DNA of 64,000 nucleotides, from assembly GCF_006345805.1 (NCBI RefSeq), contig NC_043019.1, forward strand, positions 22,133,360 through 22,197,359, in the 5' to 3' direction. The stretch's first letter is position 1, and each line of letters opens with the position of its first letter. A program made the position numbers and the translations under genes. Below the pieces are notes generated by a model, which was given only the letters and a program-made list of their open reading frames with translations, was not told where the DNA came from and did no database searches. Below, piece by piece: positions 1 through 64,000 of this stretch. This DNA is from Octopus sinensis (Eukaryota).

Positions 1-374
1 CAGGAAGTCTGTCAGATGGACTAGGTCTGCTGTCAATTAATGGACTTAATCTAGCATCTGATTCAACACCACACTTGGCCCTTTACCTGTTTAATAGGGA
101 CCACTCTGTTACAAGCATTTGGGCCACATTCTAATGCTGAAGATATCAAGATCTTATTTTCCCATCAACCAGTCTTGGAAGTCCTGCAAAAGGGTCACGA
201 GTATGGTTCTTATTCTGCTAAGATATGGTGGCTGGTGGGTATGTGGTTAAGAAGTTTGTTTTGGAACCACATGATCTTGGGTTCAGTTCTGCTGTGAAGT
301 ATCTTCAGCAAATGTCTTCCACTATAGCATTGGGCTGACCAACATGCGTATGTACTTGTGTGTGTGTATGTATG

Positions 375-412
<38 letters not shown>

Positions 413-438
413 ATTTAATGAGTATTCTTTTCATTCAG

Positions 439-604
439 CTGAAGACAAAGCAATCCCTTGCATAGTACCGAGTGAAGAAGTAGTCCTTGACTATGAACAT
501 ATCAGTGAAGAAGAAAAAAAGGCTTTTCCAGAATTCTTTGATGGAAGACTTTCCAAAACACCACAACGATATTTGAAAATTAGGAATTACATGTTGGATT
601 GCTG
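439..604 (+). CDS. MYSM1: MYSM1 exon (SWIRM N-part)
   Basis: ttcattcag acceptor, EDKAIPC...YMLDC(W), donor gtaagt at 605. Confidence 0.92.
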
Positions 605-1332
605 GTAAGTGTTTCTTAGGGTTTGAAAAAAAGGGGTGGGGAGTTTACTTAGTCTTCCTTCCTTTACTGTTATGTGATCAATTGGCATGCTAGAGATAGC
701 AGCTAAATCTGGCTCAAATCATAGCCAACAGTCTTAAAATCATGAAGGATACATAGAAAAGTTAGTCCTAGATGTAGATATAGTAGTTATATAGTTCCTT
801 CCTGAGCCATGTGGACTCATAGGGCTGGTTTAGTGGATTCTCTGACATATGTACTCCCTGGGACGGGACTCTGGTCCATCGCAGTAGTCCTAGATATACT
901 GCCTGAACTAAAGATTTGATGCTCGTGATTGGAATGCCTTTGATTATAGGTTTGTTCATTCGGAGCTCATCTGGAGGTAGACAACAATAACATGAGAGTA
1001 AATTCACCAGAGATGTTCTATTTCTGGAACTCGTTGTTCAAAGTAATTAGCAGTATCTTCATCATTACCATCATCATCATTTTATTGTTCACTTTTCCAT
1101 GCTTGCATGGATTGGACAGAATTTGCTGAGGCAGATTCTCTATAGTCGAATGCCCATCCTCCCATCAATCCTTATCTGTTTCCAAGTAAAGTAATATTTC
1201 CCCATGATCAGACATGTTTTCATGGAAGATTGAAAATGAATGAGACTGCTTGTTTGACAGTGACACTCATTTACATCTATTACAGTATCAAGGCAACAAG
1301 ACAATAACACAAACACACAGACATGTACATGA

Positions 1333-1366
<34 letters not shown>

Positions 1367-1481
1367 CATCATCATCATCGTTTAACGTCCATTCTCCATG
1401 CTAGCATGGGTTGGACGGTTCGACCGGGGATCTGGGAAGCCAGAAGGCTGCATCAGGCTCCGGTCTTATCTGGCAATGTTT

Positions 1482-1512
<31 letters not shown>

Positions 1513-4500
1513 CACATACACACAATGAGCTTCTTTCAGTTTCTGTCTACCAAATCCACTCATAAGGCTTTGGTTGACCAAATGCTATAGCAGAAACACA
1601 AAACACTAAGGTGGCTTACCAAGGGACTGACTATGAAACCATGTGATTGACAAGCAAACTTCAGTGATATATGATTGACTATCATCTTACTATCATCATT
1701 ATTTAGCATCTGATGATGATGATGATGAGTAAGATTGTTTGACTGGAGCTGCACCAGGCTCTAGTCTGTTTTGGTTTGGTTTCTACAGCTGGATGCTTTT
1801 CCTAATGCCAACCATTCAACAGAGTGTACTGGGTGCCTTGAAATGCAATGCATGTCCTGTCCGTCACACTTGTAGCGGAAAACTAAAATAACAAACGGAG
1901 TGGAAGTGAGTGACTGTCAGAGACACTAAACGCAGGCAAACTAGGTTTCACTCTGATCTCACTGCACAAATTTTTATTGTAAGTAATACTTACTTTAACA
2001 GTTTCACATATATATTTATAAATATATATAAAATTAAGTATTACATCCTTTTGTTTACAAAATATTGTTCATATAATATTTATTTATATACATATATATA
2101 TATATATATAGTGGCCTGCTCGCTTAGCCAGCGGGGTGGCGTCATTTGAAGGCTAAAACAATGCGAACGCATTGTGACCAGCGATGTGTAACTACATCTG
2201 TTGGACTGGTCGGTCACGTGATGGTGATATATTAGGTTGTCCCAAAAGTTCGTAAACACTTGCGAAAATTGAATTTTTACTCACCAAGTACTAACAAAAA
2301 CAACAAAAATTATTCCTCAAAATAAAGAACATTATTTTCCAAGACTTTCTACGAACTTTTGGGACAACCTTATATATATAGTAGAAATATGTTACAAAAA
2401 GAAAATATAAAATACACGTAGAAATGTAAGGGTAAAATATGAAAAATCAATGAAAATGCACATTGTAAATAAAAAAGGCTTTTTATGACAGGTAATGACA
2501 AATATATACTTTTAGATTGACTGACACACACACAGACATATACACATACAAACAAACATACATACATAGTTAATTTTGTAAACATTATATATATATATAT
2601 ATGATTTAGCAACAGTAGTATAATAATTTGCTATCATCTTTGTTACGACAGGAAAGCTTGCAAACCTTCATTCTTAAATAAAACCTCAGTCCGTCCTGGT
2701 TTGAAAAACTGCGGAGATGTGAACTGCATAGGTAAAATCCATACTTATATTGAAGGCATTGGCGCCATAAATTTTGGATGTGGTAAGAATAACTTTAAAT
2801 TCCTAATCGAGGGTTTATTCAATTTATTCATGGTCTTCTATTCTATTTGTTTGTTTGTTTTATATCTGTTTTTTTTTTGTGCTAGCATGAGTTAGTTGTG
2901 TACATATTATTGAACCATTGTTTTAAAGCCAGTTGCCCTTTCTGTCATTAATTAACCTTCACCTAGTTTTTGAGTAAGGGATTTATTTTTAGTCTGTACA
3001 TCTTTGGAAGTGTAGAGCTGGTGGAAGATTCGTTGACTGGGAATTATCAACATCGTTCTCTGTTTTATGTGTGTGTATGTGTGTGTTTCTTTCTCTCTCT
3101 TTATGTCTGTGTGTATTTCTCTATAAGTCTCTCTCTTTTTCTCTTTCTTTTACTTATTTGTCTCTTTCTCTCTTTGTATGTATGTATGGCTCTCTCACAC
3201 TCTCTCTTTCCCTTCTGCCCTCCCCTTTCTCTCCCTTCCTCCCTCCCTCCTTCCCTCTCTTTTGTATATGTCTCTACTTTTCTGTTGTTCTCTATCTTTA
3301 TTTTGCTTCCCAGAACAAGCATTTTACAATCAGCTACCAAAATCTTCAACATCAACAACGAAGAAGACATGTGCAAGTGAAGAGGTTCAGGACCAGCAGG
3401 CTAGCAAGTTAGATGCTATGGTGAATATTTACTTCATAATTATTTTCTTTAACTCTTTGGTTACCACACTTTCTTTGAAATACACTCTCTTTGTTTCAAT
3501 AAATCTTGAAAATAATGAAGAATTTGTAGTAAAGATTGTTTGCCAACACAACATGGCTGCCCTGGTTTAGGACGAATGTTGCTGTAATTTAGCCCCAGGA
3601 GACATCGTCTCCAGCTGGCTATACGACACAAGCTGTGTCCTTATATTTTTGAACAAGGGAATCTAGCACCACCACTCAGCTCAAAACGTTGTGAGATTTA
3701 AAAATAGTAATTTTGTAATGAAGAATTTATTAAAATAAGTTTATCATTATCAACCTGGAGTTTGGAATATAAATGAACATGGAATTTTAATGAAAGGTTT
3801 TAATTTAAATGGCTTTGAAAAGGGAAGTTTGTATCATAGAACCAGGGGGACAATTTCAGGTGAGTTGGTATCAAAGGGGTTCAAAGAGTGCTTAATATCA
3901 ATCTTTAAATATTTTACCTGTTTCCGTCATTGAACTGTGGCCGTGCTGAGGCACACTGTCTTGAAGGGTTGAGTTAAACAAATTGACCTCAGTACTTACT
4001 TTTAACCCTTTAGCATTAAAACCAACCATATCTGGCCAAAATATTCTACCTGTTTTATGTTCAAACTAAGAAGATCTGGCATCTCATGCCAATCATCATC
4101 ATCATCATCGTTTAACGTCCGTTTTCCGCGCTAGCACGGGTCGGACGGTTCGACCGGGGTCTGGGAAGCCAGGAGGCTGCACCAGGCTCCAGTCAGATCT
4201 GGCAGTGTTTCTACAGCTGGATGCCCTTCCTAATGCCAAACATTCCATGAGTGTAGTGGGTGCTTTTTACGTGCCACCGGCACAGGTGCCAGGGGAGTCT
4301 GGCAGCGGCCACGATCGGTTGGTGCTTTTAACGTGCCACCGGCTCTAAAAACAAATGGTTACCTCATCAAAATCTCAGAACTATAAGATAATGCATAATT
4401 AATTCAAAACAATGTGAATACTAAAGGATTAAACCTAGTACTTATTCTGTCAGTCTCTGCTGAACTAAGTTACAGGGATGTAAACAAACCAATGCCAGTT

Positions 4501-4916
4501 GTGAAGTGGTGGTGGTGGTGGTGGACAAACACAAAAAGACACACACATTCCCATACATCACTTTGTAGTGTATTATGGTTGCGTAACGAAATACAGTGAC
4601 CCTACACATCATTAATATTCACATACATATATGTACGACAGGCTTCTTTCAATTTCTGTCTACCAAATCCACTCACAAGGCTTTGATAGGCCCACAGCTA
4701 TCTCTCTCTCTTTACTCTTTTACTTGTTTCAGTCATTTGACTGCGGCCATGCTGGAGCACCGCCTTTAATCGAGCAACTCGACCGTGGGACTTATTCTTT
4801 TGTAAGCCCAGTACTTATTCTATTGGTCTCTTTTGCCGAACCGCTAAGTAACGGGGACATAAACACACCAGCATTGGTTGTCAAGCAATGCTAGGGGGAC
4901 AAACACACATACACAA

Positions 4917-4959
<43 letters not shown>

Positions 4960-5546
4960 TACGACGGGCTTCTTTCAGTTTCTGTCTACCAAATCCACTC
5001 ACAAGGCTTTGGTCAGCCCGAAGCTATAGTAGAAGACACTTGCCCAAGGTGCCACGCAGTGGATCTGAACCTGGAACCATGTGGTTGGTAAACAAGCTAC
5101 TTACCACACAGCCTCTCCTGGAAGGTATATGCCTAAAGTGCCATGCAGTAGGACCTTACTCAATAAAAATGAAGATTTTAGAAGGGGTCTGTTAGTAGCA
5201 GAAATAGTTACCAAACCCCTGAAACTCTAACCTTAGAAACAGAACTTGCTGCTCTAAGACAACACTTTTGTAACTGTTTCAAATTTTGCTTGTATATTTG
5301 TTTCAGAGACCCAGACGAAAGCGTGTAAAAGATGATGAGGGTTTCTGGGTTTGTGATACAATTTTTAAAGACAAAACAGCCGAGGTAAATCTTGATTTTT
5401 TAAAATCTTTTATTTTCTGCTATTTCTTCAGTAAAATATCATCATCATCATCATACATCCATTTTTCATGCTGGCATGGATTGGATGGTTTAACATGATC
5501 CAATGGTTGTCCAGCAGTGATGGGGGTCAAACATAGACACAAAGAT

Positions 5547-5577
<31 letters not shown>

Positions 5578-8500
5578 CAACAAGATTCTTTTAGTTTCCA
5601 TCTTCCAAATCCACTCACAAGGCTTTGGTCAACTGGAAGCTATGGTAGAAGTCACTTGCCCAAGGTACTATGCAGCGGGACTGAACCTGAAACTATGTGG
5701 TTGAGAAGCAAACTTCTTACCAAACAGCCCTGCCTGCATGTATGCATGATGATGATGATGTTTTTCTTTTAAGATAGCAACAAAAATTGTATTTTGTCAT
5801 AGCTAAATCACTGATAAAATTTGTAATCAGTATTAAATATGTTTCTTTACTACCCACAAGGGGCTACACACAGAGGGGACAAACAAGGACAGACAAACGA
5901 ATTAAGTCGATTACATTGACCCAGTGCGTAACTGGTACTTAATTTATCAACCCCGAATGGATAAAAGGCAAAGTCAACCTCGGCGGAATTCGAACTCAGA
6001 ATGTAGCGGCAGACGAAATACGGCTACGCACTTCGCCCAGTGTGCTAACGTATCTGCCAGCTCGCCGGTAATCAGTATTAAATAGGGTACAGGTAGGTGT
6101 GGCTGTGTAGTTTGCTTCCCAACCACATGGTTTTGGTTTCAGTTTCATTGTGTGGCACCTTGGGCAAGTGTCTGCTACTAGAGCCCTAGGCCAATCAAAA
6201 CCTTGCAGGTGGATTTACTAAGCAAAAGCTGAAAAAAAGCCCATCAAATATATGTGTGTGTGTATGAGTGTACTTTAAAAGGTTTTTGTAATGAATTCTT
6301 GATACTGTCACAATATTTGAAGAAAGATTTTCTTAAATTTAATTTTTTTTTTATTATACTTACTTTTACTTTACTTTTACTTTTACTTGTTTCAGTCATT
6401 TGACTGCGGCCATGCTGGAGCACCGCCTTTAGTCGAGCAAATTGACCCCGGGACTTATTCTTTGTAAGCCCAGTACTTATTCTATCGGTCTCTTTTTGCC
6501 GAACCACTAAGTGACGGGGACGTAAACACACCAGCATCGGTTGTCAAGCAATGCTAGGGGGACAAACACAGACACACAAACACACACATACATACATACA
6601 TACGACAGGCTTCTTTCAGTTTCCGTCTACCAAATCCACTCACAAGGCTTTGGTCGGCCCGAGGCTATAGTAGAAAACATTTGCCCAAGATGCCACACAG
6701 TGGGACTGAACCCGGAACCATGTAGTTCATAAGCAAGCTACTTACCACACAGCCACTCCTTTAAAAAAAACAGAATGATATGTCCCTTTGGAAAGGAAAT
6801 TTTCATATTGTGTTGAGCAGTTTTGCTATTTACAGTTTTACAAACATACAATATTATGGGGTAATTTGTATTATTTATGTTTATGAGTCCTTACCACATG
6901 TTAGTTGTAAATGAGTGTCACTATCATACAAACAGGGTCATTCATTTCCATTGTCTGGGGGAACACGTCTGACCATGCAAAATATTACCTTGCTTGGAAA
7001 CAGGCGACGGTTGGCAAGAGGAAAAACATTCGATCATAGAAAATCTGCATCGATAAATTCCACCTGACCCATGCAAGCATGGAAAAGTAGAAGTTAAGAG
7101 GACAATGATGATGATGATGATCATCATCATTTAGCGTCCGCTTTCCATGCTAGCATGGGTTGGACGGTTCGACCGGGGATCTGGGAAGCCAGAAGGCTGC
7201 ACCAGGTCCAGTCTGATCTGGCAATGTTTCTACGGCTGGATGCCCTTCCTAACGCCAACCACTCCGTGAGTGTAGTGGGTACTTTTTAAGTACCACCGGC
7301 ACAGGTGCCAGACGGGGCTGGCAAACGGCCACGGTCAGATGCTGCTTTTTACGTGCCACGGTAATGACAATGGACATGCTCTTAATAACAACCATAGTAA
7401 CCACAACAATAACCTGTCTACGTTACCTGTCCATCATCAATCTAATTTGTTTTTAATCTTTTCTTTTGTAGAACAAGGAATGTAATAAAGCCTCCCAACC
7501 CAAAATGAGCCGAACTAAACTTATTGAAGATCCATTCCGGTTAATTCCATGCCAGATGTTCCCAGAAGAAATGGTGAGTTTTGTTGATTTATGTAGCTAT
7601 GTTACCCAGCTTGTGATGTGGCAGGGTCATTAGAATGTTAGATAAAATGCTATACAGTACTTGTTTCAACTTTCTGTACTCTGAGTTCAAATTCCACTGA
7701 GGTCAACTTTGCCTTTCATCCTTTCGGGGTCAATAAAATAAAACAAGGACCAGTAAATTGGTGTGTCTTCGTATCTGTGTTTGTCCCCCACTGCCGCTTG
7801 ACAACCAGTGTTGGTGTGTTTATGTCCCAGTAACTTAATAGTTTGGCAAAGGAAAACCGTAGAATAAGTACCAATTTTTATAAAAGGTAAGTACTGGGAT
7901 CAGTTTGTTCAACTAAATTTTTTCAAGGCAGCGCTCCAGCATGGCTGCAGTCTAATGACCGAAACAAGTAAACGGTAAAAGAAAAAAGATGTATATGTGC
8001 AGATTCATGATGGCACCTGGCTGACAGAGGCCCTAGATTAGCCAAGTTAACTACTGAGGCAATTAGATTAAAGTAGAGTGTTTTTACCTCGGGGCTGCTT
8101 CATAATTCCTTTTAATTTTTCAGGCTCCTTTACATATAGATATTGAATCCTCTGCTCTAATCACCATGGATGTACACGCCCATATGTTTAAAACAGAAGT
8201 AGTTGGGCTTTTAGGAGGGGAGTGTTCTCCCGAAGGCAACCACATGAAAATAAAAACTGCTATGCCTTGTCGGAGTATAAGTACAGGTATTCAGTGTGAA
8301 ATGGATGCAGGTAAGTACCTCCTTGCTTTTTTTTCTTTTTAATTTTTAAACCCTTTAGTGTTCAGATTATTCTGTCAAATGTGATGTTTGGTTATTTAAA
8401 ATGGTTTGAATTAATCATGCATTATCTTGTAGTTTAGAGATTTCAGTGATGTGATTTTTTAGTTTTAGAACAACATGGTAGGGCTGAGGTGAGAGGCGAG

Positions 8501-11500
8501 ATCTGGTTAGTTTCGATATAAAACAGGTTAAATGTTTTGGCCGGATATGGCCGGTTTGAATGCTAAAGGGTTAAATTCCTTTTTTCTTCTTTCTCTTTTT
8601 ATTATCACCATCATCATCTTTTCAACATCCATTTTTCCATGCTTGCATGGGTCGGATGAAATTTAGTTGAAGTGTCACCAACCCTCATCTGTTTCTATGT
8701 AATATTTTCCTATGACCAAATATATTTTCATAGAAAATGAATGAAGGATTTCGCATGCATGATGATAACATTTGTTTACGACTTCCATGCGTTGTCAAGA
8801 CAAAGAGACAATAACACACATAAACATATGCATATATATATATATATAAACCTTCTTCATGGTTTTTCCACTTTTCTCATTGTCCAGTGTCCATGTTTTT
8901 TAAAATATATATAATATATATATAACATATAAACAGGGCCTGAAAAATTGCTTGGAGATACATGGAATATTTTATAAATATGTCTGTTCAAGTATCATAA
9001 AAGCATGAAACTATTAGTAGTTCTTTCAATTGGTGTATTGTTAGTACACAGAACCCTGCTTTGTGGTTTAAAAGTCTTTGACTCTTGTTTCTAGCAATGC
9101 TGCTGCTGTCCTGCATCCTTAGTCGCTTTTAGTGATGATGAACTTTTTTTTTCTTTTTCAGTTTTAAATTGCATCTAGCTACCTTAATCATTATATGTAT
9201 ATATATATAGGTGAGAAAGTTGGTGTGTGAAAGCACGTGGTTGAATATATAGAAAATAGTAAAAAGTGAAAAAACTATATATATATATATATATATACAT
9301 ATTTATATCTACACACATACACACAAACACATACACATATCTCTCTCTCAGTATATATATCTATATATATAAAAGAGAGTTTCTGTCTGTCCCACAAAAC
9401 ATAATTGAGACACCATCTCATTTATAAGTGTGGGTGCTTTGTCCACTTTCACACTTTAACTATAGTGATGATAATGATGATGATGGTGTGACCAGAGCTA
9501 AAGTGCCAAAATTTTCAAATAATTGACATCTTTCAATCTCTCTCCCCACCTCTCTCTGTTTATTTTTCTGTCTTTCTATTTGGCCAGAAATTGTCCAGTG
9601 GTGAGAACAGTCAGAGTTCATGACAATGACAACCACCATACCACATATATTTATTCAAGGATGGTCTGTTCTGCACAACTAAACACAGCCAATCACTTTC
9701 TCTCTCCCTCCCCCTCTCCCCGCTCTCTCTAACAACTGCCACAAGTAAAAATAAAAAAATAAACATTCTGGGGTCAATATGCTAGGACACAACAACCTCC
9801 TAAGCAGACCGACTGCAAATATGAACAGCATATGGAAACCCGTATTAAGGAAGGATAGGAGAATATTAGATTTATAAGCCCTAAAATTCATCATCATCAT
9901 CATCATCAACAACAACAACAACAAGTACCTTAGGAATGAGAACCCAGGTTTGAAATTTCCCCAAGCACATAGAGACCAGCAGTGTATAACAATATCCAAT
10001 GGTCTGGTTGATAAAGTGATATTTTAAAAAGCTAATTATGTTTATTGACATTTTTATAATCTAATTGTCATTGATAAATTCTATAAGTCTTATAACTTTA
10101 TATGTCTTGAGCGTATGAATGTTATCTTAATTATTTTCTTAATTTCTTTGTCTTTCTATTTATTTTAGTGTCTCAAACTGAAGTGGGTACCGTCATAACT
10201 GAGTTAGGACAGTCCGTAGTTGGATGGTATCATTCACACCCTACATTTGCAGCCAACCCTTCCACTAGGGATATTGAAAGTCAACTAAAATATCAGGTGA
10301 GATCACCGGATTTTGTTCTTTGTTCTGGGTAGATGGTAAGCTAGCAGAATTGTTAGAGGGTTAGAAAAATGCTTTGCAGTATTTCTTCCAGCTCTGTATG
10401 TTTTGGTTTCAAATCCTGCTGAAGTCGAATTTGCCTTACAACTGTTTGGGAAGGGTCTCAGTAACAGAGAGTATCATTGAACCAGTGAAATACTAGGGTT
10501 AGCGATATAGACTAACAGATTCCCCTCAAAATCGCTGGCCTTCTGTCTAAATGAGAAACAATTATTATTATTATTATTATTCAGTAGTTTTATTTTTATC
10601 CCATGTTTTCACTACATTACCAAGCACAACTCTGTGTGCCTTGGGTATGTGCTGTGGTTTGTTGTGATGCTCTTATTTTCACTGTATTGAAATTGTTTTA
10701 CGTAAAATGTGTGTGGGTCCTATTAGTGCTATTTTCTATATGTTATATTTACTTTTAAGACATCATCATCACCACTACCACCACCATCATCATTATTATT
10801 AAGGCAGCACGCTGGCAGAATTGTTAGCATGCCAAGCAAAATGCTTTGTGACATTTTGTCTGTCCTTACATACTGAGTTCAAATTCCTTTCAGGTTTGAT
10901 AAATCAAGTACCAGTGAAACACTGAGATTAATCTGATCTACTCGTCCTCTCCCCCAAAATGGCTGCCCTTGTGGCAAAATTTGAAATCATCATCATCATC
11001 GTCATCACCACCACCACCATCATCATCATTATTATTATTAAGGCAGTGAGCTGGCAGAATTTTTAGCATGCTGTGCAAATGCTTATCAGCATTTCATTCA
11101 TCTTTACATTCTGAGTTTGAATTTCGCCAAGGTCAGCTTTGCCTTTCATCCATTCGGGGTTGATAAAAGAAGTACCAGTCAGACACTGGAGTTAATACAG
11201 CATAAATCAACATGGAACTTTAATGAAAAGGTTTAACTCAGATCACTTTAACCCTTTTGTTACCATATATCTATTAAAGTACATTACTTTTATTTCAGTT
11301 AACTTAGTAAAATAACTTTGTCATGATTAAGCTGGTGTTTGGAACATAGATTTATGCGAAATTTTTAAGGAAGGTTTTAATTTAAATTATTTTAAAGCCA
11401 GAAGTCTGCATCATTGAACCAAGGTCTCAGGCCTGGTTGATATTAAAAAGGTTAAACATTATTGTTGTTGTTGTTGTTGTTTCAGGAATGGTTTGCTCGT

Positions 11501-11816
11501 GGTGGATCAAAGTATGTGGCTTTTATTGTCAGTCCATATATGGGCAAAGTTCATTCTGAAATGTGTTGTTTGACAGTTGAGAAATCCATGGAACCTGATT
11601 TAAAACGTAAGTTAATTATTCCTGTCCCACAACTTCACCCCCCTCTGTTATATGTATATATATACATATATAAATATGTTGATGCTGACTCCACCAAGTG
11701 AGCAATAAAGGACCTTTTGGACAATAACTGATGAAGAATTAGCAACATCTTGTCTTCTGTGTGAATTTTCCATTAGTTCCTTTTTTTTCATTTCTATTCA
11801 AAGTTTGAAAATTATG

Positions 11817-11852
<36 letters not shown>

Positions 11853-14800
11853 TGATAAAACTGGTAAGACAACAAAAGAATGAAAGAGACCTCGATATTG
11901 TGTAAATAGAGGAATTTATCTGTAAATGTAATATATGACAATTATTCGATAGCCATGATAAAACTCCAAGTTTCGGATGCTGAGGTGGAAATCCATGCTG
12001 CCATCTCTTCAGTTATCTGGCCATCGGAAAAAATGATATATATATATATATATATAAGACAAGGTATAATGGTCATTACATGCTTTCTTTATTGTAATAA
12101 AGAAAAATATGTAATGACCATTATTTATACTTTATATCTTGCATGTCACTGTATAAAAACCCATATAATGGGAGCACAACCATGGATTTACAATATGGAA
12201 TGCTGATGAACTATAACCTTGGACCCTGCCATAAGAATATGTGGAGTTCTTTAGTAATTTAAGCAATAGTTAGCCTGGTGTACTAACAGAGAGCTCATAA
12301 AGTATTTCATCCAGATTGATAATCCCTCACTAACATCATCATCATCATCATCATCATCATCATTCAATGACCATTGTCCATGCTGGCATAGGTTGGATGG
12401 TTCAACCAAGGCTGGTAAGCTGAGGGGCTGCACCAGACACCAGCCTGATTTGGCATGGTTTCTATGGCTGGATGCCCTTCCTAATGCCAACTGCTCCGAG
12501 AGTGTAATGGGTGCTTTTACGTGCCACTGGCACAGGTACCAGTATCCGCTATGATTACGATTTCACTTGGCTGGATGGGTCTTCTACTCAAGCATGAGGC
12601 CCAATGCTTGAAAGGTGCTTTTTATATGCCACCGACATGGGTGCTAGCTACATGACACCAGCATTGGCCACATTGCCTCCATGTGGCCTAATGTTCAAAA
12701 GGTGCTTTTTACGTGTTACTAGCACAAGTGCCAGTTATGTGACACCAGCCTCAGCCATAACTATGGTTTCACTTGGCTTGACGGGTTTTCTCATGCTCGG
12801 CATATCACCAAAGGTCTTGGTCACTAGTCATTGCCTCCATGAGGCCTAGTTCTTGAAGATCATGCTTCACCACCTCGTCCCATGTCTTCCTGGGTCTACT
12901 GCTTCCACAGGTTCCCCCCACAGTTAGAGATCAGCACTTCTTTACACTGCTGTCTTCATCCGTAGGCATCACATGACCATACCAGCACAGTTGTCTCTCT
13001 TGCACACCACATCTGATGCCTCTTATTCTCTTGACACTTGCACTCTATCATACATGCACAATGGCATTGCACATCCAGTGAAGCATACTAGTTCCATTTC
13101 TTACAAGCCTACACATGTCCTCGGTGGTCACAGCCCATGTTTCACTACCGTGTAGCATGGCTATTCACACACAGGCAACATACAGTCTATCTTTCAATCT
13201 GAGGGAGAGGTCTTTGTTACCAGCAGAGGTAGGAGCTCTCTGAACTGTATCCAGCCTATTTTCATTCTTGCAGCTATGCTCTCGGAGCATCTACCTCTGA
13301 GAGTGTGTATAATTATATTCAGTTGTGTTTAAAACTGACAAAGGATGTATTTTTTTACTTTTATACCAATCTATTAACAGATGTGCCTTTCAAACATACA
13401 TACCAAGAACTGAATAACGTTTTGGACATGGAGAAATGTCTGGACATCATAGAGCAGCTATTGTCTGACCAACATTCACAAATGGAGAATAAAATTGACC
13501 TCAATAAACTCTACGACCATTCTACAGAAGTCACCTGTCTTTCAAAGGTTAGTCTTTTCCTTTCATTATTTTCCAGCTTCATCATATTCTCACAATTCCT
13601 ATCAGTTCCTTTTCTCAATGGTTTCTTCTTTTTCAGCTTCTCCTTCTCCTCCTCCTTGCTATTGTCTTCCTTCTCTTAGACCAGTGGTTCTCAACCATTT
13701 TTTACCTATGGACCCTTTGATTTTTATTTTACGTGAGTGGACCCTCATAACCATCCCATGTTTAAAAATCCTATTATATTTTTATTAGGAATTGTATGAA
13801 AAATTCTTAAAATATTTTATGCATTGTAGACGTATAAGCAAATTATTGAGCATAAACTTGAACCACAAAATTTCATATGGACCCCACCCAGGGCCATATC
13901 AACCTCATTTAAGAAACACTGTCTTAGACTCTCTCTCTCCCCTCCCTCTTTTTCCTCTCACATCTCTCCATTCATAATTACTTTACTCTTCATTAGTCTA
14001 GTAGTTTACATCTCATCTAATTACAAAGTCCCATCCCTTACCAAATGAATTCCTTTACTTTGGTGGTAACTGTTTAACAATAAATGATTTTATTCTTTTA
14101 TTGTTCTTTAATTATTGTTGGTTAACCCAGATCAGCTGCAATCAATCAAATTTATGATCCAAGGTGTTCCTGTGAGGGCCTATAGGAAAGGTGTTTAGCC
14201 AGTATGTTGGCCTGGAGGAGGCCAAAGAGCCAAGGAAAGGACCCATGAATATCTGGTGGGCCTCTCTCCCTAAAAAATAGCTCCTCACAGCCTCCTTGAA
14301 TTTTGAGGGGAGCTTCTCTATCCTAGGTCTTGAATATAGTCCTGTTCCATCTTGCCAGATTTCTTTCAGAAATTCTAGTTCCTGTCATGACCATCTCTTC
14401 TTTTCAGTCTTATTTAGGACTGCAATATCTAACGTGGCCTCTTGTTTAAGATGAAGAATTGACCAATATTTCAAGTATGTTGAATAACTACATAGAGGAT
14501 CTCCATTATTGGCTCAATGTGCTTACAGTGTAAGGCACCTCTGTGCTGGAAGGTACCTATGTATTAAAAAGTACATGTGTGCTGGAAGGTACCTGTGTAC
14601 TGGAAGGTACCTTTGTGATGGAAAATCATTGTACTGGGAGACATCTCTGTGCTGTAAAAGGTACCTTTGTGTTATAGACAGCATCTGTGTACTGGATATT
14701 AGGGTCTTGACACAGTCCTCTGACTTGCTAGCTTCTGTCAAACTTGCCAACCCATATCAGCATGGAAAACAGATGATCTTAAATGGGGATGAGGAAGTTG

Positions 14801-15533
14801 ATGACACAACAACGACAACCATCATCATCATCATCATCATCATCATCATTTAACATCCGTTGTCCACACACATACACACACATATTAATGCAAACATATA
14901 TGTATAATTTCTTGCATACTGAAAATAATATAACATAGAGAAGGTTGTAAAACAGCTCTAATTCTATGGAAATCTTAAGGTTAAATAAATCTATATTTCA
15001 CTTCTCACACCTCCTGACTTTATGCTTATATATATATATATATCATAAAACCCACACATGGTTAAATCAATTGAATTCATAATTTAATTAAAATTTAACA
15101 GAAAATCATTGTTGGAATATACTGATCTCAAATTTTTAATTTTTAAATGAGCATCATAGTTACTACATTCACTGGATGAAGCAGAGTCATTGCTATGTCA
15201 TTGCAACATGGCAGGATCTATGTAAACTTACATTTTTCAGCCACTCACTTCCGATGATGGGGCTTTGTGCCTGACATATATGATGGTTACTTAACTTTCC
15301 TATTTTGCATTGTTAAAAGCTTTCCATGTTCATTGCTTCTTATTTGAAATTTTAACTTTTATTTTTATTTTAATTCTCTTCTGTAGATGGTTATGTCTAT
15401 TGGAAGCTACATCTCAAAAGACCATCCCCAGAGGCAGCAGTTTCTAGAAGCAGTTGAGAAATGCTTTGAGAAGTCACCACAACTTCAGGAAGACTCTCTT
15501 CAATTTAATGCTGATTTAAGCAAGGAAAAATGA
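439..15533 (+). CDS. MYSM1: Histone H2A deubiquitinase MYSM1, 5'-partial; exons 439-604, 2652-2782, 3314-3420, 5307-5384, 7472-7573, 8124-8310, 10169-10296, 11486-11606, 13381-13547, 15387-15533
   Basis: Spliced translation gives SWIRM ([70 protein letters not shown]) then MPN/JAMM ([31 protein letters not shown]), matching recalled vertebrate MYSM1. All introns are GT-AG with compatible phases; stop TGA 15531-15533. Confidence 0.95.
2231..2373. mobile_element. Mariner-like MITE (~140 bp)
   Basis: Perfect 21-bp TIR aggttgtcccaaaagttcgta (2234-2254 / 2350-2370), TA-flanked. Confidence 0.8.
2652..2782 (+). CDS. MYSM1: MYSM1 exon (SWIRM C-part)
   Basis: [43 protein letters not shown]; gacag / gtaag. 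Confidence 0.95.
3314..3420 (+). CDS. MYSM1: MYSM1 exon
   Basis: (E)QAFYNQLPK...KLDAM; ttcccag / gtgaat. Confidence 0.85.
4708..5120 (-). mobile_element. tRNA-derived SINE, family 2 (CORE-like body, ~410 bp)
   Basis: Near-identical to at least 8 other copies in the window; head aggcgcaggagtggctgtgtgg, caccttgggcaagtgtc body, (AAGAGT)n tail. Confidence 0.85.
5307..5384 (+). CDS. MYSM1: MYSM1 exon
   Basis: [17 protein letters not shown]..., resembles MYSM1 RTRRRRVRDPWGNWCD; tttcag / gtaaat. Confidence 0.88.
5840..6067 (-). mobile_element. tRNA-derived SINE, family 1, with 17-bp TSD
   Basis: TSD gtaatcagtattaaata at 5823-5839 and 6068-6084; A/B-box head. Confidence 0.9.
6370..6760 (-). mobile_element. 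SINE family 2 copy
   Basis: High identity to 4708-5120. Confidence 0.85.
7472..7573 (+). CDS. MYSM1: MYSM1 exon
   Basis: NKECNK...[16 protein letters not shown]; ttttgtag / gtgagt. Confidence 0.9.
8124..8310 (+). CDS. MYSM1: MYSM1 exon (MPN start)
   Basis: [32 protein letters not shown]...[10 protein letters not shown]; tttcag / gtaagt. Confidence 0.95.
8351..8570. mobile_element. piggyBac-like MITE, family A
   Basis: CCCTTTAG...CTAAAGGG termini followed by TTAA; related copies near 4005 and 49030. Confidence 0.65.
10169..10296 (+). CDS. MYSM1: MYSM1 exon (JAMM motif)
   Basis: [17 protein letters not shown] = H-x-H-x7-S-x2-D intact; ttttag / gtgaga. Confidence 0.95.
11252..11451. mobile_element. 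piggyBac-like MITE, family B
   Basis: TTAA-CCCTTTTGTTACC...AAAAAGG-TTAA; related copy 49250-49470. Confidence 0.6.
11486..11606 (+). CDS. MYSM1: MYSM1 exon
   Basis: [18 protein letters not shown]...; tttcag / gtaagt. Confidence 0.92.
11952..12022 (-). ncRNA. Candidate type I hammerhead ribozyme in a Penelope-like terminal fragment
   Basis: Minus strand GCCA-GAUAA CUGAAGA GAUG..CAUC C GAAA CU-UGG-AGU U UUAUC-A-UGGC: full core, stems I-III, GUU site. Confidence 0.55.
12336..13290 (-). mobile_element. RTE-type LINE 3' fragment with (ATG)n tail
   Basis: Degenerate LHGSETWA...WYGHVM...RPRKTW-type coding remnant followed by the 3' UTR also seen as many short copies (e.g. about 1370-1486, 4095-4345, 7120-7362, 37855-38057, 60360-60650, 62763-63108). 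Confidence 0.8.
13381..13547 (+). CDS. MYSM1: MYSM1 exon
   Basis: (H)VPFKHTYQE...EVTCLSK; ttaacag / gttagt; phase fits both neighbours. Confidence 0.85.
13682..13921. mobile_element. hAT (Charlie-like) MITE
   Basis: CAGTGGTTCTCAACC...AGAAACACTG termini, 8-bp TSD TCTTAGAC (13674-13681 / 13922-13929). Confidence 0.85.
14535..14700. repeat. 18-bp minisatellite (GTACCTGTGTGCTGGAAG), intronic array
   Basis: About 9 degenerate units. Confidence 0.85.
15387..15533 (+). CDS. MYSM1: MYSM1 terminal coding exon
   Basis: ttctgtag acceptor, MVMSIGSY...[10 protein letters not shown]...SKEK*, phase 0. Confidence 0.8.
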   Translation: MVMSIGSYISKDHPQRQQFLEAVEKCFEKSPQLQEDSLQFNADLSKEK

Positions 15534-15692
15534 CAGAATAGAATCTAGTTGTGACAGAATAGAATCTAGCCACTAACAATGGCATTCAAACTTATTGCAT
15601 GTTTTGGAGAAAGAAATTCCATTTAGTTGTTTATTAATGGTTCAATTCAAACAAAGTGCACTAATTATTGATTGATAAAATCAATACCAATT

Positions 15693-16170
15693 TGTAAAAG
15701 GTACCTTTGTGTTATTGACAGCATCTGTGTACTGGATAGTACTTGTGTGCTGAAAGATATTTTGTGCCGGAAGATACTTGTGTCCTGGCCGGTACCTGTG
15801 TGCAGGAAGGTACCTTTGTGTTGAAAGGGATCTGTGTGTTGGAAGGTACCTGTGTGCTGGAAGATATTTTGTACTGGACGATACCTGTGTGCTGGAAGGT
15901 ACTTGTGTGTTAGATAGTACCTGTATGCTGGGAAGTACCTTTGTATTGGATGGTATCTGTGTGCTGGAAGGTACCTTTGTGTTGGAAGGTACCTGTGTGC
16001 TGGAAGGTACTTGTGTGCTGGGCAGTACCTGTGTGCTGGAAGGTCCCTGTGTTCGAAGGGATCTATGTGTTGGATGGTGACTGTGTACTGGAAGGTACCT
16101 GGATGCTGGAAATACCTTTGAGATGAAAGGTACCTTAGTGGTGGAAGATACCATTGTGCTGGGAGGTAGC
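15693..16170. repeat. 18-bp minisatellite, array downstream of the MYSM1 stop
   Basis: About 26 units of GTACCTGTGTGCTGGAAG; gives hexapeptide-repeat ORFs on both strands. Confidence 0.9.
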
Positions 16171-16964
16171 TATGACTTTCACTGGGCCCCTCTGTTCAAG
16201 TCAGGTCATGGTATACAGCTTAGGTTTTAATTTTCATCAATTAAGAGACTATATGATATCCTGGGCGTTATTGTTAGGCTAGTAGCCATTTTGCTATGCT
16301 GTAAGGACTACTACATTAGTTCAACTGTATTCAAGGACATTGGTGGTTGGGGGTTTATCCAAAAGATAAAAAAAGTAGAGTGATTAAAATTAAAGTCAAT
16401 CCCTGTGAGATTTCCAGCCAGAAACTTGAGTTTTGAGATCTGTGAAGATTTCCAGTCAGAAACTGGAGTTTCAAGATCTGTGAAGCAGTTTAGACTCAGT
16501 GATAAAGAGTTTATAGAATACTTAGAAAAATGATTTAAGTCTCTCATTTCAAGGCAGCAAATCTATCTGTCTATTTATCAATCTGTCTGTCTATTTATCT
16601 GTTTATCTTTCTGTCCATTTGTCTGTCTGTCTGTTTGTCTATCTAACTTTCTGGATTATCATATAGCATATTGTTATGGCCACAATGACCAAAAAGGAAT
16701 CTATAAAAAATCTCCAGTCCCACTGCGTGGCACTCTGGGTAGGTGTCTTCCACTATAGCCCCGAGCCGACCGGAGCTTTGTGATTGAATTCGGTAGGTGG
16801 AAGTTACTGCCGTGTGTGTATATGTGCGTGTAGGTGCTTGTGCCTCTCCGAAAGAGAGAGAGGGAAAACCAGTTCCTTTATACATTGTATACAGTGGCAA
16901 GCATACTATCTCAACTGAGAAGAAGAAAGGATAAACAACATTACAATTGATGAGGAAATGCAGC

Positions 16965-17515
16965 ATCTAGTCAGAAATACTCACTGTCAAATCTGGAACT
17001 GGTTAGATTCAAGGATGATCTTTGGAGTATAGATAAGGACATCAAATTCTGCAAATTCCCTCTGAGGAGGAACCAACACCTTGGGAAACTACACACACTA
17101 GTGAAGGAACTCAAGAACAAAAAATTATTCAAGTTCTTCAAAGGCAGGGGGCTATCTGTCTCTATAGAGGACAAACATACCATAGTCAACTTCTTCAATG
17201 TTGCACTAGATCTGAGCAATTGAATGTTAACTAATAACCCATTTTCTATAGCGATGTTTGAACAAAATTTTAATAATTTTATATTTTGTTGAATTTACCT
17301 GTATCTACCTGCAATTAGAGTCACTTTGTGACGCTTATTCAAACCATACCACAAGCCTAATGACAACCTTAAATACACAAACTTCAGTGGTAATCACCTC
17401 AAGTGAATAACTCAATCCATGGTCAAAAATATTTCCAACCACTTATCTAGACTGTCGGCTAATGAAGAGATATTTAAATTAAACGAGAAATACTATAACA
17501 ACATGATAGAGGAAA
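16965..17515 (+). mobile_element. Penelope-like element RT remnant
   Basis: Broken frames reading KKLFKFFKGRGLSVSIED...VNFFNVALDL...PYHKPNDNLKY...NISNHLSRLSANEEIF...YYNN, typical of the PLE RT C-terminal/thumb region. Confidence 0.75.
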
Positions 17516-18306
17516 AAGATAGAGATACAAAGATAAATCCTCATCACAACAAACCTAGTATATGTTCTTTTTTTTCTTTCTCCTATCGCACATAATAAAT
17601 ACCACAGCTACGGAAATTTTGCAATTACTAATAACTTGACATGGAAATGCACCACCCTAAAATATATTTTATAAGAACTAATTATTTGCAACTAAGCATA
17701 TTAAGAACCATCTACATTATAAGAAATAAACCTGCTAATATGATAAAATACAATTTGACCTAATTAGATAGTATTCCAACTTCAACCAGAAAACTGGTGT
17801 GGAGCCGAGGTGAACACTAGAATCTACAACCATATCAGATTTCAGATTCAAAATAGCCTCTCCCCGCCCACTTCCCTCTGAATCCTAACCACTAAAAAAT
17901 AAGCGAATTCAGTCCTCTTTGAGCCAATCTGGTTGAAAGACACTGAACAAAGCTGCGCAAATAATTATGCCTGGTTGCATATACAACCAGCAGAAACACG
18001 TAGGTCATCATAACAATAAAAATATGCAGTATTACAAACTGTTAAGTAAAAGAAACATTTTGAGGATGTACCAGTCTTCATGGAAAGTGGACATTAAACG
18101 ATGATGATGATTATATATATATATATATTCGCCATGATAGATTGGTAGCCACTACACACATTTTTTTCTCTCCTTGTTTCTTTCTGTGGAAGAGCATAGG
18201 CTCAAAACATAAAAGACTTTTTTCAATTCCTGAGCATTATACTAATACATCTGTTTGTTTTCTACACCACCTGTCTTCGTCTTTTGTTTTTTTCATGAAT
18301 TCTCCC

Positions 18307-18372
<66 letters not shown>

Positions 18373-19193
18373 ATGTCTGTCTGTCTATTTATATGTTAAT
18401 CTGTCTATCTATCTGGCTACTTGTCTGTCTATCACTTTCTTTTTAATCTCTCATACACACACATACAGAAGAAAAATAAATATTTGAATATTGCCCAACC
18501 CTTACTAGCATGGAAAAACACATGAAACAAAAGTGTGAGTGCATGCTTGTATGAATATTTATACCATAATGGGCTGTGAAATCCTGGGGAAAAATATCAT
18601 TCATGTATGATGTGCACTGATGTTTCCTTTAGTATTATGATGCAGTTAAAAAATAAGTTTTTAGTCAGATTTATTATAATTGCTCTCTAAATGACATTGA
18701 AGGAATTAATGCATTCTAAGCAAAACAAAAAGCAAATTTGAAAGTGACCTTTTGAATTTTACCGGTGTAGGCTGTAAAAGTGTACCTTCTGTAAAGTAAA
18801 CACAGTGAAAAAAAAAAACAACATTTCTCTTCGTTTTTCAATTATTTTTTGTTTAATCAGAATTTTAATAAATTGAAATATGACCTTTTAAATTTTCAGA
18901 AAATGTAAAAACATTTGAAACCACTCCATCAAGTGATCACATTTGATGGCATAAAAAAAAAAAATGGGCACATTAAGGCAAAGAAACAAAGTAGTTATTA
19001 ATAAGAAGGGGTTAAAATTAATGCCTGCAAGATTTCAAAGTTCTAGCATCACTCCTTCATAGTCAGCCAATGAACTTTTTCAGCCCACCCACATATGTGT
19101 GTATTTATATACACATATAAATATATACATACATGTATGCATATATATATACACACACATATGTACATATATAATACATACATATATATATAT

Positions 19194-19493
19194 ACTAGCA
19201 GTATCGCCCGGCGTTGCTCGGATTTGTAAGGGAAATAACTATATAAGCATTTTTAGAGAGTTACTTCCCTTATATAAACCGAGCTAAAAATGCGTAAAAA
19301 TGATGGTAAATTTTTTTTTAAATCGTAGACTCATTGTAGACGTGCGCTAATACCCAGATGGGCTTGATATGAATCACGACTATAAGATACCCGCTTTTGG
19401 TTAAACTGCACCGCAAAATGTGGAAGTAGTTAGGAATCTAAATCGGAGTAGACAGACACTCACACACACAATTTCAGTTTTATATATAAAGAT
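19194..19493 (+). mobile_element. Non-autonomous Helitron/HINE-like element
   Basis: 5' ACTAGC plus subterminal palindrome CCCGGCGTTGCTCGG, 3' TATATATAAAGAT; second copy 63395-63790. Confidence 0.6.
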
Positions 19494-19919
19494 TTGTGTG
19501 TGTGTATGTGTGTCCCCTTATCTTGACATCATGGATTATAAGCAATAATTATTAACAAGCATCACCATCATACATGCCAAGTGATGTTGTTCCCTGAAAA
19601 TGTATCATGTCATGCTTTGAAACAGGTGAGTGTTGGCCACAAGAATAACATCCAGCCATAGAAAAACCTGCTTCAATGAATTCCACCTGATCTATGCAAG
19701 CATAGAACGTTAAAGACGATGATGATGATGTTAATGGTAACAGGAAGATCTTCCTACCATAAATCTGTCTCAACAAATTTCATTTGACCCATACAAGCAT
19801 GGAAAAATAGATGTGCAAGCACTGATAACAATACTGATGATGGTGGTGGTGGTGTATTGGTAATGATGGTGATGCTGGTGGGTGTTTAAATTACTAATAT
19901 GACTGATGGGATTTAATCA

Positions 19920-20230
19920 TTACGTTGTTTCCTGTAATCCCATTCTTTCAATCCTTTTCCACCAGTCACTCTGTGGGGGCACGTTGTTGACCAGACTCAA
20001 ATATTCATCATGTGTTTTATTAAAATGCCATTCTTCCAAGCAGGCATATGGTAAGTTTCTATAGAATTTGTTGGCAAACAGATGTTTTTCTAAAGTAATT
20101 CGTTTGAGGTCTTGAAGTCCAAAAGCACATACACTGCGTCTAAAAGATCCGTAACATATACTTTCGTTTTTATTTTTTGTATCCTGCCAAACAACATATT
20201 TTGCCAGTTTGTAAATCTGAGAATATGAAC
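19920..20230 (-). CDS. GCNT-like distal terminal exon (3b)
   Basis: tttattccag acceptor; SYSQIYKLAKYVVW...CYGSFRRSVCAFG...HLFANKF...ACLEEW...ETT*; ATTAAA at 19912-19917. Confidence 0.88.
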
Positions 20231-23200
20231 CTGGAATAAATTGAAAGATATAATCATATCAGAAGAAATAAGATACATCAATGCATGGAATAACACTACT
20301 CTCTTTTACTCTTTTACTTGTTTCAGTCATTTGACTGCAGCCATGCTGGAGCACCACCTTTAATCGAGCAACTCGACCCCGGGACTTATTCTTTTGTAAG
20401 CCCAGTACTTATTCTATCGGTCTCTTTTGCCGAACCGCTAAGTTACGGGGACATAAACACACCAGCATCGGTTGTCAAGCAATGCTACGGAGACAAACAC
20501 AGACGCACAAACACACACACACATATATATATACATATATACGACGGGCTTCTTTCAGTTTCCGCATACCAAATCCACTCACAAGGCTTTGGTCGGCCCG
20601 AGACTATAGTAGAAGACACTTGCCCAAGGTGCCACGCAGTGGGACTGAACCTGGAACCATGTGGTTGGTAAACAAGCTACTTACCACACAGCCACTCCTG
20701 CGCCTGTGTAACATGATTTTTGTCCTTGGGTAGCCACTGTTATTTCCTATTTGCTTACCCCTAGAAAGTATGAAAAATGGCTGATATTTCCTTCAAATTT
20801 TGTTTTTGTTACATTTATTCAAACCTCAAAGAATCTTTCTCAATACATGGCTAAGATGCTCCTCCATTACTCCTGCTCGTGATCAGAGGTGCACATATTG
20901 TCAGCCACATGCTCAAGTGATTAAGGTCAAGTAAATGACAAGAAAATCTGTAGTATTGAGCAGAATATTTGCTATAACAATATTTCTGCTTCAGCAACTC
21001 AGCACTGAATGCATCCGAAATGTAATGGAAAATAAGTCGGTTTCAAAACATTAATGTCCAGGTCACAAAAGCAAAATTTGAAGGGAATGGCAGTCATTTC
21101 CTTTGATTTCTAGATAGAAGTAAATAGAAAATAACACTTACTTACCAAAGACAAGAAAACTTAATATTTTGTTACACAGTGTAATAGATGGCAAGCTGGC
21201 GGAATGGTTAGCATATTTAATGAAATGCTTGGTGGCACTTTTTCTGGCTCTCTATCTTCTGAATTCAAATCCCACCAAGATCAAATTTGCCTTTCATAAT
21301 TTCGGGGTCAATAAAATGAAGTACCAGTCCAATACTGGGGCTGATATATATTTCTTTACTACCCACAAGGGGCTAAACACAGAGGAGACAAATGGATTAA
21401 GTCAATTACATCGACCCCAGTGCGTAACTGGTACTTAATTTATCAACCCCAGAAGGATGAAAGGCAAAGCTGACCTCGGCGGAATTTGAACTCGGAATGT
21501 AACGGCAGACGAAATACGGCAACACATTTCGCCCGGCATGCTAATGTTTCTGCCAGCTTGCCACTGGGGCTGATATAATTGATTTGTCACCTCCCTTTAG
21601 AATTACATGCCTTGAACCTTGTAACTGATCAGCATCCCATTTAGGGGAAATATCATGATACCAGTCACTTAATGTGCCATGAAACCTAGGTTGTTACCTT
21701 ATGGGTCCCATAAGGATGGGCTGAAAAGTTCATAGGCTGACTATGAAGGAGTGATACTAGAACTGTGAAATCTTGCATTCATTAATTTTAACCCCTTTCT
21801 TATTAATAACTGCATTGTTTCTTTCCAGGTAAACTGACATCTCACTGTTCAAAGAAGGCTTCAAAAGTAACTAGTTGTGATTTCTCTTGAAAATGGGGAA
21901 AATTTGGCACCACGGTGTTATCAAGTATCTGCAGAAAAAGGGTTTAGTCCCCAAGGACATTGATGCTGACGTGGTTGCTACATTAGAAGACACCCCAGCT
22001 TTATCAACAGTGCAAAAGTGAGCAGCTGAATTTAGGAGAGCAAAAGGGGGTCTTAAAGATGACCCAAGGTCTAGATGTCCTGCAATTACTACCACCAAGG
22101 AAAATATTGATCATATTCACCACACAGTGATGAATGATAGGCAATTAACTATAAATCAAAGAGCCAATGTTTGTATATCTTGTGTGAGAGTTGAGAATAT
22201 TCTGCACAATGAACTTGGCATGAAAGTTTCTGCTTGGTGGATGCCACGTCTCCTGACACCCGATCAAAAGTGCACCAGGCTGATCATATTAGGGGAAAAT
22301 CTGACATTGCTTGAGGTAGATCCAGCTGGTTTCCTTGAATGTTTCCTCAGCCAATGGCTTCATCACTTTGAGCCAGACACAAAGGCAATCCCTCCTTACC
22401 TGCTCCAATGAAAGCCAAGACCATTTTATCTGCAGGCAAGGTGATGGCCCCAGTTTTTGGGATGCAAAAGGCATTGTATTTATTGAATTATTTCTAAAGG
22501 GCCACACTATCAATGAAGAGTACTATGCCAACTTTCTGAGGCAGTTATGAAAGGCTATCAAGACTAAATACCCAGGAAAACTGACTAAAGGGGTCTTGTT
22601 TCACCAGGACAATTCTTCAGCACACAAGTCCTTGGTTTCAACGGCTGCTGTGCATGTCTGTGGCTTTGAACTAGTTGATCATCCTCCCTGTTCTAATTTG
22701 GCCCCATCTGACTATCATCTGTTCCCCAATATAAAAAAAAATGATTGGCTGGGAACCATTGTTGCAGTGATGATGATGTCATGTCTGCAATTGATGACTT
22801 TTCTGACCAGCAGGAAGAAAGCTTCTTCACCAATGGGATCGAAGCCCTGCAACACCGATGAAAGAAGTGTATGGACTGCAAGGAAGACTATGTTGAAAAT
22901 AGGCCTAATTTGGTCATGTTCCATGAGAGTATCTTTGTCAGCCTATGAACTTTTCAGTTGACCCTTGCAGGGATGAAAAAAGATTTTTAAAATACATGAT
23001 AATTGATAGAAAATGAGAAATTGTATACAATAATTATTCTTTGGCTTTGGAAAGTCACATTGAGGCAAGGATCTTTTTTACTAGTTTCAGTCATAAGACT
23101 GTGGCAATGGTAGGGCATTGCCTTGAAGAATTTTAGTCATATAAATTAACCCCAGTACTTTTTTAAAAGCCTAGAATTTATTCTATTGGTCTCCTTAGCC

Positions 23201-23281
23201 AAACCATTAAGTTACAGGAGCTTAAGCACACCAATACTACTTGTCAAGCAGTGGTGGCGAACAAACACAGGACAGACACAG

Positions 23282-23329
<48 letters not shown>

Positions 23330-24316
23330 TTCCATCCGCCAAATTCACTCACAAGGCTTTGGTTGGTCTGAGGTTATAGTAGAAGAGATTTGTCCAAGAT
23401 TCCAAACAGTACGACTGAACCTGGAACCACACAGCCATGCCTAACTTGCATGGCTGTATTGTTAACAATTTCACATCTGATCCATGCAATTAGGGATTTG
23501 GTCCTATTGTCTGAATGTTGCCAGCTAGTGATCCATACCAAGTAGCTCCTAACCTTCTTTTAGCTCATGCCCTACCCTGCATTGAATCTTGAATATTTCT
23601 GTGCTCCCTTCTCTCCATGGCACCGTTAACGTAAATAGTACTTCAATTTTGTGTCATATGGTTAATAGTAGAAACTGGTCTCTTTTAAAAAGAATTTTAA
23701 ATCTTTAACAAAATTTGTAAAATTTATTAAATAATAACAAAATTTTAGACAGCTGAGTGGTTGAGAAACATTGCATTGTTTCCTGTAACCCCATTTTTTC
23801 ACCACCCCCATCCATTACCCTGGGTACGCATGTCATTGGCTAGATTCAAATATTCATCACATGTTTTATTAAAATGCCATTCTTCCATGCAAGCATATGC
23901 TAAGTTTCTCTCGAATTTATTCACGAAAAGATGCTCTTTTAATATAACATGTTTAAAATCTTCAAGCCCCAAAATGCATACACTGTGTTTATAAGATCCG
24001 GAACATGGCTTTTCACCCTTCCAGGCAACATATTTTGCTAATTTGTAAAGGTGAGAATGTGTACCTGGAAGAAATTAAAGAGATACACAGATCAGGAGAA
24101 ATAAGATAAATCAATACATGAAACAGTTCTATATTTAAGAGATGAGGAATTATGTACATTATTTACATTAGTTACATTCAACGGATATTTGTCCGCATCT
24201 TGTTTGTTGTTAACACAATGTTTCGGCTGATATACCCTCCAGCCTTCTTCAGGTATCTTGGGGAAATTTCGAACCTGGGTTCTCATTCCGAAGGCATTTT
24301 TCGCTGTTGTTATTGT

Positions 24317-24354
<38 letters not shown>

Positions 24355-27300
24355 GGTGTTTGTGTGTGTGTTTGTTTGTTTGTGCATGTATGTATGTATG
24401 TATGTATGTAAACTGCTCTTCAAAACTATAAAGCCAAAACACTGTTTTTTCTGGTGAACTATACTCCCCAAATTCATGAAACTCACCTCAAGATAGGAAA
24501 TGGAATAGAAGAAGGCATTTGAAATCCCAAAATAAATTGGATAATAAAACACAGAACCAGAAACCCCTTGTTCAAAACTGTATTGCCAGGTTGAATAATG
24601 TTGCAAAAATGATGCAAAACAAGGAAATTATGATATATTTCAATGATATTCTCATGCAATACATCAATAATTGTGCGTTTGACCACCACCTTTCTGAATT
24701 ACTTCAAAGACACATGATTTCATGCTCTCAATCAATTTCTGCTGCAGAACAAGTGGAAGCTCTTCCCAGGCCTTCTTTACGGCTGTTTTAAGTTCATCAA
24801 CAGATGACTACTGCTTGCCTTCCCTGTACCCAACATTTGTGAGATATTCTCAGGGATTCTCTGTAGGATTAAGGTTGGAACTTCTTGTTGACTTCAAACC
24901 CTGTTGCATGGAGGAAATCCAAAGTTGCCTTTGCTTTATGAATAGGGACACTGTCCTGTTGAAATATAAAGATTTTGTCATGGAGCTTTCTTCCTTCTGA
25001 CTCAATGTGAGCCCTGTCCAACATACCTATTTCTTTACTACCCACAAGGGGCTACACACAGAGGGGACAAACAAGGACAGACAAACGGATTAAGTTGATT
25101 ATATCGACCCCTGTACGCACCTGGTACTTATTTAATCGACCCCCGAAAGGATGAAAGGCAAAGTCGACCTCGGCAGAATTTGAACTCAGAACGTAGCGGC
25201 AGACGAAATGCCGCTTAGCATTTCGCCTGGCGTGCTAACATTTCTGCCAGCTCGCTGCCTTGTCCAACATACCGATGTATGATGCAGCATTGAAACGGCC
25301 ATCCATGATGGCAAGTGGCAGCTTCCCATTGGTAGATATTGCTCCCCAATAAGACCTCTTTTGCTGTTCAGTCACTTGGAATAAACAGAAATTTGTAGAC
25401 ATTTATCTGCCCAGTAATACTTATAACCGTTGGGGCCATCCAACTTCCATTTCTTCTCATCAGGGAACACAACTCTGGTCTATTCACTATCCCATGTCTG
25501 ATGCTGCCAAGCAAATACCAGTCTAACAGTTTTGTGTGAAGGGGACAATAGCAGACGTCCTAGCTGCTTCTTCCGGTGGAAACCATTGTTCAAAATCACT
25601 CTTCTTATGGTGGATGTCAAGGTTCCTACTTCTGCCGATGCCTTTATTTTGGAAACAGAAGAGCAGCATGACTTCTTCACAGCTCTAACAATGGTCCTTT
25701 CATCCCTTTCTTGTAGCTGTCAAGATCTTTCACAAAATTGTCTACTGGTATACTGCTTCACTGAATCTTCTTGGCAATCTTCTAGTTACCCATTCCTTCC
25801 ACTTTCAGTGCAAGAATCTTCTCTAGCTCAATTTTGGAAAGCTTTGTAGCTTTAGGCATACTGGAAATGTAATCTAAACCATGGAGATTTCGGTTGAGCT
25901 GAATATTTTCTGCAACAATTTGTAAAGAAATGAAAATATATTAGTGGCTTTATAGTTTTGAAGTGTTGATAACCTAGGGAAAATTAGAAAATCAGATGTT
26001 GTAATGTGATAATAAAGATACAAGGTTTTCATTTCAATGTATTCATGAAATGCTCATTTACAATATATTATGCCCCTTAGTCCACTTAAATACAGAGCTA
26101 AATTTCTAAATAACTTTAAAAAACAGATGGCTTTATAGTTTTGAAAAGTAGTTCATACATATATATATAGGGAAAGTTTACGAAAAAAACAAAAGACGGA
26201 GACAGGTGGTGTACAAAAACAGATGTATTAGTATAACGTTCAGGAATAGAAAAAGTCTTTTACGTTTCGAGCCTACGCTCTTCTACAGAAAGGGACACAG
26301 AAAAAGCAAGGAAAGAAACAGTATATATATAATCCATTATCATTGAGTCTGACAAAATTTACACACTGTTTTGCCAACTAATAATTACAGATTAAATATT
26401 TTTCCACTCCGAGACTCATCAGACATAGCTTCTTCTTGAACTTGTCAAACTCTGGGATAATAAACACATACACACATTCATATATGATGGGATCCCACAC
26501 AGTTTCTGCTTACTAAATTTAGTCATAAGACATTGGTTGGTCCGGAAGTATAGTAGAAGAAACTTGCTCAAGGTGTTGCACCATGTGACTGAATCAGAAA
26601 CCATGTGGTTGTAAAGCAAGCTTTTTAACCAAACAGCCATACATGTGCCTAGCTATAAAGGAATAGATTGGCCATTTATTGCAGCAGCTATCCACTAAAT
26701 ATATTTATGCTAAAATATGAATAAAATCATTCTTTGAAGTAGTTAGAGAAAATTTGGCCAAAGAATTAAAGAATAAAGTTTTCATTTAAAATTCCTAATT
26801 CAGACACCTTTTACCTTTTACTTATTTCAGTAATTAGACCGTTGCCATGCTGGGGCACTGTCTTGAAGAATTTTTAGTTAAATGAATGGATCTCAGTGTT
26901 TTATTTTTTTTTCAAGCCTGGTTCTTATTCTATTGGTCTCTTTTGCTGAACCACTAAATAGATAAACTTACCTGCATTTCAACAAGTTTTCTGTAGAGGG
27001 CAAAAATTGGAGAGTAGACAAAGAAATTTAGATGTCACTTTAGGGATTTCAAAGTAAAACTAAGAGAAAACAACATCATAATCCTTAAGGATTAAGATGC
27101 ATAAACACAACCAAATTCTTCCAGAGAGAAAGAAGGAGAAAAAAAAAGGAAGAACCTAATACCCAACTAGTACTGGATTATTTACCAATTCCTAAAGAAT
27201 GAAAGGCAAAGCTGACTGCTGTAGAATTTGAATTTGTAATGCAGAGATCTGGAACAAATGCTGCAAAGCATTCTGTCCACTACTCCAACATTTCCTCTCA

Positions 27301-28679
27301 TTCGCTCACTCACTTTTAGTAGTTGGGACCTAAGTTGAATTACTACTGTATGTAGTTTTTATTGAAATCCTATCATTGACATAAAGTTATGCATTTAAAG
27401 GAAGGGTACATTGGTCAAATTCAGCACACTATTTGATTGCTAGTTGATTTTATCAAACTCACAGGGATAAAAGGCAAAGTTGACTTCAGTGAGAGTTGAA
27501 CTCAGAACAGTCCATATACAGATAACACTTAGCTGTATATGGGCTTAGTTGTATATGGACTTAGCTGTAAATGGTCTTAGCTGTATATGGACTATTTCAC
27601 CATAACAAATACAGTTTAAAAATTTAACTTACTATTATAAGGATGTGGTGATCCAATATGTGTATTATAAAAAATGGTGGGGTATACAGATTCATCTGGA
27701 ATAGTTGTGTTTCTTAGCCAATTTATTAAATCCTGAGCAATTCGGTTATTGACTGTATAGTTTATAAAGTCTCGAGTTACTGCAACATAGTGTGACCCTT
27801 TAGCTAACGTGATATTGTGTGGTACTGGTTTCTGTTTTAATGCTTTCCTCCATCTGTGTATCCAACGTCTGCAGAAAAGAGAGAAGAGAATGCATTTTAA
27901 CAGTCAATCTATTGTATAAATGGTAACATACTCACCTGTCAGGAAGGAAACATGTGTGTTCCAAGAACCCTCAATGACTGGTTTTTTTTTATATTAATGT
28001 TGGTCTCTTGAAGGTTATTCACAGGGTCCCAAAAGATCCAAGGCAGATGAAACCCTTCAGCTCTTTAGTTGTTCATCTGAGAGAAATTAACTCCATGCAG
28101 GTCCTACAACCTGATGACCTCCTGGGCTCATGATACTTGCTGTACCGGAACAAATAATTTTGAAGCATGAAAGAGTAGGACTGGCTCTGCACAAACCATG
28201 CCCATTATAGCAATAAACCCCTGCAGCCTTGTGAGCATTTTACATCAGCTAAAGGATTAAACCTCCACAGAAAATCCAAATTGGGTGATCCTAAGGCAGA
28301 TGTGTACAATTGTACTTCACCGGTATCAGGCTTTCCCTGTTACTCTATGTATGCTACAAACATATTAATTTGTTTTTCCTTTGTATTATATTTACGAATG
28401 AAGAGGTGGTAAGTATACTTAGGGCTAGACACTTGCTTCTGGGAACAGGCCAGGTATGGTAGATGGGGTTAAGTTACAGTCTCTGCAACACCACTGACCA
28501 ATGAAGCAAAAAAGGCCAACCTTTCAAGATATACTATTGACAACCCAATAATTTATTTATATTGCAATATTACATTAAATACTATGAATATAATTTAACA
28601 TAATATTATATAACATAAATAATTATAAAAACCAAGTTGGCCTTTTATGGTCTTAGAAATTATTGTAGGTCTCTGCTAC

Positions 28680-28729
<50 letters not shown>

Positions 28730-30758
28730 GTGTGTGTGGATGACAAAATTAATGTCTGATAGAAAGCTTACAATGTTGCAGCAGTAAAGCATATGTAAAT
28801 TTGAAAAACAAAAACCTTTTTAGTTCAATGTGTGTAGACAGGTTTTTTCAAGTGCATTCAGTGCATGTCACCTCCAAAGATATGGCTGCTATTTCTAGCA
28901 CGCCGTGCTACCACGTAACAGTTGTTTGTGATAAAGGACCAAAAATACTTGTTATGAGGTATCAGGGCATCACCAGAGTCCATCATCCAGCAGTACCCAC
29001 AGCGGTGGATTGGTTGAGAGGACAGCCTTCCTTTTCTAGTTGCCAGCTAGGGATTTTACTACTACTACTACTGCTGCTGCTACATCATCTACATCATCAT
29101 CATCATCATCCTCATCATCATCCTCATCCTCATCATCCTCATCCTCATCATCATCATCATCATCATCATCACATTCATCATCATCTATATTTAGGGAGAG
29201 TATGTCCAAATGCCCTAACTATGACTAACCCATCTACCTATTTCCAAGTGAAGTAATAAGTCTACTGAATGACAAACAGCCTGGACAATGTTTATATGGA
29301 AAACTGGAAATAAATGACACTGTGTGAATGAACACTTTATTTACAAAGATTGCATAACATGTCAAAAATCTGAATGCGTTCTTGCAATGGACTGCAAACA
29401 AACGACGCCATTAGTGAAATCATTCTTCAAATTAATTATATATTGTATGTATTGTATGTATTAAAATGTCACAAACGTGAAGAAAAAGAAATAAGGAATT
29501 ATCAAATTATTGAATGTGAAATTTAGATGTTTTCAAATAATAAATTTTAAACAGTAGGATAGCAAATAAATAAGAAATTATCAAATTATTAAATGTGAAA
29601 TTTAGATATTTTCAAAAATTAAATTTTAAACAGTAGGAAAGCAAATAAATAAGAAATTATCAAATTATTAAATGTGAAATTTAGATATTTTCACAAATTA
29701 TTAAATGTGAAATTTAGATATTTTCAAAAATTAAATTTTAAACAGTAGGAAAGCAAATAAATAAGAAATTATCAAATTATTAAATGTGAAATTTAGATAT
29801 TTTCAAAAATTAAATTTTAAACAGTAGGAAAGCAAATAAATAAGAAATTATCAAATTATTAAATGTGAAATTTAGATATTTTCACAAATTATTAAATGTG
29901 AAATTTAGATATTTTCACAAATTATTAAATGTGAAATTTAGATATTTTCAAAAATTAAATTTTAAACAGTAGGAAAGCAAATAAATTTGATTGAAAGTAA
30001 ATTAAGAAAAAGCAATTTGATTCATACCTGAAGTCAAGTTCGACAATATTTTTTCCATTAAGTCCTCGAAGAAACCTGACTATCTGAAGATTAGTTTTTA
30101 AAGGGAAATCCATTCCACAAAGATTAATGTAATAACGCCATGATGAAAAGCGCAACAAATCTCTCATCACTACCAGATCTGCTTCAACAAGGCTAAAATC
30201 ACCCCACTTTATAGCAAATCTTTTACTGCTTAGAAACACATTTGGGAAGCATTCGGCAATTGATTTGGCGACATGGTAGTCAGAAATGGCAGCTTTTTGG
30301 TCCAGATGGATGACATATATGTTCTGTGGGCGGTATATTGCTCTTAGAAGTTGCTCCATTTGTGTGACTTGATGATGAAAGAATATTCCATAGGCAATTG
30401 GGAAAGATTCCTCTTCTATTGTCATACTGTTCGTGAAGTATCCTCTTTCAGTTATCAACCTTGAACAGTTTTTTGACAGCTTCAACAAGTCTTGTGCAGG
30501 ATGTGGATATTTCTTTGCTTGCTCCTTTAATTCAGGTGATGTTTGGAAATCATTATCAAAAATCTTGGCACAGTTAAAAGAATCAACTTTGCGATTTGAA
30601 AGTGTCATCAAAGCTTTCCTTACAAATTCTGATTTTAACATTGATATTGACTTTCTTTTCCTGCTAGTAAACATTATTATTATCATCATAAGGATGAATA
30701 AAATTACAAGTGTTGAATAAGATTTTCTTATTGAAGACACTTTTCTCCAAAAGTTCAT
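19920..30758 (-). CDS. GT14 core-2/I-branching beta-1,6-N-acetylglucosaminyltransferase (GCNT-like); exons 30028-30758, 27633-27868, then 23799-24064 (410 aa) or 19920-20230 (425 aa)
   Basis: Type II TM N-terminus; FPIAYGI..QMEQLLRAIYRPQNIYVIHLD, YYINLCGMDFPLKTN, PHNITLAKGS, IPDE, C-x8-C, HLFANKF motifs; GT-AG introns, phases 2 and 1. Confidence 0.93.
20297..20706 (-). mobile_element. SINE family 2 copy
   Basis: Full-length copy just upstream of the exon 3b acceptor. Confidence 0.85.
20720..21155. mobile_element. Unclassified MITE-like dispersed repeat
   Basis: Homologous to about 60977-61415; imperfect ~27-bp TIR tgtc(c/t)ttgg...tgttattt. Confidence 0.6.
21349..21562 (-). mobile_element. 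SINE family 1 with 15-bp TSD, nested in an older opposite-orientation copy
   Basis: TSD actggggctgatata at 21334-21348 and 21563-21577. Confidence 0.88.
21712..22967 (+). mobile_element. Full-length degenerate mariner transposon
   Basis: TIR ctgaaaagttcataggctgac (21721-21741 / 22937-22957); broken transposase with WMPRLLT, FWDAKG, FHQDN, LAPSDYHLF. Confidence 0.9.
23799..24064 (-). CDS. GCNT-like proximal terminal exon (3a)
   Basis: tttcttccag acceptor; THSHLYKLAKYVAW...CSGSYKHSVCILG...HLFVNKF...ACMEEW...GWGW*; AATAAA at 23723-23728. Confidence 0.88.
24212..24257 (-). ncRNA. Minimal hammerhead-like motif in a Penelope-like terminal fragment
   Basis: GAUAC CUGAAGA A GGCUG..CAGCC GAAAC AU U GUGUU; stem III ACAU (probably decayed ACGU). 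Confidence 0.4.
24409..26156 (-). mobile_element. Degenerate Tc1/Tc3-like transposon with IR/DR-type ends
   Basis: 26-bp TIR (24411-24436 / 26128-26153), inner repeats at 24571 and 25945; transposase remnant RVVFPDEKKWKLDGPNG. Confidence 0.8.
25028..25260 (-). mobile_element. SINE family 1 inserted in the Tc3-like element
   Basis: 13-bp TSD tgtccaacatacc at 25015-25027 and 25261-25273. Confidence 0.9.
27528..27593. repeat. 16-bp tandem repeat x4 (CTTAGCTGTATATGGN)
   Basis: Directly visible; preceded by an inverted copy at 27509-27525. Confidence 0.9.
27633..27868 (-). CDS. GCNT-like exon 2
   Basis: ttttctgcag / gtaagt; RWIHRWRKALKQKPVPHNITLAKGSHYVAVTRDFI...WLRNTTIPDESVYPT. Confidence 0.92.
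29487..29985. repeat. 79-bp AT-rich minisatellite with nested 33-bp sub-unit
   Basis: Five units of aaataaataagaaattatc-aaattattaaatgtgaaatttagatattttc-aaaaattaaattttaaacagtaggaaagc, with 0,0,1,0,2 extra 33-mers. Confidence 0.92.
30028..30758 (-). CDS. GCNT-like first coding exon
   Basis: ORF 29955-30758 truncated at donor cag/gtatga (30027). Confidence 0.95.
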
Positions 30759-32554
30759 TTTTTTTATAGTTTGTTCACTGATATTTTTTTAAGGAATTAT
30801 TCCAATTTTCATCTATACTTCATGTATTGTATTTTCTCTTCTCTATTTTTTGAAGAAGAATCTGGTGAATCAGACAAAAATGTACAGCAGAATACTCTTT
30901 GTATTCACTGGGCTTCACACTGTTAGACTTTTCATTATGGGAATACTTAAAAGAGAGAATTTACAGTACAAATCCAACAACAGCCAATGAACTGAGGACA
31001 GCCATGGAGCAATTAAATTTAAATGTGTCATAACTATGAGAAATTAACATTTCTTATCCTTACAGCAAAAATCATGTATACTACCAAAAGCAAACTAAGC
31101 AAAAATAAAATATCCCACTGTTTTTTTTTTTTGTGCAGATTAGGAAAGAGAATTATATTTGCAAAGTGTTCCAGCTTTTAAAAATATGTTAAAGATTATC
31201 ATTTCCTTTTCTTTTTCTTCACTTTTTTATTTATTCTTTTCTTTTACATTTATTTTATTTTATTGTAATCTGACGTAAGGAATTGATAAGAAATAGATAA
31301 ATAATGTTTTTATGGAAGTTAGCAGAAGTTCCCATCCTTTCTACATGCTTTTAATCATCTGTGATTGGTGATTTGTACTGGAAAAGGAATCAATAATATT
31401 TATTGGTACGATTTACAGCCATCTGCCAATCATAGAGAATCATTTCACAACTGACTGTTCTATTTGTTTTGTTCAATTTGTCATGTTTATACTGGGATTA
31501 TACCTACACATAAAGTATATCATGTAGGTAGATAAGATAAAACTCCAACTATTTCCTCTTAAAGTTCCTCTGCTTATTCTAGGATTACAATGTATAGGTA
31601 GTTTGTTGCTGTATTGATGTGAGTTATATATCAGAGTTGAAAATTCTGGAAATATAGTTTGCAGAGTTTTTATATAACAAAACAGGAAGTTGCAAAATTT
31701 TTTGGTATTATTTATACACCATTACACATGTTTCATTTTCTAACAGGAATTAGTGTTTTACATGTTAGATGGACATGTAAGGAATTTCCTATAGGAAATT
31801 ATTCAGTCAGAGAATTAAAACAATACAAATTTTACATCTGGAGGAAACGTTATTAATCAGGAGTAATATAGATAGTTGGGGTGAAAGAAGAAATCAAATA
31901 TTACAGAACCTACATGTGTATGATTCTGTGTGTATGTGTGTGTGTGTGCGTGTGTGTTTGCACGTGTGCATGTGTGTGTGTGTGTGTGTGTGTGTGTAAT
32001 TTATTTATGGGACATTACATGTCTTTAAGTGCTATAGATAGTTTTATATGTCGAGAAATATCTCAAACATATCCATCAGGCACAAACCATGTATCATAAC
32101 GAACTAAAAAATTGAATAAGAGAAGAAAGGCAAAAAACAAAACAAAAAAAACTGAGAATGCAGCATATAGAAAACATGAAAAGAATGGAAAAAGAAAAAC
32201 AGAAAACAAAAACTAAAATATAAAAAGTAAAAAGAAAAAAATGTAAAAGAGTTATCCTCCTTACACTTTAAATTATAAGGCTGGAAAGATATCAACAAGT
32301 TAATTAGGAATAGGCAGAATTTTCCAGTTCTTCAAGATATATTTATTCATATACTTGCAACTGCTGAAAATTTCTGACCTGGAGTTCAGTAGAGTTAGGG
32401 ATCTTAGATCTGAACAGGATCTGTGCTCTTTCAGCTAAGCAAAGCCTACATTTATTCAATCCATTAACATATGGTATGGATTTCTCAATTATTTTCTACT
32501 TAATTACATGTGGCATTTTGTTATCTTTCAATATTATCTCAACTTTTTTGTTCC

Positions 32555-32835
32555 TTCTCAAGCCATGCCTGGCTCATAAGGGCTGGTTTCCCGGTTTCCT
32601 TGGCGTATAGGTTCCCCACCTGGATGGGACGCCGGTCCATCACAGGTGAGCTGCAAGATGCAGGAGGAAAGAGTGAGAGAAAGTTGTGGTGAAAGAGTCA
32701 GCAGAAGTTTGCCATTACCTTCTGTGGGAGCCGCGTGGAGCTTAGGTGTTTCGCTCATAAACACGGTCTGAGATTCGAACCTGCGATCCCTTGACTGCGA
32801 GTCCACTGCTCTAACCACTAGGCCATGTGCCTCCA
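32555..32835 (-). mobile_element. tRNA-derived SINE (family 3)
   Basis: A box tggcctagtggttag, B box ggttcgaatc; body related to 54785-55160 and 42445-42680. Confidence 0.75.
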
Positions 32836-33605
32836 CTATAATCTCAACTAATACTGTGGAATTCCTGAAGTAGATCCAACGGAAATATACCCCAACTGTA
32901 GATGATACCATGTAGCCCAAACCGTGCTAGTGCTTCACTCAACATATCAACATACTAATTGACATATATCCATTAGTCCAAAATATTACATATATATATA
33001 TAAATATATATACAACTTATAAACAAGGGCAAAAGAAAAAATTCTAATGCCAAATATGCCGAAAATAGACAAATTGTCAATAACCATATAATCTATCACT
33101 ATAAGCACGCGTCTCAAAGTAAGCTGGCAAAAATTTCTTTAAAATACTGTTATTATCGTATTGGTTCTAATTTCTGAGTTAATTCATAAGAATTTTCTCC
33201 TCATCAGCAATAAATATGAAAGAAATAAATGAAATACTTACTCATACCCAAGTATTTCATTTATTTCTTACGTATTTATATGCTTGCTTCCAGGTACAGA
33301 TACGCTCTTACAATTGCACAATCTTGCACTCACCATTCTTCCATTTGTACTTTCTTCTCCACAGAACCACATTCCTACCCATGTCCTAGCTCCTCATCAG
33401 TAGTCTCCCTCTCTCTCTCTCTCTCTCACTCACTAACTGTTCTTCTTTCTTACCTCCACTATACTTTCTCTTCCTTCCAACAAAGTGCTAATGTCCAAAA
33501 TATTATGATGTTCTTTTCTCACTAAACCGAAGGAGGAGAAAGCAAAAACTTTTGAGCAGTAAGTAACTCTCTGTTCCTTTCATTTGTGTTTAACCCACTA
33601 GGATT

Positions 33606-34304
33606 ATGATCAAGATTGGTTGTGGGAATGCGCGTGGCTTGGGGTCTCCTTGGAAACAAAGGTACCGCTTAAATGACAAGTTACACAAGTTAGAAATCAT
33701 AGTTATAAGTGAGACCAGACTCCATAATCCACTGGCCCTAAAATCCATGTTTGGTGGATGGTTGAACATTTATTTTTCTCCCTGTCTGCCAAAAATGGGT
33801 GGTAGTGGCACAGTGGTACTTTTTTGCAAGAATCTGGATCTCGATGTAAAGACAATATTCATAGACCTGGAGGGTAGACTGGTCATCCTGGATGTCAACA
33901 GCAGCAATGGGTGTGCTTTTCGACTCATATCAGTCTATGCACCGCCTTTAACAGGTCGGCCAGATATCTTTCGATGTCTAGAAGTATTCTTAGGAACGTC
34001 TCATCCTTTACTTTTAGTGGGGGATTGGAATGCTACTTTGGACACGCATCTAGACTACGTGGGCAGAGATAGGAATAGACAGGGGTGCAAATGCCTCAGA
34101 GACCTGCTCAGATGCTTTCAACTGTCTGACAGGCACCGACTCGACCACCCGAATGTGCCAACATGGACATGGAGCAACAGTGTGTCTCCTTATCACAAGA
34201 GTGCAAGGAAAAGGTCTGGCCCATTTTTTTTTTGCTGTTCAGGTAACTGCATGATTGCAGGAGGAATTACCCTGGTCTGGGAAACCATTCAGGTGACAAA
34301 CTGA
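33606..34304 (+). mobile_element. L1/Tx1-type ORF2 apurinic-like endonuclease fragment
   Basis: GNARGL, ISET, VYAP, VGDWN, TWTWSN motifs; no SDH and no RT follows. Confidence 0.85.
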
Positions 34305-34589
34305 ATGACATTCCTCCTCCAATCCACTGCACACCACACCAGCACCCCTCCCCCATCCCATCAATCAATCATTTTTGCTTGTTTTTGTTTCTCTCTCTTT
34401 TTTTTTGCTTTTTTTTGGGGGGCCCTTACAAGATCTTTCATGAAGTGTAATGCTAACATTCCTAACCCACCCTCATACGGCAACACCTGGGATCATCTTT
34501 TTCTTTTTCTTCTCTCTTGGAGATTTTCTCGTGACTAAATAGAAGTGCTGGAGACATGAAGGCGCCATACAAATATAAAGAACAACTGG

Positions 34590-34673
34590 CTCTATAGGTA
34601 ATTGATATATAACAATTGAAATGTATGTATAATACATGTCATGGTCAAACATGCTTGCATAAATACATACAAC

Positions 34674-34752
<79 letters not shown>

Positions 34753-34800
34753 TATATATATATATATATATACACATATATATATATATGTATATGTATG

Positions 34801-34854
<54 letters not shown>

Positions 34855-35060
34855 CACATATATATATGTATATGTATGTATATGTATATATATATATACA
34901 TATATATATACATACATACATACACACACATATGCATACCTATATGCATATATACATATGTACACATACGCACACACACACACGTACACATACACACACA
35001 TATGCATACCTATATGCATATATACATATGTACACATACGCACACACACGAGCACACAAA
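34590..35060. repeat. Compound (TA)n/(TACA)n microsatellite
   Basis: Directly visible. Confidence 0.95.
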
Positions 35061-35452
35061 AGACAGTGAAAGAGAGAACAACAAAGGGAGATTGACAAAG
35101 CTTGCACACGTAAAAATGTGTAAAGTGTTAGCGATAAATTCAGAAGCATGCACACAGGTACACATGTACACATGCAACAATCTAACATGCAAGTAATTCG
35201 CACGCAGACAAGTGGACAAGCATTGTGACAGATAGACAAGTAAATAGGCTGGAAGGCTGTCGAGGAAATTACTTACTGACTGTCAGACAGGAAAGATAAA
35301 CACGTTCAAGTAGTCAAATGCCTTCTTTTAGCTTCACACGTTCCTGCATTTAATATTTGTGTATATGTGTGGTTGTGTATGTGTGCATGGGCATATGCAT
35401 ACATATATATCTATATATATATATATACATACACACACACACACACACACAC

Positions 35453-35489
<37 letters not shown>

Positions 35490-35491
<2 letters not shown>

Positions 35492-35893
35492 GTTGAAAGA
35501 TTTAAAAGGCCAAACAATGCAAATAGATTTTAAGATGAGGTAACTCCACCCGTCTAACACCCGTGGACATATTTACAAAGTCAGAAAACAGCACATCACC
35601 CATGACTTCAGGAAACATTTTTTCACGCTAAGAGTTGCTGAAGCATGGAACAAACTGCCGGCATCAGTTGTTAGCTGTCGGAGCACTGCATCCTTCAAAA
35701 TTTCCATGCTTTCAGATTCGCCAACACTACATCTGATTTTCTCCCCTCCATACATACACAAGCATGTATCTGACTCATACATTGTTCGCTTTCCACACAT
35801 TTGTACATTATTGCATGTACTTTATATGCACTTTCTGACAAGTTGAGGTGCACCTGAGCACTGTATACAATAATTTCATTATTATTATTATTA
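35490..35893 (+). mobile_element. CR1-type LINE 3' end with (ATT)n tail
   Basis: NTRGHIYKVRK..DFRKHFFTLRVAEAWNKLP; ends in an attattatt tail. Confidence 0.85.
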
Positions 35894-36169
35894 TGTAAAC
35901 TAAAAGTAAGTTACCTGGTAATCTTTGGTCTTATATGTATCCAATATTTCAGGACATACAAGTCCCTTCTTCAGTGTTAAAAAGGTACTGTCCTTGGTAA
36001 GATGCATTTTTTGTTGGAGATAAAAATAATTCGATGATTGTTTTTGAATTTTCAAGCGTTTCTCAACTTCATGAATGTTAGTGATGGCGATTATTAACTT
36101 ATCGTTCCACAAATCAATTTTCATTACCTCTTTTCTAATATGTAGCTACATATTTATATTTTGTAGTTT

Positions 36170-36645
36170 ATGAAACTTATGACTAGGTGGAAAACTAATC
36201 TTGTTCTGGTTACATATTGGTGCTTGGGCCTTCAGCCTCAGAATTCTAGAGTTCAATTGCTTGAACAGAACCAAATGGTCAATGCAGAACTCTATGTTCG
36301 ACAGAAGGTGCAACTCAACACCGCTATTCAAGAGGAAAGACCTAATTGGCAGCATGGAGTTCTTCTGCTGCACGACAATGCCTGCCCTCATATCACCAAT
36401 ACGACCAAAGAAGCCATTCAAATGCATGACTGGAAAGTGCTGCCACAACCGCCGTACTCTCCTGATTTGACACCAATGGATTTCCACCTCTTTCAATCTC
36501 TTTCAAATGCTATGCGCAGAGTTTCGTTCAATACTGATGCAGAATTGAGAGCTTGGTTGGATCAATTTTTCGAGTCGAAATCGGGTGATTTCTACCAACG
36601 AGGTATTGAAATTCTTGTTGAACATTGGGAGGAAGTTGTAAACCA
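36170..36645 (+). mobile_element. Mariner transposase C-terminal fragment
   Basis: LLHDNACPH..PPYSPDLTPMDFHLFQSLSN..FYQRGIEILVEHWEEVV. Confidence 0.88.
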
Positions 36646-37505
36646 AAACTTTCAGATAGGGACTGTCGAACTCTTATGCAAATTGTTAGAAAGGATCACA
36701 AAAGTACAGCTCCCAAAATTACTGCAGAGCTTAATGACCAATTTAAGAACCCAGTTTCCACAAAAATTGTTCACCGGAAGTTGCACAAAGCTGGATTTCA
36801 TGGGAGGGCTGCAATCAGAAAACCACTACTTTCAAAAACAAATGTTGCAAAGCGTTTAGAGTGGAATAAAAACCTAACCTACAGAATTGGTCCTTGGAGC
36901 AATGGAATAATGTTATTTTCTTGGAAGAGTCCTCCTTTACCTTATTTCCAACCACTGGCTGAGTATACGTGTGGAGGAGGATCTGTGATGATCGGTGGGG
37001 TGGGGATGGGGCTATATCTTGGAAATCCACCAGTCCAATGGTTTCCCTTCATGGCAGAATTAATAGTCAAATCTTTTTAAGCACTTTATCTGATCAAATT
37101 TATCCTATGGTTGTGGAACTGTTTCCAGAGGGAAACGCAATCTTTCAGGATGATAATGCACCAATTCACACAGCTAAAGTTGTTACTGAATGGCACGAAG
37201 AACATTCTAGTGAAGTTGAACAACTTATCTGGCCACCACAGTCCCCAGATATCAATATTATTGAACATTTATTGTGCATTTTAGAAAACAAGTATGGAGT
37301 CAATATCCTCCACCATCACCACTACAAGAACTGGAGACTGTTTTAGCTAAAGAATGATAAAAAATTCCTTTGGAAACAATTCAAACTTTGTATGACGCCA
37401 TACCTCATGGAATTCAAACTATAATTACTGCCAAAGGCGGTCCTACCCCATATTACAATAAATTTGTTTGAAATTTTAAGGTGTTTCCATTATTTTGTCC
37501 AAACC

Positions 37506-37510
<5 letters not shown>
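36645..37510 (+). mobile_element. Tc1 (DD34E) transposon, 5'-truncated
   Basis: KLSDRDCRTL..RKPLLS..FQDDNAPIH..WPPQSPDINIIEHL; 3' terminal sequence ending ccctg before a TA run. Confidence 0.88.
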
Positions 37511-37543
<33 letters not shown>

Positions 37544-37854
37544 TGTTGTGGCAAGAGTCACAACACCCCTTGCAAGAATAGACTGACCGAACGACTATAA
37601 ATAGTAGCGGTCTGAGTGAGATAGGAGTCAGAGTAGGCGTTAATCGCAGGAAGTCGTAAGGTGGCATTTTGGTGGCTTGTCAGAATATCATTTGTTGGTT
37701 CATGTATATTTTGTGGAGAGTTTGTTGGATTGTTATGTTGTTGTTACTCTGCTTCATTATATATTATATTGTTACTACACAGTTATAGTTCAAGCAAGTA
37801 TTGTCATAAATAGTGTTGATCCTACAATAACTGACGATGAGTAACTATGTTACA
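37544..37854. mobile_element. Putative solo LTR (311 bp)
   Basis: TGT...ACA termini and a TATAAATA box, with composition distinct from the flanking microsatellites; no clean TSD. Confidence 0.4.
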
Positions 37855-38070
37855 ATCATCATCATCATCATCATCATCATTATCATCATTTAGCGTCCGC
37901 TTTCCATGCTAGCATGGGTTGGACGGTTCAACTGGGGTCTGGAAAGCCAGAAGGCTGCACCAGGCCCAGTCTGATCTGGCAATGTTTCTATGGCTGGATG
38001 CCCTTCCTAATGCCAACCACTCCGTGAGTGTAGTGGGTGCTTTTTACGTGCCACCGGCATATATATACAC

Positions 38071-38102
<32 letters not shown>

Positions 38103-38864
38103 ATGTATATATATATATGTATGTGTGTGGTGGGGTATGTGTGTATGTATGTATATATTTGCATATAAGTATGTGTGTGCCTTTGTGTCTGTGTTTGTCT
38201 TCCTCCTCACCACTTGACAACCAGTGTTGGTGTGTTTATGTCCCCATAACTTGGTGGTTTGGAGAAAGAGACCGACAGAATAAACACTACTGGGATTGAT
38301 TCATTCAACTAAAAATTCTTCAAGCAAAGTGTCCCAGCATGGCCACAGTCTATTGACTGAAATAAGTAAAAAAGAAAAAAAAAAAGATAGCAAGAAAGAA
38401 AGTAAAAAAAAATTACAAATTGTTTATTTGATTGTTGTAAATATGTTTTTTTGTAATTTCTAACTCCAAGCTTTAGGTTTCTCAGAGTTAAATGATCCCC
38501 TGGGCCACAACACATGGCTTATATTGATCCATACGTAAATCCAGTTTGAAGTACATAGCACAGAGTACACCATACATTTGCACACTACACAGTGATGTTA
38601 ATACCTAACCATGTAATTTGTTCTTTTGATCAATTTCTAAAGACAGCCTAGAATATATTAATTTATCTCCTTGATAAATTGTCACGCTATCAACTTATTT
38701 ACTTTAATTCTTAAGGACATTGTCTGTCTGACACATTTTTTTGCTTAATTTTTTCAGCTTTTCTCTTTCATTTTATAAGCCTTTTGGATCTTTTGTTTGT
38801 AGTTTTAATGTTGTTTTTTTGGGGGGTCTTTTGGTGGCCTTGAGTAATTATTCTGTAAGGTAAT

Positions 38865-38868
38865 ATGT

Positions 38869-38920
<52 letters not shown>

Positions 38921-39126
38921 TCTCTGCTTTGCTCATGTTTGTCTATCTTTTTCTCACATGCTAATTGACTCTCTCTGTATTTCTGTCTCTGTGAATGTGT
39001 CTCTCTCATTCTCTTCTCTCTTTCTATTTCTCTCTCTCTCTCTCCCTTTCTATCTTTCTATTTCTCTCTCTCTCTCTCTTTCTTTCTATCTTTCTATTTC
39101 TATCTCTCTCTTTCTTTCTATCTTTC

Positions 39127-39165
<39 letters not shown>
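38865..39165. repeat. (CT)n-rich polypyrimidine microsatellite
   Basis: Directly visible. Confidence 0.9.
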
Positions 39166-39166
<1 letters not shown>

Positions 39167-39454
39167 AAATATATGGATTAGACTGGGGGAACGTTTGTGT
39201 GTACAAACAATAGGTGGGGAAGAGACAAAAAACTCAGGAACTTGAAACCCAGCAATAGAACTGAAGAAGCTTCAGCTGCTAATATAAGAAACAATAGAAA
39301 CTGCATATACATATACATACATGCATAATTTGTGTATGTGTGTGTGTGTGTGTGCATTTGTATAAATGTATGTATTTATATGTGTATACGTATTCATATA
39401 TATGCATGTGTGTATGTATACATATGTATGTATGTATGTGTGTATGAATGTATG

Positions 39455-39487
<33 letters not shown>

Positions 39488-39639
39488 ATGCATATGTATG
39501 ATTATAGCTATAACAATCGATCTATCTGTCTACATACATACACAAACATGCACACATATATATATGTATGCATATATATATATTTATATACATGAATAGA
39601 TAAATGTGTGCATGTATGTGTGTGCCCGTGTGAATGGGG

Positions 39640-39685
<46 letters not shown>

Positions 39686-39709
39686 TATATACATACATAT
39701 ATATACATA

Positions 39710-39776
<67 letters not shown>

Positions 39777-40270
39777 GTATAGAAATTTTGCTTTACATTT
39801 CATCATTTCATGGTCTGCAATGATGAATAAATGATTGCAAAACTAGTTTTAAAGCAGCCAACAAGCTAAATGTTCTTCACGCGGATTGGAACCTGAAACC
39901 TTAAACCTTTGAGTTTACTAAACATACCTATCTTATTCAAATCACTCATTATCATCTTCACAAAATAAAAAAAAAGGGGCTGTGTTATATGGCTAAATCA
40001 TCTGGACTGGCCTTGAATTACTTGGATTATGTTTGATTGTAACATATAAATCAGAATTGGCAGAGCTAAAGCATCTTTGATGGTATCGTAAGTTTGTTGG
40101 ATTTGATCTAACCTTTAGTGAGTGCTAAACAACAATAACAACAACAACCACCACCACTACAACCACCACCACCACCACCACAACCACCACCACCACTACC
40201 CCCACTACTACAAATTCAATACAAGCTAGTGGAGCAGATTTTATATATATGGTCACTCAACCTGCTGGAA

Positions 40271-40668
40271 ATATATTTCTTTACTACCCACAGAGGGGAC
40301 AAACAAGGACAGACAAAGAGATTAAGTTGATTACATCGACCCCAGTGCGTAACTGGTACTTAATTTATCGACCCCGAAAGGATGAAAGGCAAAGTCGACC
40401 TCGGCGGAATTTGAACTGGGAACGTAGCAGCAGACGAAATACCTATTTCTTTACTACCCACAAGGGGCTAAACACAGAGGGGACAAACAAGGACAGACAA
40501 AGAGATTAAGTTGATTACATCGACCCCAGTGTGTAACTGGTACTTAATTTATCGACCCCGAAAGGATGAAAGGCAAAGTCGACCTCGGCGAAATTTGAAC
40601 TCGGAACGTAACAACAGACGAAATACGGCTACGCATTTCACCCGGCGTGCTAACGTTTCTGCCAGATT
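40271..40668 (-). mobile_element. Dimeric SINE family 1
   Basis: Two tandem monomers joined at cagacgaaatacc|tatttc. Confidence 0.85.
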
Positions 40669-40819
40669 ACCTTCAAATTGCATTTTAAGACAATAATGCT
40701 TTGCAATGATGTAGTATTGGAATACACAGTGTATCTGGAAAAACCAAATGCTGGATGAATATGGGAGAAACATCTTTCTATCATTGCTCTTTTGGCTGGA
40801 GACTGACTTGATGTTAACA

Positions 40820-41065
40820 ATAACAGCAGCAGCAGCAGCAACAACATCAACAACAACAACCACCACCACCACCACCACCACCCACAACATCAACAACACA
40901 ACCACCACCACCACCACCACCACCACCACCACCACCACCCACAACAACAACATCAACAACAACAACCACCACCACCAACACCACCACCACCACCCACAAC
41001 AACAACAACAACAACAACCACCACCCACAACAACAACAACAACAACACCATCACCACCACAATAA
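40820..41065. repeat. (CAA)/(CAC) trinucleotide tract upstream of the GPCR ATG
   Basis: Directly visible. Confidence 0.92.
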
Positions 41066-41238
41066 TAACAGAAATAGCTTTAAAATGTAGCAGTAATTCA
41101 CTAATATTAAATGAAAGTGAATCAGGAAATAAAAAAAAGATGCTCCAGCTAGGGCTTTAAGCCAATGATTGTAACAAAGATTAAGGATAAAATTGGCAAA
41201 AAGTAAATGAACAAGCAAAAACAGATAAAGATCTGACG

Positions 41239-42058
41239 ATGAACATGTCAAATAACTTTTCAGATCTTTTAACGAAGACTGTATTCCATGAATCTCTTGT
41301 GCTTCGCATTGTGGAAGTCAGTATCATAGTAATTCTTATTGTTCTCTGTGTAGTTGGTAACTGTTTGTTGTTTTACATAATAGTTACCACTAGTCCACGC
41401 TGGTGGACGACACCAGCAAATTTCTTCAATGTCAATCTGGCATTTACAGACTTGATGGTCGGAATCGTAGTGCTGCCGTTCATGGCTATGTCAATCAGCT
41501 GGCAGTCGTGGCTGCTATCGGACATCCTGTGTCAGAGTACGGCGTTTGCCACGATCCTGCTCATGGCAAGTTCCACTCTGACATTGTCGGTTATTTCACT
41601 TGATCGCTACTTCTGCATCTGTTTACCACTTCGTTACCAATCTGTAGTGACCACTGAGCGGGTGGCATCTGTTGTCGCTGTTTTGTGGCTAACAAGCTTC
41701 CTATTGGCCAGTATACCACTGTTTGGTTGGGGTAGGTACACATTCCGTCCTCAGTCCATACCGATATGCAGTGTGCTTTTGGAAGGTCAGCAGCGACACG
41801 TCATATTGCTTTGGTCCTTCATGATAATATTGCCGGTAACAGTGATGATCTATTCTTACATGCAAATTCTAAAGGTTGCTCGGAAACAAGCAAATCAGAT
41901 TGGATGTGTTGAGAACCATTTCAATTCTAGGATGATGACGGGAACTAATGAAACCATTGGAACATCCCAGAATGGAACCGTTTCTTTTGGGAACAACGAC
42001 AGCAAGCACTTCGTGTCTCGCAGTTTGAAATCCTTGAAAATCGTTTCAATTATCATTG
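41239..42058 (+). CDS. GPCR exon 1 (TM1-TM5, ICL3, start of TM6)
   Basis: 275-aa ORF cut at the donor at 42059. Confidence 0.93.
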
Positions 42059-45000
42059 GTGAGTAATTAAAAAAGGCATTTCTTCCGTATATCCTCCTTA
42101 TCATCCTCATCATCAGCACCACCACCACCACCACCACAATCACCACCACCACAACCACCACAGCACCACCACCACCACTACCACTGCCGCCGCCACCGCC
42201 GCCGCCGCCGCCGCCACCACCACCACCACCACCACCACCACAAGTGCTATGCAGTACAGCATGTTGTTTCCAAATTTCTGGCAGAGTGAGTTGCATCATA
42301 GTGCTATTTTTCTCACAGACGGTGTCCAACTGACCCTACTATACTGTGTAGTCGACAAAATCAAAATCAAACAATGTGCATGCACAAAATTAAAAATATA
42401 AATTGGCAACAATTTACCCATAGCACCCTGTCTGTGTGTGTGTGGAGGTGCGTGGCTTAGTGGTTAGAGTGTCAGCATCATGATCATAAGATTGTGGTTT
42501 CAATTCCTGGACCGGACGATGCGTTGTGTTCTTGAGCAAAACACTTCATTTCATGTTACTCCAGTCCACTCAGCTGGCAAAAATGAGTAATGCTGCCATA
42601 GACTGGCATCCTGTCCAGCTGGGGAACACATACGCCATAGAAACCGGGCCCATGAGCCTGGCTAGGCTTTAAAAGGGTGCATTTATTATTTTTATTATAT
42701 GCCACAACATTGATTTCTTCGTCTGCCGTAAAAGCATTTTTTTCCAAAGTTGAACTGTCTAAAGTCGAAAGACACCTGTTGCTTTTGTCCTGTTATTATT
42801 ATTGTTGTTTTTTGTATTTATATTCGTGTGGCATCGTCCGTTTTTCTGTCCTTGTTTCGTATACATTCCTTTTTCCAAGAAATCTAATGCTTGTAGCTTA
42901 GTTTTTCCTTGGGGCTGGCCGGATTGGAGCGATCTCAAGATTAATCAGCCGAAATTGCGAGGATGATCTGGTTCTTGACTGAAGATTAGAGGCTTCGAAT
43001 GACCCGTCCGTTTTTTGTGTCGTCTATTTGAATGTTTTGCGTTCTTGTTCCATTTTGTATTTTTATATATATTTTTTATACATATATATTATTTATATAT
43101 ATATAAGAAAACAATATATGGGCTTCATGGATGTGATGATAACAAGTGACTGAGACCTCTGGCGATATGCTGTGTATGAGAAGACTCATCAGGCCGTGTG
43201 ACCAAGACCTCTGGTGATAATCTGTGAATGAAAAAACTGACCTGGCCAAGTGCAATTGTAGCTGGCCTGATCAGTTGTAGCTGTGGCGGCATCATATAGA
43301 TGGCACTTGTGACAAAGTAGTCGTGGCCATTGCTGGTGCCATGAAAACGGCGTCTGTGAAATTGGAGTTGGGCAGTCACTGGTGCCTTGTAGATGAATCA
43401 TAGTCATAGTTGTGGTCATTGACAGTGCCATGTAAATGACACCCATGTATTGTAGTCATGGTGGTTGCCAGTACCATATAAAGGGCCCCCATGAATCCTT
43501 GTGATCACTGTGGGTGCCATGTGAATGGCACCCATGCTGGTGGTATGTAAAATCACCCATTACACTCCCTGGAGTGGTTGGCATTAGGAAGGGCATCCAG
43601 CCATAGAAACACTGCCAAATCAGACTGGAACCTGGTGCAGCTCTCTGGCTCATCAGCACCAGTTAAACCATCTAACCCATGTCAGCATGGAAAGTGAATG
43701 TTAAATGATGATGATGATGATGATGATGATGATATACATACATACATACATACATACATACCTAGATACATACATACATATACATACATATACATACATA
43801 CATACCTACCTACATACATACAAACATACATATACATACATACATACATACATATACATACATACATACATACCTACCAACATACATACATACAATGAGC
43901 TTCTACACAGTTTATGTCTACCAAATTCATCTACAATGCGTTGGTCAGCTTAGAGCTATAGCAGAAGATATTTGTCCAATGTGCCATGCTGTGAGATTGA
44001 ACCATTCCCAGCCCCATAGCCATGCCTATACCTTTCCTGATTAATACCTCCAATCTGTTTTTGAATTTTGACTACAGATGGTGCATTGAGAATGACTACA
44101 TTGTTAAGTTTTGTGTGTATTTATAGGAATGACTTATTGCTGATTTAGTCACGGAACAAACAAAATCACAATCGTTTTCACCTTAGGTAGTTTTCTCACA
44201 TTGATTTTAAAATGCAAATAGATGTTCACTGACGTTAAATTTTGTTGTTGTCTACATACAAATATATCCAGCTGTGCTGTATTTACTATTCATGTTCTCT
44301 TGTCTCAAAGCTATTGAATAAAATATAAAGCTTAAGATAAATGTGTTAACATAAAAAAAGTCCATTCACTTTTTAAAATTTCTATTTTAAAAAAACAAAT
44401 AAAATCAGGACAAAAACCAATGATTAGCACAACCTTTGTGTATGTATGTTTGTATATATCTGCATAGGCGCAGGAGTGGCTGTGTGGTAAGTAGCTTGCT
44501 TACCAACTACATGGTTCCGGGTTCAGTCCCACTGCATGGCACCTTGGGCAAGTGTCTTCTAGTATAGCCTCGGGCCGACCAAAGCCTTGTGAGTGGATTT
44601 GGTAGACAGAAACTGAAAGAAGCCTGTTGTGTATATGTATATATATATACGTGTGTGTGTGTGCGTGTATGTTTGTGTGTCTGTGTTTGTCCTCCTAGCA
44701 TTGCTTGACAACCGATGCTGGTGTGTTTATGTCCCCGTCACTTAGCGGTTCGGCAAAAGAGACCGATAGAATTAGTACTGGGCTTACAAAGAATAAGTCC
44801 CGGGGTCGAGTTGCTCGATTAAAGGCGGTACTCCAGCATGGCCGCAGTCATATGACTGAAACAAGTAAAAGAGTAAAGAGTATGTGTGAAAGAGCATGGC
44901 TCAGTGGTTAGAGCATTAAGCTCATAATCCTGGGGTAGTGAGTTCAATTCCTAGACCAGGCTGTGCATAGTGGTCTTGAGCTAGACACTTCATTTCTCAT

Positions 45001-45281
45001 AGCTCTAGTTTAGTCAGCTGCAGAAATGAGTCGTGATGCCCTTGGCGCCAAGTTGTATCAGCGTTTGCCTTTCTCTTGGATAATATCAGTGGTGTGGAAA
45101 AAAGGTGGTTTGTATGCGTGAGCAACTGTTGATCATCCATAAACCACCTTGTCCAGACTTGTAGCTTAGAGGGGAGCTTTCAGGGTGCAATTCCATGGCT
45201 ACTAATGACCGAAGGGAGTCTTTGCCTTTACCTTTTAAATCTGTATAATGTTATATGTGAGTTTGTATGCCTCTGTGCATG

Positions 45282-45328
<47 letters not shown>

Positions 45329-48300
45329 TGCGTGTTTGTGCATGTATACATACATATACACATGGACTAATCTCTACTCTCAAAATTGTTGGCCTTGGGC
45401 CTAAATTAGGAACCATTGTTATTTTCATTACTTAGAACTATGATGGCAAGCTGGCAGAAGCATTAAAGTGTCAGAAAATAATACTTAGTGGCATTTTTCT
45501 GATTCTTCATGTTCTGAGTTCAAATCTCACTAAGGCTTACTTTGCTTTTCATTCTTTCAAGGTCAATAAAATAACATACCAGTTCAGCACTGAAGTCAGT
45601 GTAAACGATTAGCCCTTCCCCTTAAAACTGTTGGCCTCATGCCAAAATTAAGAAGAATTATTTAGAACATAATTTAACATGACATTATCTTAAACGGAAA
45701 ATTATCTTAAATGGAAAATTTATGTCATAGTAGGTGAGCTTAGTCACAGGTGATGGCCATGTAAAGAATTTTGTGTGTTTGACAATAGCTTGTTCAATTA
45801 ATGATAAATCAATAGATTTACTTGTAAATCATCCGCAGATGTTTTAGTTAGAGAAGATTTATGCAGATCAATTGTTGCTGTTGTGGTGGTTTGTTGTTGC
45901 TGTTTTGATGTTGTAATTGTTGTTGATGATGGTGTTGATGCTGACCCCTAGGTCCTCACCACCCTTGCCAGAGCACGTTCCGTGGACTGTGCACCTGCTC
46001 TCTACCCCTGCACTCATCCTTCTGTCTCCCATCTCCTGTTTCCCCTCATCTACCACCCCACCACCCTATCTCTCCAACACACCATTCTTGGAGCCTTCCG
46101 GTAACTCCAGTCTGACCCCTCCACTTCACACATCTTCCCTAACCGACCCCTCTCCTCCTTCAAATGAGCCCACAACCTACAAGACCTCTTGGTCCACAGC
46201 TTCTTCCCTAACCCAACCTCCCAACCTGGCTCATTTCCCTGCTCCCACACTTGCCCTTACCTTTCCAACACCACCCTCCTCACCGGCACCCATCATCGAC
46301 CCTATCATGTCACCAACTCCTTCACCTGCACTTCTACCAATGTCATCTCCTGCATTCTCTGCCCTTCTCTATACACCGGGCAAACAGGACGCCACTTGGC
46401 TGACCAGTTCATGGAATACCTCGGAGACATGTACATTGATAACACTGGGTTGTGGAATCAAATGGGTCCATTTGAGTAAAATAGGAATCAAATGGATCCA
46501 TGGGTAAAATGGTTTAGAATTCTTCTGCTTATTCCTGTAATGCTCAGAGTTCCATATCCCTTACTCAGACTACAACTTGCAAACTGTTAATTGCCAACCT
46601 CTACTAGCAAACACCTCTTGTAGTGGTCCCCCATTAACTTCTAGTGTTTGGTTCCCTTCTTCTCTTGAAAAACTCCTCTCAGGTTATTGTTAACTGCAAT
46701 AGGGTTAGCTGTCCTGTCGTCTTGGAAACCAAGATGATATCTGGTTAGACTGCCCTCCCACATCCCAACAAGTTTTAAACTCAGAAACTAAACATTTCAT
46801 TTGGCACTCTACCAGTTCTTCCAACCCACCACCCTGACCCCCTGACAACACCATAACATTAAAAAAGAAAAGCTTAATTTGGAATGTTTAGGCTGAAGTG
46901 ATCTCCATTAAATTAACTCGATCTTCAGACCAAAGTACAACCCAGAGGGCCAGCAACTATCTTTTATTTTTTACCTGTTCAAGTCATTAGTCTGTGGCCA
47001 TACTGGGGTACTGCATTGAATGAATCGACCTCAACACTTTATTTTAAGCCTGGTACTTATTCAGTCGGTCTCTTTTTGCTGAACTCCTAAGTTATGGAGG
47101 GGTAAACAAACCAACACTAGTTGTCAAGCAGTGGTGGGGGACAAGCACACACACACACATACGTGACAGGCTTCTTTCAGTTTCCGTCTACCACATCTGC
47201 TCACAAGGGTTTGGTCAGCCCAAGGCTATAGTAGAAGACACTTGCCCAAAGTGCCATGCAGCGGGACTGAACACAGAACCATGTGGCTGGGAAGCAAGCT
47301 TCTTACCACACAGCCATGCCTGCACCTTTCTTTCTTTCTTCTTTTCTTTTTACTTGTTTCAGTCATTTGACTGCGGCCATGCTGGAGCATCGCCTTTTAG
47401 TCGAGCAAATCGACCCCAGGACTTATTCTTTGTAAGCCCAGTACTTATTCTATCGGTCTCTTTTGCCAAACCGCTAAGTGACAGGGACGTAAACACACCA
47501 GCATCGGTTGTCAAGCAATGCTAGGGGGACAAAGACAGACACACAAAACATATACACACACATGCATATATATATATATATATATATACATATATACGAC
47601 AGGCTTCTTTCAGTTTCCGTCTACCAAATCCACTCACAAGGCATTGGTCGGCCTGGGGCTATAGCAAAAGACACTTGCCCAAGATGCCAAGCAGCGGGAC
47701 TGAACCCGGAACCATGTGGTTGGTTAGCAAGCTACTTACCACACAGCCACTCCTGCGCCTATGTTGAAAATTTCAAAAGGCTGCAGGGTAAAATGTATAA
47801 TTATTAACCCTTTAACTGTGGAATTAAATTTCATGGATATTCCAGGAATGATATTAAATATCAACCAAAAATTTTTCTGCAAGTCATGTTGCCCCAATGA
47901 AGGCACATGGCTCAGTAATTAAAGCATCAGACTCACAATCATGAGGTAGTGAGTTCGATTCTTGGACTGGGTTGTGTGTTGTGTTCTTGAGCAAGACCCT
48001 TCAATTCATGTTGCTCCATTTCTCTCATCAGAAGAAATGAGTCGTGATGTCACTGGTGCCAAGCTGCATCGACCTTTGCCTTTCCATTGGATAACATCAG
48101 TGGCATGGAGAGTAGTGGTGGTGGGGGGTATGCATGGGCAACTGCTGGTCTTCCATAAACAATCTTGCCCAGACTTGTGCTTTGGAGGGAAACTTTCTTG
48201 GTGCAATCCCACAATCATTTATGACCAAAGGGAGTTTTTACCCTTACAGTGAAGGGTAATGAAATTTTGGTGGCTATATCTGATTTTCACTGTAAAAGGG

Positions 48301-50220
48301 TTAACAACATGTAGTTATCCATGTGGTAAGAAGTTTACTTCCTAACCACATAGTTCTGGGTTCAGTCTCACTGCATGACACCTTAGGCAAGTGTCTTGGA
48401 CCAACCAAGTGAGTGGATTTGGTAGACAAAATCTGAAAGAAGCCCATACAGGCGCAGAAGCCATAAGAGGTGCAGGAGTGGCTGTGTGGTAAGTAGCTTG
48501 CTAACCAACCACATGGTTCCGGGTTCAGTCCCACTGCGTGGCATCTTGGGCAAGTGTCTTCTGCTATAGCCCCGGGCCGACCAATGCCTTGTGAGTGGAT
48601 TTGGTAGACGGAAACTGAAAGAAGCCTGTCGTATATATGTATATATATATGTGTGTATATGTTTGTGTGTCTGTGTTTGTCCTCCCAACATCGCTTGACA
48701 ACCGATGCTGGTGCGTTTACGTCCCCGTCACTTAGCGGTTCGGCATAAGAGACTGATAGCATAAGTACTGGGCTTACAAAGAATAAATCCCGGGGTCGAT
48801 TTACTCGACTAAAGGTGGTGCTCCAGCATGGCCGCAGTCAAATGACTGAAACAAGTAAAAGAGTAAAGAGTAAAGAGTATACACATACAACAGCTTCTTT
48901 CAGTTTCCATCTATCAAATCCACTTACATGGCTTTGGTCAGCCTCGGTTTATAGCAAAAGACAAATGCCTGAGGTGCTGCACAGTGGGACTGAAACCAAG
49001 ACCACATGGTTGGTAAGCAAACTTCTAAACCCTTTAGCATTCATATTACTCTGTCAAATGCAGCACATACTTACCCATTGATTTGAATTAATCCTGCGTT
49101 ATCTTGTAGCTTTGAGAGTTCAATGATGTGTTTGTGTTTTGAATGATGTTGTCAGGTAGGTGTGAAATGCTAGAATGTGGCCAGTTTTAACATAAAACAA
49201 GGAGAATATTTTGGGTTGGACTTGGCCAGTTTAAATCCTAAAGGTTTAACCCTTTTGTTACCAACCCGGCTGAAACCGGCTCTGGCTCTGTAGTACAAAT
49301 GTCTTGTTTTCTTAAGGTTTCAATTAAAATCTTCCACCAAACCTTAGTCACAATTTATGTTCCTAATACAAGCTGAATGATAACTAAGTTATTTTACTAA
49401 ATTCTTTGTTATATTTAAAGTAACTGAAAGAAACACAGAGCATCTCAAAATAAATACAGTAACGAAAGGGTTAAGCATACAGCCATCCCCCAGTACCAAT
49501 AGAATTACATTTATTTATATTTTTTTAATGCCTGTTGTCCATGCTGGCATGAGTTGGACTGTGTAATAAAATTTTTGTGTTGTTTCCAATTTGCTTCTAC
49601 TTAGAAATCAAAAGAAATAACTATTATTCCCTTCAAACTTTGCTTTTGCAACCTGGACATTAATGTTTTGAAACTTACCAATTTTCCATTACATTTCAGA
49701 GATTTAGCACCGAGTTGCTGAAGCAGGTTTTTCTAGAATTTTTCTAAAAGTTACAAGAATTTCTAGAACATTCTAGTAACATAAATGGTAGTATAAATAC
49801 AGGGATCATAAGCTCAACAGTTCAGTTTACTTCTAGCTGTCCAAGTGGAAACAAGTTTTAGGAAAGCAAAGTTTGGAGGAAATATTAGCCATTTGTCATA
49901 CTTTTTAGGGGTAAGCAAAAAGGGAACAACAGTTGCTACCCAAGGACAAAAGTCCTGTTACACTGTGTTGTCTTTTATTTCTTTGTAAGTGTTTTCCATG
50001 TTTTTATTTTTCAGGTACTTTCTTTTTGTGTTGGGGTCCGTATATAGGATTCAACTTCTGGTGCCTGGATAATGCTAAACCAATTCCTTATCTGGGTGAT
50101 TTATTGACAACGTTCTTGGCTTTCACGAACAGTTCTGTTAATCCGTACCTTATTATAATGTTCAACCGAGATTTTAAAATTGCATTTCGAAATATTTTCA
50201 AGAGCAGGCAGCAGGAATAA
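41239..50220 (+). CDS. Orphan class A (rhodopsin-family) GPCR, 341 aa; exons 41239-42058 and 50015-50220
   Basis: N-glycosylation sequons NMS/NFS, GN (TM1), LAFTD (TM2), C3.25, DRY, W4.50, P5.50, CWGP, NSSVNP, helix 8; phase-1 intron g/gtgagt ... tttcag/gt within TM6. Confidence 0.93.
43130..43720 (+). mobile_element. RTE-type LINE 3' remnant
   Basis: Homologous to the 12336-13290 tail; (ATG)n end. Confidence 0.65.
44465..44881 (+). mobile_element. SINE family 2 copy
   Basis: Full-length, forward. Confidence 0.88.
45940..46440 (+). mobile_element. Penelope-like element GIY-YIG endonuclease remnant
   Basis: PGSFPC..TCPYL..FTCTSTNVISCILC..LYTGQTGRHLADQF. Confidence 0.8.
47341..47762 (-). mobile_element. 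SINE family 2 copy
   Basis: Full-length, reverse. Confidence 0.88.
47808..48300. mobile_element. piggyBac-like MITE carrying an internal SINE
   Basis: TTAA-CCCTTT...AAAAGGG-TTAA; SINE at about 47900-48245 inside. Confidence 0.6.
48468..48879 (+). mobile_element. SINE family 2 copy
   Basis: Full-length, forward. Confidence 0.88.
50015..50220 (+). CDS. GPCR exon 2 (TM6-TM7, helix 8)
   Basis: (G)TFFLCWGPY...AFTNSSVNPYLIIMFNRDFKIAF...QQE*. Confidence 0.92.
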
Positions 50221-50337
50221 AGGAAAAACAGTTTGTGTAACCCATTGTAAAAGATAGCAAGAACATGACCCAGACATAGAGCTTTACACTGGACCTCATA
50301 GAAATAGCAACCAAATCTGAAGTCGCACACATATACC

Positions 50338-50755
50338 TATTTCTTTATTACCCACAAGGGGCTAAACATAGAGGGGACAAACAAGGACAGACATAGGTAT
50401 TAAGTTGATTACATTGACCCCAGTGCATAGCTGGTACTTAATTTATCGACCCCGAAAGGATGAAAGGCAAAGTCGACCTTTGCAGAATTTGAACTCATAA
50501 CGTAACGGCAGACGAAATACCTATTTCTTTACTACCCACAAGGGGCTAAACATAGAGGGGGACAAACAAGGATAGACATAGGTATTAAGTCAATTACATC
50601 GACCCAGGTACGCAGCTGGTACTTAATTTATCGACCCTGAAAAGATGAAAGGCAAAGTCGACCTCAGTGGAATTTGAACTCCCAACATAACGGCAGACGA
50701 AATATCGCTAAGCATTTCGCCTGGTGTGCTAACGTTTCTGCCAGCTCGCCGCCTT
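50338..50755 (-). mobile_element. Dimeric SINE family 1
   Basis: Same junction cagacgaaatacc|tatttc as 40271-40668. Confidence 0.85.
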
Positions 50756-51353
50756 TCGCACACACATACTTTTTAGCTTTATCTGTACCTGTTTCAGCCA
50801 CTGGACTGCAGGCCATGGTGGGGCATGCCTTGAAGGGTTTTAGTCAAAAAAATTGACATAGGTATGACTGTGTGGTAAGAAGTTTACTTCTCAACCACAT
50901 GGTCACGGGTTCAGTCCCACTGTGTGGCAACTTGTGCAAGTGTCTTATACTATAGCCTTGGGCCGACCAAAGCCTTGTGAGTGGATTTGGTAGACGGAAA
51001 CTGAAAGAAAGCAGTCAGACACACACGTCCACTGTATATGTGTGTGTGACTTTGTGTCTGTATTTGTCCCTCACCACCACTTGACAACTGGTGTTGGTGT
51101 GTTTATGTCCCCATGACTTAGTAGTCTGGCGAAAGAGACCAACAGAATAAGTACCAGGCTTAGAAAAGAAAATAGGTACTGGGGCCAATTCATTTGACTA
51201 AAAATTCCTCAAGGCAGGGCTCAAGCACGGCTGCAGTCGAATGAATGAAGTGAAAAAAAATATATGAGGGGGTAGATGTAGTGAATGATGGAGAAGGGGA
51301 TGGATTGTATTCAACTATTTGTGTTAATTTTTCCATGCAAACATGGGTTAGAA

Positions 51354-51635
51354 CACTAGTTCTCAACCGGGGTCTGCAATAGCATTTTAAGGGCCCCTGG
51401 AAAAATTTTGCTTTAGATCTATGTATTGGTATGTATTGCACAAAACAGCTAGGTTTCTTTTTATAACATTTTACATAGTTTAACCTACACAAGTGAATGT
51501 GTGAAAAACAAAATAGGAATTTAGAAAGAACTTTCTCTGTAACTAGATTTTTAAATACTGAATGGCTAGGGAGGTCCACCAGAATAAGATAGTAATCAAA
51601 GGGGTTCATAGATAAAAAATGGTTGAGAATCCTTG
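51354..51635. mobile_element. hAT-like MITE
   Basis: ..GTTCTCAACC / GGTTGAGAA.. termini, near-TSD ggttagaa / ggttaaaa. Confidence 0.65.
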
Positions 51636-51722
51636 GGTTAAAAGAATGTATTGGGGTAACATAAGAATTAGTTGCCCAAAAATTTTTTTGAATTAGAAAG
51701 CAAAAAACTTTGAAAACATTGT

Positions 51723-51728
51723 TTTATT
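51723..51728 (-). terminator. Probable MPP10 polyadenylation signal AATAAA
   Basis: About 30 nt after the stop codon on the minus strand. Confidence 0.55.
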
Positions 51729-51756
51729 TACATTTGGAACTTAGAACCAATTTAAT

Positions 51757-51900
51757 TTACAGCTTTAACGATATTGCAGATTTGTGGCTCACTTTCTGCT
51801 TTTTGGCAGAATGTCTAGATGAAATATCATTGGACCTGACTTCATTTTGGAGTTGACTGAAGAATGCAGCTGAAGAATTCACCTTTTTCTTATCTTTGGT
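51757..51900 (-). CDS. MPHOSPH10: MPP10 terminal exon
   Basis: TKDKKKVNSSAAFFSQLQ...SAISLKL*. Confidence 0.92.
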   Translation of the reverse strand, partial: TKDKKKVNSSAAFFSQLQNEVRSNDISSRHSAKKQKVSHKSAISLKL

Positions 51901-54900
51901 CTGAAAAAATTTTTTTTAAATAAGATGTTAGAATTAATGAAAGAATAAAGAATATTAAAAGAAGAGAAAAAAGAAAAGGAGAAAGAATGAGACAAAGAAT
52001 ATAAGAGTAAAAATATATGAATAAAAAGAAAAAAAAAGAAAGAAAAGAAACAGAAAAGATAAAGAAAAAAAATCAAAGAAATGTATAGAAGAGAAAAAGT
52101 AAAAAAAAAAGAATGAGAAAAGAAAGGAAAGATGAGATGAAGAAATCTGAAAGAAAAATCAAAAACAAATAAAAATAAGAGTAAGGAGAGTGCCAAGCAT
52201 TTCACATAGTGCTCTACTGATTCTGTGAAACCCACCACCTTATGACTCTGAGCCCTGTACTCTAGCCCCTTGTGACAGTTCTTGACACACTGTCTGAATA
52301 AAAGATAGGGAGGCCATAACTGGAAGGCCTTTGATAATAGGCCTTGCTTAATCAGAGCTGACTCGGGGTTAAAAACAAGAACAATCACTTGATCATTTTA
52401 TCTTAATAAATCAATGCTAGATGTGTCGAAACAATTGTCGTGTTTAATAATTAATTCTTGTATATTCCATCTTCCATTTGCTATATATATATATATATCT
52501 TTTTACTCTTTTACTTGTTTCAGTCATTTGACTGCGGCCATGCTGGAGCACTGCTTTTAGTCGAACAAATCGACCCCGGGACTTATTCTATCACTCTCTT
52601 TTGCCGAACCACTAAGTGACGGCGACGTAAACACACCAGCATCGGTTGTCAAGCAATGCTAGGGGGACTAACACAGACACACAAACATACACACACACAC
52701 ACACATATATATATATATCTTTCAGTTTCCGTCCACCAAATCCACTCACAAGGTTTTGGTCGGCCTGAGGCTATAGTAGAAGACACTTGCCCAAGATGCC
52801 ACACTGTGGGACTGAACCCGGAACCATGTGGTTGGTAAGCAAGCTACTTACCACACAGCCACTCTTGCACCTATATATATATATATATATATCATCATCA
52901 TCATTTAATATCCATTTTCCATGTTGGCGTGAGTTGGATGGTTTGACTGGAACTGGTAGACTGGAGCACTGCACCAGGCTCCACCCATTTGCTTTTGCTT
53001 GGTTCTATGGCTGGATGCCCTTCCAAATGCCAACCACTCAACAGAGTGTACTGAGATCTTTTACATGTCACTGGCAATGACCATGGGTTCATTTAGCTTG
53101 ACACGTCTTCTCAAGCACAATATTTATAAGTGTGTTTGGGGGGGGGGTATATATTTAGCAATATAATGAATTATGTCCCATCATACTAAAAAAAAAAGGG
53201 GGGTGGGTCAAACTTCAACATTCAATAAATAAAAACCCATAAAAAAAAAGAGACTAAAATAAATACAGGGATTTTATGATTGAATGCCCTGTCCCAACAG
53301 GGTCAAAGTCCCAAAACCTGTGAAAACAAACCAATACCAACCTTCAGAATTGTTATTCGTTTGCTCCCTTTACTCTGTTTTTCCAGTTTCCTCAATGCCA
53401 TAGCTTTGGCAGTCTTTTCTGAAGTTGGATTCAAGCCTTCTGTTGCTTTCTGTTGCTTTTCTTTCTCTTTCTGTTTCAATTTGTACAAATTTTTCTTCAT
53501 TTTCCGTTGACGTTTTTTGTCAGCAGCGGAAAACTCTGATTTTCCCTTCAGGGTCGTTTGGAGAGGTTCCTAGGAGAAAAAAAAAAAGAAATAAACTCAC
53601 AAGACTAATACACACGAGTGGGAATTTAGTAGAGAGGGAATGTGGCTTTATACAAAGTTGCTTAGGCCAATATGACAGAGAGGACAGGAACAGGTTTGTT
53701 GTGGTAAAGATACATGGCAACCTTACATTACATAAAGCTAAGTGGGAGTAATTGGGCGGCGGGCAAGTAGAGACTTCAAACTTGAAATCTTCAAAGCCAC
53801 AGTCGAACCAATTCTACTATATGGCTCAGAAACCTGGACGTTATCAAAGAAGCTTGAGAGGCAGTTGGATGGAACCTACACTCGCCTCCTTATGAGAGCT
53901 CAAAATCTCTCGTGGAAGCGTCATCCAACCAAAATGCAAATATATGGGAAACTACCACCTGTGTCATCTCTTGTGAAAGGTAGGAGAGTCCAGTTTGCTG
54001 GACATTGTTGTAGATCCGAAAATGAGGCAATTTCTACTCTTCTCCTCTGGAAGCCATCTACTCGCAATACCAGAGGGCGCACACTCTCCTACCCTGATGT
54101 AATCTCCAGGGATACAGGCATCCAGCAACAGGACCTCAGTAATGCTATGATGGACCGTGAAGTCTGGCGTAGCATGGTAAATTCCATTGTCTTGACCATG
54201 GTGAAACAATGATTGGGGGGGGGGGGAGATAATGTGTGAAAGTGTACCTTAAGGTATAAGAAGATGAAGAGAGGGTATGAACAGAAGATCAAGAAGAGTG
54301 GCTGCCAGAGTGTGTGGCAGGAGGGAGTGATGGTTAGATGGGGGCAGGGGTGAAAGGGGTGGTTTATGGTAAATATGAGTCGGGGAAAAGTTATGTGATG
54401 TGAATGAGGGATGGATGTCAACAGAAGCGAAGCAAACATGAAATAAATGACTTACCAGTAATTCTTTGGGCGCCGCCAGCTGTAGTTCACTGACTGATAC
54501 AGGAGCAACTTCTTCCATGGTGATGGATGGTAGATTAGACACTATTTTCACGTCAGATATTGGCTGAAATTAACACACATTTTAATTAAAGAGGAAAATA
54601 TACATACAGTAATTAAATATATAATTGCAATAAATATAGTACAGAAGTGCAATTACAAGTCTGTGTGTGTGTGTGTGTATAGACGCAGGCGTGGCAGTGT
54701 AGTAAGAAGCTTGTTTCCCAAACACATGGTTCTGGATTCAGTCCCACTGTGTGGCACCCTTGGCAAATGTCTTCTACTATGTGGAAGCACTCCGTCGGTT
54801 ACGACGACGAGGGTTCCGGTTGATCCGATCAACGGAACAGTCAGCTCGTGAAATTAACGTGTAAGTGGCTGAGCACTCCACAGACACGTGTACCCTTAAC

Positions 54901-57900
54901 GTAGTTCTCGGGGATATTCAGCGTGACACAGAGAGTGACAAGGCCGGCCCTTTGAAATACAGGTACAACAGAAACAGGAAGTAAGAGTGAGAGAAAGTTG
55001 TGGTGAAAGAGTACAGCAGGGATCACCACCATCCCTGCCGGAGCCTCGTGGAGCTTTAGGTGTTTTCGCTCAATAAACACTCACAACACCCGGTCTGGTA
55101 TTCGAAACCGCGATCCTACGACCGTGAGTCCGCTGCCCTAACCACTGAGCCATTGCGCCTATAGTCTACTATAGTCTCAGGCCAACAAAAGCCTTGTGAT
55201 TGGATTTGGTACTTAATTTATCGACCCCAAAAGGATGAAAGGCAAAGTGGGTTAGGAAGGCTTTGAAAAATACATAAATTTTCAAAAAACTTTTCTTTTC
55301 TTAACCAAAAGGTATCTCTTATTGTTTTTGAGTTCTATATGATGGGTTGAGTGGGAGAAGGGGGAACCCAGGGCTCTCCTACATTTTATTTCTTCACTGT
55401 TTTACATCAACTTTAACAATTAATGAAACCAAATGACATACCACCAAGCCCTCAACAATGTTTTTTTATATTTGAACTGGTTTCAGTCACTGGACTGTGG
55501 CCATGCTGGGGCACCACCTTGAAGGATTTATTTCCAACAAATCGACCCCAGTACTTATTTTGTTAAGCTTGGTACTCATTCAGTTGGGTTTTTTTTTTCA
55601 CCAAAGCAATAAGTTACAGGGATGTAAACAAACCAACACCTGTTGTCGAGTAGTGGTGGGGGACAAAGACAAAGGCACACATACACAGATACATATTAAC
55701 TTCATTCATAAAGCTTTGGTTGGCCCAAGGTGCCATGCAGTGGGACTGAGCCTTGAACCATGTGATTGGGAAGTAAACCTCTTACCACATGGTCACACCT
55801 GCATCTAATTCTAAGTGCTGATTGTAAATTTGTTTTCTCTAACGCAGTCACATACACTCATTGATACATAAAAGAGAGAGATTTCTCTTTGTAGCTTACC
55901 AACTTTGGTGTGAAGTGGAAGTTTGATAGGGCGTCTAATTTCAGAAAAAGGGAATTCATCATTTTGTCAATTTCTTCATGTAATGGGTCTTCTCCTTTCT
56001 CCTTGTCATTTGTTTCAGGCTGAAAAAAAAAAAAGACAACAGAACATCACCAACATCATCATCATCAACTTCAGCATTGTCATTACCTATTTCTTTACTA
56101 CCCACAAGGGGCTAAACACAGAGGAGACAAACAAGGACAGACATAGGTATTAAGTCGATTACATCGACCCCAGTGCGTAACTGCTACTTAATTTATCGAC
56201 CCCGAAAGGATGAAAGGCAAAGTCGACCTCGGCGGAATTTGAACTCACAACATAACACAGACGAAATACCGCTAAGCATTTCGCCCGACGTGCTAACGTT
56301 TCTGCCAGCTCGCAGCATTGTCATTACCACCACCACCAAGGTGGGCAGAAAAACTGCTTCAAAGATTCACACAAAGCCTCACTGAAGTGCTTTTAGATCA
56401 GCCCTGACACCTGAGAAATGCAAACACAGGACCAATCTACCTAGCATAGCTGCTCCAACAGAGGTACCACCTCCTACGAACAGAATAGAATGTCAAATAA
56501 TCGCATCAAAGTCTCAAAGCTGAAAGACAATGCTGCATGATACATTAAAAACAATGTGAATAAATAAGCATTACGGTTGGCAGAGAAATCGTGAATGCCA
56601 AAAGGCTACGACATTTTAGTCTTTGTGTTCAACATTCATTTAACTATGGTGACTATAACTGTTTGTTCTGCTGCTCTGTAGGATTAAGATTATCTTACCT
56701 GCTGTTGTTGAAGGAATTCTTTCTCATAGATTTCTCCAAGACTCAATTTACTCTTCTCCTGGTCGAGTACAACAGCTTTCTTGTATTCAAATGGTGTCAC
56801 GGGTACTTTGGATTTTCGTTCAACATCATCCCAAGCCTGCAAATAAAAGGGTAACATGCCATCATCATCATCACTACCATTACCATCATTGTCATCACCA
56901 CCACTATTCCCCTCCTCTGCCATCACAATAACAATAATAATCCTTTCTACTAAAAGCACAAGGCCTGAAATTATTGGGGAAGGGGCTAGTCGATTACATC
57001 GACCCCAGTGCTTCATTGGTACTTAATTTATCGATCCCGAAAGGAAGAAAGACAAAGTCGACCTTGACAGAATTTGAACTCAGAACATAAATAATAATAA
57101 TGATGGTGATGCATGTGCCTGGTGTACCCTTATCAGACAGGCAGTCATGAAGGGTATGTTAGCCCTTGTATTTGTACCCCAATGTCACTTTGATGGTATG
57201 CCTTGCTCTTTCACTCAATAATAATAATTGTTTAAAATTTTGGCAAAAGCCCAGCAATTAGAGAAGGAGGGAGCAAGTTCATTACATTGATCCCTGTACC
57301 TGACTGGTACTTTATCTGATCGCTCTGACAGGAAATGCAAAGTCAGTCTTGGCAAAATTTGAACTTAGAATGTAAACAGGAGTGGCTGTGTGGTAAGTAG
57401 CTTGCTAACCAACCACATGGTTCTGGGTTCAGTCCCACTGCGTGGCATCTTGGGAAAGTGTCTTCTGCTATAGCCCCGGGCCGACCAATGCCTTGTGAGT
57501 GGATTTGGTAGACGGAAACTGAAAGAAGCCTGTCGTATATATGTATATATATATAAGTGTGTCTGTGTTTGTCCCCCTAGCATTGCTTGACAACCGATGC
57601 TGGTGTGTTTACGTCCCCGTCACTTAGCGGTTCGGCAAAAGAGACCGATAGAATAAGTACTGGGCTTACAAAGAATAAGTCCCGGGTCGATTTGCTCGAC
57701 TAAAGGCGGTGCTCCAGCATGGCCGCAGTCAAATGACTGAAACAAGTAAAAGAGTAAAAGAGTAGAGTAAAAAGAACTTGAAGTAATGCCACTAAGCCTT
57801 TAGTCGTTGTCATCATTGTCAGCAGCAGCAGCTGCCACCACCACCACCACCACCACCACCACCAGCAGCAGCAGCAGCAGCTGCCATCCTGTTCCTTTTC

Positions 57901-60900
57901 CCATGCTTGTGTGAGTCTTTCTTTCCAACACAGCTACCACTTGTTGCAATCTTTTGTCACCGGTTTTGTGGAAGTTCAGTTTCCTAAGATCATCCTTCAC
58001 CACTTTTGGCCATGTCTTCCTTAGTTTTACTCCTCCCTTGGATCTTTCCACATTAGTCTCCTGCACATTACATGTCCATATCACCATAGCCACCGGCCTT
58101 GCACACTACAATTGATTCTTCTTATATGCCCAGTTTTTCTCTCAGTACCTCTTATATCTCGTCATTCATACACATCAACATTCCACACACACACAGCAGA
58201 TCATGCTTACTTCATTTCTTTCCATCCTTCACATAGGCGCAGGAGTGGCTGTGTGGTAAGTAGCTTGTTTACCAACCACATGGTTCCGGGTTCAGTCCCA
58301 CTGTGTGGCACCTTGGGCAAGTGTCTTCTACTATAGCCTTGGGCCAACCAAAGCCTTGTGAGTGGATTTGGTAGACGGAAACTGAAAGAAGCCCACTGTA
58401 TATATGTATATATATATATGTGTATGTGTGTTTGTGTGTCTGTGTTTGTCCCCCTAGCATTGCTTGACAACCGATGCTGGTGTGTTTATGTCCCCATCAC
58501 TTAGCGGTTTGGCAAAAGAGACCGATAGAATAAGTACTGGGCTTACAAAGAATAAGTCCCGGGGTCAAGTTGCTTGATTAAAGGCGGTGCTCCAGCATGG
58601 CCGCAGTCAAAATGACTGAAACAAGTAAAAAGAGAAAAAAGAAAGGAAGAGATATCCTCTGCATTCAGTGCTCTCCACATCTCATTACAATTCATACATG
58701 AGTCAAACAATCTACCCTTTTATTCAGAGGGACAAATACATTGTCAACAGCAACCACCATCATTTGACGTCCACCTTTCCATGCTTGCATGGGTCAGACA
58801 GAATTTATTGAAGCAGATTTTTTTATGGCTGGATGCTCACCAGTTTCCAAGTAAGGTACTATGTTCCTGTTACCAGATATGTTTCTCATGGAAAACAGGA
58901 AACAAACAACCTCGCTTGTATGACAATGATGCTCATTTACAACCATCATTATGTCTAGACAAGAGTTCACATACACATACAGAGGGCTGCTTTCAGTTTC
59001 TGTCTATCAAATCCACTCCCAAGGATTTTGTTGGTATGGGCTATAGTAGAAGAAACTTGCCCTTGGTGTCATGCAGTGGAACTCAATCCAAGATCACACA
59101 GTTAGGAAGCAAGTTCTTCAACCATGCTTGGTAAACATAATAACTCACTGGACGTTTTCCCCACTTTTAACCAAAACGCAACATAAGCAATGTATTTTGT
59201 TAAGAAATGTGATCAGGATATGATTAAGATAATTAGCAGAGACAATTATAGGAAGAAAACTAATTAACAAATTTACTTGGTCTTTGATTCTTTGAATAAT
59301 GAGGTCTTCAATGGTCTTTGTGGATTCTTCAGTGATATCAGGTGCTGAAATATTAAGGAGATTTTTAGTGTTGTAGTATCTGATTATATATGCACATTTT
59401 ATATACATATATATACACACACATACATGTGTATGTGTGTGTGTATATACAAACATACATGTACACACACACAAGGTGCATTCCAGAAGTTCTGAGACTT
59501 TTTCAGGTGAGACATTTATTGCTGAGTACTTTAAGACATGTATACCCTTAACTTAGTTCGTAGGGCGATTCAGCATGACTACTCATTTTGCCAGTTGAGT
59601 GGACTGGAGCAACAGGAAATAAAGTGTCTTGTTCAAGGACACAATGTGTTGCTGGAAATTGAACTCACAACCTTACGATTGTGAAGTGAATACTCTAACC
59701 CAGTGGTTTTCAACCAGGGTTCTGCAGAACCTTAGGGTTCCGCTAGTACAATCCAGGGGTTCTGCAAGAAGTTACAAAAATGCTAAAATCGGTAGTAATT
59801 TTTAATTCTCCTGTGCAGATATGTGTGCATAAGACTATTAAATTATTGCACAGGGGTTCCTCGAGCCAGTGGAATGTTTCCTTGGGGTTCCGCTCCAGCA
59901 AAGAGTTTGAAAAGCACTGCTCTAACCACTAAGTCATGCACACACATCATCATCATAAACATCCATTTTTCCATGTTTGAATGGGTCAGATTTTGCATGG
60001 CCAAATGCCCTTCCTGTCATCAACCCTCACCTGTTTCCAATCGAAGTAATATTTCCCTAAAGCCAGAAATGTTGTTGAAGAATATTGGAACGACACTGCT
60101 TGTATGACAGTGACAATCATTTACAACTGCCACACAATGTCAAGACAAAGAGACACAAACATATGCAGACACATTATATATATGTGATGGGCTGAGTTCA
60201 GTTTCTCACACTGATTTGGTTCACCCAGAGCTACAGTAGAAGACAAATGCCCAAGGTACCATGCAGTGGGATTGAACTTGGAACTGTGTGGTTGGGAAGC
60301 AATCCTCTTACAACAGAGCCAATCTGTGTATCATATATATATATTCACAGAAAAAACATTTGAGCGAGGTCATTGCCAGTGCTCCTGGACTGGCTCCTGT
60401 GCAGGTGGCACATAAAAAACACCATTTGAGTGTGGCGATTGCCAGTACCACGTGACTGGCCCTCGTGCCGGTGGCACGTAAAAGCACCCACTACACTCTC
60501 GGAGTGGTTGGTGTTAGGAAGGGCATCCAGCTGTAAAAACTCTGCCAGATCAAGATTGGAGCCTGATGTGGCCATCTGGTTAGCCAGTCCTCAGTCAAAT
60601 CGTCCAACCCATGCTAGCATGGAAAGCGGACGTTAAACGATGATGATGATTCAATTAAAATAAAATAAGAAAAAAGTTCTCCTCAAGCCCAAAATACTTA
60701 CGTAACTTTAAGGTGGAATCAAACTGAACATGTTCTTCTAGAAGACTATTTTCAGGTCTGGCAGTAGCGTTAATTTCTCCTTTCAGTTGCCAGGGACTCT
60801 CAGAAACACTTGCTTTTTCAAGCTTAGCAATTTTGTTCTTCAACTACAAAATGAAAAAATATCAAAATGAAATTGAACAAAAGTCATTATGACGATAATG

Positions 60901-63256
60901 ATGATTATTATTAGCAAGATCACCACTACCATCATCATCACTATCATCATTATTGTGATCATGTAAAATGCATTTTGTTCTTGGGTAGCAACTGTTATTT
61001 CCTATTTGCTTGCACCTAGAGAGTATCACAAATAGCTAATATTTCCTTCAAACCTTGCTTTGGTTACGTTTATTCTAACCCCAAAGATTCCCTCTCAACA
61101 CATGGCTATGATGCTCCCCCACACTACTCCTGCTCAAGATCAAAGATACACATAACATCAGCCACTAAGGGACATCCTTAAGTGGTTAAGGTCAAGCAAC
61201 TGACGAGGAAATCTGTGATATTGAGCAGAATATTTGCTATACTGATATTTCTGCTTCAGCCACTCAGTGCTGAATCTATCTGAAATGTAATGGAAAATAG
61301 GTCAGGTTCAAAACAATGATGTATGGGTCACAAAAGCAAAGTCTGAAGGGAATAGAAACAATTTCCTTTGGTTTCTAGATAGAAGCAAAGCAGAAATAAC
61401 AATTACTGACCAAAGACAAAAGACAAAAAAAAAAGATAAAAATTTTGTTACGCAGTATAATTACTCATCTACCAGTCATACACACCCACCAGCCTCCCAG
61501 GCATATTCACTACATAAAATACTCACTCTCTCTTGCCGTAGTTCAAATGTAGATTTATTCGCCTGGCCACCAACAATCTCTGAAATGTCTTCTCCTTCTT
61601 CACTCTTGTTTTCACTGTGAAATGAAACAAAAGAAAAAAAGAAAAAATGGAATCAATTCTGAAAGAGAAAAAGACGAAGAGAAAGAAAGAATCAACACTG
61701 CTGCTTGACAGACTGGTGTGGTATTTATTGACCCCCCCCCCACCAAAACAAAGTTGACCTCTGCAGGATTTGAACTCAGAACAGAGAGTCAGAACAAATA
61801 CTGCAAAGTATTCTAACCAGTACTCTTCACCACTCTGCCAATGCATGTGTGAGTGTATGTGTGCATACATGTGCATGTGTGCTTATGCAACATAGAAGCA
61901 CCTGTACTGATGCTGTGTAAAAGCACCCAGTACACTCTGCAAAGTGTTTGGCATTAGGAAGGGCATCCAACCATAGAAACCATGCCAAAACAGACAGTTG
62001 GAGCCCAGGCGGCTCTTCAGCTGACCAGCTCCTGTCAAACTGTCCAACCCATGCCATTATGGAAAACAGACATTAAATGATGATGATGATGATGATACCA
62101 AATCTACCCACAAGATTTTAGCTGGCCTGGGGCTATAGTAGACAACATTTACCCAAGATGTCATGCAGTGGGAATGAACTCATGCGCTAGTGTTGTAAAC
62201 AAACAGATCGCTCATATTCAATGCATGTGTTTTGCTTGTTTGCCAGTACACTGTGGGAACGACCCCTTCAAAGAGCCGGGGTGTTAAAACACTTGAAAGT
62301 CACAGACAAGCAAATTAAGCCATAGGTTTGTGGATGGTTGATGGGTTAGATGTAGAGCTGAAGAAGGAGCAAGATCTCCTGAAATACACATATACATCCA
62401 TGACCTTTTTTTTTTTTTATCTTTGATCACTCCTGAATGGGATTAGGGGCCAGTTGTCTCACCTGTCAATAACTTTCAGGTGTTTTAACATCCAATACTT
62501 TAAGGGAGTCATCCCACTGTGCTGAACCACAGCGTACTGGCAATCAAGCAAAACACATACACTGAGTATGTGTGGTTGATAATATATATTTATTCCAGCC
62601 GTGTGGTTGGGAAGCAGACTTCTTCAGCACGCAGACATACAACTATGCCTGCATCTAAGCATGTGTATGTATGTATCCATGTATATGTATACTTTCATAA
62701 ATATGTGAGATTTAAGTGAGAATTTCTGATCACATCACACCTCACCCACCCAAAGTATCAAATTCATCATCATCGTTTAGCATCCGCTTTCCATGCTAGC
62801 ATGGTTGGACGATTCAACTGGGGTGTGGAAAGCCAGAAGGCTGCACCAGGCCCAGTCTGATCTGGCAATGTTTCTACGGCTGGATGCCCTTCCTAATGCC
62901 AACCACTCCGTGAGTGTAGAAATTCATCATCATCATCATCATCATTTAGCGTCCACTTTCCATGCTAGCATGGGTTGGACGGTTCAACTAGGGTCTGTGA
63001 AGCTGGAAGGCTTCGTCGGGCCCAGTCAGATCTGGCAATGTTTCTACGGCTGGATGCCTTTCCTAACGCCAACCACTCCGTGAGTGTAGTGGGTGCTTTT
63101 TACGTGCAAATTATAAGATAAAAAAAACTGACAAGAAACTTACTCCTCATTTTGGTCATCATTGTCATCAATATCAGCAAACTTCACTTTCTTTTGATTA
63201 AGTGTTTCCATGGGACCTCTAAAGAAATCCTTGAATTTCAAATCTTTTACATTTTC
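51757..63256 (-). CDS. MPHOSPH10: U3 snoRNP protein MPP10, 5'-partial; exons 63144-63256, 61527-61614, 60702-60843, 59277-59344, 56699-56836, 55900-56019, 54456-54563, 53342-53569, 51757-51900
   Basis: Spliced: KSTFELRQER-LKNKIAKLE..PWQLKGEI..RPENSLLEE..IEDLIIQRIKDQ-AWDDVERK..LDQEKSKLSLGEIYE..LFLKLDALSNFHFTPK..NLPSITMEEVAPVSVS..AAFFSQLQ..SLKL*; all GT-AG with consistent phases. Confidence 0.96.
52497..52870 (-). mobile_element. SINE family 2 copy (internally deleted)
   Basis: Homology to the other copies. Confidence 0.82.
53342..53569 (-). CDS. MPHOSPH10: MPP10 exon
   Basis: EPLQ..SEFSAADKKRQRK..ITILK. Confidence 0.9.
53750..54215 (+). mobile_element. RTE-type LINE 3' fragment (different family)
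   Basis: FKATVEPILLYGSETWTL..RRVQFAGHC..LLWKP..DREVWR. Confidence 0.88.
54456..54563 (-). CDS. MPHOSPH10: MPP10 exon
   Basis: PISDVKIVSNLPSITMEEVAPVSVS. Confidence 0.95.
54785..55160 (-). mobile_element. tRNA-derived SINE (family 3-related)
   Basis: A box tggctcagtggttag, B-box-like gtttcgaatacc, non-tRNA body. Confidence 0.78.
55900..56019 (-). CDS. MPHOSPH10: MPP10 exon
   Basis: ..MMNSLFLKLDALSNFHFTPKL. Confidence 0.95.
56088..56312 (-). mobile_element. SINE family 1 with 16-bp TSD
   Basis: TSD cagcattgtcattacc at 56072-56087 and 56313-56328. Confidence 0.9.
56699..56836 (-). CDS. MPHOSPH10: MPP10 exon
   Basis: AWDDVERK..LDQEKSKLSLGEIYEKEF. Confidence 0.95.
57377..57770 (+). mobile_element. 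SINE family 2 copy
   Basis: Homology to the other copies. Confidence 0.86.
58232..58635 (+). mobile_element. SINE family 2 copy
   Basis: Homology to the other copies. Confidence 0.86.
59277..59344 (-). CDS. MPHOSPH10: MPP10 exon
   Basis: PDITEESTKTIEDLIIQRIKDQ. Confidence 0.93.
59701..59919. mobile_element. hAT (Charlie-like) MITE inserted in a SINE head
   Basis: CAGTGGTTTTCAA...TTGAAAAGCACTG, 8-bp TSD CTCTAACC (59693-59700 / 59920-59927). Confidence 0.87.
60702..60843 (-). CDS. MPHOSPH10: MPP10 exon
   Basis: PWQLKGEINATARPENSLLEE. Confidence 0.95.
61527..61614 (-). CDS. MPHOSPH10: MPP10 exon
   Basis: ENKSEEGED..NKSTFELRQER. Confidence 0.9.
63144..63256 (-). CDS. MPHOSPH10: MPP10 exon
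   Basis: ENVKDLKFKDFF..KKVKFAD; tttcag / gtaagt. Confidence 0.85.
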
Positions 63257-63394
63257 CTGAAAGAGGAAGAAGAAAGATGAACAAATCAAAAATAAATTAT
63301 ATCTATATATTTATACAAACATATCGATTTATCTATCTAACTACCTATCTATATATGAAAAGGTTTATTCTTATGTCAAGTTATATATATATAT

Positions 63395-63790
63395 ACTAGC
63401 AGTATCGCCCGCCGTTGCTCGGGTTTGTAAGGGAAATAACTATATAAGCATTTTTAGAGATGTAAAGTAAAATAGCCATCTCAATATGGCTAACCACAAA
63501 GGGGGATGTTACTGTAGCTTTTTACGTTCTGAGATTTAATAATACATTTTTAGAGAGTTACTTCCCTTATATAAGCCAAAAATGCATTAAAAATGGGAAA
63601 AATGATGGTAAATTTTTTTTAAATCATAGACTCATCGTAGACGCGCACTAATACCCCAGAAGGGCTCGATATGAATCATGACTATAAGACACTCGCTTTT
63701 GGTTAAACTGCACCGCAAAATGTGGGAGTAGTTAGGAATCTAAATCATAGGAGACAGACACCACACAACCTCACTTTTATATATATTGAT
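63395..63790 (+). mobile_element. Non-autonomous Helitron/HINE-like element, second copy
   Basis: Homologous to 19194-19493 with about 90 bp extra internal sequence. Confidence 0.6.
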
Positions 63791-64000
63791 ATCCAGTGTA
63801 ACACTAAACTTAAGAATTACTCAATATATTTTTCTCAAGTACATGTACCTACGGGCTGGGGGAAAAAGAAATTTGAGGCAAAACTGGAACTATGTGGTTG
63901 CAAAGCAAACTTCTTACCAATACAGTTACACTTGCACCTATGATTGAAAAAAACAAAAAAAAAACAGACTATTAAAAAAACTAAAACATGGTAAGAGTAC

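Follow-up and report, generated by a model that had tools for sequence, protein, structure and literature searches.

We analysed a 64,000-nucleotide stretch of the Octopus sinensis contig NC_043019.1 (hereafter, the window), which carries on its minus strand a three-exon gene of the GT14 family (Pfam Branch, core-2/I-branching β-1,6-GlcNAc-transferase-like). The product of exon 1 runs from the cytoplasmic tail through the signal-anchor helix and the stem, where Cys63 corresponds to mouse C59, into the Branch domain, of which it covers the first half; the PF02485 match begins at residue 121. Exons 1 and 2 are common to all isoforms and are followed by two alternative last coding exons, a proximal 3a and a distal 3b, with the acceptors ...tttcttccag/GT and ...tttattccag/GT, respectively (a slash marks the exon boundary). 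A first-pass annotation of the locus had described an exon 2 with a phase 1 end that can be spliced in frame to either last exon, giving proteins of 410 or 425 residues, and its coordinates are right to the base; the ttccag acceptors and open frames that it listed for both exons can be read directly off the window sequence. It had also described the N-terminal half as shared, which understates the overlap: residues 1–322, around three quarters of the protein, are identical, and the isoforms diverge only over the last 88 (3a) or 103 (3b) residues. Of the separate poly(A) hexamers assigned to the two exons, both were located, with the reported positions 23723 and 19912 corresponding to the low ends of the hexamers (Table 1). 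The ATTAAA after 3b is also found in O. bimaculoides and O. vulgaris; at 3 nt past the stop, its position would be odd for a sole poly(A) signal.

Table 1 Features of the octopus GT14 gene and its surroundings (window coordinates; a slash marks an exon–intron boundary)
Feature	Position	Strand	Details
Exon 1, coding part	30028..30758	(-)	ATG at 30758; 731 nt; GT donor CAG/GTATGA; tblastn 100%
Exon 2	27633..27868	(-)	236 nt; one base over, phase 1 end
Cassette exon from Tc1-like transposon, intron 2	25790..25909	(-)	120 nt; frame-preserving; open in the window
Duplicated block, copy a	23766..24123	(-)	~60-70 nt of intron, exon 3a and ~30 nt beyond the 3a stop
Exon 3a, proximal alternative last coding exon	23799..24064	(-)	88 residues including junction codon; TGA; 410 aa
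Internal donor in exon 3a	23976..23982	(-)	AGT/GTATGC; last exon base 23982; used by RefSeq X3
Second internal donor in exon 3a	23813..23819	(-)	CAGG/GTAATG; last exon base 23819; joins 3a to 3b in frame
AATAAA, candidate poly(A) signal of proximal isoform	23723..23728	(-)	starts 71 nt past the 3a stop
Degenerate mariner-type transposon between 3a and 3b	21720..22961	(+)	antisense to the gene; PF01359, E 7e-9
Duplicated block, copy b	19915..20290	(-)	blastn to copy a
Exon 3b, distal alternative last coding exon	19920..20230	(-)	103 residues including junction codon; TAA; 425 aa
ATTAAA, candidate poly(A) signal of distal isoform	19912..19917	(-)	starts 3 nt past the 3b stop

The predicted 410-aa product is 100% identical to RefSeq isoform X2 (XP_029649955) and the predicted 425-aa product is identical to isoform X1 (XP_029649954). 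This agrees with the proposal that alternative last exons give two products, with usage of the exons taken from the annotation, and both products are already catalogued in the public record. RefSeq models the same pair in O. bimaculoides, as XP_052831942 (410 aa, 3a type) and XP_052831941 (429 aa, 3b type), and the chromosome assemblies of O. vulgaris and O. bimaculoides show the order exon 2–3a–3b with both frames open. The layout is therefore no product of mis-assembly, and it is no new discovery either. The tail of 3b changes its reading frame between O. sinensis and O. bimaculoides. A third RefSeq model, X3 (XP_029649956, 396 aa), which we rebuilt exactly from the window sequence, splices from the 23982 donor inside exon 3a to the 3b acceptor; this shifts the reading frame, and the stop ends at 20090. 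As X3 is not something that a pipeline would invent ab initio, it argues for pre-mRNAs spanning 3a to 3b and for use of the 3b acceptor.

Other gene models draw on further sites. The O. vulgaris model CAI9739411 (508 aa) employs the site equivalent to the 23819 donor. The transposon-derived cassette in intron 2 forms part of the O. vulgaris model, and XP_014789353 from O. bimaculoides uses it too, there with a stop; an open reading frame beside the cassette matches PF01498 at 29.8 bits, slightly below the 31.5-bit cut-off. A homology search with the full isoform returned no transcriptome-derived fragments, all Octopus matches being genome-annotation proteins with none from Logan, ENA or JGI, and the 90% clusters contained NCBI and EukProt entries only. 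The same search gave no closer cephalopod orthologue, the next match being an oyster protein at 39% identity, and a literature query turned up no paper dealing with octopus GCNT isoforms. The RefSeq enzyme name of the octopus gene was assigned solely by homology; the activity characteristic of the family is β-1,6-GlcNAc transfer from UDP-GlcNAc to a Gal-β-1,3-GalNAc or poly-LacNAc acceptor.

Exons 3a and 3b are paralogues, and their homology extends, as the first-pass annotation had noted, into the upstream intron and the 3′ tail. Three comparisons agree on this: blastn aligned 19915–20290 with 23766–24123 at 74.2% nucleotide identity over 376 bp (E 2e-65), tblastn gave 55% amino acid identity between the exons (E 8e-28), and per-segment identity was 81% in the intron from about −70 and 86% to around 30 nt past the 3a stop, after which it became random. 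The 3a stop was created by a 2-bp indel relative to 3b, and the homology carries on beyond it. The indels that separate the copies are a 15-bp in-frame event and one at the very end; compared with 3a, exon 3b carries a loop insertion of 5 residues. Recent gene conversion between the copies was ruled out, with a cross-species paralogue dS (0.71) equal to the within-species value (0.68). No second copy of exon 1 or 2 was found in the window by tblastn (E<=10) or in 15000–24000 by blastn at a word size of 7, in line with the earlier report of none between 3a and 3b. The interval between the two exons contains high-copy interspersed repeats, with up to 31–39 copies elsewhere in the window, and the mariner reported there, identified by its PF01359 match; ARAGORN detected no tRNA-derived SINE heads. 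In the O. vulgaris locus, which is collinear, the downstream neighbour is a MYSM1-like gene in convergent orientation, with Myb, SWIRM and JAB domains.

Both isoforms match the Branch profile well above its gathering cut-off of 23.4 (E 3e-42 and 145.3 bits for isoform a; E 2e-38 and 132.7 bits for isoform b), with matches spanning profile positions 1-249/250. AlphaFold2 models of the two isoforms reached pLDDT values of 88.1 and 88.4, with blocks of around 90 over most of the exon 3 region, and the best Foldseek matches of both models were the mouse C2GnT-L (GCNT1) structures 2GAK, 2GAM and 3OTK (E ~1e-32, target-normalised TM 0.79–0.82). Both isoforms are 34–36% identical to this enzyme (phmmer E ~1e-62 to 1e-63; TM ~0.8). 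From these models we confidently predict that both isoforms can fold and that both adopt the GT-A-like fold of C2GnT-L. The coding region of mammalian GCNT1 is not known to be divided like that of the octopus gene or to have an alternative C-terminal module.

The residues known from the mouse enzyme map to distinct exons. The catalytic role of Glu320 and the roles of R378 and K401, the basic pair that takes the place of a metal ion at the UDP diphosphate, have been described for mouse C2GnT-L (PMC4202792). The IPDE motif encoded by exon 2 aligns to the SPDE motif containing the catalytic base Glu320 in 2GAK, and its D302 and E303 are at least 90% conserved across homologues. The exon 3 module aligns to the Cys372–Cys381 loop, Arg378, Lys401 and Cys413 of 2GAK, so the donor-diphosphate positions fall within the alternative exon, which accords with the claim that the C-terminal donor-binding part is exchanged. 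Both modules keep the C-x8-C pair, a distance of 20 residues between the second Cys of that pair and the Lys of (A/V)NKF, and the cysteine of C-x-EEW, all of which had been singled out from the sequence and align to mouse C372/C381, K401 and C413. Alignments of 27 and 44 sequences show no variation at the cysteines C63, C98, C170, C343, C352 and C381, the counterparts of conserved mouse cysteines that include C59–C413 and C372–C381. These cysteines are found with both modules, as are the family-invariant residues of the module (a W, two Cys, NK and a Cys). A profile built from non-octopus homologues only scored both modules alike, at 61.8–67.5 bits.

Within this common framework the two modules differ at the position of R378. 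Both isoforms share with mouse C2GnT-L the cysteines, the (S/I)PDE motif and K401, whereas R378 is matched in the 3b isoform, as RR, and is replaced by His in the 3a isoform, which has Lys-His at mouse V377–R378 in O. sinensis and O. bimaculoides alike. Among 23 outgroup homologues, 74% have Arg in this column and 9% have His. O. sinensis 3a departs from the family at two further sites: the Ala of FANKF, invariant in the outgroups, is Val, and a conserved Leu is Phe. It is plausible from the Arg versus His at 378 that catalytic behaviour differs between the isoforms.

The first-pass annotation had taken the conserved residues as a sign of purifying selection. This stands for the long branch separating the paralogues, for which dN was ~0.23, dS 0.42–0.77 and ω 0.31–0.60 (NG86 bootstrap 0.15–0.65, Fisher p 1e-4), but purifying selection is not demonstrable since the split of O. 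sinensis and O. bimaculoides ~34 My ago. Between these species 3a had an ω of 0.73 and the core of 3b one of 1.15, both with wide intervals, and the pooled value of 0.91 (27 N : 7 S) was not different from 1 (p 0.48); exons 1 and 2 together gave 0.45. The two last exons are 93.6% and 92.2% identical at the nucleotide level between the species, no higher than the alignable introns (92–95%). The gene evolves fast and its constraint is weak. Setting the paralogue dS of 0.42–0.77 against an orthologue dS of 0.08–0.10 per 34 My, a rough clock places the duplication ~140–330 My ago, and both exons are therefore predicted to occur across Octopodidae, possibly beyond.

The reading that we favour, and consider likely, is that these are ordinary alternative last exons that arose by tandem duplication of the terminal exon in a type II Golgi GT14 gene, with use of both exons inferred from the RefSeq models. 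An old tandem duplication of ~0.4 kb would have doubled the last coding exon along with its acceptor, and transcripts could therefore end either way. Along one path, exon 2 would be spliced to 3a, with cleavage and polyadenylation shortly downstream at the candidate signal; along the other, 3a would be skipped and exon 2 joined to 3b, 3.8 kb further on. Splicing to 3a, with use of its poly(A) site, would then compete with read-through to 3b. The common part, residues 1–322, would supply the membrane anchor, the stem, the nucleotide-binding half and the IPDE catalytic-base motif. The exchanged module would close the GT-A domain, bringing the disulfide loop, the two basic residues predicted to grip the UDP diphosphate and a cysteine that would tie the C-terminus to the stem in this metal-independent family. 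A stronger version, in which the locus is a regulated switch at the donor-diphosphate site kept for well over 100 My in octopods, seems to us unlikely; the Arg in 3b and Lys-His in 3a would then set the two enzymes apart in activity, in pH dependence or in the donor they prefer, or make 3a an attenuated or regulatory form.

Also unlikely is that one exon alone makes a working enzyme and that the other is a slowly decaying duplicate, included through splicing noise or yielding an inactive product. The recent ω of ~1 for both copies, the failure of either exon to exceed the introns in conservation between O. sinensis and O. bimaculoides, the His, Val and Phe replacements in 3a and the frame change in the 3b tail all fit such decay, and under neutrality an 80-codon frame would survive 34 My about half of the time (d=0.05). 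Over the whole time since the duplication, however, neutral survival of the frame falls to ~5–7% (counting substitutions alone), and the upper bound of the paralogue ω, 0.65, lies below the ~0.7 expected had one copy drifted freely throughout. Both copies have also kept the family-invariant residues in three species, their modules score equally against the profile, and the indels between them are confined to the 15-bp in-frame event and the one at the very end, all of which argues against decay.

Two further readings concern how the exons are joined and where 3b came from. Exon 3a could be an internal exon, the main product carrying 3a and 3b in tandem through the 23819 donor as in the 508-aa O. 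vulgaris model; this donor lies close to the consensus and matches the 3b frame in each of the three species, and CAI9739411 uses it. That annotation is, however, an EVidenceModeler consensus that used protein alignments of earlier octopus proteomes (PMC10700109), so CAI9739411 may be a merge of two isoforms. A doubled C-terminal module is without counterpart in 60-odd homologues or in the 2GAK fold, and RefSeq models 3a and 3b as alternatives in two species; we regard a tandem-module main product as very unlikely. Hardly credible at all is an origin of 3b as the remnant of a tandem whole-gene duplicate or part of another gene, or of the layout as an assembly artefact, in favour of which nothing speaks except how common tandem glycosyltransferase arrays are in general. 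Traces of exons 1 and 2 are absent between and after the copies, the homology is limited to 376 bp, and the next gene downstream is the convergent MYSM1-like gene of the collinear O. vulgaris locus. The copies are just 74% identical and so do not represent collapsed or duplicated reads. Mis-assembly, or a 3b belonging to a separate gene, had been named at the outset among the outcomes that would refute the two-isoform proposal; it is excluded by a layout common to three independent assemblies and by the RefSeq isoform pairs.

Alternative last exons born of a terminal duplication, the reading preferred here, have well-known counterparts. Duplicating an exon in tandem and then using the copies alternatively is a textbook path to isoforms, and the alternative 3′ exons of Drosophila pipe, a Golgi carbohydrate-modifying enzyme, specify part of its catalytic domain. 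Tandem homologous last exons, of which every one brings a separate stop and 3′ end and one is chosen per transcript, are found in human LAMP2 (A/B/C), TPM1 and TPM3 and in Drosophila pipe and PGRP-LC (PMC8373072, PMC9013439). The octopus pair resembles them in having adjacent homologous last exons with a common acceptor phase, both with a stop and a candidate poly(A) hexamer, although those genes are backed by experimental isoform and function data, whereas the octopus pair is known here from sequence and annotation. PGRP-LC differs in relying on competing RNA structures, and at the octopus locus RNAduplex detected no docking/selector complementarity: pairing of the first 300 nt of intron 2 with the 70 nt upstream of each acceptor was no better than in dinucleotide shuffles (z −0.9, +1.2), and a mutually exclusive choice by such structures was set aside for want of evidence.

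Within GT14 itself, human and mouse GCNT2 have three tandemly duplicated alternative first coding exons, 1A, 1B and 1C, joined to common exons 2 and 3 (PMC5147899, PMC8373072). As proposed for the octopus gene, one of several tandem homologous coding exons is picked while the remaining catalytic domain is common. In GCNT2, however, the variable part is the 5′ exon, selected by alternative promoters and making up most of the protein, whereas in octopus it is the 3′ last exon, which would be selected by splicing and polyadenylation and encodes the last quarter, including the diphosphate-binding residues.

The wider significance of the locus is limited by a gene design that is well known, by the presence of both products in RefSeq and by fast evolution under weak constraint. 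If both isoforms are active, the locus would nevertheless serve as a natural experiment on the module with which GT14 enzymes bind the diphosphate at their C-terminal end, one identical N-terminal body bearing two versions of it, with Arg or with His at the Arg378 position. GT14 would then have reached exon-swapping twice, through the 5′ exons in vertebrate GCNT2 and through the 3′ exon in octopus.

Rebuilding the gene model from the window gave a coding gene of three exons on the minus strand, in which exon 2 can be joined to either of two last exons, 3a or 3b. The first-pass annotation was correct in all of its coordinates and lengths, including the phase-1 end of exon 2 and the two hexamers; both joins are open, and each last exon has the ttccag acceptor described for it, preceded by a pyrimidine-rich tract. 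Its observation is confirmed and its interpretation supported. The Pfam Branch domain (PF02485) is complete in both products (145 and 133 bits; cut-off 23.4). XP_029649955 (isoform X2) matches the 410-aa product at 100% identity, and XP_029649954 (isoform X1) is the 425-aa product; we take both accessions to be from the Octopus sinensis RefSeq annotation. Both gene products are therefore already in RefSeq, and the locus itself is uncharacterised. No publication on octopus GCNT isoforms was found in the literature; in one study of the O. maya oviducal gland, a GCNT1-like transcript is simply listed.

Features of the glycosyltransferase gene and its last-exon interval (window positions)
Feature	Position	Strand	Detail
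Exon 1	30758 (ATG)-30028	-	donor CAG/GTATGA
Exon 2	27868-27633	-	donor ATA/GTAAGT; one base left over (phase 1)
Cassette exon	25909-25790	-	120 nt, frame-preserving; intron 2, Tc1-derived
Exon 3a	24064-23799	-	TGA stop; product 410 aa
Internal 3a donor 1	23976-23982	-	out of frame to 3b (RefSeq X3)
Internal 3a donor 2	23813-23819	-	in frame to 3b; protein with two C-terminal modules
AATAAA hexamer	23728-23723	-	sequence match
Exon 3b	20230-19920	-	TAA stop; product 425 aa
ATTAAA hexamer	19917-19912	-	sequence match
SINE-like interspersed repeats, high-copy	20298-21154, 21187-21562, 23072-23429		12 to 39 further copies in the 64-kb window

The two last exons had been called clear paralogues with homology running into the upstream intron and the 3' tail, and blastn bore this out (19915-20290 versus 23766-24123, 74.2% identity over 376 bp, E 2e-65), with 55% protein identity by tblastn (E 8e-28). 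Homology begins around 70 nt upstream of the acceptors, in an intron stretch that is 81% identical, and reaches around 30 nt beyond the 3a stop (86% identity) before falling to random level. The 3a stop arises from a 2-bp indel relative to 3b, the sole further indel in the coding part being an in-frame one of 15 bp. As claimed, no copy of exon 1 or exon 2 lies between the two: none was found within 15000-24000 by blastn (word size 7), nor a second one in the whole window by tblastn (E<=10). By these comparisons 3a and 3b are paralogues, with no other part of the gene apparently duplicated. A crude clock, calibrated on the 34-My split between O. sinensis and O. bimaculoides (PMC10700109), would place the duplication at ~140-330 My.

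We considered whether the pair could reflect a mis-assembly, or 3b a separate gene. The check for the two-exon layout in two other Octopus genomes found the order exon 1, exon 2, 3a, 3b, with every frame open, in the chromosome assemblies of O. vulgaris (locus L001) and O. bimaculoides (locus L002), and O. bimaculoides RefSeq holds a matching pair of proteins, XP_052831942 (410 aa, 3a type) and XP_052831941 (429 aa, 3b type). Mis-assembly is ruled out by the agreement of three independent assemblies and by the two copies being 26% diverged. Downstream, the window is collinear with O. vulgaris as far as a convergent gene with Myb, SWIRM and JAB domains; given this neighbour, and with no upstream exons present, 3b cannot be a separate gene. 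The collinear stretch at ~9660-15540 (plus strand) matches the 3' part of that O. vulgaris gene, a MYSM1-like deubiquitinase, which runs towards the glycosyltransferase gene and stops ~4.3 kb short of exon 3b. A long minus-strand ORF at 15681-16154, built of degenerate repeats that self-match several times in the O. vulgaris comparison (75-77% identity), resembles a minisatellite more than a gene.

The 3.6 kb separating 3a and 3b consists of interspersed repeats, of which the window contains up to 31-39 more copies, and a degenerate mariner on the strand opposite to the gene (PF01359, E 7e-9), in line with the SINEs and mariner originally proposed there. Directly upstream of position -70 at both acceptors, O. 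sinensis and O. bimaculoides carry different repeat insertions, which leaves just the final ~70 nt of intron alignable between these species. Intron 1 carries an AT-rich minisatellite (29485-29986; nested periods of 33, 56, 79, 112 and 191 nt, up to 97% matches) beginning ~40 nt downstream of the exon 1 donor. In intron 2, a 16-nt tandem repeat, ACTTAGCTGTATATGG (plus strand, 4.2 copies, 27527-27593), lies ~40 nt past the exon 2 donor, which must choose between the 3a and 3b acceptors.

The simplest mechanism would be an alternative-last-exon choice between splicing at the 3a acceptor, with the transcript ending beyond 3a, and skipping 3a to join exon 2 to 3b. A third RefSeq isoform, XP_029649956 (X3, 396 aa), which we rebuilt exactly from the window sequence, splices from a donor within 3a (last exon base 23982) to the 3b acceptor out of frame, giving a truncated product. 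Judging from the workings of NCBI's pipeline, a gene finder would not propose such a frame-breaking model without aligned transcripts, which argues for pre-mRNAs that extend through 3a and for use of the 3b acceptor. The start of intron 2 showed no complementarity to the sequences preceding the two acceptors that would point to competing RNA structures. O. vulgaris and O. bimaculoides conserve both internal 3a donor sequences. In O. vulgaris, the 508-aa model CAI9739411 uses donor 23819 for an in-frame 3a-3b fusion; since the annotation of that species is an EVidenceModeler consensus that included earlier octopus proteome alignments (PMC10700109), the fusion may be a merge of two isoforms and not a real transcript. 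The same model uses the 120-nt cassette, which derives from a sense-oriented Tc1-like transposon, namely from its N-terminal (HTH) portion. The cassette has an open frame in O. sinensis and O. vulgaris; in O. bimaculoides, model XP_014789353 stops in it after four codons (KNIQ*). The cassette is a transposon exonisation inside the catalytic domain.

The layout of the gene is of a well-described type, in which tandem exon duplication gives substitutable exons. In the same enzyme family, human GCNT2 has a choice of three duplicated first coding exons (PMC5147899; PMC8373072). Duplicated substitutable exons lie at the 3' end in human LAMP2, TPM1 and TPM3 (PMC8373072) and in Drosophila pipe and PGRP-LC (PMC9013439).

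Purifying selection on both exons had been suggested; the paralogue comparison favours it for the time since duplication, and across the recent species split the signal is not significant. Between the paralogues, omega is 0.31-0.60 by method (dN ~0.23, dS 0.42-0.77; NG86 bootstrap 0.15-0.65; Fisher p ~1e-4), about equal to that of shared exons 1 and 2 between O. sinensis and O. bimaculoides (0.45, at a dS of only ~0.1) and below the ~0.7 expected had one copy drifted freely since duplication. Under simulated neutral substitution, an 80-codon frame stays open ~5-7% of the time over the post-duplication distance. Between the two species, omega is 0.73 for 3a (13 nonsynonymous:4 synonymous) and 1.15 for the 3b core (14:3); the pooled value, 0.91, is not different from 1 (p 0.48) and borderline against 0.45 (p 0.06). 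Nucleotide identity of the two exons (93.6% and 92.2%) does not exceed the 92-95% of alignable introns, and in O. sinensis 3a Val replaces the invariant Ala of FANKF and Phe a conserved Leu. Owing to small indels, the reading frame of the last 10-20 codons of 3b (window 19920-19960 versus L002 ~30960-31028) differs between species (…WWKRIERMGLQETT in O. sinensis and O. vulgaris, …WWGWWKRIKEWDYRKQCND in O. bimaculoides), so the extreme C-terminal tail seems unconstrained. The 3a end, GNGWGW, resembles the O. bimaculoides 3b tail. Together, these comparisons suggest that selection kept both modules through most of the time since they arose; it may or may not still constrain either of them today.

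Both isoforms align to mouse C2GnT-L (2GAK; E 1.7e-63 and 4.4e-62; chain numbering offset by 37), with the exon 3 region encoding the Cys372-Cys381 loop, position 378, Lys401 of the (A/V)NKF motif and Cys413, the partner of the stem cysteine. The conserved C-x8-C pair, (A/V)NKF and C-terminal cysteine noted at first pass map to these positions, and all invariant residues of the region are retained in both modules, which score equally (61.8-67.5 bits) against a profile built from non-octopus sequences only. The AlphaFold2 models of the two isoforms are confident (pLDDT 88.1 and 88.4; over most of exon 3, blocks reach ~90), and both superpose on 2GAK/3OTK with a TM of ~0.8. By domain, predicted fold, catalytic motif and cysteines, we assign the protein to GT14/Branch. 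Glu320 of SPDE is the proposed base in C2GnT-L (PMC4202792); its octopus counterpart, IPDE, is encoded by shared exon 2. This GT-A family is metal-independent, and Arg378 and Lys401 are believed to take over from Mn2+ in holding the UDP diphosphate (PMC4202792); since exon 3 encodes both positions, describing the swapped part as C-terminal and donor-binding is fair. As judged from the alignment, the clearest difference between the modules is at position 378: residues 377-378 are Arg-Arg in 3b and Lys-His in 3a, alike in O. sinensis and O. bimaculoides, so that the Arg378 characteristic of GT14/Branch is found in isoform 3b only. Among 23 non-octopus homologues, 74% have Arg and 9% have His in this column. 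Having Arg in one isoform and His in the other at the diphosphate site could make the two functionally distinct.
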